IMG/VR virus record: IMGVR_UViG_3300021411_000006
Span: 1-64,000 of that record
Reading direction: 5' to 3' (one strand)
Origin: a virus
Taxonomy: Duplodnaviria; Caudoviricetes
Length of the DNA stretch: 64,000 bases
The notes under the pieces: model-generated
Told to the model about the DNA's origin: nothing
Databases searched by the model: none
What the model saw: only the letters and a program-made list of their open reading frames with translations
Position numbers and translations under genes: made by a program
Shown here: piece after piece, positions 1 through 64,000 of the stretch
Position numbering within the stretch: position 1 is the first letter of the stretch
Layout of the letters: each line of letters starts with the position of its first letter

Positions 1-100
1 TCTGAAGGGGGGGGGGCCCAATGCAGGAAAGTATAGTAATAGTTATCATTCAGGAGTCCTGCCGTTGGAGAGCTATAACTGCCCGCTAACGGGTTACACA

Positions 101-307
101 ATGGACAATGAAATACTGGACGAGGTTTGGAAGTTCTTAGCCAAGCCTGACGACCGGGATTTTAGAGACTTGCTGGATGATTGTTTCAACGCATGGGTTA
201 AAGCTTGTAATGCGGATATCGAAGACCAGAATACCGACGACTATATTCAGCTGCACCTGCAATCGAATGAATATGAGTTTACACGCGAGGGTAAAGTTTA
301 CCCTTAA
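101..307 (+). CDS. hypothetical protein (acidic)
   Basis: ORF track 65..307; ATG at 101 preferred over TTG at 65. Confidence 0.55.
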   Translation: MDNEILDEVWKFLAKPDDRDFRDLLDDCFNAWVKACNADIEDQNTDDYIQLHLQSNEYEFTREGKVYP

Positions 308-405
308 CGCGATTGCCGGTAGTCTTGACGGCTTACCCAGGGAGATCATTACTCCCACCGGCAGCTAACACCGTAGCACACGGTCAATAACGTGCATATA
401 AGTTT

Positions 406-684
406 ATGATAAGAAACAACGCTTTAAGAGAGCTGGAAAGAAAAACTTTCGCCCGGTTGGTTTACGATTATCTGTGCGGCCGGGAAAAGGCAAGGGCTGG
501 ACTTGTTAAGCAAAATAAGTTAGCTAAAAAGAAACTGATGCAGATGAAGCGGGCACATGCAGCTGGGGAAAGCCTGATCGTCCGCCATGCAGCTGGAGAA
601 GACTTTACTTCCGTGTTGCAGCAGTACAGCCCGTACAAGGCACAGATACTCGTTTGTTTGGAGAATATAAATAGAAAGGCATGA
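406..684 (+). CDS. hypothetical protein
   Basis: 92 aa ORF; stop overlaps the next start (ATGA, 681-684). Confidence 0.6.
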   Translation: MIRNNALRELERKTFARLVYDYLCGREKARAGLVKQNKLAKKKLMQMKRAHAAGESLIVRHAAGEDFTSVLQQYSPYKAQILVCLENINRKA

Positions 685-893
685 AAACAGTTAAGGAGAT
701 CATTGTCACTCAGGAGCCTGGGAAGGAACCAGACCTACAGGCCCTTGACGTGGCAATAGCCAACGGGTTTAACTGCTATAGTAAGCCCTGGGGAGATCAG
801 GGCTATCAGGATCGCAGAACCGACAGCGAAATGATTGTCCATTTTTCTAAACATCCTGTGATCCTGCAAGTACGGATCGCATTGGTAAGCTAA
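681..893 (+). CDS. hypothetical protein
   Basis: 70 aa ORF overlapping both neighbours. Confidence 0.6.
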   Translation: MKTVKEIIVTQEPGKEPDLQALDVAIANGFNCYSKPWGDQGYQDRRTDSEMIVHFSKHPVILQVRIALVS

Positions 894-1285
894 TGATATC
901 ATTTTTGTATAAACCTGTGCCCGCAGGTAAACCGGGCATTTATAAAATGGAAACAGTAAAACAGATAATGAAGCATTTCCCGCACGAGGCAATACTGAGC
1001 GATCCGCAGCGGGCGTATATTAAAAAATTCGTGATCGAGCATTACCATAAAGTGACCAGCGAAGAGCTGCACTTACAGGATCAGATACAGATCCTGTACC
1101 CGGAAATATGGCAATCAGCGATGGGCCAGCTGGGGCATAAACTTTCCCTGGAAGAGGCGGCACCAGAGATGTACGAGACCCTGCACCATATCTTAGTAGC
1201 GGTCATGCTACCTATGAATGGTGAGGATCGTCGGCAAATTGGTCTGGAAGTTAAAAAAGTATTATCTAAAATTGTAAAACCGTAA
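893..1285 (+). CDS. hypothetical protein
   Basis: 130 aa ORF, TAATG overlap with upstream gene. Confidence 0.65.
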   Translation: MISFLYKPVPAGKPGIYKMETVKQIMKHFPHEAILSDPQRAYIKKFVIEHYHKVTSEELHLQDQIQILYPEIWQSAMGQLGHKLSLEEAAPEMYETLHHILVAVMLPMNGEDRRQIGLEVKKVLSKIVKP

Positions 1286-1289
1286 CAGC

Positions 1290-1709
1290 ATGTCAGCACA
1301 AAATTTAATAATAGTTAAAGAGTACATCCCGAGCATGTTTGATAAGGCAAAGCCTATAGCAGTCGGCTATACTGCGAAGGTGAAGGACAGGGATACTTAT
1401 ACCGTGTACGATAAAGAAGGCAAGGAGATTGGCACCTATAAAAACGAGATCATTAAAAAAATCAGCAAGTCTTCCAACAGCGAGGGGAAAACCCTGGCCC
1501 AGGATATCGGAGCGCAGATCCAGCGGGCCAGAGAGTTCCGGGGAATGACGCTGGAACAACTTGCTGCGAAACGAAGAGCTACCCGTCAATATCTTCATGG
1601 TATTGAGAAGGGGACTTTTTCCTGTAGCTTAGAGCAGCTGAATAACATCTGCGATGATCTTGGATATCAACTGAACGTTAAAATAACCCGTAAAAATGGA
1701 AGCAAGTAA
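1290..1709 (+). CDS. XRE-family helix-turn-helix protein with extra N-terminal domain
   Basis: C-terminal IQRAREFRGMTLEQLAAKRRATRQYLHGIEKG is a typical XRE HTH. Confidence 0.8.
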   Translation: MSAQNLIIVKEYIPSMFDKAKPIAVGYTAKVKDRDTYTVYDKEGKEIGTYKNEIIKKISKSSNSEGKTLAQDIGAQIQRAREFRGMTLEQLAAKRRATRQYLHGIEKGTFSCSLEQLNNICDDLGYQLNVKITRKNGSK

Positions 1710-2217
1710 CAAAAGGATTTACCCGCCGTGTGAGATATGCAATATCAATCCGGGCGCGATAAATCTCATGTGCTACCTGGCCAGCTTCGGCGATTTTGTC
1801 GAAGCTGATATATGTATGGAGTGTTGGGGTAAAGCTCCCGGCGATCCTGAAGCTGCCGCTCAGGTAATGATTAATCGGGTAAAAAAAGCAGGTGTGCCTA
1901 TACCTTTGAAACTGGAGGCGCTGGCCATGTTTTTAAAACGGACTGTGGTGGGTAAGGTAGTCCACTGTAAGAAATCGCCGTATGATGTTTATATCGGCAG
2001 GCCGGGTAAGTGGGGAAATCCTTACTCCCACAAACCGGGGACACAGGCAAAGTTTTTGGTAGCTTCCCGTGAGGAAGCGATAGCGGCGTACGAAGAGTAT
2101 TTACTGAACAGCCCTGAGTTAATGGCAGCGCTTCCGGAATTAAAGGGCAAGGTGCTGGGCTGTTGGTGTAAACCATTATCTTGTCATGGCGACATCCTAT
2201 TAAAACACATACCATGA
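1696..2217 (+). CDS. DUF4326-like protein with N-terminal CxxC region
   Basis: VVHCKK..YDVYIGRPGKWGNP...LKGKVLGCWCKP..CHGD pattern. Confidence 0.8.
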   Translation: MEASNKRIYPPCEICNINPGAINLMCYLASFGDFVEADICMECWGKAPGDPEAAAQVMINRVKKAGVPIPLKLEALAMFLKRTVVGKVVHCKKSPYDVYIGRPGKWGNPYSHKPGTQAKFLVASREEAIAAYEEYLLNSPELMAALPELKGKVLGCWCKPLSCHGDILLKHIP

Positions 2218-2435
2218 GCGAGTCCGTCACCCTGTTTACGAACAAGCAAATAGATGAGCTGGGTAGCTTCTTTAAAAAAGATAGCGCTGGCTACATCCGA
2301 ATAAAGAACCTGGGCGTAATAGCGCCGGAGGGAGAAATAATGATCGAGTTTATTGAGAAAAGGATAATCAACCACGGCAGATCCGGAAAGCCTACCCTGG
2401 CTACTGCACAGGTGGTTAAAAAAATTAACCGATGA
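2214..2435 (+). CDS. hypothetical protein
   Basis: ORF track 2181..2435; ATG at 2214 gives ATGA overlap with the upstream stop. Confidence 0.6.
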   Translation: MSESVTLFTNKQIDELGSFFKKDSAGYIRIKNLGVIAPEGEIMIEFIEKRIINHGRSGKPTLATAQVVKKINR

Positions 2436-2773
2436 GTCGATTCCCAAAATTCGTTCTTGCTACAAACAAGTCAGAGCTTCCCATGCCAGTAATTCTGCAA
2501 CTGGTAAAACCGTTTATGGTTGGAAGGATACACCAGATACAGGACGGTAATGAGTTTATAGAGTTCTTCAACAACTACAGCGGTTTGGGTATTGTTACCG
2601 TCACTGGATACAAGATCGCCATTTTTTTCGGCGGCCTACTGACTACTGACAAGTTGGAGATAAACCCAGGGATACTAAAAGACATTGCCAGGGTACTGAA
2701 CGAGATGGCTGATTTCTACGCAAAGGAAAGTATAGCCGATTCTCCCGGTCGCTTTAAGCGCTACCAGCTATAA
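2432..2773 (+). CDS. hypothetical protein
   Basis: 113 aa ORF, last gene before a converging hairpin. Confidence 0.7.
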   Translation: MSRFPKFVLATNKSELPMPVILQLVKPFMVGRIHQIQDGNEFIEFFNNYSGLGIVTVTGYKIAIFFGGLLTTDKLEINPGILKDIARVLNEMADFYAKESIADSPGRFKRYQL

Positions 2774-2800
2774 AAAAAGCCCCTCCAGCTGGAAGGGCTT
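2772..2800 (-). terminator. intrinsic terminator between converging genes
   Basis: AAGCCCCTCCAG/CTGGAAGGGCTT hairpin; A7 run gives the U-tract on the - strand. Confidence 0.75.
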
Positions 2801-2820
2801 ACCCACTCTTCACATCGCAT

Positions 2821-3189
2821 CTACTTTTTAAAAAGGTATATTCCCTTTTCACTTATCGCAACGTCCCACTTGTCGAAAGGGAAAATTACATCTGGGCCAT
2901 CTTCACGCGGTACAAATGAGCTGGTCTTCTTCGCTTGACCAGTCCTAGCCTTCTGTCTTATTTGCTTCTGCTGTGCGGTTTTCTTTTTCCGTACAGTTTT
3001 CTTCTTACGGATAAGCTTGGCAAAACGTTGCAAGATTCCTTCCGGGGTCCTGTTCCCGAACCGTGCGGCTAAAGCTTTTGCCAGTTCAGTTCGCTGATGT
3101 CCGGAAGTGCCGTCGAGCGTTAGTATTGCTGTGTCCTCTCCTTCTGTGTAGCGGTTAAGCCAGCCGCCCGCTTTTTTCTTAGTTGCCAT
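2821..3189 (-). CDS. basic hypothetical protein, possible DNA-binding protein
   Basis: Start MATKKK at 3189 after A-rich leader; Lys/Arg-rich; downstream of the repressor. Confidence 0.65.
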   Translation of the reverse strand: MATKKKAGGWLNRYTEGEDTAILTLDGTSGHQRTELAKALAARFGNRTPEGILQRFAKLIRKKKTVRKKKTAQQKQIRQKARTGQAKKTSSFVPREDGPDVIFPFDKWDVAISEKGIYLFKK

Positions 3190-3220
3190 GTTATTATTGG
3201 TTTGATTAAAAAATAAATAC

Positions 3221-3481
3221 TTATTTACTGCCGTCCAGTATCCAGTCATAGGAAACCTGGTACTTCCGTTTCCAGGTCTTTATGATATCCAGATTTGGCA
3301 GAGTGTTCCCGGCTTCAATTTGTTTTACGACGCTAAGACTTGTTCGCAGCGCTTTGGCAAATGTCTCTTGGTTGACTTCGGCATCTTTTCGGGCTTGCTT
3401 AAACCGCTTATTAATCCCAGGGTGCTTGGTATGAGGGATCTTTGTAAGGATCGTATTACTTCTTCTACTTGTTTTTATCAT
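3221..3481 (-). CDS. XRE HTH repressor (CI-like)
   Basis: RFKQARKDAEVNQETFAKALRTSLSVVKQIEAGNTLPNLD...YQVSYDWILDG; divergent from the early rightward operon. Confidence 0.8.
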   Translation of the reverse strand: MIKTSRRSNTILTKIPHTKHPGINKRFKQARKDAEVNQETFAKALRTSLSVVKQIEAGNTLPNLDIIKTWKRKYQVSYDWILDGSK

Positions 3482-3495
3482 GTGTAGCGTGTTGA

Positions 3496-3666
3496 TTATT
3501 TAATTGCGTTACCGCTACGCTCTATGGAAATATCTTCCTTTCCCGGCGTGTTTTTATTCAAGTACTCTTCGTATCGTTTTGCTTCACCTGACAATAAGTA
3601 CCAGGCAAGAAGTGTTGGGAGAGCCGCTGCCAGCAACACTTTGGCGATGATCTTTAGAATTTTCAT
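3496..3666 (-). CDS. small membrane protein (56 aa), absent from ORF track
   Basis: Hand translation MKILKIIAKVLLAAALPTLLAWYLLSGEAKRYEEYLNKNTPGKEDISIERSGNAIK; one hydrophobic helix; A-rich leader. Confidence 0.65.
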   Translation of the reverse strand: MKILKIIAKVLLAAALPTLLAWYLLSGEAKRYEEYLNKNTPGKEDISIERSGNAIK

Positions 3667-3828
3667 TTTGCTTTTTTGGTTTTAATTTTTATTAGTAAGC
3701 GTATATACTTAACGTTTGTCTTATTAATGCCAATATGTCGCTATGTGCAAACTTTTTCCTACAAAGGGGTATGAAAACTATTTAATGTAGAAAAAATTGC
3801 CGTCTATTTAGTTAACTCTCCACACGAT

Positions 3829-3854
3829 AGCGATAAAGAGCGATTAATAGCGGA
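3829..3854 (+). repeat. three AGCG(A/G)(T/A) direct repeats with 10-bp period in the switch region (candidate operator)
   Basis: AGCGAT 3829, AGCGAT 3839, AGCGGA 3849. Confidence 0.5.
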
Positions 3855-3887
3855 AAGTTAGAATAATTAACCTGAAAAAACAACAAG

Positions 3888-4136
3888 ATGGAAATGATGA
3901 CAGAGAAGACCGGGAAACTGCTTATCAGGGAGCTTAGTATCGTAAAAGAGATGCTACGTAAAAAGGATGAGCAATGGGTGAAAGCCTCAACAATCCTGAG
4001 ACTAACGGGCTGGAACAAAGATCAGCTTCGCCGGGCCTACATGCGGGGAGAAATCCTCCGTAAGAAGGACAAAACAGGGATCTGGTACGACGCAAATAGC
4101 CTGCTTACTATTCACCTGGAAAAAAAGACTGCATGA
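3888..4136 (+). CDS. small DNA-binding protein (Cro/excisionase-like)
   Basis: First gene divergent from the repressor; WVKASTILRLTGWNKDQLRRAYMRGEI resembles a Xis/MerR-type winged HTH. Confidence 0.55.
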   Translation: MEMMTEKTGKLLIRELSIVKEMLRKKDEQWVKASTILRLTGWNKDQLRRAYMRGEILRKKDKTGIWYDANSLLTIHLEKKTA

Positions 4137-4384
4137 TCTGCCACCAATACGAACAGCTCACCATAGTTGAGCGCTACGAGCTGTACGGTAAGATGCAGCA
4201 CCTGATACAGAATAATGCTGGTTGTTACCGGCTCGTGTCAAAGATGGTGAAGGAAGCAGAAGCAAAAGGGTTGCTGGAGGGCGTAAAGTTTATGCCTCCC
4301 TGGGAAGGTGGGATCGCTGATCGTGACTTCCCAATGATCCCGGTAATACAAACAAGTTCTTTAAAAATGTTCAGGCAGAAATAA
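4133..4384 (+). CDS. hypothetical protein
   Basis: 83 aa ORF, ATGA overlap. Confidence 0.65.
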   Translation: MICHQYEQLTIVERYELYGKMQHLIQNNAGCYRLVSKMVKEAEAKGLLEGVKFMPPWEGGIADRDFPMIPVIQTSSLKMFRQK

Positions 4385-4392
4385 TAGGTAAA

Positions 4393-4640
4393 ACTCACGG
4401 CGCGAAAAATCCGCTTAACCCATAAGACGGTTAAAATCCGTAATGGAGTAAGTTTTTAAAATAGTTATGGCGGCATAAATAAGAGTTCGCACCTCTCACG
4501 AGGTGGGTTGAAAGCGACGGAGCGGCTTCAGTCGACTCGATATACGCACCGCCAAAACTTATTCATCGGTGACGGGCGAATTAAATGACGGTCACGCCCG
4601 CTACAGTAGACCCCACCGGGTCGAGTAACTGCTGTAGCGG
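4393..4640 (+). ncRNA. cluster of candidate structured RNAs upstream of the tRNA
   Basis: Non-coding gap with nested stems: 4393-4449, 4468-4554, 4569-4640 (12-bp stem CCGCTACAGTAG/CTGCTGTAGCGG). Confidence 0.5.
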
Positions 4641-4645
4641 TAAAT

Positions 4646-4717
4646 CCTGGGGTAGAGCAGCGGTAGCTCGGCAGGCTCATAACCTGTAGGTCGCGGGTTC
4701 GATTCCCGCCCCCGGAA
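4646..4717 (+). tRNA. tRNA-Met(CAT), initiator type; CCA not encoded
   Basis: CCTGGGG TA GAGC AGCGGTA GCTC G GCAGG CTCATAA CCTGT AGGTC GCGGG TTCGATT CCCGC CCCCGGA A; C1:A72 mismatch and A11:U24 are initiator hallmarks. Confidence 0.93.
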
Positions 4718-4720
4718 CAA

Positions 4721-4939
4721 ATGAAAGGACGAAAGGGATTAAGAGATCTTGGACCGTACCTGGTCGATGAGCGGCAGATAGGTAAACTGGTTGACGAAAC
4801 GAATGCCATTGTTATGGATTGCGTAGACGACCGGGACCACCATAAGCCCAGGATAAAAGTGATTCGAACAAGTAGTAAACAGTTGTATATCGGAGGCAGT
4901 ACAGTCGCTGTATTCCACATCATAAAACCTAACAAATAA
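4721..4939 (+). CDS. hypothetical protein
   Basis: 72 aa ORF starting 3 nt after the tRNA discriminator base. Confidence 0.6.
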   Translation: MKGRKGLRDLGPYLVDERQIGKLVDETNAIVMDCVDDRDHHKPRIKVIRTSSKQLYIGGSTVAVFHIIKPNK

Positions 4940-4945
4940 AAACAC

Positions 4946-5158
4946 ATGGCAAACCAGAAACTATTTCAGTATGCTATCCTTTGGCATCCGACGGATAAGC
5001 AAAAAAAAGATGACGGTGCAAAACCAAAAGTGATCGTAGAAATTAAAACTATCCTGGCGGCGGATCAGCAAGGCGCAATGATGGCGGCGGCGATGGAGAT
5101 CCCGCTGGAATATAAAAACCAGCTCGATCAAATTGAGGTAGCGGCGCGCCCTTTTTAA
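4946..5158 (+). CDS. small phage protein ending RPF; probable -1 frameshift extension to 5331 (128 aa form)
   Basis: 70 aa ORF; C_CCT_TTT heptamer directly before the stop; -1 frame open to TGA 5329-5331. Confidence 0.8.
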   Translation: MANQKLFQYAILWHPTDKQKKDDGAKPKVIVEIKTILAADQQGAMMAAAMEIPLEYKNQLDQIEVAARPF

Positions 5159-5239
5159 TACCGGGTGAACAAAAGGCGCAGGAGGCTAAACATTCACTGG
5201 ACCAGGTAGGACAGCTCCAGTCGTTTAGGCGTTCACCCG
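5135..5239 (+). promoter_or_regulatory. candidate -1 programmed ribosomal frameshift signal
   Basis: GAGGT 5135-5139; heptamer CCCTTTT 5149-5155; 6-nt spacer; stem CGGGTGAAC(5162-5170)/GTTCACCCG(5231-5239). Confidence 0.7.
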
Positions 5240-5327
5240 ACAAAAACCTCTTTAAGGGTAATTTTTTGATGCAGGAAGAACTGCCGGAAGTATCGGCTAC
5301 TTACTATACGGCTTCGCAACTTTTGAA

Positions 5328-5732
5328 ATGACAACATACTGTAACAAGTGTGGAATAAACTGGGTAGCGCTGTGGAGTCAGGATCTGGAGCATGAAGACG
5401 AGAGCTATGAATATTGCCCGCTGTGTTGTACCGGAATGGATCTGGAGGAAGGAAGAGAAGGGCCTGCATATATGATGGATATCGGAACCAGTGAGATTGT
5501 AGACCCGGCCACTGGAGAGATTCTGCCGACCGGAGCGCCGATAGCGCTGCCGCCCAGGATTAGGAAAAAGAAGATTTATACGGAGACTGTGGATGAGTAT
5601 GACGAGCGAAGGATAACGCTGGAAGATCAAAGCCTGGAGGAATATTTTAGAATGTGCAAACTATACGGGAAAGAAAAGGCCGCGACGATGGTGACCTGGC
5701 GAACAACGGAAAGACAATTTTATTACGAATAA
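5328..5732 (+). CDS. hypothetical protein with two CxxC motifs (Zn-binding)
   Basis: CNKC and CPLC motifs. Confidence 0.7.
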   Translation: MTTYCNKCGINWVALWSQDLEHEDESYEYCPLCCTGMDLEEGREGPAYMMDIGTSEIVDPATGEILPTGAPIALPPRIRKKKIYTETVDEYDERRITLEDQSLEEYFRMCKLYGKEKAATMVTWRTTERQFYYE

Positions 5733-5746
5733 AAAACTAACAACAC

Positions 5747-6340
5747 ATGGGACTTGGAAACAACAACGGCAGATTTACCTACGCAAACATTACGAAAGGG
5801 AAAGTCGCCGTAAAACAGGACGGAGTAGTAAATCTTTTTGGTTACGTCGAGGGCTGGCTGAGAGATATAGAGGTCCGCGATGATGAGTATAAAAACATAA
5901 AGTATAAAAAGCTTTGCCTAGTACTCAGCGACGGGACGGAAACTTTCCAACTTCAAATGAAACTGAACAGCGGATACGGTCGGGCTTTCTGCAAGATTAT
6001 TAAAAACGCAGACCTTACAAAACCCCTTCGCCTCCAGCCTGCTTATAGCGAAGACAACGATAAGAAAAGTACCAGCATGTTTATCGATCAGAACGGTAAT
6101 AACCTAAAATGGTACTACAAAAACTCAGAACTACGCGATCTCCCACCGATGGAACAGATAACCTTCAAAGGTGAAACTGTTTGGGACGACTCAAAGCAAC
6201 AATTATTTTTTATCAATATGCTGCTCAATGAAATCCGGCCTCAGCTCGATGCTGCCGCCCTGGAAGTACACACGCCAATAGCTGCCTTTCCACAGGACCA
6301 GGCACCTACTGACAGCGCGCCCGATGATCTACCTTTTTAA
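5747..6340 (+). CDS. putative single-stranded DNA-binding protein
   Basis: beta-rich core and acidic tail ending DDLPF, typical of SSBs. Confidence 0.65.
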   Translation: MGLGNNNGRFTYANITKGKVAVKQDGVVNLFGYVEGWLRDIEVRDDEYKNIKYKKLCLVLSDGTETFQLQMKLNSGYGRAFCKIIKNADLTKPLRLQPAYSEDNDKKSTSMFIDQNGNNLKWYYKNSELRDLPPMEQITFKGETVWDDSKQQLFFINMLLNEIRPQLDAAALEVHTPIAAFPQDQAPTDSAPDDLPF

Positions 6341-6366
6341 ACCGTAAACCCAACACCACTTTTGAA

Positions 6367-6702
6367 ATGCCTTACACGACTCCGCCGCCGACCATGAGTA
6401 AAGAAGTGCTAACGATTATAACAACAGTAGGCGAAAGGACCCACGCCTCGCCGCAGGAGATCCTTTCACCAAGCCGGGAGCGGCCATTCCCTTACTCGCG
6501 AAAGCTGTCAGTTTATTTCATCCGGATTTTTCTTCCCGATATCGGTTGCCCGCATATTGCAAAAACTTTTGGCTGGAAGAAAAAACATGAAATGGTTTCC
6601 CAGTATTATAAGCAGATAAAGGACCAGGTAACAAGCGAAGGGAAAGTACGATCCGATGTACGGGAGATTGAAAGTATTTTAAAAACACTATTACAGAGAT
6701 GA
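6367..6702 (+). CDS. DnaA C-terminal (domain IV)-like HTH protein
   Basis: EILSPSRER....SRKLSVYFIR....IGCPHIAKTFG.KKKHEMVSQYYKQI parallels the DnaA domain IV pattern. Confidence 0.6.
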   Translation: MPYTTPPPTMSKEVLTIITTVGERTHASPQEILSPSRERPFPYSRKLSVYFIRIFLPDIGCPHIAKTFGWKKKHEMVSQYYKQIKDQVTSEGKVRSDVREIESILKTLLQR

Positions 6703-7232
6703 GTGAGATCTGCGCTTTCCCATGCTGTACCCGCCATCCCCAGGCAAACGGTTTCTGCATAGGCCATAAGGACTACGGATCTACTGTAGCTAAAGCCAAG
6801 CCGAAAGGTATTGCCCCGAAGTCGGAGAAAAAACTTGCCACAGAAAAGATGGAGAAGGAACAGCGCGGAGATGATCCTACAAAATTACAGAAGTGGTACA
6901 GCGAGATCATGTTAAAGGAAGAGCCGATATGCTGGGAGACGAAGGAAGTGATTGACAAAGAAGACGAGAAGGGATGGCATGGATCTATCGCCCATATTCT
7001 ACCTAAAAAGCTCTTTCCATCTGTGCAGACACATCCCAAGAATTACTTGATCCTGAAAATGTGGGGAGGAACGCATGCGAGTTACGATGCCAGCTGGCAG
7101 TCAGCGCAAAAAATGAAGGTGTGGCCACTGGCAGTAAAACGGTTTTTGGAAATAGAAAAAAACATCGCTGAGCGTGAGCGAGTTTATTTACCTGATTGCC
7201 TGATAAAACATATTCCGCAACATGCTGCTTGA
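6699..7232 (+). CDS. putative HNH/NinG-like nuclease
   Basis: AHILPK....VQTHPKNYLIL....THASYD resembles a beta-beta-alpha-metal motif; N-terminal Cys/His cluster. Confidence 0.45.
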   Translation: MSEICAFPCCTRHPQANGFCIGHKDYGSTVAKAKPKGIAPKSEKKLATEKMEKEQRGDDPTKLQKWYSEIMLKEEPICWETKEVIDKEDEKGWHGSIAHILPKKLFPSVQTHPKNYLILKMWGGTHASYDASWQSAQKMKVWPLAVKRFLEIEKNIAERERVYLPDCLIKHIPQHAA

Positions 7233-7467
7233 TAAAATACTGGACGCACACGAAGATGATGATTTTTTGAAAGCCGATGGTTTTGACCGGGCCGTTATTG
7301 GTCTCGACTATAGGTCTATGCGCCTTGTGTATTCTGTAAAGAAATGTTTGGATATCCTGGTTAAGGACGGGATGAGTAAGGAAGACGCTGCCGAACATTT
7401 TTCTTACAACGTCAGCGGCAGCTTTGCGGGAGACAAGACACCGATATGGTGCGATGACAATTATTAA
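7222..7467 (+). CDS. conserved phage hypothetical protein
   Basis: ADGFDRAVIG...LVYS...EDAAEHFSYNV.GS..G..TPIW pattern recognised from phage proteins. Confidence 0.75.
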   Translation: MLLDKILDAHEDDDFLKADGFDRAVIGLDYRSMRLVYSVKKCLDILVKDGMSKEDAAEHFSYNVSGSFAGDKTPIWCDDNY

Positions 7468-7479
7468 AAAACTTTTTAT

Positions 7480-7803
7480 ATGAAACAGACGCAGCTTTTT
7501 TTCAACACCATCCACCTCAGCGGAAAAGATCTCGCTGCCGCTAGTTTGCAATGCAGTAAGCAGGAAGCCAGGGTTATCAGTATCATGTCCACTCTGGACA
7601 AGGCGATGACACCGTTTGAGGTGCAAAATGAATATGAAAGGGCATACCCTTCCGTGCCTATCACATCGATACGTAGATCTATGACCAACCTGGCACAGCG
7701 TGGAGTCCTGGAGAAGAGCGGCGCGATGAAGCTTGAAATATACGGCAAGCCGAACCATACCTGGAAGCTGGTCAGAGAAAGCCTTACAAAACAGACAGCA
7801 TAA
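7480..7803 (+). CDS. winged-helix DNA-binding protein
   Basis: MTPFEV....ITSIRRSMTNLAQRGVLEK wHTH-like. Confidence 0.65.
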   Translation: MKQTQLFFNTIHLSGKDLAAASLQCSKQEARVISIMSTLDKAMTPFEVQNEYERAYPSVPITSIRRSMTNLAQRGVLEKSGAMKLEIYGKPNHTWKLVRESLTKQTA

Positions 7804-7829
7804 ATTTTTCACATTTTAAACAAAAACAC

Positions 7830-8678
7830 ATGGAACAAACGATCACCGCGAAGCAAATTCATGCCGACTTCTACGGAGCAGAAGAGCGGCTGTACATTGA
7901 TGCTATCGGATTAAAACAGCGCAGTGTAAGCGAGCAAAGAAAAAAAGCAGTCAGGCTGGAAGCTATTGGCTTTAACCGGGCAAAACCAGTACAAGACATT
8001 CGCGACCACCAGACTAAAGCCGGTATGTCGGAAGCGATGATAGAAGCTATCGACTATTACCGGGTGTATTATCCGCAGAACAAATTTATAACCGATGATG
8101 AAGTAATAAAGCTCTGCAACAAGTACGGCCTACTGTTAGGCGATGCCGGGAACTATATCGGCGATATGCCTGAAAAAAATCTGAATGATATCGAAGCATT
8201 TAAGCTGCGTGATGAAGAGAAGGTGGAGAAGCGCAAGTATCCTACTGGTTATATGGACGCATTCGACCGTCTCCAATATTTTGACATGAGCAGCAATGCA
8301 CAGCCTGCTATACCTACTATACCTCTTCAATACATTCACTGGAACCCCAGGAGAACCGGCGAAAGTATTAGGCAGCTGGCGGAACACCGTAGGCAAATTG
8401 AAGCAGCAAGCCGGCTATATATGCGATATCCAGCAGATGAGAAAGAAAAAATAAAAGCGCAGGAAAAAGTAGAACTGGAAGCACGGCCATATATGATCTG
8501 TGCCCCTTCGCAAGACTTCCATACGAGAGGTTACGAATTGCGCCAGGGTGCCCGACTTGTTTGGGACCCGGTAGTACTTCAGCCGGTGGATAGGAATGGC
8601 ATCAAAGGATATCTGATCGTGACAGCCTGGGGTGATGAGGCCAGTGATCCTATCGTAGTAAACGAAATTTCTAACTAA
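7830..8678 (+). CDS. hypothetical protein
   Basis: 282 aa ORF with A-rich leader. Confidence 0.8.
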   Translation: MEQTITAKQIHADFYGAEERLYIDAIGLKQRSVSEQRKKAVRLEAIGFNRAKPVQDIRDHQTKAGMSEAMIEAIDYYRVYYPQNKFITDDEVIKLCNKYGLLLGDAGNYIGDMPEKNLNDIEAFKLRDEEKVEKRKYPTGYMDAFDRLQYFDMSSNAQPAIPTIPLQYIHWNPRRTGESIRQLAEHRRQIEAASRLYMRYPADEKEKIKAQEKVELEARPYMICAPSQDFHTRGYELRQGARLVWDPVVLQPVDRNGIKGYLIVTAWGDEASDPIVVNEISN

Positions 8679-8691
8679 ACAAAATAACATT

Positions 8692-9135
8692 ATGAAAAAA
8701 TTTATGCCAGATGAAACACCGCAGGACCGCCTCCGCCTGCTCCGGGAAAATTGCGACGGCCATGAAGAGACGACTTATTACAAAGAACTTACTCCAGTTG
8801 AGGTCGCTGAAAAAAATGCACTGATGATTGATAACCTTATACAGCTACGCAAGCTGGAGGAAGAAATGTCGCTTATTAAAAAAACGCACAAACTGAAAGC
8901 AGATCCCTTGAAGGAAGAAAACAACATCTACCTGACCGAGGTCCATACCGGCAAGCAAACCGTGAAAGGAACCCTTTACCACATGGCTGACCTGGAAAAT
9001 GGAATGATGGAAACCTATGACGGCGAAGGAGAATTGTTAAAGAGCCGCCGCTTACGTCCGGAAGAAAAACAGGGTAAGCTGTTTTCCGCTCCCGGAGTTA
9101 CCAGGATGCGGATCGCTGGAGAAGGAGATGAATAA
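8692..9135 (+). CDS. hypothetical protein (coiled-coil centre)
   Basis: 147 aa ORF in operon. Confidence 0.8.
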   Translation: MKKFMPDETPQDRLRLLRENCDGHEETTYYKELTPVEVAEKNALMIDNLIQLRKLEEEMSLIKKTHKLKADPLKEENNIYLTEVHTGKQTVKGTLYHMADLENGMMETYDGEGELLKSRRLRPEEKQGKLFSAPGVTRMRIAGEGDE

Positions 9136-9160
9136 ATTACTAACCTAACAATTATATATC

Positions 9161-9892
9161 ATGGAAAAAATCAACGTTTATATTGCCGGTGACCAGGGAA
9201 CAGCGCCGGTAATTACTATCCGGGAAGGCAGCGCCCTGGAGTTAAACCAGCCAGTACAAATTTCTATGGAAGGAGATATTCACACAATAAAGTCTTTCCT
9301 GGAAAAACGCACAGGTAAAAGAAAAGGCGGCGGCCAACAACTTGTAAATCCGGAGACGGCTATAGTTAGCGTCAATGAACAAAAAATGACTATACTGCTT
9401 GCGCTCAACCCTGAAGATGTTAATGGAGCAGAGATATCGGGTAAGCTTGAAGTTGCACCGGAGTTGTCACAGTTTTATATCAACACAACTAAACAGTTCA
9501 CCAGGGAAGAGCTTATCCGCTTGTTCCGTTTTAGTAAGCGGTTTTTTGATTCTGCCGAGAACCACGAAAAAATAATGATCGCTTACCAGAAGCTCAATCT
9601 TTCTACCACCTCTGAGCTAAAGAAAGATACCGACACCCGTGGCAATAAAGATCTCTCTTTTAAAAAGAATATTACCAGCGATATCCCGGAAGACTTTATC
9701 CTGAACCTGCCGGTTTTTAAGGGTGAAGATAAAGAGCGGTTCCGCGTGGAGATCTGTATGGACGCTACAGATACTTCGGTAAGGTTCTGGTTTGAAAGCG
9801 TGGAGCTGGTTGAAAGGATGGAGCTTAGGCGCGATGAAATATTTGCCGAAGAACTGGAGTCCTGCAAAGACCTGGTAGTGATCTATACCTAG
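9161..9892 (+). CDS. hypothetical protein, possibly DUF2303-like
   Basis: 243 aa ORF; C-terminal FILNLPVFKG....FRVEI resembles DUF2303 (family call uncertain). Confidence 0.55.
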   Translation: MEKINVYIAGDQGTAPVITIREGSALELNQPVQISMEGDIHTIKSFLEKRTGKRKGGGQQLVNPETAIVSVNEQKMTILLALNPEDVNGAEISGKLEVAPELSQFYINTTKQFTREELIRLFRFSKRFFDSAENHEKIMIAYQKLNLSTTSELKKDTDTRGNKDLSFKKNITSDIPEDFILNLPVFKGEDKERFRVEICMDATDTSVRFWFESVELVERMELRRDEIFAEELESCKDLVVIYT

Positions 9893-9919
9893 TTTATTAA
9901 CCCCTTAAAATAAAAAACC

Positions 9920-10183
9920 ATGTCTGTTATCGTAAGAATGAAAGTCGAAAAAAAGAGTTTCCAAAAACACTACTCTTTAAAAGAAGACGGTGTAACGCCA
10001 AACATCCAAACGGAGATCCTGTTATCCGTCCCGTATTGTAATGATAAGAATGACCCGAACTATGTTTACGCGCAGCTGAGTAGCGGATCGCACTTCCCGC
10101 TAACTACCATAAACCAGGATGCCGCGGACCAGTTTAAGTTAGGCGAAGTGTACGAGATTGTTATTACCAAAGTCGGCGCATAA
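9920..10183 (+). CDS. hypothetical protein
   Basis: 87 aa ORF. Confidence 0.7.
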   Translation: MSVIVRMKVEKKSFQKHYSLKEDGVTPNIQTEILLSVPYCNDKNDPNYVYAQLSSGSHFPLTTINQDAADQFKLGEVYEIVITKVGA

Positions 10184-10261
10184 ATTTTGTATTCTCAATT
10201 TTCATCCTCTCCCCGGCTGGTTTCTACCAGCTGGGTTTTAAATCCGTTCAATTACCCTACA

Positions 10262-10426
10262 ATGAAAGCGCTAATAGCGAAGTACAAAAAGTATCACGAA
10301 GCTGGGTACGGTAAGGAACAGGTGAGAGAAATGCTCACCCACGAAAACTTGTCCATAATCCAACAGCTTTTTATACTGGAGACCGTGTTCCAAAAGAAAA
10401 AAACATCCAATGGCAAGGCCAGCTAA
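10262..10426 (+). CDS. hypothetical protein
   Basis: ATG at 10262 within ORF 10187..10426. Confidence 0.5.
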   Translation: MKALIAKYKKYHEAGYGKEQVREMLTHENLSIIQQLFILETVFQKKKTSNGKAS

Positions 10427-11180
10427 AAATTACTGCGAATATTTTTCCCATGACAGCGGGATGAGAAACCACCGGAAAATTAAATCCCTCCGGGTAAAGT
10501 TTGGGATTTCGGGGTATGCAATTTACTGCATGCTGCTGGAGCATCTTACCGGCAGCGAAGGCAACCATTTCCATAATAGCGATATTGAGTACGAGCTATT
10601 AAGCGGCGACTTCGGTATTTCTGCTACAGAAATACGGGAGGTGGTCGATTACTGTGTCAGCCTGCTGCTATTATACCGTGACAACGGTACAATAAATTCT
10701 CCAGGGCTTGACGAAAGACTACAGCCGGTGTATGAAAAGCGCCAGGCAAGTAAGGCGATCAGTAAGAGTCTTCCCCGTGTTAACGGTCGTTTCTGTAACA
10801 GAAACTCCGCGAGTACGGAAGTTACTGTTACAGAAATACCGCAAAGTAAAGTAAAGGAAAGTAAATTAAATTATAAGAGAGAGAGCGCCGGTGAAAATGA
10901 TGACTCTATCGAGATGGCCAGGGTCGCCAGAGTACTCGATCAGCAAGATGGCGCTACAACCATCTTCACAATCGAACACTGCCTCACTGTGGCGATGAAG
11001 GACGAAAGGTGGATGAAAGCCAACCAGGCGACAGAAGCCGACCTACAGCGCTTTAATTCGCACCTGGAGAAGCAGGCGCTTTTTCATAAAAATCCGGCAG
11101 AGTATAAAAAGCATTTTGGTAACTGGCGCTCAAAAGAAGCGCCGGAAACTGTACCGATAAAAAAGAAGATGGTGTTATGA
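10410..11180 (+). CDS. replication initiator (DUF4373/Lin1244-like N-terminus)
   Basis: YFSHDSGMRNHRKIKSLRVKFGISGYAIYCMLLE N-terminus, QSKVKESK linker, directly upstream of the primase-helicase. Confidence 0.75.
   Translation: MARPAKNYCEYFSHDSGMRNHRKIKSLRVKFGISGYAIYCMLLEHLTGSEGNHFHNSDIEYELLSGDFGISATEIREVVDYCVSLLLLYRDNGTINSPGLDERLQPVYEKRQASKAISKSLPRVNGRFCNRNSASTEVTVTEIPQSKVKESKLNYKRESAGENDDSIEMARVARVLDQQDGATTIFTIEHCLTVAMKDERWMKANQATEADLQRFNSHLEKQALFHKNPAEYKKHFGNWRSKEAPETVPIKKKMVL
10791..10875. promoter_or_regulatory. candidate replication origin iterons inside the initiator gene
   Basis: CTGT(A/T)ACAGAAA at 10793 and 10825, then an AAAGT-repeat A-rich tract. Confidence 0.4.
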
Positions 11181-12862
11181 GTAACGGCGTTTTTAACTGG
11201 GAGAAACACGGGATCGATATCTCCAGGGTCCGTGGTGGCAAAATGCAGTGCCCAAAATGTAGCTCTACCAGGAAGGATAAAAGAGATCCCTGCCTATCCG
11301 TCGATAAAGACAAAGGCGTTTTTAACTGCCATAACTGTGGGTTCCACGGCACTGCTTACGAGTACCCTAAAAAAAGGGAGTATATAAAACCGCTCCCCAG
11401 GCTGGAGAAGGTCAGTAAAAAAACAATCGACTTTTTTGAGGGCCGCGGGATCTCTAATAACACCCTACTCAGGTTTAAGATCACAGAAGCCCGTGAATGG
11501 ATGCCGCCGCCCATCGATACGGAGTGTCAGGTTATTTGTTTCAACTACTACCGCGGGCAGGAGCTAGTAAATATAAAGTTCCGGGGACCACAGAAGACTT
11601 TTAAGATGTCAAAAGACTCTGAGCTGATCGTTTATAACATAAACGATATCGCTGGAGAGGCAGAAGCTATTTTCGTGGAAGGTGAGATGGATTGCCTGTC
11701 ATGGCACGAGGCTGGTATTTTTAATTCCGTATCCGTTCCCAACGGAGCTAGCAAGGGTAATCAAAGACTGGAGTACCTGGATAATTGCTGGAAAGCTTTT
11801 GAGGGAATTAAAAAAATTATCCTAGCCACCGATAACGACGAAGCTGGCCTGGCTCTCCGGGAAGAGCTTGCCCGTCGTTTGGGCAAAGAACGCTGCTGGC
11901 AGGTGATATACCCTGAAGGATGTAAGGACACCAACGAGGTCCTGATGAAGTATGGCAAAGAGTCCGTAGCTGCGATGAGAACCAACGCTACACCCTGGCC
12001 GATTGAGGGGATCGCATCGATGGACGAGATGTTTGAAACTATCGGCGACTTTTATATCAACGGATATCCGAAAGGATCAAAAGCGGGTATAACAAGTACG
12101 AGCCCCGGAAGAGGATTTGACGATCACTTATCTTTCCTGCCTGGCCAGCTCACCATTATTACCGGCATTCCTGGAAGTGGCAAGGATGAGTTTGCTAACT
12201 GGCTTATGGCGCGCCTGGCAATGTTGGCCAGCTGGAGCTGGGGAGTTATTCAGTTTGAGGAGCCCAATGAATTTACTGTTACCAAGTTGATGGAAAAAAT
12301 GACGGATAAGAGTTTTGATTTTCGGAAGGATGAGAGTCACCGGATAAACCTAACCGACTTCGACCGCAGTATTGCCCTGGTCGATAAATATTTTCACTTT
12401 GTAAAGACCGACGAGGTAGATGTAACGGTCGACGGGCTGATAGAAAAGATTGAGCAGATGGTACGACGCTTTGGAATAAACGGGGTACTTATAAACCCCT
12501 GGAACTACCTGGAGCATAAAAAGAAAGACGGCCAATCCGAAACAGAGTACGTCAGCGAAAGCCTGACGAAGATTATTTCCTGTCTAAAAAGGAATAACCT
12601 GCACGGGTTCCTAATGGCACACCCGACGAAAATAAAAAAAGATGATAAAACTGGTAAGTATAAGATAGCAACCTTATATGACTGCTCCGGGTCAGCGCAT
12701 TTTTTTAACAAGACGCATAACGGTATTAGTGTTTATCGTGATTTTGAAACTAATCTGGTGGACGTATATATACAAAAAGTAAAGCATAGCTGGCTAGGTA
12801 AGCTTGGTTTCTGCACGTTCCACTTTGATCCGTTCACCCGCAAGTACACCCCAGCAGCGTAG
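11177..12862 (+). CDS. bifunctional primase-helicase (T7 gp4/Twinkle-like)
   Basis: Zn finger CPKC..CHNC; TOPRIM EGEMD and DND; SF4 helicase GIPGSGK, FEE, AHPTK, GSAHFFNK. Confidence 0.93.
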   Translation: MSNGVFNWEKHGIDISRVRGGKMQCPKCSSTRKDKRDPCLSVDKDKGVFNCHNCGFHGTAYEYPKKREYIKPLPRLEKVSKKTIDFFEGRGISNNTLLRFKITEAREWMPPPIDTECQVICFNYYRGQELVNIKFRGPQKTFKMSKDSELIVYNINDIAGEAEAIFVEGEMDCLSWHEAGIFNSVSVPNGASKGNQRLEYLDNCWKAFEGIKKIILATDNDEAGLALREELARRLGKERCWQVIYPEGCKDTNEVLMKYGKESVAAMRTNATPWPIEGIASMDEMFETIGDFYINGYPKGSKAGITSTSPGRGFDDHLSFLPGQLTIITGIPGSGKDEFANWLMARLAMLASWSWGVIQFEEPNEFTVTKLMEKMTDKSFDFRKDESHRINLTDFDRSIALVDKYFHFVKTDEVDVTVDGLIEKIEQMVRRFGINGVLINPWNYLEHKKKDGQSETEYVSESLTKIISCLKRNNLHGFLMAHPTKIKKDDKTGKYKIATLYDCSGSAHFFNKTHNGISVYRDFETNLVDVYIQKVKHSWLGKLGFCTFHFDPFTRKYTPAA

Positions 12863-13013
12863 TGTATCAAATAATAGTAGAGCAATAATTCTTAAAAACC
12901 AAAAAAATCGCTATTTTGCTCCTAATTATTTCCGAATATCCCCCAAACCGCCTTTTTAGCCACAGAGTAAACCACGGTCAGAATGCTTTTGAACCATTTT
13001 AATAGCAAAGCGA

Positions 13014-13433
13014 ATGATTTCAGGTAAACAAGTTGCAGCCATGCTTTTGATCCGGCATACCCATGTCGGGCTTTTAAACCGCTCCCCGGACATGATAGTA
13101 TATAAAGAAGAGGTAGTTATAGACCTTCTGACCAAGTTGGGACTCCCCGATCCGGATTTTGACTCGGTAACCCAGGAGGAAATAGACTGGGCCAACCGTT
13201 CGACCGGTCCAGGAGCGCGAATTTTTAGGGTAAGATCCCCCATGCAGCAGTTTAAGGAATTTATCCAAAAAGAGATTATCTTCCATTCGTCAAGACACAC
13301 AGTCTCAGATGAGAACCGTGAAAAAAAATTAGGGATGGTCCATGTTTGTAAACAAATGGTCCGAGCGATAGATAATACTTATCTACCAATGGAGCGAAAA
13401 TTTCTTGAAGATCACAATATGTTCCGAGCTTAG
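13014..13433 (+). CDS. hypothetical protein
   Basis: 139 aa ORF. Confidence 0.65.
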   Translation: MISGKQVAAMLLIRHTHVGLLNRSPDMIVYKEEVVIDLLTKLGLPDPDFDSVTQEEIDWANRSTGPGARIFRVRSPMQQFKEFIQKEIIFHSSRHTVSDENREKKLGMVHVCKQMVRAIDNTYLPMERKFLEDHNMFRA

Positions 13434-13476
13434 TAAGCTTGGGACTTTTTATTTAACCTAACAAAAAAACACTATC

Positions 13477-14268
13477 ATGGGAACGACCGGAAAGCGTAAA
13501 TACACTAGGAGCGGTAATTTTTCTAAAGCGAGTCATTCTAAAATGCACGGTGAACATGGGTCTCCGATTATTATGAATGGTAACACGCCGATGAAAAAAG
13601 ATGCGAGAGAATTAAATCTACCGGTGGACACAATGCTTATGCTGATAACGAACGCTGAAAAGGCTATCGCTAATAACGTTGTTTTAAAGGCCGCTATCCA
13701 GCCTGTTTGGGATGAGAAGAAAGGCTTTTTAGACTTAGCAAAGGCCGACTTTGATGAAGTTGATACAAAAGTTAAAGCTATTGACAAGGATAGTGAGGAC
13801 CAGGAAAAAGTTATAAACGGGTTTAGGGATTTCCTGGGCATTAAGAAAAAGAAAGTTGTTACGGGTACTACCATTTCGGATGAGAAGAAAGATAAAAAAC
13901 AACGTAAGGCAGCTGGGAAAAGAGTTGATTGGCTGGCATCGTTTACAGAGACCCTGGAGGTAGCTGATAAGTTTTTAACCTTTGAGGAAATGTTTCGCAG
14001 ACGGCTTGCTGATAAAGTTTGGGTAGAAGAAAGCGGAAAGACCGAGGCTCGTTTATGGGCATTAAAAACCGCGGTAGAGATCAATATGCACACCCATGCT
14101 GACCGCTTTGGTAAAAACACATCGGGTAACTGGAAACAGTACCTGGTGGTTTATAACGGGAAGTTCGGCCTTGCTGAGTGGGTAGACAAGAAAGGAAATT
14201 TAATAAACCCCAAACACCTAAAGGAGGTCATGGGCGTATACACCAAGAAGGCGGAAGTAGCAAACTAA
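13477..14268 (+). CDS. basic coiled-coil hypothetical protein
   Basis: 263 aa Lys-rich ORF with A-rich leader. Confidence 0.75.
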   Translation: MGTTGKRKYTRSGNFSKASHSKMHGEHGSPIIMNGNTPMKKDARELNLPVDTMLMLITNAEKAIANNVVLKAAIQPVWDEKKGFLDLAKADFDEVDTKVKAIDKDSEDQEKVINGFRDFLGIKKKKVVTGTTISDEKKDKKQRKAAGKRVDWLASFTETLEVADKFLTFEEMFRRRLADKVWVEESGKTEARLWALKTAVEINMHTHADRFGKNTSGNWKQYLVVYNGKFGLAEWVDKKGNLINPKHLKEVMGVYTKKAEVAN

Positions 14269-14279
14269 AAATCTATTAT

Positions 14280-14708
14280 ATGGACATTCAAGATCAAGTA
14301 TGTACTTTGGAACAAGCACTACGCTTGAAGTGCTTAGGAGTCGTACAGGAAAGCCTGTTTTACCACAGGCCGTTACAGGGACCGGGTAACTCAAAACTGT
14401 GGCAAGTCTTTTATAAAAACGAGTTGCCGATACAGGGGAAGGATCTGGCTGCTGAATGCCTCTCCGCTTTTACTCTCGCCGAGATTGGTAAAGCCCTTGA
14501 CTGGGAGAAGGTCACTACCTCCCCTCCATACAAGAAGGAGCGCGAGTGGCGAATGTTTACTAATGGTGACGATAAGGAGCTACACGATTATAATGAAGTA
14601 GTCGCCAGAGCAGAGGCGCTGATCTATCAGCTGGAGAAGAGCCATACCACGCCAGCGGAAGTAAATAATAGGTTAACGCCTTTCTGTATATTAAAGACAA
14701 CCGGTTGA
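14280..14708 (+). CDS. hypothetical protein
   Basis: ATG at 14280 (MDIQDQVCTLEQA) inside ORF 14178..14708. Confidence 0.7.
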   Translation: MDIQDQVCTLEQALRLKCLGVVQESLFYHRPLQGPGNSKLWQVFYKNELPIQGKDLAAECLSAFTLAEIGKALDWEKVTTSPPYKKEREWRMFTNGDDKELHDYNEVVARAEALIYQLEKSHTTPAEVNNRLTPFCILKTTG

Positions 14709-15049
14709 GCGATATTGTCACAACGCACGATCTGGCTTTTGAGATAGCGAAGTGGTTGCCGCTGGGGAAAGCGAACCCGATTAGCGATGGATTTTTGCGC
14801 TTCCGGGTCGGCACGGTTACCGGGGTTTGGACAGCGACTCACGACGCTTACGAGATACTGGGTATCACAAACGAGATGTCTGGTAATGGTCATCTGGACG
14901 ATGTTTTTGAATGGTTTGAATTTTCATGTAAGCGGGATAATAAAAAATTACGGGTGCTGGAGACGACAAATAAACGGTTCCGCCACCACCTTATAGATAA
15001 GCGGGGCTTTGTCGAAGACGGCCCGGACAATGTAGTGAAGACCTTTTAA
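14705..15049 (+). CDS. hypothetical protein
   Basis: 114 aa, overlaps the upstream stop. Confidence 0.6.
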   Translation: MSDIVTTHDLAFEIAKWLPLGKANPISDGFLRFRVGTVTGVWTATHDAYEILGITNEMSGNGHLDDVFEWFEFSCKRDNKKLRVLETTNKRFRHHLIDKRGFVEDGPDNVVKTF

Positions 15050-15051
15050 CT

Positions 15052-15486
15052 TTGCAGGTACTCGACCCGGTTTATACACTGTATAACCCGATGAAACGTT
15101 ACACTGTACCACCCCCTAAAGAAAACGATGTCAGGAAAAGTATCGCGACCTATGTAAAGCTCCAGTACCCGAGAGTTATTTTTAGAATTGATTTTGCAGC
15201 GGGGATAAACTTAGGGACGCTTGCCGGGATACACAGCGGCTTACAATCCGGATCTGGATATCCCGATATGTTTGTCGCCGAGGCGCGACATGGGCATCAT
15301 GGGTTATTCCTGGAGATCAAAAGAGATCGGGATTCGGTATATCGTAAGGATGGATCGCTGAGAGAAAATAAGCATGTCGCTGAACAGGCGGCAATACTAA
15401 AGCGCCTGAGCGACCTGGGATATAAAGCATTATTTGTTTGCGGGTTTGATGATGCACGAAAAGAACTTGATAAATATTTATTATGA
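15052..15486 (+). CDS. VRR-NUC (PD-D/ExK) nuclease, possible Holliday junction resolvase; alternative ATG at 15091
   Basis: GYPDMFV....HGLFLEIK motif. Confidence 0.85.
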   Translation: MQVLDPVYTLYNPMKRYTVPPPKENDVRKSIATYVKLQYPRVIFRIDFAAGINLGTLAGIHSGLQSGSGYPDMFVAEARHGHHGLFLEIKRDRDSVYRKDGSLRENKHVAEQAAILKRLSDLGYKALFVCGFDDARKELDKYLL

Positions 15487-15752
15487 GCTGGAATTATCGC
15501 ATAGTTACAAAACTTGAACCTTCGCCACTGAAAGGAAAGCCACCAAGCAGGCTGTTTTCTATTGCGGAGGTTTATTATGCCGACGATAAAAGCACTAATG
15601 CTGATAGCTACGCGGACGGTAAAAATATACTGAGCAACTGGGAGACCATTGATGAGTTAAAATGGACAGCGGAGAAAGTATTGCTTGCTTTCGAGAAACC
15701 GATACTTGATTTAGATAACTGGCCAAACGAGTATAAGGAAGATGATAAATAA
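15483..15752 (+). CDS. conserved phage hypothetical protein (WNYRI type)
   Basis: MSWNYRIV...IAEVYY...LAFEKPILD pattern. Confidence 0.75.
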   Translation: MSWNYRIVTKLEPSPLKGKPPSRLFSIAEVYYADDKSTNADSYADGKNILSNWETIDELKWTAEKVLLAFEKPILDLDNWPNEYKEDDK

Positions 15753-15758
15753 TTTATT

Positions 15759-16067
15759 ATGAAAGGAATGATAATAGCAGTCAGCGAAGAAGAGCTTAAC
15801 ACAATGCTGGAGAATAACGATCCAACTTTAATACAGCGCGGCTCCAGGGTAGAGAAAATAGACGAAGATCCTGGAGGCGATGTTACTCCGTTGGGCACGA
15901 GAGGCACAGTGCTAGGCGGTAAACGTATTTCAGATACGGATCACATGATAGGAAAGGTCCCCGAAAAGTTTAAGGACGCGAAAGCTATTTATATAATTCG
16001 GTGGGATGGATCTGCTTTCCCTATGACAGCATCGATGGATATGAAAATAAAGGAAGTTAATGAGTGA
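15759..16067 (+). CDS. hypothetical protein
   Basis: 102 aa ORF. Confidence 0.7.
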   Translation: MKGMIIAVSEEELNTMLENNDPTLIQRGSRVEKIDEDPGGDVTPLGTRGTVLGGKRISDTDHMIGKVPEKFKDAKAIYIIRWDGSAFPMTASMDMKIKEVNE

Positions 16068-16383
16068 AGCAAAAATTATATGCTGTCCTGTTTGCAAAAA
16101 GAATATGAAGCCGGTAACGGTTTTCGGGTCAAAAGACGATCCGACAGAAGCACTCCCTCAAATGGTAGTGCTTTGTTATGAATGTGCCGCCGTGCTGTTT
16201 TACGATGATGACTTATCGGTAATGGCTGTTACTCCGCAGATGATGAAAATGTGGGAAGAGGAAGAGCCTGGAGTTTCAAAAGCGATAAATTTTACCCAGT
16301 ATCTTTTAAAGGGTATGTCAGTAGCCAGAGGGATAAGAACGAAGAAAAAAGATTTTTTAAATAACCCGGCAAATAAAAACTGA
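16060..16383 (+). CDS. Zn-ribbon protein (paralog 1)
   Basis: CPVC and CYEC motifs. Confidence 0.7.
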   Translation: MSEAKIICCPVCKKNMKPVTVFGSKDDPTEALPQMVVLCYECAAVLFYDDDLSVMAVTPQMMKMWEEEEPGVSKAINFTQYLLKGMSVARGIRTKKKDFLNNPANKN

Positions 16384-16387
16384 ATTA

Positions 16388-16684
16388 ATGGGGAAAGAGA
16401 AAGCAACGTGCCCTATCTGTGGTAAAGTAAGCTCACTTGTAAAAGGAGTGCCTATGGGAAACCCTGGGAAGCCAAGAACAGGGGAGCTTTTTGTTTGCTG
16501 TTTTTGTGCGGATCTTTCAATCTTTGACGGCAACCTGAAATTACAGCTGGCGACACCAGAGGATTATGAAAGACTGGAAAAGAGGGCTCCAGGGTTTAAA
16601 AAGAAGCTAGAAAAAGTTCAGTGGCATATAAAGGAAATTAATAAGCTAGATAATGAACAAGAGCGGTTAAAAATAAATAATTGA
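16388..16684 (+). CDS. Zn-ribbon protein (paralog 2)
   Basis: CPIC and CCFC motifs; aligns with the preceding gene. Confidence 0.7.
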   Translation: MGKEKATCPICGKVSSLVKGVPMGNPGKPRTGELFVCCFCADLSIFDGNLKLQLATPEDYERLEKRAPGFKKKLEKVQWHIKEINKLDNEQERLKINN

Positions 16685-17010
16685 GCCACTATACAAACAT
16701 ATCAACCGAGCCTGTCGCCTACCTGAACGACCACCCGGTAAAGCCCTGCATGAAGAGCGGATTTTGCTGCACAGTAGCACCCTGTGGGTTTGGTGAATGG
16801 AATGAAGACAGGTCCGCCTGTAAGCACCTGTTACCCGCAAACGATATTGGTCAGCGGGATTGTGGTCGCTACGACTGGATAAAGGCTAATGTTCCTGACT
16901 ATGATATATACCCAGGGTTCGGCACTGGCTGTTGTATGCCGATGTTCAACGTGATGAGAAACAATATTATTAAGACCATAAAAGAAAAGAATGTCACAAA
17001 CGACAGTTGA
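16681..17010 (+). CDS. Cys-rich protein (YkgJ-like metal cluster)
   Basis: CMKSGFCC..APC...C...C...FGTGCC. Confidence 0.6.
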   Translation: MSHYTNISTEPVAYLNDHPVKPCMKSGFCCTVAPCGFGEWNEDRSACKHLLPANDIGQRDCGRYDWIKANVPDYDIYPGFGTGCCMPMFNVMRNNIIKTIKEKNVTNDS

Positions 17011-17656
17011 AATACAAAAATGTGATCTCAGCAACATTATTGCCGGGATCTATACTGACAATGTTTTACAGGTCCGGGATGCCGCTTTTTACGATCAGTT
17101 CACCCGTAATGAAATCATGTATTTAATGCTGATAAAAGCGGTTTATGTCATTCCTACAACGGAGCTGATCGACTGGCTTAGGGATAATATTATCGGAACG
17201 GCTATAGAGATCGGTGCCGGGCACGGTGCTATAGGCCGGGCTTTGGGCATACCGATTACGGATAGCTACATGCAGGCACTGCCAGAAATCCAAGTGCAGT
17301 ATAAAATGATCGGCCAGGAACCGATTACCTACCTACCTGATGTCGAGAAGCTGGAGGCCCTGGAAGCCGTGGAGAAGTATAAGCCGCAAACCGTAATCGG
17401 CGCTTTTATTACGCATAGATGGTTACCGGGAATGAACAACGGGAATATGTACGGTCCTAATGAAGAGTTAATGATGACCAAGATTAGGCGATATATCAAT
17501 ATCGGTAACCTGGTTACACACAAGGCAAAGCCGCTTTTAGATGTACCACACCAGCAGTATCATCCCTCGTGGCTTATTACGAGGGCTATCCACCAAGAGT
17601 ATAACCGTATTTTTATATTTGAAAACGAACACTATGACGCAACCTACCAAGATTGA
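16991..17656 (+). CDS. SAM-dependent methyltransferase-fold protein
   Basis: AIEIGAGHGAIG glycine-rich motif I. Confidence 0.6.
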   Translation: MSQTTVEIQKCDLSNIIAGIYTDNVLQVRDAAFYDQFTRNEIMYLMLIKAVYVIPTTELIDWLRDNIIGTAIEIGAGHGAIGRALGIPITDSYMQALPEIQVQYKMIGQEPITYLPDVEKLEALEAVEKYKPQTVIGAFITHRWLPGMNNGNMYGPNEELMMTKIRRYINIGNLVTHKAKPLLDVPHQQYHPSWLITRAIHQEYNRIFIFENEHYDATYQD

Positions 17657-17924
17657 TTTTATAAACACCCTCCACCTGCTACGAGTATTAACGAATGAGC
17701 GATGCCAAAAGGTCCTACAGATGATATCCGCAAAGCCGATGACTGTTACAGAGTTAACAATAAGTATGCGCCTGGATCAATCCGTAGTCTCTCAGTATCT
17801 TGCCAGGATGAGAAAGGTAAAACTCGTAAGCACCCGTAGAGCCGGTAAGAATATTTATTATTCATCTGATAAAGAGGAAGTACCCCGCATTCACAAGTAT
17901 TGTCTTGATATTTTAAATAAGTAG
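17634..17924 (+). CDS. ArsR/SmtB-family transcriptional regulator
   Basis: LRVLTNERCQKVLQMI...MTVTEL....LDQSVVSQYLARMRKVKLVSTRRAGKNIYYS; ATG at 17634. Confidence 0.85.
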   Translation: MTQPTKIDFINTLHLLRVLTNERCQKVLQMISAKPMTVTELTISMRLDQSVVSQYLARMRKVKLVSTRRAGKNIYYSSDKEEVPRIHKYCLDILNK

Positions 17925-17925
17925 T

Positions 17926-18210
17926 ATGGAAGACCCCAAACCTGTGTTTTTTATAATGATCTTCGGCAAAGATCAGGAGCCGTTGATCGATCAATATTTA
18001 GTAGAGCTGCAAGACGAGGTTATATCCGTCGTAAAGGATGATGGCTTACTCAGTGAGGGCAAAGGCGGCATGGACGTAATCCAGTACCGCATAAAATTCC
18101 GAACCTGTTTTGGGCCGTATTTGCTTGGACACAAACAAGGTTCAGCGAGTGCAGAAAAACTCTTTAATATACTTGCAAATAATACACCGAATGGCAAACG
18201 AACAAAATAA
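17926..18210 (+). CDS. hypothetical protein
   Basis: 94 aa ORF. Confidence 0.6.
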   Translation: MEDPKPVFFIMIFGKDQEPLIDQYLVELQDEVISVVKDDGLLSEGKGGMDVIQYRIKFRTCFGPYLLGHKQGSASAEKLFNILANNTPNGKRTK

Positions 18211-18466
18211 TACGAAAGTAGACGCTGCGACATTTATCGTGCAAAAACTGACCAAGCTACAAGACGCTTCTAGGGGTAAAGAACCGTACCCGGAATTTCA
18301 CCAGGATCTTGGACATCTTGGCTTTGTTATGGGTAATGTTTTTAGAAAGGCAGAGTTACTCCGCGAGGCCATTGAGCTGATGAGAAGAATTACAACAGAC
18401 ACCAACCCGGTTCAGGTAATGGAGACATATAATAAAGTCAGCAGCTTTGTCGCTGAACACGGCTAA
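18191..18466 (+). CDS. hypothetical protein
   Basis: ATG at 18191 (MANEQ) in ORF 18110..18466. Confidence 0.6.
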   Translation: MANEQNNTKVDAATFIVQKLTKLQDASRGKEPYPEFHQDLGHLGFVMGNVFRKAELLREAIELMRRITTDTNPVQVMETYNKVSSFVAEHG

Positions 18467-18726
18467 CCAAACAGGCTGAACTTGGCCCGCAGATCTTCCG
18501 TAACATCTTCCCGAGTCGCAAACCGCAGTATCTTATATGGTACACCGCTTTTGGAAGTGATTTCATCCGCCAGCTTTATATAGTCCCGGATTCGCTTCTC
18601 ATCCGCGGCAACTAGCGGCATCCAGGTGTCACCAAGAAGGGCACCGATTACCCCTTCATCCCCGTCTTTTGGGTCAATAGCGACAAAGGCAAATACCTCT
18701 TTAATTATAAACGGTCCTGGCATCAC
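18463..18726 (-). CDS. hypothetical protein coupled to the integrase
   Basis: 87 aa; start overlaps the integrase stop. Confidence 0.7.
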   Translation of the reverse strand: MMPGPFIIKEVFAFVAIDPKDGDEGVIGALLGDTWMPLVAADEKRIRDYIKLADEITSKSGVPYKILRFATREDVTEDLRAKFSLFG

Positions 18727-19934
18727 GATACTTTTGATTGTTGAAAGAATGGCAAATTTTGAGCGAAGTCGGCAGCGTCTTCCGGGGTGACCTTATTATA
18801 CTTGGCCAGGGTGCCCGCCACTTTGATCCCGGTCAGCTTCATAACGATGGCATCGGCTACCCCGTTTTTCAGCAGGTTGGTAATAAAGCTCCGGCGCGCG
18901 GTATGGTTGGTAATCATCTCCCACTTTTGTTTGTCTGTATGGACCTTCTTGCCGCCTTTAGTAATACTGTGTATAATCCGTTTGGTGAGGCCAGCGTTTT
19001 TGGCGACTACCTTTATCTCCCGGTTAATTTCAGTGTCGGTGATCTTTGGCGGGAACCCGGCGTACTGTGCAAGAATCTCTTTTACTAGTGGATGAGCTGG
19101 GATAACGGCTTTTGTTTTAGTCTTCTTGCTGACAATAGTAATACGCTCTTCGTCGTAATGTTTGCTCGCCAGTACCAGCAGATCGCTTACGCGGAGACCG
19201 GTATAGCAATCCAGAATAAACCAGTCTCTCGCGACTGCTTCCCGAGGGGTCGCCTTTTGCATGCGGAGCAGTTTTATTTCCATCTCCGACAGCGCGATGG
19301 TTGTCGCCTCTTCAGTAAGCCGCTTAAATTCCTTTGGTAAAGAAAGGCCGCAATGGTGGCAAAGGGTCTTCCAGTTCTTAATGATAGATCCGATATAGTT
19401 GGTCGAAAGCTTTTTGGCCTGGCACCAGAGGATAAATTTTTTGTAGCTGTCCATGTTCACATCCTGAAGGCGCATTTTTGGCATAAACTCTTCCAGCACC
19501 GTTACCTGGAATTTGATACCGCGGATTGTACCAGGAGAATACCTTTCTTCTTTTGGGGTTAATACAATTCCTGCCGTCATTCCTTGTACGATAGTGCGCC
19601 AGCGATCAAACAAGTTTTCTCTCTTTTGTTCCCCAGTCGGTTCGTTTTTTTTTTCAAATAAACGATCCAGCATCTCTTTAAGCCCAGCTTTTGTAACCTC
19701 TTGGTCGGAGGTAGCACATTTATCGGCATAAGCGTCGACGGCCTTAATAACTTTATTCACCCGGCTATTTACGCCCTGTTTGTTACTAACCTGATCCTTT
19801 TTATTCCAGTCTACTGGACGTATGGATATATCGGTATAATATTTTAACTTTCCGTCAATGCACTGGAATAGCAACCATATAGAAGTCTCTGTAGTCGCAT
19901 CGGGCCTTTTAAGGAAGAAAGATACTTTTGCCAT
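18723..19934 (-). CDS. int: tyrosine integrase
   Basis: N-terminal arm-binding region, GLRVSDL (R), KKTK (K), HTARR (HxxR), AKY (Y); ATG at 19934. Confidence 0.95.
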   Translation of the reverse strand: MAKVSFFLKRPDATTETSIWLLFQCIDGKLKYYTDISIRPVDWNKKDQVSNKQGVNSRVNKVIKAVDAYADKCATSDQEVTKAGLKEMLDRLFEKKNEPTGEQKRENLFDRWRTIVQGMTAGIVLTPKEERYSPGTIRGIKFQVTVLEEFMPKMRLQDVNMDSYKKFILWCQAKKLSTNYIGSIIKNWKTLCHHCGLSLPKEFKRLTEEATTIALSEMEIKLLRMQKATPREAVARDWFILDCYTGLRVSDLLVLASKHYDEERITIVSKKTKTKAVIPAHPLVKEILAQYAGFPPKITDTEINREIKVVAKNAGLTKRIIHSITKGGKKVHTDKQKWEMITNHTARRSFITNLLKNGVADAIVMKLTGIKVAGTLAKYNKVTPEDAADFAQNLPFFQQSKVS

Positions 19935-19979
19935 AGTGGGTAATTTAAAGTGTTTCGTTTGGGGTAACTGCTGGGGTAA

Positions 19980-19987
19980 CAAATATA
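19980..19987 (-). promoter_or_regulatory. Bacteroidota -7 promoter element for int, overlapping an arm site
   Basis: TATATTTG on - strand fits TAnnTTTG; no clean -33 seen. Confidence 0.5.
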
Positions 19988-20152
19988 GTCGACATTTCTG
20001 TATAAAAATCGCTTCTACGTTGATTTATTTTTGTTTAAAAGGCTTTGCTGTGGTAGGTTTCGGGCAATAAAAGCGACGAGAAAGCAACTAATTAAAGGTG
20101 GACATTAGCGCTATTCCATTAAGCTCAAGATGATCCAATCCGGGCTACTTAG

Positions 20153-20187
20153 CAGAAGCGTATGTAACTGATTTACATACGCTTCTG
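20153..20187. repeat. perfect 15-bp inverted repeat in attP
   Basis: CAGAAGCGTATGTAA ctgat TTACATACGCTTCTG. Confidence 0.9.
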
Positions 20188-20261
20188 TCTTTTAAAATAG
20201 GCTGGGGTAGCTATTGGGGTAACTTGATTGGTTTTGTATTATATATAAGGTATCTTTAGAA

Positions 20262-20340
20262 CGGCTGGTCTCAGCCGGACTCCAATGCTTCAAGGTCGCG
20301 AAGTGATATTGGGCCTCTCGGGTTAACGGGAGGCTTTTTT
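20262..20340 (+). ncRNA. candidate small RNA ending in an intrinsic terminator
   Basis: TATCTTTA -7-like box at 20251; CGGCTG/CAGCCG hairpin; CCAAT-GCTTC/GAAGT-ATTGG hairpin; GCCTCTCG/CGGGAGGC plus T6. Confidence 0.5.
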
Positions 20341-20389
20341 CCTAAGGACGGTCAGGTTCTTTCTAGCATATTGTTTTTTCCTGGGAAGC

Positions 20390-20422
20390 AAAAAACCTCT
20401 CTTTTATCAGGGAGGTTTTTTT
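20390..20422. terminator. bidirectional intrinsic terminator
   Basis: AAAAAACCTCTC...GGGAGGTTTTTTT. Confidence 0.8.
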
Positions 20423-20437
20423 ATGTAAATTTATTCC

Positions 20438-20851
20438 ATGAAAAAAGAAAATCCCCTCGCCAACAAAATGGCTGAAAATGTTTCCTGGGAGTGTATAGCT
20501 AACCACCTGCCGAAATGGAGCGATGATCTGCGTATAGAGACATTAATGGAAGCAAAGAAAGACAACCGTGTAAGCGACCTGGTAGATAGGTATAATGACT
20601 TGAGCGAACGGGAAAAGAAAGCTGGTACGGATGCTCATTCCATCTACGGAGTCGAAACAGAGAAGACGGAAATTATCGACGAGGTTATGAAGATTCTTGA
20701 ACGGTACAAAGCGGTAGTAAAATCAGGGCCTAAACCCATTTCTATATTCCTTTTCCCGGACTCAATAGAAAAACAGGATCTCTGGTTAGACGGATACAAT
20801 TACGCCTGCGAAGTTTTTTCAGACCTTGCAGAACCACACCGGAAACTGTAA
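20438..20851 (+). CDS. hypothetical protein (solitary + strand gene between attP and the lysis cassette)
   Basis: 137 aa ORF. Confidence 0.7.
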   Translation: MKKENPLANKMAENVSWECIANHLPKWSDDLRIETLMEAKKDNRVSDLVDRYNDLSEREKKAGTDAHSIYGVETEKTEIIDEVMKILERYKAVVKSGPKPISIFLFPDSIEKQDLWLDGYNYACEVFSDLAEPHRKL

Positions 20852-21022
20852 TTACTTCTTCGCCCGGATCTCCCCCTCCAGCCGGTCAATCTCCTTACGA
20901 TCTTCCACCATCTTTTTTTTAAGATGCTTTGCCCGGCGATGCAGGTCGTTGAAAAGTGTAATATCGGCAAGGAGTCGCGCTTCTCTTTTCGCCAGCTCCG
21001 ACCGTAGATCGGGGAGCGTCAT
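20852..21022 (-). CDS. small coiled-coil protein (56 aa), absent from ORF track
   Basis: Hand translation MTLPDLRSELAKREARLLADITLFNDLHRRAKHLKKKMVEDRKEIDRLEGEIRAKK; stop abuts the stop of 20438..20851. Confidence 0.55.
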   Translation of the reverse strand: MTLPDLRSELAKREARLLADITLFNDLHRRAKHLKKKMVEDRKEIDRLEGEIRAKK

Positions 21023-21112
21023 ACTACAGAAATTTATCCCATATAGAAATTAACCGCCTTATAAGCCGGTCCCGCCAGTCGGGTTTTAAAGCCTCCCAAT
21101 CGTGGCGGCGGA

Positions 21113-21694
21113 TCATGCCTCGTTTGTTGTTACCGGAGTCCCGGCGTTACTGAGGAAATATTTTTTTACCGATACCGGCATCGCGTTATATTTTGGCCTG
21201 CGGACGGCAAAGAGTCTTTCCTTTGCGATCCTGGTTATTGAATACATATTTGACTGGTTGCCGCCCATTACTATAAAGTGGGTCGGACTCTCTCCAATAT
21301 ACATGCCGACATGGTAGCCACCTGGCCTGACAAATACGAGCGTATCTCCAAGCATTGCCTCCTTTCTATCGATTACTCTCCAGGTGTCAGCATTCACGCT
21401 GCTACCTAACTGAGCGAAGGATTTAGCCCGGAGCTTGTCATACTTATCTTTCTTCCCGATATCGATGGCTTTACCTGCCCGCAGGCATACTGCATAATGC
21501 GCCACGGCGCACCAGCTCGTATCATCGTTCTTATAAATATCCCTGACACCGATCTCGTCGGCAAACTTTAGTATCTCCGGATTACTGTGTGCGCCTGGGA
21601 TCTCTTTTATTCCCAGCAGCTTAATTCCTTCAGTTACCATTTTCGGCAGTTCGCCGATAGTGTCGATCCATTTAAAGTTTTCGGGTAAAGGCAT
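21113..21694 (-). CDS. endolysin, NlpC/P60-CHAP type (TIGR02594-like)
   Basis: EIPGAHSNPEI...DDTSWCAV...GGYHVGMY...MGGNQSN; no signal peptide. Confidence 0.85.
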   Translation of the reverse strand: MPLPENFKWIDTIGELPKMVTEGIKLLGIKEIPGAHSNPEILKFADEIGVRDIYKNDDTSWCAVAHYAVCLRAGKAIDIGKKDKYDKLRAKSFAQLGSSVNADTWRVIDRKEAMLGDTLVFVRPGGYHVGMYIGESPTHFIVMGGNQSNMYSITRIAKERLFAVRRPKYNAMPVSVKKYFLSNAGTPVTTNEA

Positions 21695-21697
21695 GTT

Positions 21698-21708
21698 GTA
21701 CGGATTAA
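21698..21708 (-). promoter_or_regulatory. late-gene start-proximal motif TTAATCCGTAC (endolysin copy)
   Basis: Exact copy, 3 nt before ATG; also at 34068-34078 and 39588-39598. Confidence 0.6.
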
Positions 21709-21748
21709 GGTATAAATAGAAGATTTTTACTTCAACCTCCGGAAGTTT

Positions 21749-22018
21749 TCATACCGGTTTTTTGCGCTTCTTTTTCTTGACCGAGACGACCGGAGTTACT
21801 TTTATAAACTGTTCAACCTTTAACGGGTATTTATCCCAGCGCTTTGGTGTCCGTAGCTTTTTGCTTGTAGTGGTGACATGGAAATGATGGCACTCAGGGC
21901 ATTTGTAAAGGCCATACTCCTGGTGCTTTTTTCTATTACCCAAGCTGGCGATACTCTTTTTCCCGTCCTTGTAGGTCAGGTGCGCGATCTTACCGGTATC
22001 GCAGAAGATCTGCTCCAC
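21749..22018 (-). CDS. small basic Zn-binding protein in the lysis cassette
   Basis: YKCPECHHFHVT; Lys-rich tail; GTG start. Confidence 0.6.
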   Translation of the reverse strand: MEQIFCDTGKIAHLTYKDGKKSIASLGNRKKHQEYGLYKCPECHHFHVTTTSKKLRTPKRWDKYPLKVEQFIKVTPVVSVKKKKRKKPV

Positions 22019-22019
22019 G

Positions 22020-22538
22020 TTAAACCAGTCCTGTTTTCTTTGCCACTTTCTTACGGATCATAACGAAGATTCCCAGGGCTATCCCGGCACCCATGCCTAT
22101 GATGATCCAAAGGCGGCGCTGTGCGATCCGCCTCCATTTATCCGACTCTATAGTTTTCTGTTCCAGCATACCGATGGCTTTGCCTCGTTCAATACTGCAC
22201 AGGGATAGTTTCGCCTGGTCCTCCTGGATTACCGTATCGACCCGCAGGATTGTGCGGTTAATAACCTGGCCGGGCATCTGCTGGATCGTTTTGATCCAAA
22301 CTGTGTCACGGGACCGCAGGGTATCACGGATTATGGTGGTCGTGCTGGAGTCGGCCCAAAGAGTGTCGATCACAATGCTGTCTTTGCCTGCCAAAACCCG
22401 CTCTTTTACCGGGTAGGTAATGGCACAGTAAAGAGCGCCGATCTCCGGGAACGCGGTTACTGCCCTCCCGTGCTGTACAGCCGCCTTGCGCTGGTTGTAA
22501 CAGCCGGTAAAGAGTAGTAGGATAAGGAGGTATTTCAT
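22020..22538 (-). CDS. unimolecular spanin (u-spanin)
   Basis: Lipoprotein signal MKYLLILLLFTGC plus C-terminal TM LWIIIGMGAGIALGIFVMI followed by RKK. Confidence 0.8.
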   Translation of the reverse strand: MKYLLILLLFTGCYNQRKAAVQHGRAVTAFPEIGALYCAITYPVKERVLAGKDSIVIDTLWADSSTTTIIRDTLRSRDTVWIKTIQQMPGQVINRTILRVDTVIQEDQAKLSLCSIERGKAIGMLEQKTIESDKWRRIAQRRLWIIIGMGAGIALGIFVMIRKKVAKKTGLV

Positions 22539-22942
22539 ATAGTGGTATCTGGTTTGGGAGCAAGCGGAGTAGGAGTAATAATTTCTCCCTCTCTTTTAGC
22601 TTCTGTTATCACTGGGGATTTTTCGTATCCTTCAGACTTAGCCGGAGCGGCCAATACGGCAAGCAGCCCAATTACCATCTGTAGTATCAACTGTGCAAGC
22701 TGTACGTTTCCGGTTTGTAGCTGGGTAAGATAAGCGGCCAGAGCATTACCAACTAATCCGGCTATTGAAGCCCATTGACCGCGAAGGTTACGGGCTGCAA
22801 AAGATGCCGCGGCAATGATACCTGAAAATACCAGCACCTTTGTACTGCTTTGTCCGCCCTTAATAAGTTCACTGATAGCAAGGGCAATAGCTGATACCAG
22901 GCCAAATATCAACACCTTGTTTTTATTAAAAAACTCTTTCAT
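22535..22942 (-). CDS. putative holin (multi-TM)
   Basis: Three to four hydrophobic helices; lysis cassette position. Confidence 0.65.
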   Translation of the reverse strand: MKEFFNKNKVLIFGLVSAIALAISELIKGGQSSTKVLVFSGIIAAASFAARNLRGQWASIAGLVGNALAAYLTQLQTGNVQLAQLILQMVIGLLAVLAAPAKSEGYEKSPVITEAKREGEIITPTPLAPKPDTTI

Positions 22943-22945
22943 AAT

Positions 22946-23245
22946 TTATGGTTTATTGGTTATTAATTGTATTATATCCCTTAGACCAAACCCTCCGAGT
23001 ATCGACGCTCCGATAAGAAACCAGATCATTCTGTCCCTGAGTTTTTCAAGGTCGCTTATCCGTTTTTCGTGATTAGCAAACTTTTTTATCATACCACCAC
23101 TTTCCGGGTCAAGTTCATTACCGGTTAGCAGTGTCAATATCTCGTCAACCTTGTCACCAATCGTTATTACCTGATTTTGGATCTGATGTATATCCTGGGA
23201 CTGAGCAGTTGCCTGTTCCTGTACCTGTTTTTGAGTTTGTTCCAT
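22946..23245 (-). CDS. coiled-coil protein with C-terminal TM (holin/antiholin-like)
   Basis: Heptad N-terminus then MIWFLIGASILGGFGL. Confidence 0.6.
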   Translation of the reverse strand: MEQTQKQVQEQATAQSQDIHQIQNQVITIGDKVDEILTLLTGNELDPESGGMIKKFANHEKRISDLEKLRDRMIWFLIGASILGGFGLRDIIQLITNKP

Positions 23246-23354
23246 TATAGAAAGCCTTTAAATTTTATTTCCTTACGCTGCTTTTCCGGTTTGCACCAGT
23301 ATTTTGGCGAACAGGAGGTAAGCAGGAAAATTGCCAGAATGAAAACCAATTTTA

Positions 23355-23564
23355 TCATTTCTTCTTCGTTGTGTCCAGCTGCCTGTTTGCTTCAAACGCT
23401 ATCTTAGCCCGCAACCCCTCCACTTTTTTAGCCGGTAACTCACCGAGCGCATCATATACTAATTGCATTTCTTCTAAGGAAAAAGTGATTGTTATCTTTT
23501 TTTCGTCCTGTAGTCTAAAAGAGAACAGAGAGAACGCAAATAGCGCGATGATTACTTTTTTCAT
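23355..23564 (-). CDS. small fibre-associated (chaperone-like) protein with signal-peptide-like N-terminus
   Basis: MKKVIIALFAFSLFSF then LEEMQLVYDALGELPAKKVEGLRAKI. Confidence 0.65.
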   Translation of the reverse strand: MKKVIIALFAFSLFSFRLQDEKKITITFSLEEMQLVYDALGELPAKKVEGLRAKIAFEANRQLDTTKKK

Positions 23565-23589
23565 ATACTTTGTTTGTTTAGTTTAAAAA

Positions 23590-24033
23590 TTATTGACCTT
23601 CCTTGTTCATCAATCTGCCCAGCCTCCGGCGGGCTAGATATGTTACTGAGTAAGCCGCCTCAACCGCTGCGATCCTGGATGCTACTATTGGATGAGTAAT
23701 CGCCTGCAAAACATTTTTGGGGTTACCTCCTAAAGCGTCAGCTTCTCCAGCATGCACCTGCCGGATGATCGTGTACCACCTCACCAACATGCCGCCAGGT
23801 ATAGAGTCAAGCGTCACGTTGTCGCTGTTTTGTTTGCCTGCACTTTTTAGCCGGATAAAGCGTAGGTATTTCATCTCTATACTGTCAGTTGAACCAATGT
23901 AATAGCTGGTCATATAGTCAAGATCCCCCGACTTGAATGTAATATTCCGGACGATGGAGGTGTCCAGATTATTTTGCGACTTCGCCAGGGTGTAAGCCAG
24001 TATAAAAGGAATAAAGAGAAATAGCTTTTTCAT
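23590..24033 (-). CDS. exported hypothetical protein (Sec signal peptide)
   Basis: MKKLFLFIPFILAYTLAKS/Q. Confidence 0.8.
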   Translation of the reverse strand: MKKLFLFIPFILAYTLAKSQNNLDTSIVRNITFKSGDLDYMTSYYIGSTDSIEMKYLRFIRLKSAGKQNSDNVTLDSIPGGMLVRWYTIIRQVHAGEADALGGNPKNVLQAITHPIVASRIAAVEAAYSVTYLARRRLGRLMNKEGQ

Positions 24034-24046
24034 TATTGTTATTTTA

Positions 24047-25276
24047 TTAGTTTGCTAATCTTATTTTCATTTTTGAGCCGATCAATACGGTTGATGTTCC
24101 AGACGTTACTTTCAGGTGCTGAATAGAAATTGTAGCCGTTCCTGAACCTCGCGTAGTTACCCAGCCGTGTATATACATCATCCCGCTTTGCCCGGAGGTT
24201 AATAGCCTGGCGGCAGTACCTGTAGCAGAGGCGACAATATTTTCTGTAGTGATCGTCGTTCCGGTTGAATTACCTATTAATAGCGCCTGAACAACAGCAG
24301 CGCCTCCAGTGCCTCCGCCTGTTATTGCGTATTGGCAACCAGTTGTTACCGCAGAGGTGGTTACGTTTAACCAAGCCTCAACTTCGTAGAGCGTGGAGTT
24401 TGACAGCGTTCCGGAGGTAAGGCCAGTGATATCCGTCAGTGCCTGGCCGGTTGTTGTTGCGTTAGATCCGGTTACAGCGAATGTTGTCCAGTTCTCCCGT
24501 GTGTTTTGAGAAACCCAGTTTGTGCCATCGGAAATAAGTGTATTGCCGGTGCCGGTGCCTACTGGCCAGAGTTCTGTCGAGGCTATCCAGTTTGTGCCAT
24601 CGGATACGATTATTTTTCTGGTCGTAGCACTGGCATTCGGAAATGTCGGAGTTGATAATACATAGTTTGTGCCATCGCTAAGTAGCACCTTATTCGCCGT
24701 CGCTCCAGCGGATGTTGGGATCGTCGATGTCGATGGGATGTAATTTGTGCCATTACCAACGATGAACTTTCCTGTAGCCGCTGCCGTACCTATTGTAAAG
24801 CCTGTTGTAAAGTCTGGAGTGGTCGCGCCATTGAATAGTAATACGCCGGTTCCATTCTCGTCCGTTACCGCCGAACGTAAGTTAGCCGATGATGGTGTAG
24901 CTATCCATGTGCCAACATTCGAACCAGGGGTAATCCCTGACCATGTGGTTAAATCACCATCAAAAGCCTGAACATCGGTGCCAATAGTGAGACCGAGATC
25001 CGTTTTGACATTCGTATAACTTCTGTGGGTGACACTGTTGTCAGCGTTCGCCCTTATAAATCCAAGTGCGGACGGATTGGAAATGGTAAAGATCGCAGAA
25101 CCAAGCGTAGTGCCGCCCAGGTTTGCCCGTGCGGTTGCAGGCGTGCCGACATCGGATAAATTATTTGCCACCTGCAAACCCTCTGACTTTACCATTACAG
25201 AGTTTGCAGTAGTAACCCTTTGCGAAAAGGCAAACACTGGAAACAATATTAGGAGGTGGACGAATATTTTTTTCAT
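24047..25276 (-). CDS. tail-fibre-like protein with Sec signal peptide
   Basis: MKKIFVHLLILFPVFAFS/Q; NNLSDV..ATARANLG fibre motif; four (S/N)DGTN(W/Y)-type repeats; T/G/S-rich. Confidence 0.8.
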   Translation of the reverse strand: MKKIFVHLLILFPVFAFSQRVTTANSVMVKSEGLQVANNLSDVGTPATARANLGGTTLGSAIFTISNPSALGFIRANADNSVTHRSYTNVKTDLGLTIGTDVQAFDGDLTTWSGITPGSNVGTWIATPSSANLRSAVTDENGTGVLLFNGATTPDFTTGFTIGTAAATGKFIVGNGTNYIPSTSTIPTSAGATANKVLLSDGTNYVLSTPTFPNASATTRKIIVSDGTNWIASTELWPVGTGTGNTLISDGTNWVSQNTRENWTTFAVTGSNATTTGQALTDITGLTSGTLSNSTLYEVEAWLNVTTSAVTTGCQYAITGGGTGGAAVVQALLIGNSTGTTITTENIVASATGTAARLLTSGQSGMMYIHGWVTTRGSGTATISIQHLKVTSGTSTVLIGSKMKIRLAN

Positions 25277-28200
25277 AAACTGTATGCATTATATTTTAAT
25301 TGATATTGTGCGTTCCAATCAGTAGAACTAACACTGTCAGCAGTAACTCTTATCCTTAAATCTCCTCCGCTGGCATCGACAGTCCATGTTGCTGTTGTCC
25401 AAGTCTCTCTATAATCGGGTTGTTCGTCTACAATCTGTAATACCGTTACCGTTCCGCTATCATTCTTCCAGTGAACAAACTTCTTCCCGGTCAAGCCTTT
25501 AGAATTATTACCCGTCTCTATACCTATAAGTGTCACTACCAAAACGCCTCTTGTTCCCGAAGGGGTAGATATGGTTCCTAGTGTAGTAACTGAAGTTGTA
25601 GTAGTATTTGTCGTAAAATTATCCCAAGCATCCCACCCCTTAATACTTACAACCTCGCTGGTTATATCTATACCAATACCGCCAGTATAAACAGTTCCGG
25701 TAGGGACTACCCAAGTCCCATCTTTACGCAAAAATTGTGTAGTTGTGCTTCCCCCGCTTGCTACTGGCACCAATCCTTTAGCTGAAGTTGAAAACACATC
25801 AAGTAAAGACGTTGCTTGCGTACCCGTCAACTCTTCCATATCCCCCGAACCGCCTGTAATTCTTCCCATAACCCTATTTGTAGCAGAAATGTTTTGCATT
25901 TTAGCATAAGTAACTACATCGTTATCTATTGTCCATACTGCCCCGCTACTGCTTACCGTTATATCTCCTTTGTCTCCATCGCTAACCCCACCAGACAGGC
26001 TTTCTATCTTATCCCGGACGGCGTTTTTGGTAGGAACCTCTAAAGAGCCGTTCCAGGCGGTTGCGTCATAAACCTCATCCGGGACTATAACATCAGATAA
26101 AAATGTAGCAACACCCGTAGAACCGTTTATTGTAAGGGATGCTGTCGAAGTGTTATCAATAGAAAAAATCAAATCTTTTGAATTTGTAAATACAAAGAAC
26201 TTATTAGGAAGTGATGATGCACTTGGATTGGCATAACCCATTCCGCCTGCTCTTACACTACTATTATCTAAAAAATCAAATGAAACAAATCCAGATGCGT
26301 GTAAATTTTGGAATTGCCCAATAGCTCTGGATACCTGGTTTGACTGATATAAAAATTCATACTTAGTTGAAGAGGAACCAGAAACTTGTAAGAGAAAGTC
26401 CCCAGCATCTGAAGAAGTTCCTATACGAATCTCGTCCTCGCTTGCATCTGAAAACAATATTGTTTTTGTAGCTGTGTTAATAGTTACATCGCCTGCTGAA
26501 GTGCTAAATGTATTAAAGATAGCCCCACCGTCTACCTCAATGGTTGCGCTTGCGGTTTGCCCTCCTATATATGGTGTATTGCTGAAAAAAGTTCCTGTAG
26601 CACTAATTTGTTGTGGATAATATACTCCAGCAACAGATAATAGGGTATTAGCAGTTGACGATATTACCAATGTTCCGCAACAAGCGGCAGAGATAGTCCC
26701 GATACCATTTACATTGATTGAAGTTGTTGAAAGCTCCCCTGTGGGGGGGTCATATTTAAAAGCAGCATTATTACTCAATATCCCAGCTGAATCGTAAAGC
26801 ACTCTATAAGTAGCACTACTTGAAATAGTTGTAACACCTTTGGTAAGGCTGGCTGCCGGGATATCCTGCCATGTTGGTACTGACGTTGTTCCCGTCGAAG
26901 TCCAAACCTTGCCGGAAGTTCCAAAAGCTTGCTCCTGGACATCTCCAGATCCGTCGGAGTAAAATGCTCTCCATGCTGTTTGCGAAACAAATTGGGTCAA
27001 GTTTGTAAAGCCTCCGCCACCAGTGGCAGTAAGAACCCCAGCTGTTAAATCCAGGCCTGACCCAATAGTTATATAAGCTACCTTTCCCTGGTCAGTACCG
27101 CCTTGCTTCCAGGCCAGCAAAGTGTTTTCATTCGTGCCAGTCCTTACAGAGTCTATCCATAATTTACCCAAGAAAGGCTTTATTCCTAACGAGTCCCCCC
27201 AAATTTCAATAGACGATGTAGGCGCGCCGGAAGCGGTAGCGTGTTGGTTTCCTAAATGCAAAACGCCACTTCCGAACTGAATTATTTGATTATAATTACT
27301 ATCAACGTTCTGGAAGTATGGGTTTAGTGCTGCCCACCAAATTTCTGAAAAAAGGAACCCACCATTTGATTCTTGATACGAATTAAAATTAGTCGGGCGA
27401 ATCCTCACGTAACTATTCGTTGCAGAGTTTGTAACGTCAAGGTTAAAACCAGCCTGGGCAATAGTTGTATTTACTGTAAGTGTACCGCCGAGTTTTATGC
27501 CGATCTGGTTTGTAGTCGCGCTATCTGGGGTAAGACCGTTGGTTGCGGTAAATGTTTTAATGTTATTGGTGTTCGGTATAACCCACCTGTATCCTGAACC
27601 TACGTTGGAGTTATAGTAAGATCCCAGCGTTTCTATTTTATCCCTTATGGCATCTTTTGTGGGCACTTCATTATTTCCATTCCAGGTGGTTGCGTTATAG
27701 GCATCAGCCGGTACAGTTACATCACCGGTAAATAATCCTTCGCCTACAACATCGAGTGCAACGGTAGGGGTTTGGTTATTGATTCCAAACTTCATTGTTA
27801 ATGCTCCGTTCTTGATATAGGAAAGGTTTGAACCGTCTTCTATTGTAAGTGCAGTACCATTATTTGAACCCGATATGTCCCCTATTGCGTACTGGTTACT
27901 TGGTTTATCTATAGAAAAATAAGTGTCCCCTCCGTTTTTTAACCTGAAATAATACGAGCCTAAGCCAAAAATAGTTGTGTTCTGTAAAAATGTTCCGCCC
28001 AAAGCGATGTCGTTTACGGTCTTGGTAAGACCATTTGATGCGGTCACCGCGCTTCCGCCACTGACATAAGTCATCGTCGGGATAGCATACCTTATTAATG
28101 CCCCATGAAGGTTAGCTGATCCACCTGGGCTAAGTGTATCGTAATAGTTATTGATAAAGAGCCTGGACCCGTCCGTAACGATTTCATTAGGCTGGTCAAA

Positions 28201-29451
28201 AAGAGTGTCTAATAGGAATTTATACTGCTCGTTTGTCTCCGGGTTTAACCGAAGGATAGTCCCCTGGGGATGACTATTGAAACACGCCCATATATAGCTG
28301 CCATAAAAAAAAGTCCCAAAAGAGCCGGTTGCTGTTATGCCGGTCGTTATAATCGTTTCTGACAAGTCGGCTTTTTTGACTTTTGCTAGTGTAGTATTTG
28401 ACTCATTCGCTATCCACAAATAATCTCCGGCAATGGCAAAATCGTCCGTAGTTGTACTGTTGGTTAAAGTTGCTGAGACGACAACAGTTAAAGTCGCGGG
28501 GTCGATTTTATAAACCTTTTTCGTGCCTGACCGGGCTGTTACATATAGATACGTACCATCATACCTTATCGCGTGCATGAAGTTACTCCCGGAAATATAG
28601 GCGGATGTTCTTACATAGGTCGTTAGATTAATCTTGTGAACTCGTCCGGGGTTCCCCCCGTCGACCAAGTACAAAGTATTTATACCATCGGTACACAGGC
28701 TTTGAATTTCGTTGTAATCGGTCTGTATAGTATCAATGATGGTTTGCGCCATTGTCACCGGGTCTATCTCTATCACATAGCTTTCACCAAGACCGTTACC
28801 CTCGTTATTCGCGACTGTGTAGACCTTATCCTTACCGTTTACATATACAATATCACGAGCATCCTGATAGTCGGAAGAGTCGGGGTCGTAAGCAGAGGCA
28901 TCTAGTGTTATTGTATCAATATCAGCTAAGTCATCCGGGTTATTGAACCTGTAAACGTGAGGGGGACTCCACATATCAGAACCCCATATCTTTCCTTTTG
29001 CATAAATCAAACCGTGTATTGTAGCATACGGACGAGGTGTTCTAATAATCTGTTTGTTGTCATCATGGTAAACCAACCCCAAAGATTGAGCTTGGGCATT
29101 ATTATTCCTTCTCCAATCGCTTATCCAGGATTGGCTAACCGAATCGGCGGAGCTTGCACTTCCCAGCGATAATTCGGACCAGTCACTGTTTGTTATTCCA
29201 CCAGCCAGGCTGTAGATCTTCAAACTGTCAGTAACATATACCCACATGCCGACCTTTCTCCGAAGGCTGGTGATCGCGTTCCTTTCCACGATTGTCGATA
29301 CAACCCGGAAACCACCGCGCTGCAAACTGTCGAGATGAGTCGGGTATGATGCAACCCCGATAGTATTCAGGTGGTCAGCTATTACCACCCCTGGCTGCGA
29401 AAAAGCAACTCCAGAAACAAGTAAAAATATAGCGAGAAGTATCTTTTTCAT
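25273..29451 (-). CDS. large fibre/receptor-binding protein (1392 aa) with Sec signal peptide and beta-propeller
   Basis: MKKILLAIFLLVSGVAFS/Q; GGFRVV...ERNAI..RRKVGMWVYV virion-decoration motif; YVTN-like blades; fibre repeats. Confidence 0.85.
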   Translation of the reverse strand: MKKILLAIFLLVSGVAFSQPGVVIADHLNTIGVASYPTHLDSLQRGGFRVVSTIVERNAITSLRRKVGMWVYVTDSLKIYSLAGGITNSDWSELSLGSASSADSVSQSWISDWRRNNNAQAQSLGLVYHDDNKQIIRTPRPYATIHGLIYAKGKIWGSDMWSPPHVYRFNNPDDLADIDTITLDASAYDPDSSDYQDARDIVYVNGKDKVYTVANNEGNGLGESYVIEIDPVTMAQTIIDTIQTDYNEIQSLCTDGINTLYLVDGGNPGRVHKINLTTYVRTSAYISGSNFMHAIRYDGTYLYVTARSGTKKVYKIDPATLTVVVSATLTNSTTTDDFAIAGDYLWIANESNTTLAKVKKADLSETIITTGITATGSFGTFFYGSYIWACFNSHPQGTILRLNPETNEQYKFLLDTLFDQPNEIVTDGSRLFINNYYDTLSPGGSANLHGALIRYAIPTMTYVSGGSAVTASNGLTKTVNDIALGGTFLQNTTIFGLGSYYFRLKNGGDTYFSIDKPSNQYAIGDISGSNNGTALTIEDGSNLSYIKNGALTMKFGINNQTPTVALDVVGEGLFTGDVTVPADAYNATTWNGNNEVPTKDAIRDKIETLGSYYNSNVGSGYRWVIPNTNNIKTFTATNGLTPDSATTNQIGIKLGGTLTVNTTIAQAGFNLDVTNSATNSYVRIRPTNFNSYQESNGGFLFSEIWWAALNPYFQNVDSNYNQIIQFGSGVLHLGNQHATASGAPTSSIEIWGDSLGIKPFLGKLWIDSVRTGTNENTLLAWKQGGTDQGKVAYITIGSGLDLTAGVLTATGGGGFTNLTQFVSQTAWRAFYSDGSGDVQEQAFGTSGKVWTSTGTTSVPTWQDIPAASLTKGVTTISSSATYRVLYDSAGILSNNAAFKYDPPTGELSTTSINVNGIGTISAACCGTLVISSTANTLLSVAGVYYPQQISATGTFFSNTPYIGGQTASATIEVDGGAIFNTFSTSAGDVTINTATKTILFSDASEDEIRIGTSSDAGDFLLQVSGSSSTKYEFLYQSNQVSRAIGQFQNLHASGFVSFDFLDNSSVRAGGMGYANPSASSLPNKFFVFTNSKDLIFSIDNTSTASLTINGSTGVATFLSDVIVPDEVYDATAWNGSLEVPTKNAVRDKIESLSGGVSDGDKGDITVSSSGAVWTIDNDVVTYAKMQNISATNRVMGRITGGSGDMEELTGTQATSLLDVFSTSAKGLVPVASGGSTTTQFLRKDGTWVVPTGTVYTGGIGIDITSEVVSIKGWDAWDNFTTNTTTTSVTTLGTISTPSGTRGVLVVTLIGIETGNNSKGLTGKKFVHWKNDSGTVTVLQIVDEQPDYRETWTTATWTVDASGGDLRIRVTADSVSSTDWNAQYQLKYNAYSL

Positions 29452-30515
29452 TAGTTGACAGAATTACAGTTGACTGTAACGCTTGCGAACACATTATTAG
29501 AAGTGTAGATAAGATAGTTTTGGACATACCCCGAAGCATTCGTAACGGATACGGTCGATGATGTAAACGCCCCTATGCTTTCAATTCCAGAGATTACAAT
29601 ACTGGTCAATGCCCCGTAAGAGCTGGGGTAAGCATAAAAAATATATTTATCTGATCCTGACACTACAATACTGAATGTTGACTTTGCTTTTGAGGTAGTC
29701 AGCTCCCCACCTCCACCAGCGGCGGAAACGATGTCAGCGCTTACAGGTGGGTTAGTTGTTGTATATCCCCAGTACCGCTTAGGATAAAAGGTGAAGGCAA
29801 CCGAGGAAGATGCTGTCTTTGCGTCGCTCGTCGTTACCAGGTTTGTAAAAGAAGTATTAGTATTCCTGGTAACGCTGGTAGATTTTGTTCCCGATACGGT
29901 GCCAGGGGCAGCGGGCTGAGAGAACGACTGGTTTACGCCATCGACATTAATAGTTGATAGCGTGGCGGTCGATGCCTGTCTCCCGCCAGTCCAGTTTAAA
30001 GTAACGGATAACGCAGCGCCCGCACTCATAAGCTCTAAATCAAAAGCCGTGGCAGTCGATGCACTATAGGTTGCGGTAAGCGCCGAGGTTGGTACCTGAC
30101 TGGGATAAAGAAGCGCTTCTATTGTCGAGTTTAACGTAATGGTCCCCAGGTTTACTCCAGTTACAGCAGTGAAATCTCTCGTTATGGGTCTATTACCGTC
30201 GAATGATGTAGATCCTGAACCTGACCATCTTGTTTTTTGTCGAACATATATTGCGCTGTCTTTAATCTGATAAACAAACATCCCTTGCCTGGGAGCAACC
30301 ACATTCGCCGTATCCTGTACGCGTGGCAACCACAAAGCCTTTGTAGTCGCACTATCTCCAAGCTGGAGATGGACTGAAGTATTGGGGACCGTTGCAGCGG
30401 GTATGCCGATACCCATCCGACCGACCCAGGTGGAATAACCATCACGGTTAATGTACTGGGCCTGCGATCCTATCGCAGCAAACAACACTAAAAGTAATAT
30501 GAGTATCTTTTTCAT
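29451..30515 (-). CDS. fibre/decoration protein with Sec signal peptide
   Basis: ATG at 30515, MKKILILLLVLFAAIGSQA/Q; MGIG..P..S..L.L....KALWLPR...GMFVY motif; C-terminal YIFYAYPSSYG.L...VTNASG..Y.IY.SNN domain. Confidence 0.85.
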   Translation of the reverse strand: MKKILILLLVLFAAIGSQAQYINRDGYSTWVGRMGIGIPAATVPNTSVHLQLGDSATTKALWLPRVQDTANVVAPRQGMFVYQIKDSAIYVRQKTRWSGSGSTSFDGNRPITRDFTAVTGVNLGTITLNSTIEALLYPSQVPTSALTATYSASTATAFDLELMSAGAALSVTLNWTGGRQASTATLSTINVDGVNQSFSQPAAPGTVSGTKSTSVTRNTNTSFTNLVTTSDAKTASSSVAFTFYPKRYWGYTTTNPPVSADIVSAAGGGGELTTSKAKSTFSIVVSGSDKYIFYAYPSSYGALTSIVISGIESIGAFTSSTVSVTNASGYVQNYLIYTSNNVFASVTVNCNSVN

Positions 30516-31693
30516 TATACTGTATATTCTATTCGTAACCATTGGTCGGTAAACATTGTGCCTCCGTACTTGAACTTCCTGGGAGCGCTGCCGGTAACCA
30601 CGATAAATTTTCCTGTCGCTGGTGTGTCACCATCAGCGCCACTTGAAAACTGCCGGAGTATTCCGTCCATCCATATATTTGAAATGACCGCACCGTTAAG
30701 CGCGACCAGTGTTACTTCGGTAACATCAGCAGAAAGGGTATAATTATAAAATAGGCTCGTCCCGCCGCCGCCAGTATAAGCACTGAGATCGTATGGGCTT
30801 ATAACAGCGCCGCGGTCAACATCGTGAGCGCAGTGGGTAATGTTTAAGATCTCTTCCAGCAAATCTTCAGCGTCATCAGCATCGCCGATTCGAAGTTTAT
30901 GTATAAGGTGGTCATACCTGGCAGTCGCTTTCTGATATTCGCATTCCAGTGGTCCGCAGGGAGTGCAAACCTGGGCAGCGTCGAGAGCCGCTTTTTGATC
31001 GTTCAGACAGTGGATGATATCATTAACAGTCGGCGGGGTGTCGGCAGTTGTTGCTATTGAGTCGCTGTAGCGGTCAACCAGGGTAAGGAAAGTATAAGTT
31101 GGATGGCTGTAGGAAACGTCACGCTGGTAAGTGATCGCGTACTCGCTATCGTAGTAATTCCCTAAATGTACCAGGTCAAAATCGTCAGCGCTTCCATTCA
31201 GTGTCACCGGAGTACCCATACCGGCACCGATACCAAAATCTGCCTGCCATGCCACAGTATTACTATTCAGCGTCCACCCAGCTTGGGCAAAATTGGTGTT
31301 GTCCCGGTAAAAGAGCGAAGGCGTGAATACGTCAAAATCTTCCTCCAGGTCCAGCGTCTTCCGGGTATAAGACAGAGTGAAAGTTTTTGTTATTGTTGTA
31401 GGCGTGTAATCGGGATGATCGATCTCGTAAGTAATTACATAGTCCCCGCACTGTGGATTACCAACGCTGTTGAGCCGCAAGGCCTGGCTATGTGGCTGTA
31501 ATGCTCCGGAGCTATAAACGATGTCAGTAAAATCTCCGGCGATCTGTACGCCGTCAGGTTGTAGCACAGTAATCTTTCCCACCAGTGAGGCACTAACTCC
31601 GACTGGGTAGTTATCGGGATCAGTGAGAATTATCTGGTTGGTTACATAATTTAATGCAACGTTTAATGCCTGGTATGCTGAAAGATCTGCCAT
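30515..31693 (-). CDS. virion structural protein (no signal peptide); possible fibre adaptor
   Basis: 392 aa, beta-rich, CTPC motif; between capsid genes and fibre cluster. Confidence 0.7.
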   Translation of the reverse strand: MADLSAYQALNVALNYVTNQIILTDPDNYPVGVSASLVGKITVLQPDGVQIAGDFTDIVYSSGALQPHSQALRLNSVGNPQCGDYVITYEIDHPDYTPTTITKTFTLSYTRKTLDLEEDFDVFTPSLFYRDNTNFAQAGWTLNSNTVAWQADFGIGAGMGTPVTLNGSADDFDLVHLGNYYDSEYAITYQRDVSYSHPTYTFLTLVDRYSDSIATTADTPPTVNDIIHCLNDQKAALDAAQVCTPCGPLECEYQKATARYDHLIHKLRIGDADDAEDLLEEILNITHCAHDVDRGAVISPYDLSAYTGGGGTSLFYNYTLSADVTEVTLVALNGAVISNIWMDGILRQFSSGADGDTPATGKFIVVTGSAPRKFKYGGTMFTDQWLRIEYTV

Positions 31694-31712
31694 CTGCTTT
31701 TGGTATTAAAGA

Positions 31713-31736
31713 GGGGTGGCGCATAAACGCCTCCCC
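31713..31736 (-). terminator. weak hairpin/terminator after the capsid-associated gene
   Basis: GGGGAGGCG/CGCCACCCC with one mismatch, then TCTTT. Confidence 0.45.
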
Positions 31737-31767
31737 GTTCTGATTAACCTAAACAAACAGGTTGTGC

Positions 31768-32655
31768 TTATTCGGGCGTGTCAGACTTTCCTTTTGTAGC
31801 AGTAACAATCGCCGCTGATACCTTTTTTCGTATCGCAGTCACGATAGTCCCGCCGTTTTTACTCGTTGCCAAATATTCGTTAAGCGTTTCCAGGTAATCT
31901 TTTCCTTCCACCCGGTCCAGTGACGCGATGACCGTTCCACTTTCTCCCCACTTTACCTGGTGTTTTGCAGGGTCGTAGGCTATTACACCTTTATCAAAGG
32001 CAAGCCTCAACTCAGCCTTATTTTTGGTTTCCGCATTACTGATCCGTTCAATAAATTCAGCCGGGCTCTTCATTGCGTAATCCCCGATCTTATCTCTTAA
32101 AACCTGGATATCGTCAGCGCTGTCCCAGTTAAGGGAGGCAGCTACCATCCGGATATCTTCGGCCTTCATGTCTTCATGTAATACAAGTGCGTCGCGCAGA
32201 ACGGATCTCTTTTTGGTTCTTTCCTTTGCCTCGGCTCCGGGATCGACCAGGCGGATCAGTTTTGTAGTATTAACATCCGCGTTTGGATTGGAGGTGTTGT
32301 AGTTGCAAATAGAAAAAAACTGGTGCCATTGCATCTCTTCAATACTGTCGCCGTGTAAGTCAAAGCGGGCTCCTACAGAACCATTAGCGCCGCCGCCATC
32401 GACAACAAATTTTTGGCACTTCTTTACCTTGTCGCCTTCGACAATCTTGGGTAGACCGATATCGATAAAGTTTTTACCATCTTTGATCCTGTCTCTTCCG
32501 CGCAGGCTGCGGGCAGCGCCATAAAGAGGCCTGTCAGTTAAATGATCCTTATCAAAAATTAACCATTCGTAGGTAACAACCTGTCCCGGTTCAAGTACCG
32601 GCAGTTTTGATTTAAGACCTTCAGAGAGGTCATTGAATTTTCCAATCTTTTCCAT
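31768..32655 (-). CDS. capsid-associated/structural protein downstream of MCP
   Basis: 295 aa; DYAMKSPAEFI...ELRLAFDKGVI pattern recalled from post-MCP genes of Bacteroidota podoviruses. Confidence 0.65.
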   Translation of the reverse strand: MEKIGKFNDLSEGLKSKLPVLEPGQVVTYEWLIFDKDHLTDRPLYGAARSLRGRDRIKDGKNFIDIGLPKIVEGDKVKKCQKFVVDGGGANGSVGARFDLHGDSIEEMQWHQFFSICNYNTSNPNADVNTTKLIRLVDPGAEAKERTKKRSVLRDALVLHEDMKAEDIRMVAASLNWDSADDIQVLRDKIGDYAMKSPAEFIERISNAETKNKAELRLAFDKGVIAYDPAKHQVKWGESGTVIASLDRVEGKDYLETLNEYLATSKNGGTIVTAIRKKVSAAIVTATKGKSDTPE

Positions 32656-32682
32656 GTTGTTTAAGTTTATTAGTTAATCAGA

Positions 32683-32712
32683 AAAAGAGTGATCGTTTCC
32701 GATCACTCTTTT
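32683..32712 (-). terminator. intrinsic terminator after MCP
   Basis: 13-bp stem AAAAGAGTGATCG/CGATCACTCTTTT with GAAA loop on the - strand. Confidence 0.9.
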
Positions 32713-32727
32713 ATTTTGCTTGGAAGC

Positions 32728-34062
32728 TTAGGAATTGACTTTCAGCCTGCCGAACTGCTCGGCACCCAGGACCTCGGGGGCCTGGTAGGTAAGCCAGTTG
32801 CACACCCAGTTTGCGGTTTCTCCACTTGGAGTAACCGGGGAGGCAGCGCCGCTATGGAACTCAGCCCATATATCGTTGCCCTGGTTGGTTTGGCTATTGG
32901 CAATCGGGTGCTTCATGTAACGCATGCCGATACGGTTTTCAAACCCGGCAGCGCTATCAGTAGCGGATTGCGCTTTTACCTTACCTGTAGGAATGAAGTA
33001 CAGGTACTTCTTAATATCGGCTGCGATCAGCTCAGGATGATCCAGGATAGGCAAACGCATTTTCTGGAACGTACCGTTACTGTATTCGACCTTTTGGACG
33101 TTAAAGTTTAACTCCTTACCGTCTACGTTCAGCATTGCTGAAGTAACGCCGGAGCTGTTAACGCCTTTCCAGTAGTCGTCCCACCGGCGAGAAGCAGCGG
33201 TTGAACCGGCAACCATGAAATCAAGATCTGACTTCTTAGCTACCATTAGGTCAACAAACTGGCCCAGGTCATCGGCATCAAATACGCCGAGTACGTCAAC
33301 CGCATCGTCAACACCGAGTGAAGAGATGTATTGGTCGAGGCCACGGCAAAACTGCATGTTACCGCCGCCCTGGGGATCAAGGATCGCAGAAGTGGCGGAA
33401 GTAAATACGCTCACGGAAATCTTGCCCTGAATACAGGCGGCGTTAACTTCCGCTTTGTGTTTCAGATATTTTTCAATAAGATCCTTCTGGTAGAAATAAT
33501 TCTTACCATCCCAAGAAACTTCGGTCGTGGTCATCCTATTCAGGTCTGACTCGATGTTTGTTTCGCGGAAAATCTGGATCAGGTTATATTGCTTGGTGAG
33601 ATCCCGGCGCTGGTTGCTCCTGCTGATTGAGCTTTCACCAACGGCATTGGCAAAGAATACGATGTTTTGGCCAGTGGTGTGTACCAGGTTACCGCCGTCC
33701 ACCGATTTAAAGGTTACGTTGTCGCTTGATCCGGGTGTAATTGCGGATACATAGCCTACGCTACCATCGGTAAAGCGTACCTCGTCGTTAAGCCTGGCAT
33801 TACCGGATGTACCGGTCGTCAGGTCAACTACAACAGTTGCTGTTCCTGAGCCGGTAACTGAACCGGTTGAAACACCAACTACCCACAGGGGTTTGTTTAC
33901 ATAGTTATGGAATATTGTTTGGGTGGAAGGACGGTAACGCCCGAAAGCGCCCATAAGATCGGTCAGGCCGATTGTGTTTTGGATGTCAACCACTTTTGGG
34001 AGGATCTCCCTTGTGTCGAGTAAAGCAATGGCGGACACATACGCCTTATTATTTTCAGCCAT
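32728..34062 (-). CDS. major capsid protein
   Basis: 444 aa after the scaffold, followed by a strong terminator; YNLIQIFRE..., GLDQYI HK97-like pattern. Confidence 0.85.
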   Translation of the reverse strand: MAENNKAYVSAIALLDTREILPKVVDIQNTIGLTDLMGAFGRYRPSTQTIFHNYVNKPLWVVGVSTGSVTGSGTATVVVDLTTGTSGNARLNDEVRFTDGSVGYVSAITPGSSDNVTFKSVDGGNLVHTTGQNIVFFANAVGESSISRSNQRRDLTKQYNLIQIFRETNIESDLNRMTTTEVSWDGKNYFYQKDLIEKYLKHKAEVNAACIQGKISVSVFTSATSAILDPQGGGNMQFCRGLDQYISSLGVDDAVDVLGVFDADDLGQFVDLMVAKKSDLDFMVAGSTAASRRWDDYWKGVNSSGVTSAMLNVDGKELNFNVQKVEYSNGTFQKMRLPILDHPELIAADIKKYLYFIPTGKVKAQSATDSAAGFENRIGMRYMKHPIANSQTNQGNDIWAEFHSGAASPVTPSGETANWVCNWLTYQAPEVLGAEQFGRLKVNS

Positions 34063-34067
34063 GTTGG

Positions 34068-34078
34068 GTACGGATTAA
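34068..34078 (-). promoter_or_regulatory. late-gene start-proximal motif TTAATCCGTAC (MCP copy)
   Basis: Exact copy, 5 nt before ATG. Confidence 0.6.
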
Positions 34079-34118
34079 AAACGGGTAATGAGAATAGGGT
34101 TACTAAGTAACCAGGGGA

Positions 34119-35219
34119 TTAAACGGGTCTATCTTTTCCGCGATTCGTAAAAGCTTCAAGTAGGCTTTCCTTTTTCTCTCCTGGTACTGGAGTCTTCTCT
34201 TTGGGTATATTGTGTAAGTCGTCAACTTCGGCTTTTATTCCTAAGCTCTTACCTCTGTCGGTTAATGTTTTCTCGACCGCCTTACGGTTCAAACCGTAAT
34301 TAATGGTCGCATATAAAAGGTCAAGATCTAACTCGCCTTTTTCATCCACAAACATGGTAAAGAACTTGTTGTCGGTTTTTACAAAATTCAGGATTGTTTC
34401 CGGGTCTATATCCACAAGGGTTGCGGCATCGCCTTCGCCCAGTGTAATTTTTTTATCAGTGCGTAATTTTTGGGTTACAGCACTTTCATCGACCGTGGAA
34501 ATAAAATCCTGTTTTGCCCTTGTAGCTTCTTCCAGCTTCGTTGCTTGTTCGGTATCAGCTTTCCGATCTGCGATGGTAAATTTTTCGTCCGCTTCTTTGT
34601 ACTTCTTGCGAAGTGCATCGGCTTCCAGCTTTCGTTCCAGTAGAGAAACTTTCTTTTCTTTCTCATCTGAAAACTCTTCCTCTGCCGGGAATCGGCTTTG
34701 GATACGCTTTTCAGCCAGGATCTCAAAACTTTCAGCATCCAGATCGGGGAATTGCTGCCGGAGGTCATATCGCAAAACGTCCATGTCGGGCACTTTGCTC
34801 CAATCCCTTCCTTTCGCCTCCAGGTATTTGGCAGTATCACCGCCTCCTTTCCTGTAGTCGAGTAGACCGATCTCGAACTCGTCTAAACCAAGTTCTTTCA
34901 GGGCCTCGTTCCGGTCAGCTTTTTTAAGAGCGTCTTTCCAGTCAAATTTCTCAGGCTTGACTTCTACCGTTTTCTCCACTTTTGCAACCGTCTCGGTTGG
35001 CTTCGTGGCTTCTGCTGGGGGAGCGGGAGCTTCTGTTTTTTCCGCTGGGATCACCGTCTCGGTTTTCTCCAGGGGAGGCGCAGGCGCTTCCACTTTTGTT
35101 ATTTCAACAGGCTTTACAGCCGTATCTTTTATTTGCCCTGTGGTGGCATCAAAGGCCTTCAAAAAATCCGCTTTGCCTTCTACTCGTGGCGCTTCTTCTA
35201 CTACTACCTCGTCAGCCAT
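34119..35219 (-). CDS. capsid scaffolding protein
   Basis: Acidic, helical, Pro/Glu-rich N-terminus; between portal and MCP. Confidence 0.75.
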   Translation of the reverse strand: MADEVVVEEAPRVEGKADFLKAFDATTGQIKDTAVKPVEITKVEAPAPPLEKTETVIPAEKTEAPAPPAEATKPTETVAKVEKTVEVKPEKFDWKDALKKADRNEALKELGLDEFEIGLLDYRKGGGDTAKYLEAKGRDWSKVPDMDVLRYDLRQQFPDLDAESFEILAEKRIQSRFPAEEEFSDEKEKKVSLLERKLEADALRKKYKEADEKFTIADRKADTEQATKLEEATRAKQDFISTVDESAVTQKLRTDKKITLGEGDAATLVDIDPETILNFVKTDNKFFTMFVDEKGELDLDLLYATINYGLNRKAVEKTLTDRGKSLGIKAEVDDLHNIPKEKTPVPGEKKESLLEAFTNRGKDRPV

Positions 35220-35246
35220 AGGGTGTTGTTGGTTAGATTAATTAAC

Positions 35247-35275
35247 CAAAATTATACAAGGTTTGGAATAACAAA
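35247..35275 (-). promoter_or_regulatory. Bacteroidota sigma70-type promoter for scaffold-MCP
   Basis: -7 TAATTTTG (35247-35254); TTTG at 35272-35275 (17-nt spacer). Confidence 0.6.
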
Positions 35276-35288
35276 ATAGTTTTCATAC

Positions 35289-37547
35289 CTATTTTTTATA
35301 AGAATCGTTTATGGTCTGCGTTTCTTTCTTGTCCTCTCCTTCCATGTGCTTGGTCAAAAGCTTCACGTTAGCACCGGTATCGGTGGCGTGATCCATTGAG
35401 GCTAGTTTCATTTGCAATAATTCTTTCTCTCCCGCGATCTTCGTTACCTCCAGTTCAGTTTTTAGCTTATATTCCAGGGCAAGGGTAGCTTGCTTCGCTG
35501 CCTCGACTGCCTGGCCACTCTGGACCTGTATTTTACCATTCTCCTGCATCTTCTGTAGCTCGTACTGTTGCATCTCTTTCTTTTTCTTCTCTATGCTGTA
35601 CGCAAGCTGCACCCTGGCCTGTTTTAGGTTGTTGGTCTCGGTAATCATTATTACATCGTCAGGGGAAATCAAGCCCTGGTTGTCTTTAATGTTCATTTGC
35701 TGTAACAGTAATTCCTTTTGCGCCTCTGTCGGTTTGTCTTCTAGTTTCACATCCCAAACCCGGTCAGCGATATCCTTTGTCACCCGGATAAACCGGACAG
35801 TCTCATCGCCTAAGGTCCTGGTGACACCTTCAATATCGCCTTGTAGCACTGTAAGTACCAGGCGCTGTATTACACCTTTCGAAAGGTTCTCGGTCAGTTG
35901 CTTATCAGCAAAAGTTATTGGGTAAAGCGCATTGTTTGTCGCTTCGTTGCCCAGGCTGGCTACATAGTTCAGCGTCCGCTCTCCGGGTGTGCTGCCATCG
36001 GTAAGGTCGTTCAGCCCGGTTACGTCTCTCATCTCGGAAAGTATGCGGGCCAGGTCGTTTACCAGTACTGTATATTCCTGGTGCATGCCGGTCGGTTCAA
36101 TATCGACCATTTTATAATTTTGCAGCTGACCGCTTACATCCATCCTTCGGCCCATCGCCACAAAGTTTTGAAACACCAGCTCCAGGATCTCTTTTGGTTT
36201 CATTGGATCACCGGAAGCGCCAAGCGCCACGTTTTCCATTGCCTGTATGTCCAGGTTGATAATGTATGGCACCCATTTATTTTTAAAATTCTGGACCTTA
36301 TAAATAGTGTTGTGATATTCGTCGATAATAGGAATAAGCCTTTCCATCATTCCCAGCGCGCGCATGCGGTCGAAGTTGTAAGCAAAGACGTGGTAGCTTA
36401 AAGTCGTAGTCGCCTTGTTCGGTTTCGTTCTTTTAAGGTATGTTCCCAGGCCGTCATCATAGACGTAATCGGTGCCAACTATCCACTTGCCTTTGTAAAC
36501 TACCTGCAATGGCTTTGCAACATATTTTTGCACTTCCTTGCCAGCGACAGTTACCATCGACCCCTTTTTCTTGTTGTTATAGTCGGTGCGGCGGAAAAGT
36601 TCGTTCCCGGATTTATTTTCCCTTCTCTCATATACACGGTCATTGTAACTGAAAAATTCCATATCCAATACCTGCACGGTCTGGCTATCGATTGCCGTCA
36701 TAGAGGATACGGTACTGGTCCAGGTTTGATTTCCTGACCTTGCTGCCTGGTAGATATCCTTACGGGTCTCCTCGTCAAAAGGGAGTTCGCATACATTTAC
36801 TTCAGTCAGCTCTCCAATATACTTCGCGTCGGAAAAGTCTGCTTTCCGGCAAGCACTTACCACAAGGCTTGCGATATCTACATCCCGGACCCTAACTTCG
36901 TTATTTTCGTCGACGTACTCTTTGTAGGAACCGGCTCCATAATCAAAAAGACTTTCCAGATCAGCGCGGCGAAGATTTTTAAAGCCGTTTCGGTATAGTA
37001 CATAATCGATGCCCATTTCTGCCTCCATTGCCACCTTTAGCTTTACTCCGAGGTCCTTCATCATTTCCAGCTCCTGTATGTTTTCGGGATCTCCATGCTC
37101 TTTTGCAAAAGCAGGTAACTGGGCAAGCGCCGGGTTAACCTTTAACATCTCGTCACGCATGCGGATTTTTGCCTTATGCTTTATGTAATAGGTCTCCGTT
37201 TCATCCCTGGCCAGCAAGTCGATTGGAGTAGCTACGATATTGTAACCTTTCTGCACAAGCTTTGACAAAGCGATATCCCTGAGCTTTGCAGCTATCGCCC
37301 GGATCGACCAATCAATGTTTACCCAGCTGGAGTCACTGGCTTCATCGATAAGCACGTTCTTTTTATATTTCTCTACGCTTTGCCTGGCCAGTACATAGTC
37401 CTTTATCTCTTTGTACCGAAACCGGGCACCGTAAAACATTTTTACGTTACTCCGCTCAAATTCACCCCATGCAGCTTTTATATACTGCATGATCCATTTG
37501 GAGCCTTTTTCTGAGGGGTTTATGTCGTGGGACGGAAAATTATTCAT
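35289..37547 (-). CDS. portal protein
   Basis: 752 aa directly after TerL; FPSH..NPSEK.SKW..YIKA.W.EF N-terminus, helical, C-terminal coiled coil. Confidence 0.85.
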   Translation of the reverse strand: MNNFPSHDINPSEKGSKWIMQYIKAAWGEFERSNVKMFYGARFRYKEIKDYVLARQSVEKYKKNVLIDEASDSSWVNIDWSIRAIAAKLRDIALSKLVQKGYNIVATPIDLLARDETETYYIKHKAKIRMRDEMLKVNPALAQLPAFAKEHGDPENIQELEMMKDLGVKLKVAMEAEMGIDYVLYRNGFKNLRRADLESLFDYGAGSYKEYVDENNEVRVRDVDIASLVVSACRKADFSDAKYIGELTEVNVCELPFDEETRKDIYQAARSGNQTWTSTVSSMTAIDSQTVQVLDMEFFSYNDRVYERRENKSGNELFRRTDYNNKKKGSMVTVAGKEVQKYVAKPLQVVYKGKWIVGTDYVYDDGLGTYLKRTKPNKATTTLSYHVFAYNFDRMRALGMMERLIPIIDEYHNTIYKVQNFKNKWVPYIINLDIQAMENVALGASGDPMKPKEILELVFQNFVAMGRRMDVSGQLQNYKMVDIEPTGMHQEYTVLVNDLARILSEMRDVTGLNDLTDGSTPGERTLNYVASLGNEATNNALYPITFADKQLTENLSKGVIQRLVLTVLQGDIEGVTRTLGDETVRFIRVTKDIADRVWDVKLEDKPTEAQKELLLQQMNIKDNQGLISPDDVIMITETNNLKQARVQLAYSIEKKKKEMQQYELQKMQENGKIQVQSGQAVEAAKQATLALEYKLKTELEVTKIAGEKELLQMKLASMDHATDTGANVKLLTKHMEGEDKKETQTINDSYKK

Positions 37548-37549
37548 TG

Positions 37550-39580
37550 CTATGCGATTTTAGATAGTTGTTGTTTTAGTTTAAACCTGGGGAAGTAGTC
37601 GGTTATTTTTTTCAAGCCCGTACCTTCCGTGCGGAGGCCGCGGCTACGACACGCCATCTCAACCCACAAACAGGCCATGCCGATATCAAATTTTTGGGTT
37701 TTGGTTACATCAAATTTTATCAGGTCATTCAGCAGATCGATAAAGAAAATTTTATCGGAGTTGTTCTCTACCTGCTCTTCCACAAAAAACAGGGCTGTGT
37801 GCTTATTGTCTTCCGTCGCCGGTATGCCAGCTTCTTTGTAACCAGGCAGGCGCTGGAGAAAAGGGCCATATCCACGATCTTCAAAGTATCGGATAATACC
37901 GCGCTTGTTATTTTCTACCAGGATCTGACAGCCGAAGTAAACGGACTGTTTTATCATATCCTCCCAAAGGATGTCGGCAGTCAGTGGCCGGGCCAGGTAC
38001 TTTACGACGTAAGCATTAATGAAGGGATCAGCATGGTTGTTTATATTGCTTATTTGCTTCACCAGGCTGGCACCATTGCTTCGCCTGTTGTCTTCGGTCA
38101 TGTTGTGATCGTAAGGATCGCAGCTGGACCCGAAGCGATGATTATTTTTAGGGAAATAAAGCGTACCCCTTTTTTCCAATAGGTTTGTCTCTTCAGCTTT
38201 TAGCATGAACGAGCGCAGAATCTCCCAGCGGCCCTGGGGATCTTTTTGCCAAAGGACCTTTGTATCTCTTTCTCCATTAGCCCAAACGAAATTGCCGCGC
38301 TCAGTAAGCGAGTCTTTATAAGGCATGATCCCGGAGAGGCGGTCGTTTAGTTTTAACAGGTTAAAGTGACAGGCATCGTTTGCGGTTTTAAATGCCTCTT
38401 CCGCGTATAGCGGTTCTTTCCTTATCAGGTCGATAAGATCGGAAGGGTTATCTTTTTGCGATGCCCGGTCCGCCATGATGGAAGCAAGCGTTTCGGCTTC
38501 TTGTGGTTCGCCGTAAATATCAAAGTCTCCGCTACGGGCAGCGCTCATAAAAAAATGGTACAGGCCGCTTTTGGTTTGCCCGTTTACTTCTCTTTCTGCC
38601 GGGTTGCTCTGATACCAAAGCTCATCAAAGCGGAAGCGGACCCCGATCTCTTCAACTGTTGAAGTCACGATCATCTTACCGACAATGCGACGCTTATTAT
38701 CAAGACAGCAGTGCTTTAAAACCAGGTGCCGCTTAATTACATCGTGTTCTACTTTGCCACTCTCATCCAACAGTAAACGGTACGTTTTTGTACCGTCATA
38801 AGCTTTTGGTTTTGCATCGCGGTAATCCAGCTGGCTTTTAAGTTCTTCGCTTTTTAAATTTCTGGTGGCTTCCTTACCTTTTTTGGATGTCTTATAAAAA
38901 CGCAGCTTGCCTTTTGGTGTGCTACCTAAACTGTCATCCCATATTGGCCGGAAAAAAGAAGGGAGTGATTGAAACTGTGGTACGATGGCTTTATCAAAAA
39001 CATCCTGAGCATCGCCCTGGTTTTTGGATTGAATACCACCCAGTGCCCGCTTTGTTCTTGACACGGCTTCGTAAACAATACATGCCCCGCGGTATGACTT
39101 ACCGTTACGGCGCTTACACACTTCCAGTAATCCAAAACAATTCGGATCTTCTACACAGTATTGCCAGAACATAAAATACTCCAGGTCGATTCTACGGAAA
39201 TCGGGGAGACCGGTGTCGAGTGGCCAGTAGTTCAGGAAAAAATAAAAGATGCCTGGGAGATAAACTGGATCGCCATTGATGTACACCCATACGCCGTACA
39301 TGCGCCTGCGCCATTCGCGCTGCCGGATCGACTCCAGTATATTGTTGACGTAAAGGGGTTCTGTTTTACAGCGTTCAGCTTCCAGGTCGGCAGCTTCCTC
39401 GTAGTCGTCCGGGATCGTCTGCGGCTCCCAGTATTGATTTTTTGCAATGTTACTCCGCTTAATGATATCAACCGGGCCGATTTCACCGGTGACTGAATGA
39501 GTGCCAAAGCCAACAGGGGGTATCCAGCAAGTTAATTGCTGTACAGTCATGCAGCTCCCGCCTGGGATCTTTTTATACAT
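37550..39580 (-). CDS. terL: terminase large subunit
   Basis: Walker A KRRNGKS, Walker B LLLDESGK, nuclease SCDPYD and KFDIGMA. Confidence 0.92.
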   Translation of the reverse strand: MYKKIPGGSCMTVQQLTCWIPPVGFGTHSVTGEIGPVDIIKRSNIAKNQYWEPQTIPDDYEEAADLEAERCKTEPLYVNNILESIRQREWRRRMYGVWVYINGDPVYLPGIFYFFLNYWPLDTGLPDFRRIDLEYFMFWQYCVEDPNCFGLLEVCKRRNGKSYRGACIVYEAVSRTKRALGGIQSKNQGDAQDVFDKAIVPQFQSLPSFFRPIWDDSLGSTPKGKLRFYKTSKKGKEATRNLKSEELKSQLDYRDAKPKAYDGTKTYRLLLDESGKVEHDVIKRHLVLKHCCLDNKRRIVGKMIVTSTVEEIGVRFRFDELWYQSNPAEREVNGQTKSGLYHFFMSAARSGDFDIYGEPQEAETLASIMADRASQKDNPSDLIDLIRKEPLYAEEAFKTANDACHFNLLKLNDRLSGIMPYKDSLTERGNFVWANGERDTKVLWQKDPQGRWEILRSFMLKAEETNLLEKRGTLYFPKNNHRFGSSCDPYDHNMTEDNRRSNGASLVKQISNINNHADPFINAYVVKYLARPLTADILWEDMIKQSVYFGCQILVENNKRGIIRYFEDRGYGPFLQRLPGYKEAGIPATEDNKHTALFFVEEQVENNSDKIFFIDLLNDLIKFDVTKTQKFDIGMACLWVEMACRSRGLRTEGTGLKKITDYFPRFKLKQQLSKIA

Positions 39581-39587
39581 TGGTACG

Positions 39588-39598
39588 GTACGGATTAA
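39588..39598 (-). promoter_or_regulatory. late-gene start-proximal motif TTAATCCGTAC (terL copy)
   Basis: Exact copy, followed by CGTACCA then ATG. Confidence 0.6.
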
Positions 39599-39608
39599 AA
39601 ACTTTCAA

Positions 39609-40184
39609 CTATACACCTCCAGCCATGCTCTCAGCAGAAGTTCTGCCGGTCACGCCTGGGATATCGATCTCGCTGTCATCGCCAAACATTCTTTTATAAC
39701 CTTTCTCTATTCGTTCGTTAATTATTTCCATGTCCTGACTAAGCTTACTTTTCACCGCGATGGCACCCATCTCGTCCTTATCCCCTTTCAAACTCTTACC
39801 TATCGGTTCCATTAGCCTCTCACCATATTCGTAAAAGGTTTCCTCGTTTGCACAGATCATAAACCACTCGCGGGGAAAGGCGAATTTTTTCAAAAACCTC
39901 ACTACAACTTCCCTGGTCATATCGTCTTTAAGGGAGTACATATCACTGAGCTGGTCGCTCTCCATAACGATGTCAAAGCCAGCGAACTGTGCCGCCATCT
40001 GTTTCCGCATCTTTATATCTCGGTGCTGTAGGATAAAGGGGCTATTCGGATCGTACAATACCAAGACGTATTTCAGGACCCGAATATCCGTGGTCAGGTT
40101 CTTCAGGATCGGCGACTGATCCAGCAGGTCCTTTGCCATCGGATTAAACAGGCAGCGGCTAAAATGTTGTGGTTTATAGTCCAT
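39609..40184 (-). CDS. hypothetical protein, positional candidate for terminase small subunit
   Basis: 191 aa helical protein immediately upstream of terL. Confidence 0.55.
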   Translation of the reverse strand: MDYKPQHFSRCLFNPMAKDLLDQSPILKNLTTDIRVLKYVLVLYDPNSPFILQHRDIKMRKQMAAQFAGFDIVMESDQLSDMYSLKDDMTREVVVRFLKKFAFPREWFMICANEETFYEYGERLMEPIGKSLKGDKDEMGAIAVKSKLSQDMEIINERIEKGYKRMFGDDSEIDIPGVTGRTSAESMAGGV

Positions 40185-40206
40185 CGGTACGGTTAGAATA
40201 TTTAAC

Positions 40207-40214
40207 CAAAGTTA
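40207..40214 (-). promoter_or_regulatory. Bacteroidota -7 promoter element for the packaging genes
   Basis: TAACTTTG on - strand, followed by GTTAA as at 35247. Confidence 0.55.
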
Positions 40215-40216
40215 GT

Positions 40217-43200
40217 TTAAGGTCGATACATATAAATCCGGTTATCTTTCAAAAACTTAACAAAGTCCGAAAACTCCTGTTCTGTTGCGTCTGCCTTGTA
40301 CAGATCAACGATGGCTTTTTTCGTTTCGTTTGACTGCACGTTAATGATCTGGTTGGCAAACATTTTCTCTTTTGCCGACTGTGCCAGGTTCTTTACATCA
40401 TCCTTTTTAAGCAGCACGATTGCCTTTGATGCTATAGTCTGCATATCACGGCCATCCTGTTCAGTTTGCGGCGCATCCTTGCCCGTGTAAGCCTTGAACG
40501 TATCAAAAATCAGTTTCCGCATATCTACCTCTCCGCCTTTTACTACCGAGTCGGTTTGCGCGTCCAGCGCTTTCTTTAAATCCACATCGATCCCCTGCAA
40601 CCGGATTGCTGCCTTGCGTTCCTGTTCGCTCTGTACTTTATCCAGGGCTTCCCGGTCGCCGCGATCAGTTTCAAAGTAGATACGCCGTAAAGCTGGTATC
40701 ATCGATATGATCTTTTCTTTTGTGGACATCGTGCCGTCATCGTACTGGGGCACCCGGATACCAAGTTTGTTAAGGCTCCACTTGAACATATCACCCAGGG
40801 CCTCTTTGCCGCCCATTTTAAAATTGCGGTCACCGATAACATTGCGCTTTTTAAACTTATCATACGGGTTTATATCATTAACAGCATACTCCCACCACTT
40901 GCTATACAGATCGACTCCGGATTGGTAGTCTGGTAAGCGGTTTACTACGCCGTCGAGGACTCCCCGTATCTTTTGTTTAACGCTGGTCTTTTCGGTCAGA
41001 TTTTGTATGTTATTCCAGGTGAATGTTTCAACGTCGTCTAAAGGAATTTTTAAACCCTTCGCTTTGCCAGTTTCTGTTACGCCAAGTGGGATGAGCATGT
41101 AGTTACTACGGTTATAAGATCCTACTTTTTCAAACCAGTCCTCCAGGTCCTTGCCGAACAAACCGTTTTTAGCTGCGGCAGTCAGCAGCGCGGGGATACC
41201 AATAGTCAGGCCGACATACAACCAATAAGCTCCTTTTCCTTTCGGAGCGGTTGCGATACCAGCATCTGTACGGAGGCCCTGTAAGATCACGGACGAGAAA
41301 GGTATCCAGGAGATGAATTTCTTTGCGCCAAACCTTTCGCTGTAATTCGGGGTGCCGATATAGTTTCTGGTATAGTAAGCAGCTGCCTCCGGACCCATGT
41401 GCTTTTCCAGGATCTTAAACATAGCAACCTTTGTTCTCATCTCTATATGAGAACCTGGCTTGGCCAGAAAATATTCGGGGATTATTAATGCCAGGTCACG
41501 GATCTTGGTCATCAGCGTCCGTCTTTTACTTATACCCAGGTGACCAGAAAGGAAATCGTAGTGAGATAAAAAGTTCGCCATGCCGTTATAATTCGCATCA
41601 AATCCCGCGAACAAAGCGGACTCCGGATTTACAGCGCCGTACTCCAGCATGCGTTTTGCAACACCTGTAGGCTCGTGCTTAAAGAAGCTCTTTGTATCGT
41701 AATAAGATGCCCACCAGGACTGAGCATATTCGGCATGTATTTTTATGAAGTCTCTTTTTTGCAGCGCTCCGTTTGCCGACAGGATAGCTATTGTGTTTTT
41801 TATTGTCCGCTTACTATCTTTTACCGGATTTACAATAAAGATAAAGCCAGGGTTGTACTTTGTCCATGCCATCCGGAGCGGAATTGCGGCAGCAGAAAGC
41901 ATTTCGTTTACCAGTGATACTTTTTCCGGAGGGTGTGCGTTATAAACTTCCGCTATATACTTTTCGGTAATAAAAATCTTATTCTTCCCCCCTTGCTTAT
42001 ACCGGATATATTCCTGGCCAGGTTTAAGTTTTACGCTTGGGTTTCCGCGGAAGTCATAAGCGCAAGCTATGACGCTATCCGGATCAACCTTTTGAAGCGA
42101 CTCTTTACCGATAACAATCGCACGGTTTTTTGATGCCGCCCGCTGAACCATAACCATTTTTACCATCGTCTCCAGGAAAGGATTGGCAATTTCACCAAGT
42201 CCACCCTGTATGCCCAGCATCTGCGCGCTCTGAATCAACTCGGTAATATATTTTACCGGCTTGTAGGTAGCGTAGTTGAATTTATTTTTTTCTGCCTCGT
42301 CCATTTGATCCCGGCTCATTAACCCGGAGTCGTAAGCGTCTTCTATTGTATTAAAACCAAGTTCATAAAAATTGTCAAGGGCCTCCTGTATAACGTCCTG
42401 CTGGGCTGAAGTATATTTATCCAGAACCTTTTGAATCAGATCAAGATTTTGTTCGTCGGTCTGCAAACCAAGTGGGTTGCCTTTCCCCTTCCGTGCTGGC
42501 GACATATTACGCGTGTACTGCACGATAAGACCTACATCATCTAAACTTACTCCAGCATCACGAACCGGTTTTACTGTTTTAGTATTGTAATTATTCAACA
42601 TCAGCGCCGCAGGTGCCTTCCACATTTCCATTTGCTCAAAAGCATTCCTGGTTTCTTCGTATTGGCTTAATTTGTTGCCAGTCTTCGTAGTATCCAGTTT
42701 GTCTCCAAGCGGGCTAAACACTGAAAACATTTCGCGCTTTACCCTGGCCCAAAGTCCTTCGTTGCGCTTCTCAATTTTCAAAAGATCCGCGCGCTTCGCT
42801 TCAGCCTTACGGTAACCTTCAATAGTATTTTTTTCTCTTTCCGCTTTCACTTTCTCCGGATCGGTAAGCAGATCCATCAGGTCCTCGTACACAGCTTTGA
42901 AAGCGGGCTTTTGGTCCAGGTAATTCATAAACGCCTGGAAAAACATGGGAGCTTTTTTCTCCAGCTGGCCAGGGCTGTTAAAGAGCCCGCTTATCATATC
43001 GGCGTATATCTCGACGGAAGATTTACGATACTTCCGAAAGCCTGGGCTTGCGGTCGCTTCATCGTATGGCCTCCAGAGCTTACTAAACCTGTAAGCTTCC
43101 TCGTAGATTTTTCTTTCTTCCCACAGCATTCTTTTATTCATCTCGTCACGAATGCGATCTTTTGCCCTGTCTCTCCAGCCTTCACCTTTTGTAATAACTT

Positions 43201-46200
43201 GTATTTTGTTGCCGGTTGGTATCTTTTCAATCTTGGTAAACTTTTTCAACATGTCATCGATGAGCCCTTTCATGGCTGCGACTACGATCCGTTTTTTATC
43301 CTTCGTGCTGAGTCGCTGAATAAAGTCAAGTAAGGCAGGGTTGTTTATACCAGCCTGCACGTCATTCCAAACGGCCAGCACATCATCAGGAGTAAGTCCG
43401 GTAACCTTCTCTATATATTCATCTTCCTCGGTAATAATATCGTCGTCCGGCTTGGCTTTCTCTTCCGCAGTGATCCGGTCGATATCGGCTTGGGTAAGTG
43501 GGCCCGGTCCACCTGGTTCTTTCGGCAAGAATTTTTCCATGAAAGCCTTTAACGAGGCGATCCTTCCCAGGATATTACCACGACTCAGGGTTTCGTCAGG
43601 AATAAAATCGACAAAGTGGCCAATCTCGTGCGCCATTGTTTTCATCAGGTCGTCGTAGTGCGCCGGGTTAAATAGCTCCCGGTTAAGCACGATCTTTTTA
43701 AGCGCCGGGGAGAAATACCCGAAAGCTGTGGCCAGTTTTTTTATCTCCGGATATTTGCCTTCCGCAATAGTACGGGCCAGCTGTACCAGCTCCGGGAAGT
43801 CTATCGGCATTAAACGGTTATCGGTGGTCGCTTCTTTTGGTATGTCGGAATAGTGGCCAGTCGCGAACTGATCGACATAATCTTCAGCCTCCTTTTTGGA
43901 CATCGCTGTACGCTCCTGGAGAATATCTGTTATATCCTTGTCGGACATACCAGCGGCTTTTTGTTTCTTTACCCACTCTTCCACCTTTGCGGCTTTGTCG
44001 CCGTATTCGGCTTGTGGGTCAAACAAACTGGTTTGTCCTTTCGCCTGCCTGTCTTCATCACGGGATTTCACCTGTAATTTTTCAACAGCAGCTTTTGCTT
44101 CATTCACTTTCAACCTGAGAGGATCAAGAATGTTTTTTGCTTCATCCCTTTTCACACCGAACAAAGACACCTGTTCACTACCGCCAAACATGCCGCCCTG
44201 GGCAGCTTGCGTTTTTGCTATTTTATCTTCGGCATCGCGTAAGTCTTTTTGCGCTTTCGTAAGAAGTGCCTGTGCGGCTTTTAACTCATCCTTTAATCCA
44301 GTATTACTTAATTTATTTGTGCCATATTTTTTCTGGACATCATCCTTTAATATTCCCTGGTCCGCAGCGCTGATATAATCGTATGCGCCTTGTACATCTG
44401 GTCCGCCGCCGACTACATTGATATAATCAAACAGGGCTATATTAGAGACTCCGCAGGTTTCCATCATCGCCCTCAGCTCGCCCGTAACCTCGTTAACTGG
44501 CCTGTTACCGTAAAGGAAAATAGTCGTAGCTGCTGCATGGCCTGCAAAATTTTCCAGCATTTCCTTGCTGTTCATCCCGTCCTTAAAAACATAGTTGCCG
44601 ATAATAGAACTCTTGGCATCCGCGATCAACATGCCCGCTTTTGGAATCGCGGAGAAACGGAGACCGTAAATAACCCCGGCAACTTCTTCGGAATTAAATG
44701 GAGGCTCCGAAATTGGAGCGGATAAAGCTTTCATACCGTCGAGCTTATGTACGGCCAGCGGTTCGCCTTCGGCTGGTTTTTCTTCCCGCTTAAAAATGCC
44801 TTCCTGGTTTCCGTATTTGTCAAGCAACACGTACTCTTCCTTATAAGTATCCATTATAAGGTGTTCCATCTCTATACCAAGCTCGTCCATCATCTTACCA
44901 GTACCCTTCGTTAAGCCTATATCAGCACTACTGGGGGTCATCTGACCGGATGGGTGGTTGTGGATGAGGTATGTTTTTACGGCACTGAACTTTTTAGCAC
45001 CGGCAAGGATCATTTTGCGATCCATAGGGGTTTCCGTAACGGCACCCATAGAAACAAACTGAATGTGGCTGTTACCTTGCTTATCTACATGGACGGCAAA
45101 GCCAAACTCTATTGACTTGTCCTCCAGTAAGCGCATGATGTGCGCTACATCGGCGGCACTTTTTACCGAAGCCGTTCCTGTGAATCGTAGCCCGTGTTCT
45201 TCGCTCCAGACTTGTTCGACTGTGCGGATGTTATGCGAATCGTTGGAAGGTGTTTCGCCTGGCCGTTGTACTGTACCGGAGATGGTCCCGTACTCAGCTG
45301 ATCCGTTGATACTTTCGTATTGTACGGCTTCGCTTTTGCCTTCTTTATTTTTAATGGTTCCTTCATGCTGCGTGGGATTATCAAAATCTAATTTAATCTG
45401 CTCTTTGGCAGAAAGGTCGTTGCCAAAAATATTGTTCAGGTCTTTTCTTGCTTGCTCTTTAAGCGCTTCATCAGCGCCGGGAGCGTTCCCTGCTCTTTGA
45501 GCGCCGCCTTCAGTGCCAGGTCGTCCGCCAGCGTCTCCAGGAATTTCTCCCGGCGCTCCGGTGGTATCGTCTCCAGTGTCTTCGTCGCGGACGGGTTCGC
45601 CGCTATGTTCTGGCGTATCTTCTCTATCAATATCGTCTTGTCCTGGTTCATTTTCTTGGTCATTAAAGTTATCGGAACTTTCGTCATTTTCCAAAACCTC
45701 TTGTTCTGCCATCTCTTTTAGCCACTGATCTTTTTCCGCCTGTGGCATAGCTTCGTAATCAGCGTCTCCGCCTTTATAAGCCTCGTCCGGTGCTACATGC
45801 TGAGATGCAGCGAGTTTTGCTATCGCTTCGCGCCCGTTCCCGGAGCTAAGTGGTATGCCAGTCAGCTCCGCAAACTTGGTTTCTGCCTGGTGGTGTACTT
45901 CGGATTTTACAGTGCCGTCCGGATCGATCCCCCAGGGAAAGCGCATCATAAACTCAGCTACATCATCGGGGGTTACTTCCACACCTTCGCCATGCTGGGA
46001 GATAGAATTTGCGATATCATCGAGGGACCGGCCCTTTTTACTGAAATAGTTTTTTGCGACAGATCCTGAAATAAGATTTTTATCCTTTACTCTTTCGAAA
46101 GACTCCTGCTTTACCTTACCGATCCCTTCAATAGCGATAGCTTGTTCAACCGAAGACAATTCCTGCGGTTGTCGTGGAAGCTGTAACCACGTCGATGCAA

Positions 46201-49200
46201 TTTCAGCAGGGTTTGCACTATTATCCACTACCCACTTTGCAGCGTCCTCGGCACTATTGAAATCTGGTGCCTGGTCCTGCGGAGCAAGTTTGCCGATATT
46301 GTAGTTATATTTTTTAGCATGCTGTAGCAGAAAATTATTATACCCGGTTTTATTTCTCTTCACCAGCTGGCCGTTGGAGTATCTTATTACCCGCTTGCCG
46401 CCGACATTAGTCACCTTGTACTTACCGTGTATTAGAGCTGGCTGGTTGTATATTCCGGCACCTGGTTCGCTGTTTATCGCATTCACTAAAACTTCCTTAT
46501 CAGGGAAGGCAATAGTAATAGCGCGGTCGACTTCCGGATTACTGATCGGAGCGCCGCCAAACTTATTCGCCTTGCCGTCGTCATCCAACCCGTATTTCTG
46601 TTTTGCCAGCCCCAACAATACTTCTTTTGCCTTCGACGGATCTTTTTTAAGTTCCGCTCCGTAAGCATCTTTTATATTACCGTTTTCAACTTCGGATAAA
46701 AGGATCTCTTCGGGAACCTGGCTTTTTTCTTCTTCTTTCGTGGCGGGTTCTGTTTTTTGTTCTACGGGTTTTTCCTTCTTTTGCTCTTTCTCCCACTGCC
46801 CGTACTGCGCTACCAGCTCATCTTTTTTTACCTGGTCTGTCTCCGCAAAAATTTTCTCTTCCCACTCCTTATCCGTCTTGGGATCTTGGGGAAGATTATC
46901 GACGGGTGGCGGGACCTCGCTATCGATAATCTCTTCTTTTGTTTTTTGACTGTCGCCAATCAGCTTTTGTATTTCTTTTACTTTTTCTTCAGCCTTTTTC
47001 TTCAATACCGGTTCGCCTTCCTGGTCCGCTTTCCCCTGGGCCTCGGCAGCTTCAGTCTCCAGTCTCATCTCGTTTGCAGTTTGCAGCAAATAAGATTTTT
47101 GCTTTGCTTCAGGCATATCCTGCTCGTCCAGGGATCTCTTTACTTTATTCAGAAACAAAACTTTTTCCAGAACCTTTGCGACCTCTTCTTTTGTCATGCC
47201 GCTAAAATTATCGTTCTCGGCAAGTGTACGCGCAAAGCGGCGCGGACTACTGGCCACATCCCAAACGGCATCTTTTGTGAAGTTTCTATTTTTAAAGTCA
47301 TGGTAAGCACCGATCAGGGAAGGCGCGAAGCTCGCCACTGCGAATAATTTTAATACGTCTTCGTCTTCGCTGGCCGGGTGTACCTGTTGATATTTCTGCT
47401 CGTTCAGGCCCAGGATTTTATCCATGCCCTGCTTAAACTTCGTTATAGCCAGGATCTCTCCCAAGCTCTTGCTATATCCTTTCGTAAACAGCCCAGCTGC
47501 CTCCAGGGATTTTTTAAACCAGTTGGTAGCAAGTTCTTTCTTTGCTGCCATTGCGATATTCTCGCTGCTTAAAGCCTCCAATACATCTTTTATACTTTTC
47601 TTTCCTACACCCATTACCTCGCTGATCTTATTTGCAGGCAACAGGTTCAGCATTGCCACATAAGAGGCAGCAGTCGTGTACCCGCTAAGTATTGCCTTAC
47701 CTGGTTCGCCTGGATATTTCGCATCGCCCTCTTTCAGTGCGTCACCCAGGAAAGTAGATGCCGCGACACCTTTACCGATTGCGGCATTTAATGCAGGCGA
47801 AGGATTGAACGCTGTACTTGCAGTGAGACCACCTGTAAACCCGGCCAGCCCTTTGGCTACATTACCGGTCGCGGCCATCGACATTAGAAAGCCCCCGAAA
47901 TCAGATATCTCCCCGATGATTTTGTAAGCGCCTTTCTCACCAGCGCTCACCTGTGTCGCTTCATCGTTTATCGACTCCCTTATATTTTCGGAGGCTGTTT
48001 GGTTTGAGAAAGTGTTTTTTAGTCCTGTCAGCTGCTTTTCGATACCACCAGACAAGCGATTCAAAAATCCAGGAACATCGATATATTTTTTCAGATCCTT
48101 ACTTACGATCTCGTCGTATATCTTTTTCTTTGTCGGGTTGTTCGCGTACAGATCCGCTGCAATCTTATCGGTGATCTCCTGGTTTTTGCCAGAGTCAAAA
48201 TCGGCGAAGTAACTATTTTTGTGCAGCTCCTGACGCTTCCGGCTAACCTCATTGGCCACCACGTTTACACCGAAGTCAGGAAACTCCTTTAGCAGGTTAT
48301 TGGACAGATGGTAATACTCTTCCTGGTACAGGTTCTTTGGTCCGCCGTAAACATTCGGTGCCCCGGACTCAACAAAGGCTGGGATGTTACGGTCTTGTAA
48401 GCCCCTGGAAACTATCTGGCCCATCTTCGCATTACCGATCAGCTCACGGTAATCGATCATGCCGTTAATAAATTCATTTGGGTGAGCCATCTCCAGGGCT
48501 TTTACTTGCTCATCAAAGTGCGGGTTTTCGCGCCGATATTTTTTCAGGAAATAATCTTCCAAGTTTTTGCTTTGCTCAATCTCGCTGACAGTATTATCGT
48601 ATTCAGCAATTTTTTGCTTTGCCAGGTCAAAGGTTTCATTGCCGTCCGGAGCTTTGCCACCATTGGCAGCGATTTTTGCATCGGCATATTTTTTTGCCTC
48701 CAGACCATTGTTGAAGGTGTACTCTTTTACATAGTTTTGAACGGCGTTACTTTTGGCCAGGCCGTCGTAAAGTTTATTATGTTTAATGGTATAGTCTTCC
48801 CAATCGTTCTCTGCCTTTATTTTATTGCCAGGTGTTTTCTGTGCAGTCGACTCGCCGGTACGGAAAAACTCATTGTTCAGTAGTGGGGTAAAGGCATCGG
48901 ATGCTTTTTTGTTTTTCTCCCGGATCGGATCAAGTATCGACTTTACAGGATCGTCGCTACCAACTTCTTGTTTAAACGTATCGACAGCTGATCCCAGCTC
49001 GTCGCTGACATGGCCAGCCTCGGGTATTTTGATCCGGTGTACCTGGTTTGCGATATCTCCAGGTGTGCCCAGCTTTTCTGGGTTTAAATATCTTTTTCTG
49101 CCGTCCGCTTCATTCAGGTATGGAAATTCCTCTGGCTTCTTAACGTTTGGCGATGGGCCAGCGGAAGTAGTAGGCTTTGAAGAAATCTCTGATACGTCCC

Positions 49201-49411
49201 ACCAATTTTTCCCAGCTTCTTTTTTTTTTAATTCCAGGGATGATTCAAAATCGGAATAGTCCAGGAAAAGCCCTTTGGTAGTCTTTTCTGTACTGAACAG
49301 GTTAAAAACTTCCTTAGAATTTCTGGTAAGCTGATCCCGGAAATCGCCCTCGTCCAAAAAGATACCGCTGGACTTAATCGCTTCGTAGGCTTCTTTTATT
49401 CTATCTGGCAT
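40217..49411 (-). CDS. giant ejection/polyvalent protein (3064 aa) with RadC-like JAB and zincin (HExxH) domains
   Basis: HNHPSG.MTPS.AD at 44945-44962; HEIGH at 43616-43630; helical C-terminal region; third gene of the ejection cluster. Confidence 0.85.
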   Translation of the reverse strand: MPDRIKEAYEAIKSSGIFLDEGDFRDQLTRNSKEVFNLFSTEKTTKGLFLDYSDFESSLELKKKEAGKNWWDVSEISSKPTTSAGPSPNVKKPEEFPYLNEADGRKRYLNPEKLGTPGDIANQVHRIKIPEAGHVSDELGSAVDTFKQEVGSDDPVKSILDPIREKNKKASDAFTPLLNNEFFRTGESTAQKTPGNKIKAENDWEDYTIKHNKLYDGLAKSNAVQNYVKEYTFNNGLEAKKYADAKIAANGGKAPDGNETFDLAKQKIAEYDNTVSEIEQSKNLEDYFLKKYRRENPHFDEQVKALEMAHPNEFINGMIDYRELIGNAKMGQIVSRGLQDRNIPAFVESGAPNVYGGPKNLYQEEYYHLSNNLLKEFPDFGVNVVANEVSRKRQELHKNSYFADFDSGKNQEITDKIAADLYANNPTKKKIYDEIVSKDLKKYIDVPGFLNRLSGGIEKQLTGLKNTFSNQTASENIRESINDEATQVSAGEKGAYKIIGEISDFGGFLMSMAATGNVAKGLAGFTGGLTASTAFNPSPALNAAIGKGVAASTFLGDALKEGDAKYPGEPGKAILSGYTTAASYVAMLNLLPANKISEVMGVGKKSIKDVLEALSSENIAMAAKKELATNWFKKSLEAAGLFTKGYSKSLGEILAITKFKQGMDKILGLNEQKYQQVHPASEDEDVLKLFAVASFAPSLIGAYHDFKNRNFTKDAVWDVASSPRRFARTLAENDNFSGMTKEEVAKVLEKVLFLNKVKRSLDEQDMPEAKQKSYLLQTANEMRLETEAAEAQGKADQEGEPVLKKKAEEKVKEIQKLIGDSQKTKEEIIDSEVPPPVDNLPQDPKTDKEWEEKIFAETDQVKKDELVAQYGQWEKEQKKEKPVEQKTEPATKEEEKSQVPEEILLSEVENGNIKDAYGAELKKDPSKAKEVLLGLAKQKYGLDDDGKANKFGGAPISNPEVDRAITIAFPDKEVLVNAINSEPGAGIYNQPALIHGKYKVTNVGGKRVIRYSNGQLVKRNKTGYNNFLLQHAKKYNYNIGKLAPQDQAPDFNSAEDAAKWVVDNSANPAEIASTWLQLPRQPQELSSVEQAIAIEGIGKVKQESFERVKDKNLISGSVAKNYFSKKGRSLDDIANSISQHGEGVEVTPDDVAEFMMRFPWGIDPDGTVKSEVHHQAETKFAELTGIPLSSGNGREAIAKLAASQHVAPDEAYKGGDADYEAMPQAEKDQWLKEMAEQEVLENDESSDNFNDQENEPGQDDIDREDTPEHSGEPVRDEDTGDDTTGAPGEIPGDAGGRPGTEGGAQRAGNAPGADEALKEQARKDLNNIFGNDLSAKEQIKLDFDNPTQHEGTIKNKEGKSEAVQYESINGSAEYGTISGTVQRPGETPSNDSHNIRTVEQVWSEEHGLRFTGTASVKSAADVAHIMRLLEDKSIEFGFAVHVDKQGNSHIQFVSMGAVTETPMDRKMILAGAKKFSAVKTYLIHNHPSGQMTPSSADIGLTKGTGKMMDELGIEMEHLIMDTYKEEYVLLDKYGNQEGIFKREEKPAEGEPLAVHKLDGMKALSAPISEPPFNSEEVAGVIYGLRFSAIPKAGMLIADAKSSIIGNYVFKDGMNSKEMLENFAGHAAATTIFLYGNRPVNEVTGELRAMMETCGVSNIALFDYINVVGGGPDVQGAYDYISAADQGILKDDVQKKYGTNKLSNTGLKDELKAAQALLTKAQKDLRDAEDKIAKTQAAQGGMFGGSEQVSLFGVKRDEAKNILDPLRLKVNEAKAAVEKLQVKSRDEDRQAKGQTSLFDPQAEYGDKAAKVEEWVKKQKAAGMSDKDITDILQERTAMSKKEAEDYVDQFATGHYSDIPKEATTDNRLMPIDFPELVQLARTIAEGKYPEIKKLATAFGYFSPALKKIVLNRELFNPAHYDDLMKTMAHEIGHFVDFIPDETLSRGNILGRIASLKAFMEKFLPKEPGGPGPLTQADIDRITAEEKAKPDDDIITEEDEYIEKVTGLTPDDVLAVWNDVQAGINNPALLDFIQRLSTKDKKRIVVAAMKGLIDDMLKKFTKIEKIPTGNKIQVITKGEGWRDRAKDRIRDEMNKRMLWEERKIYEEAYRFSKLWRPYDEATASPGFRKYRKSSVEIYADMISGLFNSPGQLEKKAPMFFQAFMNYLDQKPAFKAVYEDLMDLLTDPEKVKAEREKNTIEGYRKAEAKRADLLKIEKRNEGLWARVKREMFSVFSPLGDKLDTTKTGNKLSQYEETRNAFEQMEMWKAPAALMLNNYNTKTVKPVRDAGVSLDDVGLIVQYTRNMSPARKGKGNPLGLQTDEQNLDLIQKVLDKYTSAQQDVIQEALDNFYELGFNTIEDAYDSGLMSRDQMDEAEKNKFNYATYKPVKYITELIQSAQMLGIQGGLGEIANPFLETMVKMVMVQRAASKNRAIVIGKESLQKVDPDSVIACAYDFRGNPSVKLKPGQEYIRYKQGGKNKIFITEKYIAEVYNAHPPEKVSLVNEMLSAAAIPLRMAWTKYNPGFIFIVNPVKDSKRTIKNTIAILSANGALQKRDFIKIHAEYAQSWWASYYDTKSFFKHEPTGVAKRMLEYGAVNPESALFAGFDANYNGMANFLSHYDFLSGHLGISKRRTLMTKIRDLALIIPEYFLAKPGSHIEMRTKVAMFKILEKHMGPEAAAYYTRNYIGTPNYSERFGAKKFISWIPFSSVILQGLRTDAGIATAPKGKGAYWLYVGLTIGIPALLTAAAKNGLFGKDLEDWFEKVGSYNRSNYMLIPLGVTETGKAKGLKIPLDDVETFTWNNIQNLTEKTSVKQKIRGVLDGVVNRLPDYQSGVDLYSKWWEYAVNDINPYDKFKKRNVIGDRNFKMGGKEALGDMFKWSLNKLGIRVPQYDDGTMSTKEKIISMIPALRRIYFETDRGDREALDKVQSEQERKAAIRLQGIDVDLKKALDAQTDSVVKGGEVDMRKLIFDTFKAYTGKDAPQTEQDGRDMQTIASKAIVLLKKDDVKNLAQSAKEKMFANQIINVQSNETKKAIVDLYKADATEQEFSDFVKFLKDNRIYMYRP

Positions 49412-49413
49412 AG

Positions 49414-50979
49414 TTATTTATATTGTCCGCCATCAGCAAGGAACTGTTGCCGCTGTGCGGGTGACATTTTTTTATACTCAGCTGTCGTTATCGTTTTGCC
49501 CGCTGCTTTCGGGGGAGGTTTCGGCCCATTGGGATTATCCTTTATGATCTCCTGTCTTTGCGGTGCCGTATTATTAAAATCTTCATCGATCTGCACCTGT
49601 TCCAATGGCGCGATCACCTGGCCGGACTGTTTGTCGTAAATATTAACCGTGCCATCAGCTTCCTTTTTCAGTTTCACATCTCCCTGGCGGAAAGACTTAT
49701 CCCATATCCTGCTACCCGATCCGGGAGCGATGTTGTTCACCTTTTTAATAATATACTCCTGTATGCTTCCGTTCAGCGATGACATTGGGATGTTGCCTGT
49801 AGCGTCGGCTGCACCGACGATCTTCTGGTAAACCGGGTTGTACACCTTCGTCTTATCGCCAGTATTGATCGTAGTCCTGTAACTATAGTTCGGGTTGCGC
49901 GACTGCTGTGCATTGACCGGTTCTTTTGTTATCCTTTCATCTGCCTGGTCGAAAGCAACTTTACGGCGTACCACTTCCTCGTCAGGGACTTCCATTGTAG
50001 AAAGGATCTGGTTGGCCAGGTCTTTTTGCATGCTCAGGCGCTTGGCCACTGGAATTGATTTTAAACTCATCCCATATTTTTGATCCAGTTGGTTACTGGC
50101 TTGTCTCAGGGCATCGTATTCGTATTGTTTTTTTATGGTGCCTAGTTCACGCTTTACACCCTTCTCCAGCTCAACCTTACGCCCAATATTTGAAGTGAAG
50201 TCGATGTAAGCGTCTTCAGGTAATACCTTCACTTCCTTTCCGCCGATTGTCGCGGGCTCTGACTTAGTTACTACTTCAAAAGAATAGTCTGGATTTTGCC
50301 GCAGCTCCTGGTATCTCCCGTTGTATTTTGTTTGGATCTGCCTGAAACCGATTGTTCCATCCGATCCTTTTGCTTTATAGTAATCGGTATTTGGTACGGA
50401 GTCTTTTGGAAAGTCGTAAAGTTTTCCAGCATTATTCACGTTCAGCGCATCCGGATATTTTTTAAGCACGTCTATTAGCAGGTTACCATTATCAGCGCCA
50501 GGCTTGCGGCCCAATAACTCCAGCGTCATCAGGTCCCTTACTTTATTTTGGTCCACGCCATCCCCCTCTTTTACAGTCGCCAGTTGTTTTTCCAGGTCAC
50601 TCATCCCGTTCTTAAAAGAGTTTTGCAGGACATCAAGATCCCGGACAGAAGCGGCGACATACTGATTTATTTCAGAGTCGGATTTCCCTTCCCGGTACAT
50701 CTTTTCTACAGCCGCCATAGTTTCCTCAGCTTTTTTACCGACTACTAAATCAGGTTTTACCTGATCGGTGCCGGTAATGCCAGTGTTGATCTTATATTCC
50801 CGCAACGGCTTTGTTAACCGCTCGTGGTTATCGTCGGCATCTTTACGAAGCTTCGCCGCCAGTTCCGCTCTTTTAATTCTTACAGCCTGGTCCTTTAACC
50901 CCATCTCATCACCCTGCTTCAACACCTCCCAGGGGGAAGGGGTATTTTGTTCCAGGACTGCGCCATACGGTGTAATCAT
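49414..50979 (-). CDS. putative ejection (internal virion) protein
   Basis: 521 aa helical protein between nozzle and giant protein. Confidence 0.7.
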   Translation of the reverse strand: MITPYGAVLEQNTPSPWEVLKQGDEMGLKDQAVRIKRAELAAKLRKDADDNHERLTKPLREYKINTGITGTDQVKPDLVVGKKAEETMAAVEKMYREGKSDSEINQYVAASVRDLDVLQNSFKNGMSDLEKQLATVKEGDGVDQNKVRDLMTLELLGRKPGADNGNLLIDVLKKYPDALNVNNAGKLYDFPKDSVPNTDYYKAKGSDGTIGFRQIQTKYNGRYQELRQNPDYSFEVVTKSEPATIGGKEVKVLPEDAYIDFTSNIGRKVELEKGVKRELGTIKKQYEYDALRQASNQLDQKYGMSLKSIPVAKRLSMQKDLANQILSTMEVPDEEVVRRKVAFDQADERITKEPVNAQQSRNPNYSYRTTINTGDKTKVYNPVYQKIVGAADATGNIPMSSLNGSIQEYIIKKVNNIAPGSGSRIWDKSFRQGDVKLKKEADGTVNIYDKQSGQVIAPLEQVQIDEDFNNTAPQRQEIIKDNPNGPKPPPKAAGKTITTAEYKKMSPAQRQQFLADGGQYK

Positions 50980-51001
50980 TTCTATTATTTTTTTACTCTT
51001 G

Positions 51002-51595
51002 TTATAACCCTGCTAAGGCCATTGCACTTGCCGACCCAGCGCCGCCTCCACCACCGAAAGCGCTGCCTGCCATCGACAGCGATCCGCCGATACCTTGCAG
51101 TGCGTTAAAGGTGTTCTGTGTTGCTACCGATCTTATTCCAAGTCTTTGCTGTAACTGGCGAAGCCTATCGGCCCAAACCTTATCGCCTTCGTTAATCATT
51201 GTGTTCTGTGCGCTCATTACTGTACCGGCACGATTCATTTTATCGGCAGATTCTTTCGCGGCAAGTTGTGCGAAAGCATCGTTACTTCCGCCCTGGAGTC
51301 CAGCGATGGTTGCAAGTACCTGCGAAGAGTCGGTCGCGTTCCTTTCGGTCGCCGCGGTTGCGTTGGCCTGGCCGGTCTCTATATTTTGCTCTTCCTGTGT
51401 TGCACCAGCCATCCTGCCCTGGTATAAATTTTGTGCAAGGGCAAGCTGTTGCTGTGCGTAAGGATCAATGGCTTTTACCCCAAGCTGATTGAGGTCCTTC
51501 ATGTTCCTTTTATTTTGTTTTGCGCTCACGATCATACCGGCAATATTTGTCAGTAATGACGCTCCGGCTGCTACAGCTGCTTCTGGTCCTGGCAT
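51002..51595 (-). CDS. putative small ejection/DNA-transfer protein
   Basis: Ala/Gly/Gln-rich with hydrophobic AG-rich ends, like podovirus gp7/gp14-type pilot proteins. Confidence 0.7.
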   Translation of the reverse strand: MPGPEAAVAAGASLLTNIAGMIVSAKQNKRNMKDLNQLGVKAIDPYAQQQLALAQNLYQGRMAGATQEEQNIETGQANATAATERNATDSSQVLATIAGLQGGSNDAFAQLAAKESADKMNRAGTVMSAQNTMINEGDKVWADRLRQLQQRLGIRSVATQNTFNALQGIGGSLSMAGSAFGGGGGAGSASAMALAGL

Positions 51596-51613
51596 ATCTT
51601 TAATTTTTTGTTG

Positions 51614-54600
51614 TTATACAAATTGGTGGCCTGCCGCTACACGGTGGCCTATATTTATAAATTTCAGTTGTAACAGTTCGTCGGTATCCCACTCTGCCAT
51701 TATATACATCCACGGTCCCCGCATTCTATCACCTTTGCGAAGCTTCTCCAGTGGTCCACCGATAACGTTAGGGCTTAACCGGTCCCGCAGGATCGGTGCG
51801 TAATAAATTCCTTCTCTGGTCCTGAAATCAGTATCCTCCAGGTCGCTGCTTTGTACGTTCGGTGTTTCTGTTCTCAGGTGGACAAAAGTTGGTGGCATAT
51901 TTGCCTCAACTGCCAGTGCCAGTTCGGTTTTTATTTTACTTGGCGTGTCAGCGGTCCTGGCAACAAACATTATTCTGCTCTTTCCTGCATCGCCAAAGAA
52001 AGTATTATAGGCTGTGTTTTTACCTTGCTCCCATACCTTTCCATCTTTAAACGCAAGCAGGCTCGACCCAACAGTACAAAACATCTCAGGCTCGTATCCG
52101 TGGGGTATTGACCACTTGCTCTCATTGATCCGGAAGACAAGCACTTTCGGCAGGCCGTCGTATATATCGTATGGGTACGGATACGTGTAATCATTCGCTC
52201 CGACGTTCACCTCTTCGCCTGTATCTTCAAGCTCGTGGCTTTCTTCAGTAGGCACAAGTCCGGAAGCTGGAGTTATCAGCACCATATAAGCCAAAATCGA
52301 TGCAGCAAAAGCCGCCTCGTTTGCCCCCATGAATTGAAGGTCACCGAAAGAAACCATTGTCGGTGCAGTACCGAGAGTTGCGTATGCGGGCAAACCGGTG
52401 ACGATTGCACCCAGTACAGCAGTATTAGTGATCGCGTACCAGCCAGTAGTTACAACCGAATTAAGAAAGACAGCATAAACAGAGTATGCCTGGTATTGAC
52501 CGGCACCACGGTTTGCAATGTATTTCATTGTAAAAATAGGAATGCCTGTCAGCCCAGTACCACCGTAGTCGATATATCCTTTTGGCGGATCTTCTTCGGT
52601 TTGCGGCAGCGCCCATAAAAACTCATTGTGATAAGGGTCGACACCACCAAAAATAAATCTCCGCGTTCCAACGTCGTCAGCAGCTTCCAAACCCTCCAGT
52701 CTTTTACAGAAAGCCTGTATAGCCCGCTTCATCCCCAGGTCGCTGATCGGAAACAATCCGTTGCCTGCATAGCGGACAGCGCAATAACTTTTCACATCGA
52801 TCCAGGCGACCTGGCCGTTATGCTGCACTACGCTTTCGGGATTGTTGGTACCATAGTCACCTTTCAAAATATTCACTTGCCCGATGAAGCCGGTTGACTT
52901 CGCCAGAAAGCTGTTTCCTTTTTGGTCAAAGAGTTCCACTTCTCCCAGGTAGATACTTGCCGTTTGGTTCTCACCGATTGCAAGCATCACACTACCTTCC
53001 GCCTGTACCTTACTGGCAAGGATCAGTTTTCTGATCGTACCCATCTCAGTGGCAAGTATCTCTTTGTTCAGCGCTTCAAAGCCACTGAGCCCGTTTGTTT
53101 GTGTGCCGGGTATGTAGACGTTACTAAAAGAAATACCTGTCTTTTTTCTTACCTGGCCGAGCTTTGTAATAACATTTGGCCTGCCCGCATCCGTGAACCA
53201 CCGCTGATAATAAAGGTCATTAGGATTCATCGCCTCTGCATAATATGTCGTTGAATTATAATTCCTGGTAAGCGCCACGACATCTCCGCGGAAAGATCCA
53301 AGCAGTACCGAGTAGGTTCTCGCAGGATCTCCGGGAGTGGTGACTGGGTATAAATCGCCGACCTGGAAAAAGGGCTCTTGCTCACTGGTTTTATACGGCG
53401 AATAGATCCTGTAAACAAATTTCACCGTCGTCGCTGGCACAGTATTAAGTGTACCTACATCGGTTGCTTTAAGCAGGATATACTTACCATCTTGTCCGAT
53501 AACCGGCAAATTGTAGGTGGTGCTATCCTGGCGGATCAATATACACTGATCGCCATCCGTCAGGGTGTACCCGAGCCCAGCTCGTAACAGTGCCGACGTG
53601 TCGAGGGCAACGGCTACAACAGTATTGCTAAAGGTCAGCGCAGTATATTCCAGCAATCCGGTAGTAGGATTCCTGGTTGCATATTTTGTCGTCTCATCGT
53701 ATGCTGATATAAAATTTCTCGTCGTCAGGTTCAAGCTGCGGTCGACGCTATAATAATAAGCCCAGTCTGGGATTTCAGTTGCGGCAGCTGCATTATTTAA
53801 AGTCCAGTCGATAGAAGCATACCCGGTAGTAAAGGCAAAGTTTCTGGCGGGTACTGATAAAGTCCCACTTCCTTCCACAATTCCACACTTGCGGAGATAT
53901 CTGTCATAAAAAGTGATACCAGCCTTATATTGTGACTGTGGAAGCATCAAAGGATAAGTAGATGTACTAATCCCCGTTATTGAGCAAGCGCTTGCGGTAT
54001 ATGTAAGAAAAGGTCCATCCCAGCGCCACGTACCTGCTTCAGCAGTGGCCAACACAACCGCGGTCATATCAGCGCCGCGGAATGCAAGTCCTGAGAAAGC
54101 TACTGTAGAAGGTGCCGCGGCGAGAGTTGGGTAAGTCCCGCTTGTAGTATCTATAAGCTCAGTTGCTGTAAGAGCGTACCAGCCAACTGGAACAACTTCG
54201 GTGAGGTAAACATAATAGCCGATGTAAGCATACGACTCTGATCCTACACGACCGTTACGGTGTTTAAGGATAATAAGATTTTTGCTCAGTGTCGTAAAGC
54301 CCAGGGTAATAGCGGTCGGTAAGGCAAGTGCCAAAGAGGTTGTAGCTGGAGTGTCATACCCTTCTGTATTATCTGCCAGTATGTTCCTGTTTTTGCCGGG
54401 AGCCATCGTGCCGGAGAACAGTGGCACAGAGTGAAACGGCCTTACCATATCGGCGGAAGCAAGCGTCTCACCGGTTACGTCCCCGTAAAAATCATAGCTA
54501 AGATCCTGCGTATTAATTAATACATTTTCAGCAGTAATGTTTCTGTCCCACTGTTTAATAACAGCAGCTTTCTCGGTTGACTCATCCAGGCGGACGAGCT

Positions 54601-55369
54601 GCACCAGCCTTACTGATTGGGGAACGGTTTCAGTAATGTCCAGTTTTACTTTTATAAAATTGTAATTATCCGTTGTCAGGTTGAACAGACTGGCACGACT
54701 CCAACCGCTAAGGACCGCTTCCTCGCCATCAAAGTAAACATAGCGAACAGCAAACTTATAGCTGTTCTTATCGACGAAGTTGTTATTATAGCCGCTGTTG
54801 TATGATTTTGTTATCGACGGCGGGTAAGCGCATGGCTTACGGATCAGCGTGATCTCAGTTTCATCGATAGGCAAAGTAATCGTATAGTCTTCGTCATACG
54901 GCGATCCCCCGGAGGCTTCCATAAATACTCCCAGGTTTAAGCGGCGAGGTTCATTATTGCCATCGGTAAAGTAAAGCAGCCCGTTTATTACATGCGCGCC
55001 GTTAATCAGCTTGTAGCGGTCAAAGTTCAGCCCTTGCGTAACATCGCTATCCTCCAGGACCATGTACCTGGTTTGGTTAAGCAGATCGTACAAGTATATG
55101 GCATGGTCATCGTTGGAGTTCCAGCCAAAGAAGATGGCATACCGGTCGGTATCATCCGCACAGGCACCTATACAAATGTTATCCCCAGCGGGAACCGCTT
55201 GCTCAATCGTCGTATTCCCTTTCACGCTTTCAAAACACCCGGTTGCCCCTAACTCAGTAGAACCAAAGCGAATGTTTAACCCGTTGATAAAAGCCTTCGC
55301 CGAGACCAGGTGAGGGGCCGTTTCAGCATCCAAAAACTCATTCCATATTTTTTTTTCACTCAAAGGCAC
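51614..55369 (-). CDS. tail nozzle/stabilisation protein (P22 gp10/crAss muzzle-like)
   Basis: 1251 aa; LDAE.APHLV...FINGLNIR...G..ESVKGN N-terminus; beta-propeller-like. Confidence 0.8.
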   Translation of the reverse strand: MPLSEKKIWNEFLDAETAPHLVSAKAFINGLNIRFGSTELGATGCFESVKGNTTIEQAVPAGDNICIGACADDTDRYAIFFGWNSNDDHAIYLYDLLNQTRYMVLEDSDVTQGLNFDRYKLINGAHVINGLLYFTDGNNEPRRLNLGVFMEASGGSPYDEDYTITLPIDETEITLIRKPCAYPPSITKSYNSGYNNNFVDKNSYKFAVRYVYFDGEEAVLSGWSRASLFNLTTDNYNFIKVKLDITETVPQSVRLVQLVRLDESTEKAAVIKQWDRNITAENVLINTQDLSYDFYGDVTGETLASADMVRPFHSVPLFSGTMAPGKNRNILADNTEGYDTPATTSLALALPTAITLGFTTLSKNLIILKHRNGRVGSESYAYIGYYVYLTEVVPVGWYALTATELIDTTSGTYPTLAAAPSTVAFSGLAFRGADMTAVVLATAEAGTWRWDGPFLTYTASACSITGISTSTYPLMLPQSQYKAGITFYDRYLRKCGIVEGSGTLSVPARNFAFTTGYASIDWTLNNAAAATEIPDWAYYYSVDRSLNLTTRNFISAYDETTKYATRNPTTGLLEYTALTFSNTVVAVALDTSALLRAGLGYTLTDGDQCILIRQDSTTYNLPVIGQDGKYILLKATDVGTLNTVPATTVKFVYRIYSPYKTSEQEPFFQVGDLYPVTTPGDPARTYSVLLGSFRGDVVALTRNYNSTTYYAEAMNPNDLYYQRWFTDAGRPNVITKLGQVRKKTGISFSNVYIPGTQTNGLSGFEALNKEILATEMGTIRKLILASKVQAEGSVMLAIGENQTASIYLGEVELFDQKGNSFLAKSTGFIGQVNILKGDYGTNNPESVVQHNGQVAWIDVKSYCAVRYAGNGLFPISDLGMKRAIQAFCKRLEGLEAADDVGTRRFIFGGVDPYHNEFLWALPQTEEDPPKGYIDYGGTGLTGIPIFTMKYIANRGAGQYQAYSVYAVFLNSVVTTGWYAITNTAVLGAIVTGLPAYATLGTAPTMVSFGDLQFMGANEAAFAASILAYMVLITPASGLVPTEESHELEDTGEEVNVGANDYTYPYPYDIYDGLPKVLVFRINESKWSIPHGYEPEMFCTVGSSLLAFKDGKVWEQGKNTAYNTFFGDAGKSRIMFVARTADTPSKIKTELALAVEANMPPTFVHLRTETPNVQSSDLEDTDFRTREGIYYAPILRDRLSPNVIGGPLEKLRKGDRMRGPWMYIMAEWDTDELLQLKFINIGHRVAAGHQFV

Positions 55370-55402
55370 GGTTAGATATTTTAACTATGTAATTTTACAG
55401 AC

Positions 55403-55870
55403 ATGGGCCTCGATCCGTTTCCGCAACCGAAGTTTTTGAAGGACTTTGAACCCGTCAACCAGTTCGGCTTACCTCACTCCACTTACTCCGCGATGCTACT
55501 CATCGCCCAAAAAGTCGTCGATAATAATCCGGTCTATGTCGCTTCGTCTCTCGTCGATGCCGCCAATATTGCTACGAACGCTTCCCTCGGTACGGATTAT
55601 TATGTCACGCTTGGAGGTAATAGAAACATGAGCCTGCCAACTAATCCAGTTGCCGGTAAGATCATTCGCTATTGGATCACCCAGGACGCAACCGGTTCCC
55701 GGACACTCACCTGGAATGGCGGCTTCCGTTTTTCCACTGGCCTGGCCTCTCCAACACTCACTACTACCCCTTCCTTCATGGACCTGGTAGAGTTTGAGTA
55801 CAGCGGATCTTACGCAACCTGGGATTGTATCCGGATCGTCAAAGGCTTCGACGCTACTACCCCTCCATAA
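55403..55870 (+). CDS. fibre-tip-like beta-sandwich protein, antisense to the late operon
   Basis: VTLGGNR..LPTNP..G...YWITQDATGSRTLTW...PTLTTT....DLVEF fibre-domain pattern. Confidence 0.75.
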   Translation: MGLDPFPQPKFLKDFEPVNQFGLPHSTYSAMLLIAQKVVDNNPVYVASSLVDAANIATNASLGTDYYVTLGGNRNMSLPTNPVAGKIIRYWITQDATGSRTLTWNGGFRFSTGLASPTLTTTPSFMDLVEFEYSGSYATWDCIRIVKGFDATTPP

Positions 55871-56019
55871 CAAAGAGCTAAAAACTTTTATTAAAAACAG
55901 CTTCGTGGTTTTTCCACAAAGCAAACTGGTGCCTGGCAATTCTCAGGTTATAGCGCTTACCGATAAGGTTCAGCTCCCATCCGTTCCCAACACCGTGTTT
56001 AAAAAATCTTATTTCCATA

Positions 56020-56763
56020 TTACTTAGGCGCTGCCTGTTTATTTCTATTCAGGATACGTTTTACATCATCGACAGTTAACCCGTTCAGCCTGGCCCGCAA
56101 TACCCGATGCTTACGGTTAAACTCTTCGGACTCCGGGCTTAATGGATTATCCCTGTTAGGACTTCCCTTCCAAAAAACATACGCCTCTATACATTGCTGT
56201 GCATAAGGGTGTACTCTCGTTGCCGCATTCGGAAGGCTGGTGCCATCGCTGATATACTCCAGAATGATGTAATCCGTTTGGATCTGCTCACTCAGCTGGA
56301 TCTCTCCGCGCTCCCGCAGGATCTTGTAACCATCTCTCAGGTTTGATCCCCGGTATCCAAAGCCACGTCCAATAAACTCACCGTTATCGTTTACAACAAT
56401 ATCTGCCTGAGTACTGAAAAAGCTGGCCGTGTCACCTTCAAAAGAAGTGCTGGCGTAAGTAATTACATTGCCATCATCGTCCAAATTACTGAGCCGGTTC
56501 AGTCCATTGTTTTGTACCAGTGGCTTTATCATTTGCCCGGCCACAAGGCCCACTTTCACCTTATCAACAAAATCGCATGGTAGCGGTGCCCGGCCATAAG
56601 CATCGACGGGAATTTTCCTTGTCTGCACCGTCAGCAGTGATCCGAAGTTTAACTCCCGCAGGCAGTCAGCAGCATACTTTAAGTACTGGAAGTACCAGTG
56701 AATGCTATAACCCTTTTGGTTCAGCACTGACTTGACTATATGGTTCAGCGATGTGTACTGCAT
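56020..56763 (-). CDS. tail ring/connector protein
   Basis: 247 aa with LPCDFVDKVKV motif; upstream of the nozzle. Confidence 0.7.
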   Translation of the reverse strand: MQYTSLNHIVKSVLNQKGYSIHWYFQYLKYAADCLRELNFGSLLTVQTRKIPVDAYGRAPLPCDFVDKVKVGLVAGQMIKPLVQNNGLNRLSNLDDDGNVITYASTSFEGDTASFFSTQADIVVNDNGEFIGRGFGYRGSNLRDGYKILRERGEIQLSEQIQTDYIILEYISDGTSLPNAATRVHPYAQQCIEAYVFWKGSPNRDNPLSPESEEFNRKHRVLRARLNGLTVDDVKRILNRNKQAAPK

Positions 56764-57416
56764 TACCTGGTTTGTTGGGTTTGAGTTTCTGCTACAGGAT
56801 CTACTTTATTTTCCGGAGTTGCCTGCACTCCCAAAATTTGCAGGACACCGGTAATGACACTTGTTTCCATATCTGCCGGTATAGGTAATGGATCGTAATC
56901 TGAAAGGGCAGAAACGTCCATTACCACCAACCGGATCATCACCTCTTCAATAGCAGGCGACGCCTCAAGCAAATTGGTTTTGAAATACACCTTATTCCCG
57001 AAGACCTCGTATGCCACTTGTCCCAATACATCGCTGATAAGTGGCTCTTCCGATACCATCTGGTAAAGCCCGGAGGGGATCGGAATAAAAGAAGTGAAAG
57101 GATCTACTGTCGATCCGATATGAAAGACTCCCATATTTTTTGGTAACCTGATCGGCACTGCCGGTAAAGTCACCTGGGAGAAATCGTCTTTGTATGCCGT
57201 AACCTCTACATTATCATAAGTGGCCAGGACGTAACCGTTAGGCACGATATCGCCATCACTCATCGCCTGGTAGTGTTCCACCTTCAGCAGTTTGTTAATG
57301 ACCTGGCCCACTAGCTCCACTACTTCCGGCTGTCTCACTTTGGAGGCATTCGGCAAGTCGCTGCCTTTAAGGATACGCAGGATCTGCTCTGTTATTTTAA
57401 ATTTTGTTGTTGGCAT
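56763..57416 (-). CDS. tail ring/connector protein
   Basis: 217 aa, TAATG overlap with the downstream gene. Confidence 0.65.
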   Translation of the reverse strand: MPTTKFKITEQILRILKGSDLPNASKVRQPEVVELVGQVINKLLKVEHYQAMSDGDIVPNGYVLATYDNVEVTAYKDDFSQVTLPAVPIRLPKNMGVFHIGSTVDPFTSFIPIPSGLYQMVSEEPLISDVLGQVAYEVFGNKVYFKTNLLEASPAIEEVMIRLVVMDVSALSDYDPLPIPADMETSVITGVLQILGVQATPENKVDPVAETQTQQTR

Positions 57417-57766
57417 CAGGAGACGATAGCGCTGTTAAGCATTACATTAGTTTGGAGTGTACCGGCATTGGTAAGCTTTACCCGGTAGTACCTGGTCACG
57501 ATAAATACTGTAAGTATATTCGGTGTATCTGCAACCAAAGTGCTGGAGGCTGCGGTACGCCAGGTAGATCCATCGTTACTCATCTCAATTTTAAATCCCG
57601 CTGTCGCACTCACATGCGAAGACACACACATGGCTGTAAACATCGATCCACCGAAAGGATTGACATTCCCATCGTAAGCATCTGTATCCCTGGTGGTTCC
57701 TGTAAACGCAGCGTCACCGGCAAGCGGAGTAACAGTATCGTTAAAATAAACTCTCTTTGTAGGCAT
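57416..57766 (-). CDS. small structural protein (beta-sandwich)
   Basis: 116 aa; IEMSNDGSTWR...TRYYRVKLTN. Confidence 0.65.
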   Translation of the reverse strand: MPTKRVYFNDTVTPLAGDAAFTGTTRDTDAYDGNVNPFGGSMFTAMCVSSHVSATAGFKIEMSNDGSTWRTAASSTLVADTPNILTVFIVTRYYRVKLTNAGTLQTNVMLNSAIVS

Positions 57767-57777
57767 GGTTTAAGGTT

Positions 57778-58440
57778 TTATACGTTCATCGCTGGCAGTT
57801 CTACTCCAGCTTTTTGTAACATTTGGTTATCCAGGTTTATTCCCATCAGGTTGATCGCGTAAAAGACCACTTTATTCAAGTATGGTTCTGTCCACTCCAG
57901 CTGAGTGCTATTGCCGCTGTCGTAAGTGATCGTGCGACCGGTTTGCGTATATCCAAACACAGGCGCAACCGGGCGGCGGAAAAACCGCAGCGTACCAGCA
58001 TGTATTTGCTCAGGGTAAAATTTAAAAATTCCAGGCCCTGTCTCCAGGGCAATCGGCTGTGTGCTGGATGGTGTAAGCAGCTGGGAGTTTCTGCGGGACG
58101 GCAACTCGTCTTCTTTTATAATTTCAACCGGCCACCGGCGCGGCTGACCGGTCCCAGCATCGACTACTGAAACATCGACCCCTATGAGTTGGTTGTAGTT
58201 CAGGTTGCTGGCGACCGTGTACACGCCGCTGCCATTGGTAGCGAAGTCGAGCGCAGTCGCTTTAAAAGGAGCCATCGCTTCATAAGCCTCTATGCTGGTC
58301 GCATATTCGGCGCGGTACTTATTGAAAGCCCACATCGATGCGCGGTCCAAAAAGGTGTCGATGTCGGCAGGCGGGAAGTACCCGGCCTGCTCCTGGTCGA
58401 CAATTAGGTTTATGAAATTATGTATCTCGCTTATATTCAT
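57778..58440 (-). CDS. head-tail adaptor/ring protein
   Basis: IHNFINLIVDQEQAGYFPPADIDTFL..A pattern of Bacteroidota podovirus ring proteins. Confidence 0.7.
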   Translation of the reverse strand: MNISEIHNFINLIVDQEQAGYFPPADIDTFLDRASMWAFNKYRAEYATSIEAYEAMAPFKATALDFATNGSGVYTVASNLNYNQLIGVDVSVVDAGTGQPRRWPVEIIKEDELPSRRNSQLLTPSSTQPIALETGPGIFKFYPEQIHAGTLRFFRRPVAPVFGYTQTGRTITYDSGNSTQLEWTEPYLNKVVFYAINLMGINLDNQMLQKAGVELPAMNV

Positions 58441-58443
58441 TTC

Positions 58444-58920
58444 TTAAAGTGTTGTCGCCGTTACGCTCGTCCAGTCGCTGTCGGTATAACCAGTGGCCTG
58501 CGCTTTTACCCGGAAATAATATATTGTCGCTGTTGTTAAACCAGTCTTGTGAAGGTTACCCAGCGCGCCGTTATAAATTTCTACCGCGGTCCCGAACTCT
58601 TCGTCGGTATCCATTTCAACTACATAGTTTGTCCCGTGCAGTACCGCTGTCCAGGACAGATCAATAACTGTAGCGCTGATAACATGCTTATAAAGTGTCG
58701 GCGCGGCAAGGGTCGGATCGTCTTCGACAAAATCTGTCAGGCTCTTCCAATCAGCAGCCAGTTTGTTTGTAGCAGCACGGATATAAAGTGAGCCATCCAC
58801 GCTATTCACATACAAGGTGCCGACCGGGTAAGCAGCTGTTTCTTCGCATAGGCGGTCGCCGGTTACAGGTTCGCTGGTTCCGTAAAAAACTTTTTCTGTT
58901 TTTGTTATTGCAGTTGCCAT
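58444..58920 (-). CDS. fibronectin type III domain virion decoration protein
   Basis: APTL...SATVIDLSW..V...NYVVE...TGLTTATIYYFRVKA. Confidence 0.8.
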   Translation of the reverse strand: MATAITKTEKVFYGTSEPVTGDRLCEETAAYPVGTLYVNSVDGSLYIRAATNKLAADWKSLTDFVEDDPTLAAPTLYKHVISATVIDLSWTAVLHGTNYVVEMDTDEEFGTAVEIYNGALGNLHKTGLTTATIYYFRVKAQATGYTDSDWTSVTATTL

Positions 58921-58938
58921 CTTAATTTGTTTTTATTG

Positions 58939-59799
58939 TTACGCTACAGCGAGTAGCTGATCTTGTCTAACGAGCAAGTAATCTTTACCCCAAAAGTTAT
59001 ACTCCTGGGTTGTGTTCCGGTTCACGACTACAGTATCGCCGGGCTTTACACTTAGTGTAGGCTGGCCTTTCAGCGGAGTACCGATAGCTATAAGTTTTGC
59101 CTGTAGCTCGGTTTTCACTTTCTCCCGGACATCGCCATAGATCTCCAGCATGCCGGAATATTCTTTGTCACGCTCAACGCCTCCCCTGGGAGCCTCCAGC
59201 AAAGCATAGCCTCCGATCATTATCATCTCTTCATTACGCTTTGCGATATACGCCATCTGGTAATCTACTTTCCAGTATTCCTCACCGTCAAGGACAAAAG
59301 CATTTCTGTATTGGAAATTCGTCTCGCGGTCTGGCTTATACTTGCGGATAAACTCATTGACATGCTTGGCATCGCCTTCGGTATTGTCGAGGATTATCGC
59401 CTTCCCGTTCTCTTCCCGGAACAGGGCCGCGTCAAACTTTCCGTGCTTTCTATTGCGGCGGATCAGCTGTTTACCGTTCTGCGCGGTCCAGCTGGTGATA
59501 TAGGGATCAAAGGCAGGATCTTCGTAAAATAGTTCTGAAGCGTTGTCGCTTGCTTCCTGGTTGTAGACCACGCGATATGCAAAAGCCAGCTCGTCGCCGG
59601 GCTGCACTTCCATTGGTATTACTATTTTCTGTGGATGATTGCTGAGTCCTCGTGGGGTTGAAAGGACTGTACCCGTAACGGTCGCGTGGTAACCAGGACG
59701 GAATGCGGTATCAATAAAGAGTCCCCCTTCGCTGGTATCCTTAAATTTTTTATCCAGCTGAATAACTATGAAGTCTTCGGGACATACGGGTACGGACAT
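58939..59799 (-). CDS. tandem GroES-like co-chaperonin (two domains plus insertion)
   Basis: N: KDTSEGGLFID...GTVLSTP...VQPGDELAF; C: AKLIAIG...VKPGDTVVV...GKDYLLVRQDQLLAV. Confidence 0.75.
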   Translation of the reverse strand: MSVPVCPEDFIVIQLDKKFKDTSEGGLFIDTAFRPGYHATVTGTVLSTPRGLSNHPQKIVIPMEVQPGDELAFAYRVVYNQEASDNASELFYEDPAFDPYITSWTAQNGKQLIRRNRKHGKFDAALFREENGKAIILDNTEGDAKHVNEFIRKYKPDRETNFQYRNAFVLDGEEYWKVDYQMAYIAKRNEEMIMIGGYALLEAPRGGVERDKEYSGMLEIYGDVREKVKTELQAKLIAIGTPLKGQPTLSVKPGDTVVVNRNTTQEYNFWGKDYLLVRQDQLLAVA

Positions 59800-59818
59800 G
59801 GGGAAGGGTACGTTTGTA

Positions 59819-59885
59819 CAAAATTAATAGGTAAAAACATCGCGAAAATAGTTTTGGGGTTAATATTTCTAACCGTGTACTTTTG
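59819..59885. promoter_or_regulatory. divergent Bacteroidota-type promoters between the two GroES genes
   Basis: + strand: TTTG 59853-59856, 21-nt spacer, TACTTTTG 59878-59885; - strand: TAATTTTG 59819-59826. Confidence 0.75.
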
Positions 59886-59911
59886 CAGGCGTACCCTAAC
59901 TTGAAAAAAAC

Positions 59912-60163
59912 ATGACACCTATCGGAACAAAAATCCTCGTAGCTCCAATCGAGGGACCCAAAGAAAAAGTATCAGAAGGCGGAATTATCATTTCAGGCAA
60001 TGCCCTGAAGGAAAGTTATGACCGCGGAGAAGTATTGGCCGTATCGCTTGATATCGTTTGCCAGGTAAAAGTTGGAGATAAAATACTGTATGAGCCAGGA
60101 GCAGGCGCGCCGGTGGAAGGCGGGCTGTTGATGGATTACCGATCAGCGGTGGCTATACTTTAG
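59912..60163 (+). CDS. groES: co-chaperonin GroES (Cpn10)
   Basis: PIGTKILV...KVSEGGIII...RGEVLAV...VKVGDKILY. Confidence 0.9.
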   Translation: MTPIGTKILVAPIEGPKEKVSEGGIIISGNALKESYDRGEVLAVSLDIVCQVKVGDKILYEPGAGAPVEGGLLMDYRSAVAIL

Positions 60164-60345
60164 TTTTTTTTCTTCTTCCGAGGCCAGAAGGTCGCATCGA
60201 TCCCAAGTAGTAAGAAGGTAACACAAAGTGTTATTATCGGGTAATACCAGCGCAGTTCCCGGCCCGAAAACGAATAAAATAGATAGTTCCCGGTAGACAT
60301 AGCCAGGAACAAAACAGTTGCTTTGTAGATCTTTTCCATAAGTTA

Positions 60346-60534
60346 TTATTTAGGAATAACGAAGCAATACCCGTGAAAAAGAACAATTTCAAAATATTTT
60401 GCGTTCCCCTCCCGGAGGAGTTTGTACAGATACGAAGTAGTCACACCTTCACTCTTTGCGTATTCGCTTACACTGTAAACCACTTCGGGTAGGCTGGTTA
60501 CTACCCGGTATTTTTTAAGGCTTGCTTTTGGCAT
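60346..60534 (-). CDS. small HTH DNA-binding protein (excisionase-like)
   Basis: YSVSEYAKSEGVTTSYLYKLLREG. Confidence 0.7.
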   Translation of the reverse strand: MPKASLKKYRVVTSLPEVVYSVSEYAKSEGVTTSYLYKLLREGNAKYFEIVLFHGYCFVIPK

Positions 60535-60550
60535 CCCCTAAGATAATAAA

Positions 60551-60580
60551 ATAAGCCAGGCAATTTCTCACCTGGCTTAT
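60551..60580 (-). terminator. intrinsic terminator
   Basis: ATAAGCCAGG/CCTGGCTTAT 10-bp stem, then TTTATT on the - strand. Confidence 0.75.
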
Positions 60581-60638
60581 AACTACACTGAGGGAGACTT
60601 TGAATCTCGGAAAGTGCGGTTGGCACCACGAATATAAT

Positions 60639-60669
60639 AAAAAACCCCTTCACTGGGAACAGGAAGGGG
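60639..60669 (-). terminator. intrinsic terminator
   Basis: CCCCTTC/GAAGGGG stem, then T6 on the - strand. Confidence 0.75.
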
Positions 60670-60763
60670 TGCTAGTATCAGGCCAGGGCGAACATTGCCC
60701 ATCGGTGAAGATGTTTAATGTAGAAAAATCTGTCGCCAAACAGTCCACTAGCCTGTAGCTTTT

Positions 60764-61180
60764 TTAAGTTCCATATTTTATAATAGTCACTTTTAATTTT
60801 TCCGCTCTTGCCTTTTTAATCATATCCGCCGTCCCTATGCTTTTACCGTCATGGAAGGCTAGTAGCTCATCGCCGACCCTTGCCATCTGTCCGTTTCTTA
60901 TAGGCCCGGCATTCCTGCCGAACTTATCCCACTCCGCATCGTACAACTCCAGCTCAAAACCCAGCTCTCCAGCTACTCGCTCTCCCAGCCCGTCCGCTCC
61001 GTAGACCTTACGCCCATCGCTGCGGATGTGGGTAAGGGTCCCGACATCGCAACCGCCGCTGAGAATAATCAGCCAGGTGTCAGGTGGTAGCGCATTTTTC
61101 GCCATTTGTATATGTAGCTTTGCAGTCGTATAGTCGGTATAGTCCCTGCCGCCTGCGACGATTAATCGGTATTCCTTCAC
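60764..61180 (-). CDS. DUF2493/YspA-like SLOG-fold protein
   Basis: IVAGGRDY...SGG...GADGLGE...AEWDKFGRNAGPIRNGQMA...AFHDGKS.GTADMI. Confidence 0.85.
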   Translation of the reverse strand: MKEYRLIVAGGRDYTDYTTAKLHIQMAKNALPPDTWLIILSGGCDVGTLTHIRSDGRKVYGADGLGERVAGELGFELELYDAEWDKFGRNAGPIRNGQMARVGDELLAFHDGKSIGTADMIKKARAEKLKVTIIKYGT

Positions 61181-61548
61181 GGGCTTGCATTTTTATTCAA
61201 AAGTTCAACAATTAATTTTGCGTTAATCTCTGCCTGTTCTGCTCCCACTACTTCCGCGTCAAGAATGTTTTCGTCACCATAGTACGGACCGCTTTGAATA
61301 TTCCAAAACCAGGAATATTCAACAGCGAAGTATTGAGGGGTTTTTTGTTTTAAGAGTCCCTTTTGCTTCGCCCCGGCTCTGCATTCTGTTTCTGACGTTG
61401 TAAGACACCGCCACAATCCTTCTGGCCCTGGGGATACTTTACTCATAGCTCCATGTGTCTTACATTGCGGATAACCATTCACAAACTCGACCAAATCAAA
61501 GTTGCTGTTACCATCGTCAATCGGTATAAAGTCTTCTTTATCCTCCAT
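61177..61548 (-). CDS. hypothetical protein
   Basis: 123 aa, overlaps neighbours. Confidence 0.6.
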   Translation of the reverse strand: MEDKEDFIPIDDGNSNFDLVEFVNGYPQCKTHGAMSKVSPGPEGLWRCLTTSETECRAGAKQKGLLKQKTPQYFAVEYSWFWNIQSGPYYGDENILDAEVVGAEQAEINAKLIVELLNKNASP

Positions 61549-61969
61549 ACTGTTTTGCCATTTCAGGGTTTTCGTAAATATTCCCCAGGATCTTCAACCT
61601 ACCCATAAAGTCAGTACTGTACCATCCTTTCTTCGTCCAGATCCCCCAGCACTGGAGATCCAGGGTAGGATCGTTATTCCACTGGACCTCGCCGGTAATC
61701 ACATCTTCTTTTTTACCGGAGATTTCCGACATGTCCAGCTCAACGATATCGCCATCATAAACATAAAATCGGCCAGAGCCGTGATCCTGACTTATGCCGG
61801 TGTACTGCATCCAAAAGCAGCCGTCGAAAAAAGAAAAAGGGTAATTAAAGTGTTCCTCGTTCACTGTTACGAGCTGGTTTCTTTCTGAAAGCTCCAGCGC
61901 GTCTATTACCATTATGGATCTTCTTACATCCCAGGCCCTGAATTTTATCTCTCTCATATAAAGCTGCAC
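61538..61969 (-). CDS. YopX family protein
   Basis: MREIKFRAWD...MQYTG...YDGDIV...ILGNIYENPE. Confidence 0.9.
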   Translation of the reverse strand: MQLYMREIKFRAWDVRRSIMVIDALELSERNQLVTVNEEHFNYPFSFFDGCFWMQYTGISQDHGSGRFYVYDGDIVELDMSEISGKKEDVITGEVQWNNDPTLDLQCWGIWTKKGWYSTDFMGRLKILGNIYENPEMAKQYGG

Positions 61970-62187
61970 ATTATTTTAGGATCATCGCTTTCATCACGCT
62001 CCAGCCTTACCAGGCCCTTCAATGACAGCAGGGTATAAATCTCATTCACATCCCTGGAGCGCGCATATAGCTCCGAATCTGGCCGGGTCCCGTTTGCCCC
62101 GCTGTAAAACCTGCGGACGACAAACTCATCCGGGAAGTCAGCCGGGTGGTCGAAGACCGTGTAAATTATTAATTCATCGTCCTGCAT
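61954..62187 (-). CDS. hypothetical protein
   Basis: 77 aa; IYTVFDHPADFPDEFVVRRF. Confidence 0.7.
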   Translation of the reverse strand: MQDDELIIYTVFDHPADFPDEFVVRRFYSGANGTRPDSELYARSRDVNEIYTLLSLKGLVRLERDESDDPKIMCSFI

Positions 62188-62353
62188 TCCGCTGGTGCTT
62201 TATATAATAATAAAATTCCCGCGCTAAAATAAAGGTCCATCCGGAAGCGCCGATCAACCATAAAGATCCCAACTTTTCATCCGTCCGGAAAAGAGCGCAG
62301 CACAATAAAACCAGTGTGGCGCTTTTTACTATATGAACTTTAGCGCTCATCAT
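62174..62353 (-). CDS. small membrane protein (59 aa), absent from ORF track
   Basis: Hand translation MMSAKVHIVKSATLVLLCCALFRTDEKLGSLWLIGASGWTFILAREFYYYIKHQRNAGR; ATGA overlap with the upstream gene; fills the gap. Confidence 0.6.
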   Translation of the reverse strand: MMSAKVHIVKSATLVLLCCALFRTDEKLGSLWLIGASGWTFILAREFYYYIKHQRNAGR

Positions 62354-62706
62354 ACAACAACATCCCTTTTCTGGCTTCTCAGTTTGCGGTATCTTTTAAT
62401 GAGGAAAACGATCTCCAGCACCCAAGACCCAAACATAACAGCCCAGGCCCATTTTATCCACAGCAGACCCTTATAATGTAAAACTATAACCATAGCGGCA
62501 GCGCAAAGGGTGAGCGTTTTCAATATCGATGAAAAAATCATCATTCGTATCGCTCTCAGCATACTCTCTAAAGCTTCAACTGCCATATCAAGATCTTTTA
62601 CATACTGCCGTTGGGCATACTCGCAGCCGCGAATAAATTCGGGATGGGCATTCTTTGTTTCTCCGTTCAGGATAGCTGGTCGCGTATTTTTTGAGGTAGG
62701 TTCCAT
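62350..62706 (-). CDS. membrane protein (two C-terminal TM helices)
   Basis: IFSSILKTLTLCAAAMVIVL and WIKWAWAVMFGSWVLEIVFLI. Confidence 0.65.
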   Translation of the reverse strand: MEPTSKNTRPAILNGETKNAHPEFIRGCEYAQRQYVKDLDMAVEALESMLRAIRMMIFSSILKTLTLCAAAMVIVLHYKGLLWIKWAWAVMFGSWVLEIVFLIKRYRKLRSQKRDVVV

Positions 62707-63002
62707 TACGATCCTTTTTTATGAATGAGCGGAGCGTTTTTGGCTTTCCTGTCTGCAACAGGAAGACTTTGTTTTAAAGCGCCTCGCAGGAGTTCCAGCA
62801 TGTCTTGTTGAATAATGGTAGCGATGCCGACCAGTTCGGTAACACTAAAGCCATCATTGCGGCGCTTCCAGGTAGCAGTGCCGTCGCTGTAGTTAATAAT
62901 TTCAAAGGTGTGTGCCTTCCTGGCGACAACAGTCTTTTTCCCCTCAGCCGTTTTCTTTACCGCAGCGGCGTACTTCTTTTTGCGAGTTTTGCTTAGTGCC
63001 AT
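62706..63002 (-). CDS. hypothetical protein
   Basis: ATG at 63002 (MALSKT) inside ORF 62706..63134. Confidence 0.65.
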   Translation of the reverse strand: MALSKTRKKKYAAAVKKTAEGKKTVVARKAHTFEIINYSDGTATWKRRNDGFSVTELVGIATIIQQDMLELLRGALKQSLPVADRKAKNAPLIHKKGS

Positions 63003-63045
63003 GTTTATTTTAAGTTTAATCGGTGATAAGATACAATATTTATTT

Positions 63046-63426
63046 CTACCCTGCAATCTCGTAGACATTAATCGCTGTCCGCTTCGGGCCAAACTCTTCA
63101 AAGGAGATCTTACAGTCATGTAGTTCCTTTTCAAAGCCCAGCATCTTCATTACCTCTTCGACAACCGGAGTATTTGGAACTCTTCCAGGAGAATCCACGG
63201 ACAAGGACAAATGCCGGACCTTCCCGACTGGTTGTAGCTCAATAGTAAAAACGACCCTGTATCCAAATGGTAAATCAATATAGCGGTTCGGATCATCTCC
63301 GGGCGGCGGCTCTTCACCATTATGCTGATCCAGCAGGTAATCCATTGATATCGGATTGGCCTCGGCGTAATCCACGAGCTTTTGAAGCGCTCCCCTTATG
63401 CTGTCATCTATTATAAAGGGTCTCAT
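63046..63426 (-). CDS. hypothetical protein
   Basis: 126 aa; VVFTIE...RHLSLSV. Confidence 0.7.
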   Translation of the reverse strand: MRPFIIDDSIRGALQKLVDYAEANPISMDYLLDQHNGEEPPPGDDPNRYIDLPFGYRVVFTIELQPVGKVRHLSLSVDSPGRVPNTPVVEEVMKMLGFEKELHDCKISFEEFGPKRTAINVYEIAG

Positions 63427-63668
63427 TCGTTTTTTTTATATTTTAAGGTGTAATTGTTTTTCGGCTTTTTCGCTGTAAGATCCTTTACACCCATATTACC
63501 CTCGGTTAGATTTTGTAACCGGATCAGCATTTTAAATTTAGCCTTGTCCAGACATTTCCGGCAGTACGGATCACTGGGGATGTCAGGATCTAATACAGGC
63601 CAAAATGCTACGGCGGGTTTTCCGCAGCAACAACAGTTTAGGCTACTTGCTAACACTACTTTTTCCAC
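63423..63668 (-). CDS. small Zn-finger protein
   Basis: CCCCGKP...YCRKC. Confidence 0.6.
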   Translation of the reverse strand: MEKVVLASSLNCCCCGKPAVAFWPVLDPDIPSDPYCRKCLDKAKFKMLIRLQNLTEGNMGVKDLTAKKPKNNYTLKYKKNE

Positions 63669-63991
63669 GGTTTAAAATCATTTATATAATGATTAAGCGC
63701 CTGCCGGATAGTTTTCTTCCACTGCGGTTTTTCAACAAAGACGGTCATAGCCCCTTCAATTTTTTGTCTGCCGGTAACGACTGGCTGGTATCCATCACAG
63801 GTCACTGCAAACAGGCCGTTGTCATCGTAAACCAGGTTCGGCGCATGGCCAAACTCCGTTAAGGTCTCCAGCATAAAATCAACATCGTAGTCATACGGCT
63901 TTTTCCAGAATAGCCAAAGGACATCCTTTTCCACCTTATCGATGTCCGGGCTCTTTGGCTTTCTACTTTGCAGTAGCTTCCGCTGCTTCAC
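63656..63991 (-). CDS. hypothetical protein
   Basis: 111 aa ORF at the window end. Confidence 0.65.
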   Translation of the reverse strand: MKQRKLLQSRKPKSPDIDKVEKDVLWLFWKKPYDYDVDFMLETLTEFGHAPNLVYDDNGLFAVTCDGYQPVVTGRQKIEGAMTVFVEKPQWKKTIRQALNHYINDFKPWKK

Positions 63992-64000
63992 CAGGGCTTT

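What the first reader, a model, noticed from the sequence alone, without database searches (positions are those of the whole stretch)
4946..5331. Candidate -1 programmed ribosomal frameshift in a small early protein
Seen: the 70 aa ORF ends CGC CCT TTT TAA, giving C_CCU_UUU (5149-5155), a canonical X_XXY_YYZ slippery heptamer directly before the stop. A long hairpin starts 6 nt downstream (CGGGTGAAC 5162-5170/GTTCACCCG 5231-5239; inner CTAAAC/GTTTAG and CTGGA/TCCAG). An SD-like GAGGT lies 9 nt upstream. The -1 frame is open for 58 codons (LIPGEQKAQEAK...ASQLLK) and its TGA (5329-5331) overlaps the ATG of the next gene (ATGA), exactly filling an otherwise unexplained 170-nt gap. Known: heptamer, 5-9 nt spacer, 3' structure and upstream SD are the stimulators of dnaX and IS frameshifts. 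Inference: 70 aa and 128 aa products are made, and frameshift efficiency may control the coupled Zn protein 5328..5732. This is not the known tail-chaperone frameshift.
Basis: partly seen in the sequence, partly recalled or inferred. Interest (0 to 1): 0.85.

Follow-up and report, generated by a model that had tools for sequence, protein, structure and literature searches.

The report
Conserved -1 frameshift in phage protein
A small, very widespread but unnamed phage protein (70 aa) ends in a slippery sequence that almost certainly makes some ribosomes slip back one base and add a flexible ~58-aa tail with a conserved tip; this is a new gene family using programmed frameshifting, but what the protein does is unknown.

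Summary
The 70-aa ORF (4946-5158) ends CGC CCT TTT TAA. The -1 frame is open for 58 codons, to a TGA that overlaps the next ATG.

Evidence from 66 distinct homologous loci (43-79% aa identity; neighbouring genes unrelated):
- 50 keep C_CCT_TT(T/C). All keep the T of the preceding codon plus a Phe codon (65 TTT, 1 TTC), followed directly by a stop.
- These codons are rare elsewhere in the same genes (CGC 8% of Arg, CCT 25% of Pro).
- The -1 frame is open for at least 30 codons (median 61) in 63 of 63 loci, against 12% of shuffles.
- The -1 frame shows third-position substitution bias and ends in a conserved motif, (A)TYx[S/N]A[A/S]x[L/I].
- A helix starts 5-7 nt after the heptamer: pairing score 17.1 against a background of 9.3±0.6, with compensatory arm changes.
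- One lineage has fused the extension in frame with the same junction (RPF-L). There the slippery codons are lost (CGT CCT TTC TTG) and no downstream structure is predicted.

Two side claims fail. The upstream SD-like GAGGT occurs in only 8 of 66 loci, and the phage appears SD-less. Coupling to the zinc-ribbon gene is not conserved.

The N-domain has a confident α/β model but matches no known family. The tail is predicted disordered. The gene lies in the replication module. I class this as a new member of a known kind (canonical -1 PRF). No experiment has been done.

The parts
4946..5158 (+). Zero-frame ORF: 70-aa N-terminal domain protein (ends ...AARPF, stop TAA). It belongs to a large unannotated phage protein family.
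   Evidence: There are 116 clusters at 90% identity and 734 clusters at 50% identity by profile search. The AF2 model has pLDDT 88.5 with topology β-α-β-α-α-β.
5149..5155 (+). Slippery heptamer C_CCT_TTT (X_XXY_YYZ). Its T_TTT core is invariant across the family.
   Evidence: Conservation at the synonymous positions is C 0.76, T 1.00 and T 0.98, against 0.35-0.70 at other third positions. CGC is 8% of Arg codons, CCT 25% of Pro and TTT 64% of Phe in the gene bodies.
5156..5158 (+). Zero-frame stop TAA directly 3' of the heptamer. Its T completes the T5 run and the first -1 codon, TTA (Leu).
   Evidence: A stop directly abuts the slip site in 66 of 66 core loci. Four distant members have a 2-4 codon tail instead.
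5162..5239 (+). Frameshift-stimulating structure. A 9-bp closing stem (5162-5170 with 5231-5239) starts 6 nt after the heptamer and encloses about 60 nt of further pairing.
   Evidence: z -2.9. Across the family, helix starts peak at +6 to +9 nt. Arm changes are compensatory. The local MFE minimum is significant (p = 1.4e-4).
5155..5331 (+). -1 frame extension: 58 codons (LIPGEQ...ASQLLK) plus TGA. It is read only after the shift and gives a 128-aa trans-frame product with junction ...AARPF|LIPGEQK.
   Evidence: -1 frame open in 63 of 63 loci. Codon-position bias p = 0.002. AF2 predicts no secondary structure apart from one short helical turn in the tip. The natural in-frame fusion P0154 has the same RPF-L junction.
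5296..5328 (+). Conserved C-terminal motif of the extension, ATYYTASQLLK. Family consensus is (A)TYx[S/N]A[A/S]x[L/I], 0-11 residues from the C-terminus.
   Evidence: 44 of 64 match strictly; the only conserved columns. pLDDT rises to 79-85 here.
5328..5732 (+). Downstream 134-aa CxxC...CxxCC zinc-ribbon gene. Its ATG overlaps the TGA of the extension (ATGA). It is context only, not a conserved partner.
   Evidence: No homologue stands beside the family gene in other loci. No Pfam, PHROG or NCBIfam hit.

Best explanation
This is a genuine, evolutionarily conserved -1 programmed ribosomal frameshift at the last two sense codons of a small phage gene.

Mechanism (inferred). Most ribosomes terminate at TAA 5156-5158 and release the 70-aa α/β domain. 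A fraction pause with tRNA-Pro on CCU and tRNA-Phe on UUU, because a helix starting 6 nt downstream resists unwinding. The tRNAs re-pair on CCC and UUU (C_CCU_UUU), and the ribosome then reads UUA (Leu) and continues for 58 codons. This yields a 128-aa isoform. Where the XXX part has decayed, the invariant U_UUU tetramer still allows slippage of tRNA-Phe alone. No SD-like stimulator is involved.

The long isoform. It consists of the same N-domain, a low-complexity, disordered S/T/N/G-rich linker of variable length (30-190 aa across the family), and a short conserved C-terminal peptide.

Function (much less certain, about 0.3). The frameshift sets a fixed ratio between a free core protein and a tethered version. 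The C-terminal peptide of the tethered version would dock onto another component, host or phage, of the DNA-replication or early programme. The logic resembles lambda G/GT or dnaX τ/γ.

What is shown and what is inferred. Shown here: the sequence signals, their conservation, the coding signature of the -1 frame, and one natural in-frame fusion. Inferred: the slippage itself, its efficiency and the function.
For: 1. Slip site. Of 66 distinct loci, 49 have CGC CCT TTT and 1 has CGC CCT TTC. All keep the T of the preceding codon plus a Phe codon (65 TTT, 1 TTC), followed directly by a stop. This goes against the genes' own codon usage: CGC 8%, CCT 25%, TTT 64%. Synonymous conservation is confined to these three codons. 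Distant members keep C_CCT_TTY even when the stop lies 2-4 codons further on.
2. -1 ORF. It is open for at least 30 codons (median 61) in 63 of 63 loci, against 12% of shuffled sequences. The +1 frame and readthrough frames are short. Several loci have no usable start codon in it.
3. Coding signature of the -1 frame. Substitutions at codon positions 1/2/3 number 73/68/110 (p = 0.002). The C-terminal motif is conserved. In 24 of 46 loci the -1 stop abuts or overlaps the next gene's start.
4. Stimulator. The helix-start score peaks at +6 to +9 nt after the heptamer, 17.1 against a background of 9.32±0.59 in 63 loci. Arms change in a compensatory way: CGGGUGAAC/GUUCACCCG, GAAGUGAAUU/AAUUCACUUC, GGGGUGAGUU/AACUCAUCUU. 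There is a local MFE minimum (p = 1.4e-4).
5. Natural control. P0154 occurs on at least 5 contigs from 3 sources. It has the extension fused in frame with junction RPF-L-EQS, the non-slippery codons CGT CCT TTC TTG, and no downstream structure (z +0.6). No other long in-frame fusion appears among 116 clusters or the 149 best profile-search representatives read.
6. Motif competence. H_HH.U_UU.Y heptamers are among the most efficient in E. coli, and U_UU.Y tetramers are shift-prone when a 3' stimulator is present (PMC4066793).
7. Assembly check. The T5 run is identical in a second assembly of the same sample.
Against: - There is no direct evidence of the trans-frame protein. No RNA, ribosome-profiling or proteomic data exist for this soil-metagenome phage.
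- About 10 of 64 loci show no significant downstream structure.
- 16 of 66 loci lack a canonical XXX in the heptamer, so tandem slippage cannot be the only route.
- The frameshift efficiency is unknown.
- The function has no support beyond the protein's architecture and its genomic context.
- The N-domain has no convincing structural or family match.
Confidence: 0.87

Rival explanations
1. The recoding event is the same, but the route differs. tRNA-Phe alone slips on U_UUU while the zero-frame stop codon sits unread in the A site, so the termination pause is a main stimulator. In this reading the C_CC part and the stem only modulate the level.
For: The invariant elements are the T before TTT and, in the core family, the immediately adjacent stop (66 of 66). 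Sixteen loci have a non-canonical first half (A_CCT, T_CCT, G_GCT, T_TCT, G_GTT) yet keep the long -1 ORF and the motif. U_UU.Y tetramers are shift-prone in E. coli (PMC4066793).
Against: C at -6 and CC at -5/-4 are conserved at 0.76-0.98, against codon bias. That is expected only if the tRNA-Pro re-pairing matters. Four distant members keep C_CCT_TTY with the stop 2-4 codons away, so the adjacent stop is not required.
Confidence: 0.25
2. RNA polymerase slips on the T5 run and makes a fraction of mRNAs one U shorter. This puts the extension in frame without any ribosomal slippage.
For: A homopolymeric T5 run (T6 in L072) is invariant. No RNA data exist to exclude this.
Against: Five residues is well below the run lengths at which transcriptional slippage is known to be productive (my own knowledge; compare the review PMC5009743). 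Selection never lengthens the run. The conserved C_CC and the position-locked RNA helix 5-7 nt downstream are signatures of ribosomal slippage, not polymerase slippage.
Confidence: 0.04
3. There is no recoding. The 170-nt gap is non-coding, for example a structured regulatory RNA or a terminator, or only the short internal ORF (ATG 5269, 20 aa) is translated. The open -1 frame is incidental.
For: In the window, the 20-aa ORF from ATG 5269 contains the conserved motif. The hairpin could be read as a regulatory or terminator-like element.
Against: The -1 frame is open right from the slip site in 63 of 63 loci, against 12% expected. Start codons in it are absent (L008) or lie at random positions. 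Third-position bias runs along the whole extension. The synonymous constraint on the heptamer would have no explanation. The natural in-frame fusion shows that the extension is made as a fusion. No T-run follows the window hairpin, and there is no Rfam match.
Confidence: 0.03
4. A sequencing or assembly indel, or a decaying pseudogene, has split one 128-aa gene in two.
For: Homopolymer runs are error-prone. One lineage does have the two parts in a single frame.
Against: The same split with the same T5 run occurs in 66 distinct loci from independent samples and assemblers and in a second assembly of this sample. The in-frame lineage differs by changed codons (TTC TTG), not merely by run length.
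Confidence: 0.01

Closest known systems
Phage lambda G/GT tail-assembly-chaperone frameshift (conserved across long-tailed phages)
   Same: Both are -1 PRF near the 3' end of a small phage ORF. Both give a minor, C-terminally extended isoform that shares the N-terminal domain, at a ratio fixed by recoding. In both, the recoding is conserved across phages that otherwise share little sequence (PMC5009743).
   Different: - It is not at the tail-tube/tape-measure position. Here the gene lies in the replication module, on the other strand from the virion genes.
- There is no match to any Pfam or PHROG family, tail-chaperone families included.
- The N-domain here is highly conserved (43-79% identity), whereas G proteins diverge freely.
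- The slip site here is C_CCU_UUU abutting the stop, with a 3' helix.
- The extension is a disordered linker with a short terminal motif, not a folded T domain.
dnaX τ/γ -1 frameshift (A_AAA_AAG, upstream SD, 3' hairpin)
   Same: Both have a canonical heptamer followed, 5-6 nt downstream, by a stable stem. Both give two isoforms of a replication-associated protein, one of them carrying extra C-terminal docking sequence.
   Different: In dnaX the shifted product is the shorter one, and an SD-like element contributes. Here the shifted product is the longer one, and the SD-like element is absent in 58 of 66 loci. The protein is not an AAA+ clamp loader.
Capsid and tail protein C-terminal extension frameshifts (T7 10A/10B, T3, Lactobacillus phage A2, Listeria A118/A500/PSA)
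   Same: In these phages, frameshifting at the 3' end of a gene adds a C-terminal extension to a fraction of the molecules (PMC5009743).
   Different: Those are major virion proteins, and the extension is often an Ig-like fold. Here the protein is a 70-aa non-structural-module protein with a disordered tail. In the 735-kb phage LR756501, however, the tail contains collagen-like GXY repeats, so a fibre-like role is not excluded.
IS3/IS1-family transposase -1 frameshifts
   Same: They use X_XXZ_ZZN heptamers or U_UUY tetramers together with a 3' hairpin or pseudoknot (PMC4066793).
   Different: There is no transposase domain. The gene is a single-copy phage gene, not a mobile element.

Membership tests
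Canonical -1 PRF cassette (slippery heptamer + spacer + 3' structure) | An X_XXY_YYZ heptamer in the zero frame that allows both tRNAs to re-pair in the -1 frame | tested here: met
   C_CCT_TTT at 5149-5155. C_CCT_TTY is present in 50 of 66 loci, and the U_UUU/U_UUC tetramer in 66 of 66. The motif class is efficient in E. coli (PMC4066793).
Canonical -1 PRF cassette (slippery heptamer + spacer + 3' structure) | A stable RNA structure starting about 5-9 nt downstream | tested here: met
   In the window, a 9-bp stem starts 6 nt downstream. Across the family, the helix-start score peaks at +6 to +9 nt, 17.1 against 9.3±0.6. Arms change in a compensatory way. About 10 of 64 loci lack a significant fold.
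Canonical -1 PRF cassette (slippery heptamer + spacer + 3' structure) | A -1 ORF that lacks its own initiation signal and is under protein-coding selection | tested here: met
   The -1 frame is open in 63 of 63 loci. Start codons are absent or scattered. Third-position bias p = 0.002. The C-terminal motif is conserved.
Canonical -1 PRF cassette (slippery heptamer + spacer + 3' structure) | Synonymous-site conservation at the shift site | tested here: met
   Conservation at the third positions of the R, P and F codons is 0.76, 1.00 and 0.98, against 0.35-0.70 elsewhere. The codons used are rare in the gene bodies. The site is lost in the in-frame-fusion lineage.
Canonical -1 PRF cassette (slippery heptamer + spacer + 3' structure) | Experimental detection of the trans-frame product | not testable with these tools
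   Only DNA contigs from one soil metagenome hold this sequence.
dnaX-type frameshift with upstream SD stimulator | A conserved SD-like sequence about 10 nt upstream of the heptamer | tested here: not met
   GAGGT is present in the window, but an SD-like 4-mer occurs in only 8 of 66 loci and the commonest upstream sequence is GAAATT. None of 34 window ORFs has an SD core. Bacteroidia ribosomes ignore SD (PMC10798248).
Tail assembly chaperone G/GT | Position between the major tail protein and tape-measure genes, and membership of a tail-chaperone family | tested here: not met
   The gene lies on the + strand among a tRNA, an SSB-like gene, a DnaA-HTH-like gene and the primase-helicase. The virion genes are on the - strand at 21-60 kb. 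There is no Pfam or PHROG hit. Neighbours in other phages are GroEL, clamp loader, exonuclease, AAA_24 and DnaB.
Known protein family for the 70-aa domain (Pfam, PHROGs, NCBIfam, PADLOC, PDB) | A significant sequence or fold match | tested here: inconclusive
   No family reached threshold. The best fold matches are PurS, eL20 and PaaB at Z 6.1-6.8, which is within the noise range for small α/β folds. The Atlas returns only unnamed viral clusters.

The most novel reading that the evidence does not exclude
The family would be a previously unrecognised two-isoform phage system, widespread in SD-less (Bacteroidota-type) phages from about 40 kb up to the 735-kb huge phage. A fixed frameshift ratio would produce a free 70-aa core and a tethered form. 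The conserved C-terminal peptide of the tethered form, (A)TYxSAxxL, would recruit a conserved host or phage replication or gene-expression factor. This would be functionally analogous to τ/γ or G/GT but evolutionarily unrelated. It would also provide a natural model of SD-independent -1 PRF on Bacteroidia ribosomes.
Probability: 0.3. Interest if true: 0.8.

Novelty: new member of a known kind. Interest (0 to 1): 0.66.

Why it matters
Conserved programmed frameshifts in tailed phages are known mainly for tail chaperones, capsid and tail extensions, and clamp loaders.

- **A further recoded family.** It has 734 clusters at 50% identity and nearly all members are annotated as 70-aa hypothetical proteins. 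Gene callers leave the roughly 170-250-nt extension unannotated. Annotation pipelines and PRF predictors could add it as a new training and annotation case.
- **A test system for SD-less hosts.** It offers a canonical heptamer-plus-stem signal operating in phages whose hosts apparently do not use SD pairing. This makes it a tractable test of -1 PRF on Bacteroidia-type ribosomes.
- **A likely conserved interaction.** The N-domain is strongly conserved between phages that share nothing else nearby. Together with the conserved terminal peptide on a disordered tether, this points to an important interaction that is worth identifying.

Tried and rejected
- **DNA similarity to GenBank phages**. Only the tRNA matched.
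- **Single-sequence scan of IMG/VR**. It found nothing; the alignment-based scan was needed.
- **Family searches.** Pfam, PHROGs, NCBIfam, PADLOC and PDB sequence searches found no family for the 70-aa protein, the extension or the zinc-ribbon gene.
- **Fold searches.** Foldseek against PDB and BFVD, VIA-align wide, and the ESM Atlas gave only weak generic α/β matches: PurS, eL20, PaaB, phi29 p6, T7 Gp2, Acr proteins. I do not base a function on them.
- **Complex prediction of the N-domain with the extension**. No verdict; the score was 0.01.
- **Sequencing runs**. No RNA holder is listed. Only DNA contigs of the probable source soil sample hold the stretch. X1 laid nothing, and X2 covers 4900-5268 without differences.
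- **Rfam**. No family apart from the tRNA.
- **Search for longer in-frame forms by word index**. It found only an N-terminal miscall. The true in-frame fusion came from the exhaustive profile search.
- **Conserved gene neighbourhood**. None was found.
- **Ideas for the C-terminal motif.** I compared it from memory with the β-clamp-binding motif, the SSB tip, an ssrA-like degron and an encapsulin-type cargo peptide. None fits the consensus and none could be tested.
- **Literature searches**. No paper describing this family or this recoding site was found.
Full report
**1. Observation**

- The ORF 4946-5158 (70 aa, ...IEVAARPF) ends CGC CCT TTT TAA. This gives C_CCT_TTT at 5149-5155, directly before the stop.
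- From 5155 the -1 frame reads LIPGEQKAQEAK...ATYYTASQLLK. It is 58 codons long and ends at TGA 5329-5331, which overlaps ATG 5328 of a 134-aa CxxC...CxxCC gene.
- That frame has a stop 6 codons upstream of the slip site and no start codon until TTG 5266 / ATG 5269.
- A perfect 9-bp stem (5162-5170 with 5231-5239) starts 6 nt after the heptamer.
- The element alone folds better than 198 of 200 shuffles (z -2.9). A broader 196-nt fold is unremarkable.
- ARAGORN and Rfam find only a tRNA-Met at 4646-4718 nearby.

**2. The gene family**

The 70-aa protein has 116 homologous clusters at 90% identity, nearly all exactly 70 aa. An exhaustive profile search finds 734 clusters at 50% identity. Of the best 149, 135 end in Phe and 116 end in RPF. 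None carries a name.

I fetched 17 IMG/VR loci, 63 metagenome loci and one locus from a Bacteroidia MAG. I also fetched a copy in the 735-kb 'uncultured phage' LR756501 and several long contigs. Neighbouring genes are not homologous between loci. This small gene is therefore by far the most conserved thing in its neighbourhood.

**3. The slip site is conserved at the nucleotide level**

Among 66 distinct loci:
- The last three codons are CGC CCT TTT in 49 and CGC CCT TTC in 1.
- The remaining 16 vary only in the first half (AAA/ACA/AGA/CGA/CGT-CCT, AGG/GTG/TCG-GCT, CGT-TCT, AAG-GTT).
- The T at the third position of the penultimate codon, the Phe codon (65 TTT, 1 TTC) and an immediately following stop are present in all.

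In the bodies of the same genes, CGC is 8% of Arg codons (AGA is 61%), CCT is 25% of Pro (CCA is 51%) and TTT is 64% of Phe. Third-position conservation is 0.35-0.70 along the last 12 codons, but 0.76, 1.00 and 0.98 at these three.

Four more distant members have a 2-4-codon zero-frame tail after the site. They still have C_CCT_TTT or C_CCT_TTC and -1 ORFs of 29 codons (running off the contig end) and 56-127 codons.

In E. coli, H_HH.U_UU.Y heptamers are among the most efficient, and U_UU.Y tetramers are shift-prone when a 3' stimulator is present (PMC4066793). This matches both the majority form and the degenerate forms.

**4. The -1 frame is coding**

- It is open for at least 30 codons (median 61) in 63 of 63 loci where it closes inside the contig, against 12% of shuffled downstream sequence. 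The +1 frame and the readthrough frame are short.
- Start codons in it are absent (L008) or scattered.
- Between independent related pairs, differences fall 73/68/110 on codon positions 1/2/3 of the -1 frame (p = 0.002).
- The extensions are S/T/N/G-rich and barely alignable. They end, however, in a shared motif, (A)TYx[S/N]A[A/S]x[L/I], 0-11 residues from the C-terminus. It matches strictly in 44 of 64 loci, and by eye most of the remaining 20 carry looser variants such as SYMANSI or TFNAAKLL.
- AF2 predicts no secondary structure for the window's extension apart from one short helical turn in the tip. pLDDT is about 60-70, rising to 79-85 over the motif.
- In 24 of 46 scorable loci the -1 stop overlaps or lies within 10 nt of the next gene's ATG. 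The extension therefore tiles into the gene array as an ordinary gene would.
- Gene callers leave this stretch empty in two of the three long contigs examined, and call only a short internal ORF in the third.

**5. A position-locked downstream helix**

A scan asked, for every offset, how good a helix can start there within 110 nt. The mean score across 63 loci is 9.32±0.59 everywhere except +6 to +9 nt after the heptamer, where it reaches 15.0-17.1.

The arms differ in sequence but stay complementary, and loops span 3-72 nt:
- window: CGGGUGAAC / GUUCACCCG
- L010: GAAGUGAAUU / AAUUCACUUC
- L037: GGGGUGAGUU / AACUCAUCUU
- L017: CCGAAGCAUUA / UAAUGCUUCGG
- L050: a 16-bp stem

Sliding 60-nt MFE has a local minimum at the site (p = 1.4e-4). 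Mean z of the 90 nt after the stop is -2.0. About ten loci show no significant fold.

**6. A natural control**

One lineage (P0154, 110 aa) occurs on at least 5 contigs from ENA, NCBI and Logan. It has the extension fused in frame...VRPF-LEQSS.... This is the junction predicted for the shifted product, and several predicted extensions begin the same way (LEQS.. in L013, LEQP.. in L083). Its DNA reads CGT CCT TTC TTG, so every slippery feature is gone. The 90 nt downstream show no unusual structure (z +0.6). No other long in-frame fusion was found.

**7. Side claims**

- *The upstream GAGGT.* It comes from Glu-Val codons. Most homologues read GAAATT, and an SD-like 4-mer is present in only 8 of 66. 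None of the window's 34 ORFs of at least 150 aa has an SD core, and their leaders are 44% A. That is typical of SD-independent Bacteroidota-type translation (PMC10798248), and one homologue lies in a Bacteroidia MAG.
- *Coupling to the zinc-ribbon gene.* It cannot be general. The downstream gene differs between loci, and three distinct loci (L008, L013, L014) have terminator-like hairpins after the -1 stop.

**8. What the protein is**

- The N-domain model is confident (pLDDT 88.5, β-α-β-α-α-β). It matches only generic small α/β folds at Z of 6.8 or less and unnamed viral clusters.
- In the window, the gene sits after the tRNA-Met. Upstream of it there is nothing informative. Downstream lie a 197-aa protein ending ...APDDLPF (an SSB-like acidic tip, read by eye), a DnaA-HTH-like protein and the primase-helicase.
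- The virion genes (portal, terminase, a 3064-aa ORF) are on the other strand.
- In other phages the neighbours are GroEL and clamp loader, an exonuclease, AAA_24 and DnaB, a radical-SAM protein, and glycosyltransferases.
- In the 735-kb phage the extension is about 188 aa and contains collagen-like GXY repeats. This suggests that the tail acts as a spacer of variable length.

**9. Mechanism and verdict**

The best explanation is canonical -1 PRF by tandem slippage on C_CCU_UUU, with slippage on the U_UUU tetramer as a fallback. It is stimulated by a 3' helix and does not depend on SD pairing. It makes a minor 128-aa isoform that carries a disordered tether and a docking peptide. The recoding is very likely real (about 0.87). 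The adaptor function is a hypothesis (about 0.3).

Alternatives:
- Transcriptional slippage is unlikely but not excluded.
- Independent initiation is unlikely but not excluded.
- An assembly error is effectively excluded.

The mechanism is of a known kind, and the recoded gene family is new. My literature searches found no description of it.

Noticed in passing
window 5747-6340 (+): This 197-aa protein ends ...QAPTDSAPDDLPF, an acidic tail with a terminal D-D-L-P-F like the C-terminal tip of bacterial SSBs. It is probably the phage single-stranded-DNA-binding protein. It has no Pfam or NCBIfam hit and only a weak match to phrog_19605.
   Followed up: partly
window 4646-4718 (+): A tRNA-Met (CAT) lies 228 nt upstream of the frameshift gene. 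The next ORF's ATG (4721) follows it almost directly. It is the only part of this region with DNA similarity to GenBank phages.
   Followed up: partly
L082 (LR756501.1, 735-kb uncultured phage) 1501-2279: The huge phage carries a 43%-identical homologue ending GTG CGC CCT TTT TAA. Its -1 extension is about 188 aa and contains a long collagen-like G-X-Y repeat (GTSGTSGTSGSSGTSGTDGMAGYSGPKGPQG...).
   Followed up: partly
L086/L087/L088 1501-1833: This is a natural in-frame fusion of the N-domain and the extension (P0154, 110 aa), with the non-slippery junction CGT CCT TTC TTG. It is found in at least three independent data sources. In this lineage only the long form can be made.
   Followed up: yes
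window, all large ORFs: None of the 34 ORFs of at least 150 aa has a GGAG/GAGG/AGGA core in the 20 nt before the ATG. Leaders are A-rich (44% A against 26% overall), for example AACAAATAAAAACACATG and AAAAAACTAACAACACATG. This is consistent with a Bacteroidota-type, SD-independent host.
   Followed up: partly
window 6367-6702 (+): This 111-aa protein has a sub-threshold match to the DnaA C-terminal helix-turn-helix domain (PF08299, E 3.5e-7, 30.6 bits against a cut-off of 31.5). It may be an origin-binding protein of the phage.
   Followed up: no
L012 690-3817; L013 773-4275: In other phages the family gene sits between a phage GroEL-like chaperonin and a clamp loader (L012), or between an exonuclease and a crAss-type tail ring protein 2 (L013). 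The family therefore spans very different phage lineages, crAss-like ones included.
   Followed up: no

Follow-up and report, generated by a model that had tools for sequence, protein, structure and literature searches.

A run of fibre-like genes with predicted Sec leaders in a Bacteroidota phage, and a possible extracytoplasmic route for host-recognition appendages

In the textbook picture, tailed phages are assembled wholly in the cytoplasm. The gp9 protein of P22 and the long tail fibres of T4 are joined last to an otherwise finished particle, a step that requires no energy input and works in vitro. Exported phage proteins encoded beside tail genes are also familiar, for example Lom and Bor of lambda and Llp of T5. 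A literature search returned no report of exported tail fibres for any tailed phage. The MAT fibres of Bdellovibrio bacteriovorus are phage-fibre-like trimers with a signal peptide, a conserved N-terminal domain and mosaic C-terminal tips (Caulton et al. 2024, PMC10769870), and WceF of Pantoea is reported to be an exported tailspike-like enzyme (PMC7949094). In Bacteroidota, Gln exposed by signal peptidase I (SPase I) is cyclised to pyroglutamate according to the Q-rule (PMC5837995, PMC10653852); for Q-rule genes of Porphyromonas gingivalis prophages, Matrishin et al. (2023, PMC10367356) describe an unknown function and a possible part in modifying the outer membrane of the host.

The locus described here belongs to a complete phage of Bacteroidota with a genome of 73,240 bp, which encodes an integrase; the window, i.e. 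the whole stretch of DNA presented for analysis, comprises 64,000 nucleotides. With the capsid protein as query, no match was obtained by tblastn among cultured phages or by a pattern scan of IMG/VR. A sequence-only reading had claimed five consecutive leader-bearing genes, and all five ORFs are present on the minus strand: a 354-aa predicted exported protein (29451..30515), predicted exported fibre-like proteins of 1392 aa (25273..29451) and 409 aa (24047..25276), a small predicted exported protein of 147 aa (23590..24033) and a 69-aa protein (23355..23564). They adjoin the gene of a 392-aa late protein on the same strand (30515..31693), which is without a leader and rich in Ig-like beta structure. 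The overlaps described earlier were found as well: TAATG at 30515, where the stop of the 392-aa gene overlaps the start of the 354-aa gene, TAATG at 29451 and ATGA at 25273-25276. These overlaps tie the run to the capsid-side late operon, and the leader-bearing genes appear to be translationally coupled to late structural genes. On the lysis side, the minus strand encodes three small proteins (22020..23245), characterised from sequence alone and without a family match in Pfam or PHROGs: a 99-aa protein with a hydrophobic segment at its C-terminus, a 135-aa holin-like protein with multiple hydrophobic segments, and a 172-aa lipoprotein (22020-22538; lipobox LFTGC) with a C-terminal membrane helix, similar to a unimolecular spanin. 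The endolysin (21113-21694; phrog_1259) comes after them. The best explanation is that the late (virion) operon of this phage has the five genes at its distal end.

A hallmark of the run is the MKK plus hydrophobic core of 11-13 residues at the start of all five proteins, as the sequence-only reading had it, and the small-x-small motif followed by Gln that it assigned to four of them is seen in those four. The leaders are MKKILILLLVLFAAIGSQA/Q in the 354-aa protein (aa 1-19, 30459-30515; cleavage site SQA/Q), MKKILLAIFLLVSGVAFS/Q in the 1392-aa protein (aa 1-18, 29398-29451; AFS/Q), MKKIFVHLLILFPVFAFS/Q in the 409-aa protein (aa 1-18, 25223-25276; AFS/Q) and MKKLFLFIPFILAYTLAKS/Q in the 147-aa protein (aa 1-19, 23977-24033; AKS/Q). 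The 69-aa protein is ambiguous: its N-terminus, MKKVIIALFAFSLFSF, with a 13-residue core, continues with RLQDEKK without a clear cleavage site and may represent a leader or, alternatively, a short anchor in the membrane. A further ATG upstream of the 354-aa ORF, at 30542, would only lengthen the n-region. The hydrophobic cores are rich in Leu, Ile, Phe and Val, with Kyte-Doolittle maxima of 3.0-3.9 over nine residues. In a rule-based scan of the 114 called ORFs of the whole genome, the late genes flagged were four of the five and the adjoining lipoprotein; the fifth, the 69-aa ORF, was missed because the crude gene caller had put an opposite-strand ORF there, and its leader was read directly. 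Genes for head, portal, terminase, tail and endolysin were all left unflagged by the scan, in agreement with the earlier statement that the head, ring, nozzle and endolysin genes are free of such leaders. A strict pattern (K/R, uncharged core, small-x-small, Gln) matched 4 of 231 ATG ORFs in six frames, three of them adjacent in this run, and the leaders thus look non-randomly clustered. Judged by the classical n/h/c layout and by conservation across homologues, real leaders of the SPase I type and of the Bacteroidota Q-rule kind are supported, and the five proteins are, with good support, probably exported.

Other assignments of the N-termini were considered and rejected. Cargo of the type IX secretion system (T9SS) should carry a C-terminal sorting domain (Por_Secre_tail/TIGR04183 or type B); none was found in the five, which have no match to this or any other Pfam or NCBIfam family at E<=0.1, and the sequence-only reading had seen none either. 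Lipoproteins processed by SPase II are discounted because none of the five has a Cys at its cleavage site or close to it, a lipobox being confined to the 172-aa neighbour. SAR domains would be weakly hydrophobic and rich in Gly, Ala and Ser, in contrast to the composition of these cores.

A survey of homologous loci, which the sequence-only reading had suggested, found the leaders to be kept there. Within the family of the 354-aa protein (1184 representatives at E<=0.001), at least 128 of the best 150 representatives carry a leader. Gln at +1 is invariant (10/10) among relatives of anchor B, the small N-terminal domain of the 1392-aa protein, whose homologues P0002, P0004, P0005 and P0006 have a leader and P0003 has none. 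Among the best 120 of 549 homologues of the 409-aa protein, 55 begin with a leader and 65 with ordinary fibre N-termini. A homologue of the 147-aa protein (53% identity) with its own leader lies in the L003 cassette, where an 84-aa protein similar in position and size to the 69-aa protein begins with MKKVLALITAAALLSFSIA/K as its leader. Divergent homologues in their hundreds keep the small residues at -3/-1 and the Gln at +1 while the core sequence drifts. A start codon downstream of the leader was considered as well and rejected; no Met is conserved there in the anchor-B and 409-aa family alignments, which thus give no sign of an alternative start. Homologues that lack the leader occur as ordinary tail proteins in Bacteroides phage SJC03 (the 1175-aa gp82), in MT835639 and in Clostridia phages, and in homologues from non-Bacteroidota contexts the leader segment is simply absent.

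In the mature parts the sequence-only reading saw virion-fibre motifs, and matches to PHROGs, BFVD and an atlas cluster, together with the anchor fold, bear out fibre or tailspike modules at the level of domains rather than full-length proteins. In the 354-aa protein, an N-terminal domain termed anchor A (aa ~20-115) is followed by two conserved Ig-like beta-sandwich domains (aa ~130-354); its AF2 model (mean pLDDT 88) matches BFVD entries at about E 1e-13 to 1e-9 (best 2.5e-13), the named ones being mostly tail proteins and including a ‘tail fiber protein’ of a crAss-like phage, and VIA-align gave generic Ig/FN3/PKD-like matches only. The 1392-aa protein matches phrog_24134, ‘virion structural protein’ (E 1.2e-6). 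Behind its anchor B (motif YPTH..GGFRVV..ERNAI..RRK.GM.VYV) it has a region common to two long proteins (P0003, P0004), which from its repeats may be a beta-propeller, and its C-terminal part is long and repeat-bearing. The nearest structures to the anchor-B model are the collagen XV/XVIII trimerisation domain, though at no more than Z 5.5 and Foldseek E 0.1, and tailspike N-domains; neither this model nor that of the 354-aa protein had a Foldseek match in the PDB at E<=0.001. The 409-aa protein combines an NNLSDV..ARANLG motif with SDGTNW repeats and has an atlas feature match of 0.93 to a viral cluster with DUF5907 and Mtd_N. The 392-, 354-, 147- and 69-aa proteins had no match in Pfam, PHROGs or NCBIfam, and no relative of use for the 392-aa protein came out of the atlas search.

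Both anchors recur in front of different partners: proteins that begin with anchor A range from 354 to 1625 aa and have unrelated C-termini, those that begin with anchor B range from 323 to 1564 aa, and the C-termini swapped behind these constant domains include a GDSL esterase and Phage_tail_beta. Such a pattern, as read from the sequences, is typical of the evolution of receptor-binding proteins. Homologues of the 392-aa protein (42-43% identity) directly precede anchor-A leader-bearing genes in L039 and L040; anchor A thus appears to be inherited together with this leaderless gene, whose product is a candidate docking partner on the virion side. The 147-aa protein is possibly a helper of the fibres, and to call the small proteins ‘fibre chaperones’ would be a guess. 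Six proteins with leaders (the five and the adjoining lipoprotein, which alone contributes 5) have 23 copies of the O-glycosylation sequon D(S/T)(A/I/L/V/M/T) where 12.1 would be expected, and leaderless structural proteins have 18 where 28.2 would be expected.

The 9-sequence alignment A2 served as query for a locus scan (the 71-sequence alignment A1 was set aside as too diverse). More than 25 further phage loci, podovirus-like and siphovirus-like alike, have the same run of leader-bearing genes placed between their tail genes and their lysis genes; in L002 and L003 the cassette is positioned directly behind a terminase homologue. Among cultured phages, Cellulophaga phages phi18:3 (gp085-087, NC_021794.1) and phi10:1 (gp091-094, NC_021802.1) resemble the window in that leader-bearing genes are located just before the lysis genes, in runs of 3-5 consecutive fibre, tailspike or pectate-lyase-like genes, with MKK-type leaders that end in small-x-small/Gln-type sites such as GYSQ/V, SAQ/T and NAQ/T. 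The terminase (32% identity) and portal (23%) of phi18:3 are distant homologues of those of the window, whereas the seven Cellulophaga proteins have no detectable sequence similarity to the window's five. All seven are annotated as detected in virions (‘experimental MS/MS proteomics’), in contrast to the window's five, known here as sequence only; the records do not mention the leaders, and in the record stretches examined no MS/MS-labelled gene lies outside the structural and lysis blocks. The proteomics is reportedly that of Holmfeldt et al. in 2013. In phi10:1 no integrase was found. The leader and the next ~40 residues are common to Cellulophaga siphoviruses and podoviruses, which fits a host-envelope signal as well as a virion anchor. 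Leaders in many related phages, together with annotated virion presence in two cultured ones, suggest that host-recognition gear may mature outside the cytoplasm.

The five genes are best explained as encoding host-recognition appendages and two small accessory proteins, all as Sec precursors, which could reach the virion in the following manner: The precursors would cross the inner membrane, and SPase I would cut after small-x-small, exposing the Gln for conversion to pyroglutamate. Folding and oligomerisation of the fibres would then follow in the periplasm, with O-glycosylation by the host as a further possibility there, and the cytoplasm would be the site at which heads and tail cores are made. 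Opening of the inner membrane by the holin would bring particles and fibres together, and docking would proceed via the conserved N-terminal anchor domains; the 354-aa protein may be the link, attached to the leaderless 392-aa protein and bearing the 1392-aa fibre. It speaks against this course that little time would pass from holin action to rupture of the outer membrane, so that docking would need fast kinetics. That the virion's own fibres take this export route and dock after the holin acts is put forward tentatively, as a little short of probable.

That the exported pool is indeed the virion's own seems slightly less likely than not, and the same evidence can be read otherwise. A leader for Sec alone reaches the periplasm only, whereas the particles are assembled in the cytoplasm; tail modules of very different kinds can precede the cassette, which in L002 and L003 directly follows a terminase homologue, and the Cellulophaga leaders with their ~40 residues are shared across virion types. 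The fibre- or tailspike-like proteins might be accessory proteins that enter the periplasm or envelope at a late stage of infection or during lysogeny, for which the phage has an integrase, and there bind, mask or cut the receptor glycan from inside. The outcome would be superinfection exclusion, progeny kept from adsorbing again to debris, or an adhesin function comparable to that of MAT fibres, with precedents in the MAT fibres themselves, which have a leader and a conserved N-domain and are located at the cell surface (PMC10769870), and in the Porphyromonas phage Q-rule genes read as envelope modifiers (PMC10367356). The fibres of Flavobacterium elemo phages, closer cultured relatives by portal, are without leaders, and a leaderless 1251-aa tail protein could itself be the host recogniser; both count against export of the virion's fibres. 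Virion MS/MS detection in Cellulophaga could possibly stem from co-purification of abundant exported proteins. However, 7/7 examined leader proteins are annotated in this way, with labels confined to structural and lysis blocks, and phi10:1 has no detectable integrase. Coupling to late structural genes, joint inheritance of anchor A with a leaderless gene of the structural module, and the lack of a visible outer-membrane route (neither a T9SS domain nor a lipobox in the five) also argue against accessory proteins, which are regarded as unlikely.

Alternatively, each gene may supply two pools, an unexported part that is mounted in the cytoplasm with its leader kept or otherwise trimmed, and an exported part that acts as free depolymerase or receptor blocker. 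Many phages release a free depolymerase besides the virion-bound form, and two pools would square the conserved leaders with the virion annotations; yet no internal start is conserved behind the leaders, and a soluble particle would hardly suit many fibre copies that each retain a strongly hydrophobic leader rich in Leu, Ile and Phe, so that this division is considered distinctly improbable. The lack of a clear cleavage site in the 69-aa protein would suit a different explanation, in which the hydrophobic N-termini are structural or membrane-active segments of tail proteins assembled in the cytoplasm or products of wrong start codons rather than export signals. Conservation of the cleavage-site residues around a drifting core, core lengths too short for a membrane span, a composition unlike that of SAR domains and the absence of the segment from non-Bacteroidota contexts make it highly implausible. 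Appendages of the late operon that are exported and docked after holin action thus remain the best explanation as a whole, held with slightly less than even confidence.

With somewhat more reserve, the same may hold broadly among phages of Bacteroidota, those with podovirus-like as well as siphovirus-like features and the cultured Cellulophaga phages included: their appendages would be exported by Sec, cut by SPase I, capped with pyroglutamate, perhaps O-glycosylated by the host, and mounted after the holin acts. If true, tailed phages would have a final, extracytoplasmic assembly step, and completion of the virion would depend on host export, signal peptidase and lysis timing. Fibres could then bear periplasmic modifications (pyroglutamate, O-glycans, disulfides), maybe shaping stability and host range. 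Annotation pipelines that count a signal peptide against a virion role would be misled, and recombinant receptor-binding proteins or depolymerases of Bacteroidota phages might need periplasmic expression.

Compared to the known systems, the P. gingivalis prophage Q-rule genes share with the window that they are genes of phages of Bacteroidota hosts in which predicted SPase I cleavage exposes Gln; unlike the reading preferred here, the paper on them names neither tail fibres nor virion parts. MAT fibres have the layout of the window's proteins, a leader, a conserved N-domain and a variable C-terminal part, but they are encoded by chromosomal genes of the predator and were shown on its own surface, with no virion involved. 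Lom, Bor and Llp are signal-peptide proteins encoded beside receptor-binding genes, and WceF is a tailspike fold working outside the cytoplasm; in contrast to the window, each of the former is one small envelope protein and the latter an enzyme of a bacterium, and they do not form a block of fibre-type proteins with N-terminal anchors. P22 gp9 and the T4 long tail fibres differ from the window's proteins in being without leaders and assembled in the cytoplasm, but their late attachment, which proceeds in vitro and without energy, makes docking after export chemically plausible.

The five genes of the sequence-only reading all lie on the minus strand at the positions proposed there and encode proteins of 354 aa (29451-30515), 1392 aa (25273-29451), 409 aa (24047-25276), 147 aa (23590-24033) and 69 aa (23355-23564), with N-termini that read as described. 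The gene overlaps were likewise recovered from the sequence: TAATG joins the gene of a leaderless 392-aa protein (30515-31693, minus strand) to the 354-aa gene and the latter to the 1392-aa gene, and ATGA joins the 1392-aa to the 409-aa gene. The first three leader-bearing genes are thus coupled in translation, both among themselves and with the leaderless late gene upstream. The leaders (MKK followed by a hydrophobic core, as in Sec/SPase I-type signals) are predictions, judged by classical sequence rules and conservation. A rule-based scan of the 114 called ORFs of the whole genome placed a leader on none of the head, portal, terminase, tail or endolysin genes, in line with the earlier claim for head, ring, nozzle and endolysin genes; the only late genes flagged were four of the five and a neighbouring lipoprotein. 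The 69-aa ORF was displaced by an opposite-strand ORF in the crude gene calling, and its leader, which is without a clear cleavage site, was taken directly from the sequence. The strict Q-rule pattern, with Gln at +1 after the predicted cleavage, picks out 4 ORFs among 231 in six frames, and three of these are neighbours in this gene run. Outside the window, in a non-structural part of the genome, a small protein (G000:C1:69182-69439, plus strand) carries the Q-rule leader MNKIILAFCLIAATFTASSQ/T. The leader cores comprise 11-13 hydrophobic residues, fewer than a membrane span needs, and their richness in Leu, Ile and Phe is unlike a SAR domain. No lipobox is present in the five proteins, and family searches found no T9SS C-terminal domain in them, the latter in agreement with the sequence-only reading.

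Leaders are kept in homologous loci of the 1392-, 354-, 409- and 147-aa families, contrary to the refuting condition named in the sequence-only reading, which was their absence there. All four homologues sharing the N-domain of the 1392-aa protein carry leaders, each of a different sequence; a fifth, with an ordinary N-terminus, shares a later region, a putative beta-propeller by our own reading of its repeats. In an alignment of ten N-termini with anchor B (the small domain behind the leader of the 1392-aa protein), each from another locus, Gln at +1 is invariant. The 354-aa family comprises 1184 cluster representatives in an exhaustive profile-free search; at least 128 of the best 150 bear a leader, nearly all with a terminal Q-rule site, and the remainder of these 150 mostly look truncated or have a called start farther upstream. 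The best 120 homologues of the 409-aa protein divide into 55 with leaders of this type and 65 with ordinary phage-fibre N-termini, and the 147-aa protein has a 53%-identical homologue with its own leader in locus L003. Leaderless starts downstream are unsupported, since no Met is conserved behind the leaders. Three IMG/VR loci (L035, 5771-14989; L037, 3889-11124; L038, 7431-14666) contain leader-bearing runs around a homologue of the 354-aa C-domain with predicted cleavage sites lacking Gln at +1, e.g. AFG/N and LWG/A; leaders of this kind in a few loci may point to hosts outside Bacteroidota and a trait wider than that phylum.

Several lines of evidence bear out the assignment of the mature parts to fibre-type modules. 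Anchor B matches a PHROG ‘virion structural protein’ family and, without a leader, stands N-terminally in two other phage proteins, gp82 (1175 aa) of Bacteroides phage SJC03 and one of 2013 aa in gut phage MT835639. The nearest fold to the anchor-B model, whose core has a pLDDT of about 80-87, is the collagen XV/XVIII trimerisation domain; N-domains from many tailspikes and fibres come next, and scores are modest throughout. The confident 354-aa model (mean pLDDT 88) places two Ig-like sandwiches behind a leader helix, a linker and a small domain; against predicted viral structures it gives E-values down to 2.5e-13, and the named matches, among them a ‘tail fiber protein’ of a crAss-like phage, are mostly tail proteins. 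Homologues of the C-terminal domain of this protein occur in Clostridia phages, where they are leaderless and immediately follow a very long gene that may encode a tape measure. The 409-aa protein is similar to viral clusters with DUF5907 and Mtd_N. Anchor A, which spans residues 20-115 in the 354-aa protein, is also found at the head of proteins as long as 1625 aa whose C-termini are unrelated, among them a GDSL esterase and a ‘Phage_tail_beta’ protein; a constant N-terminal anchor with an exchangeable tip is typical of the evolution of receptor-binding proteins.

The viral contig of 73,240 bp (IMG/VR), of which the window covers bases 1-64000, is complete by CheckV, and its long late block runs on the minus strand. 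At the start of the block, PHROG ‘virion structural protein’ families match several products, one of 1251 aa, and proteins of 197, 521 and 3064 aa follow; then come a 191-aa protein, the large terminase, portal, a scaffold-like protein and a 444-aa capsid protein, the proteins of 295 and 392 aa, the five leader-bearing genes and, last, small membrane proteins, a lipoprotein with a C-terminal membrane helix and the endolysin. The 3064-aa protein (40217-49411, minus strand) has a single match, at aa 1417-1520, to a RadC/JAB-like ‘DNA repair protein’ PHROG; this giant is probably ejected or internal. A 286-aa late protein (58939-59799, minus strand) ends in a GroES/Cpn10 domain (Pfam E 5e-10); GroES-like proteins also lie beside the packaging genes of Cellulophaga and Flavobacterium relatives. 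An integrase is located at 18723-19982. Terminase (32% identity) and portal (23%) indicate a distant tie to Cellulophaga phages phi18:3 and phi46:3 and to Flavobacterium elemo phages, and the closest relatives of the five proteins come from Chitinophagaceae, Sphingobacteriales, Pedobacter and Flavobacteriia assemblies.

Two to seven leader-bearing genes in a row occupy the equivalent place in more than 25 loci from metagenomes, MAGs and IMG/VR, behind leaderless structural genes and usually ahead of lysis genes. The tail modules upstream vary widely; some are podovirus-like, and that of L006 is clearly of siphovirus type, with capsid and connector genes, a major tail protein and a long gene that may encode a tape measure. 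In seven loci (L002, L003, L004, L006, L009, L012 and L014), an anchor-B gene comes directly after one with the 354-type C-domain. The leader-bearing 444-aa protein P0013 (L004, 10001-11335) combines an anchor-B-like N-domain and a 354-type C-domain, modules that are two separate adjacent genes in the window. In L002 (6670-9785) and L003 (1065-4201), the cassette lies directly behind a homologue of the terminase large subunit, not a capsid or tail gene. In L039 and L040, close relatives of the window phage, a leaderless 392-aa homologue (42-43% identity) directly precedes a leader-bearing anchor-A gene with a tip different from that of the window; because of this placement, the 392-aa protein is the best candidate for a docking partner on the virion side. 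The trait is not shared by all relatives: fibres of Flavobacterium elemo phages and Maribacter phage Colly_1 are without leaders.

In the six leader-bearing proteins, i.e. the five and the lipoprotein, the Bacteroidota O-glycosylation sequon, D(S/T)(A/I/L/V/M/T), occurs 23 times versus 12.1 expected from composition, with five of the 23 in the lipoprotein alone and none in the 409-aa protein; leaderless structural proteins have 18 versus 28.2 expected. This excess fits an extracytoplasmic life and does not discriminate between the rival readings. The lipoprotein itself (22020-22538, minus strand, 172 aa) has the layout of a unimolecular spanin, in which the lipobox LFTGC is combined with a membrane helix at the C-terminus; its five sequons compare with 0.4 expected.

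Without export it would be difficult to account for residues conserved at −3, −1 and +1 next to hydrophobic cores that drift, and export is likely for the leader-bearing proteins of the window; the same pattern stands against N-termini that are not export signals, a highly improbable reading. That the exported proteins are virion appendages is our tentative preference, favoured by the fibre-type modules, the late-operon coupling, the anchor-and-tip evolution and the MS/MS annotations of Cellulophaga phages. Such fibres would mature in the periplasm and dock on particles after the holin breaches the inner membrane, which is the model of the sequence-only reading. Spikes and fibres of P22 and T4 attach late and energy-free, which makes the chemistry of post-export docking plausible; the kinetics ahead of outer-membrane rupture are the weak point of this model. 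Exported accessory factors outside the virion are a less likely reading with two precedents, the MAT fibres of Bdellovibrio (PMC10769870) and the Q-rule leaders on Porphyromonas phage genes of unknown function, interpreted as envelope modifiers by Matrishin et al. 2023 (PMC10367356). The latter study is the only one near the present case in the literature searched, which yielded no account of tailed phages exporting their tail fibres.

In the cultured Cellulophaga phage phi18:3, gp085, gp086 and gp087 lie immediately before the lysis genes, all with MKK-type leaders; their record assigns them to the virion or tail, ‘based on experimental MS/MS proteomics analysis’. The siphovirus phi10:1 has gp091, gp092, gp093 (‘pectate lyase’) and gp094 (‘tail fiber’), consecutive, leader-bearing and annotated likewise, and gp095 as a fifth protein with a leader; phi46:3 has five leader-bearing genes of this type in succession. 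Their PHROGs families are tail, tail-fibre, virion-structural or pectate-lyase. A tyrosine-integrase match is present in phi18:3 and phi46:3 and was not found in phi10:1; the trait is therefore not confined to phages with an integrase. The MS/MS annotations bear on virion association, not on export of the virion pool; two pools made from one gene seem quite unlikely, below the accessory factors. A stretch of 56-70 residues at the N-terminus of phi18:3 gp087, made up of the leader and some 40 residues behind it, recurs with 59-89% identity across podoviruses and siphoviruses with differing C-termini, at L021 (9905-10100) and in 32 other Cellulophaga phage records of different families with genomes of 42-76 kb, including phi13:2, Nekkels, Ingeline, phi10:1, phi19:1, phi19:3 and phi46:3; caution is needed, as a host-envelope address would fit this shared segment as well as a virion anchor. 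Between the leader-bearing Cellulophaga proteins and the window's five no sequence similarity was found, and the comparison therefore rests on architecture and position, in which the two sets are alike.
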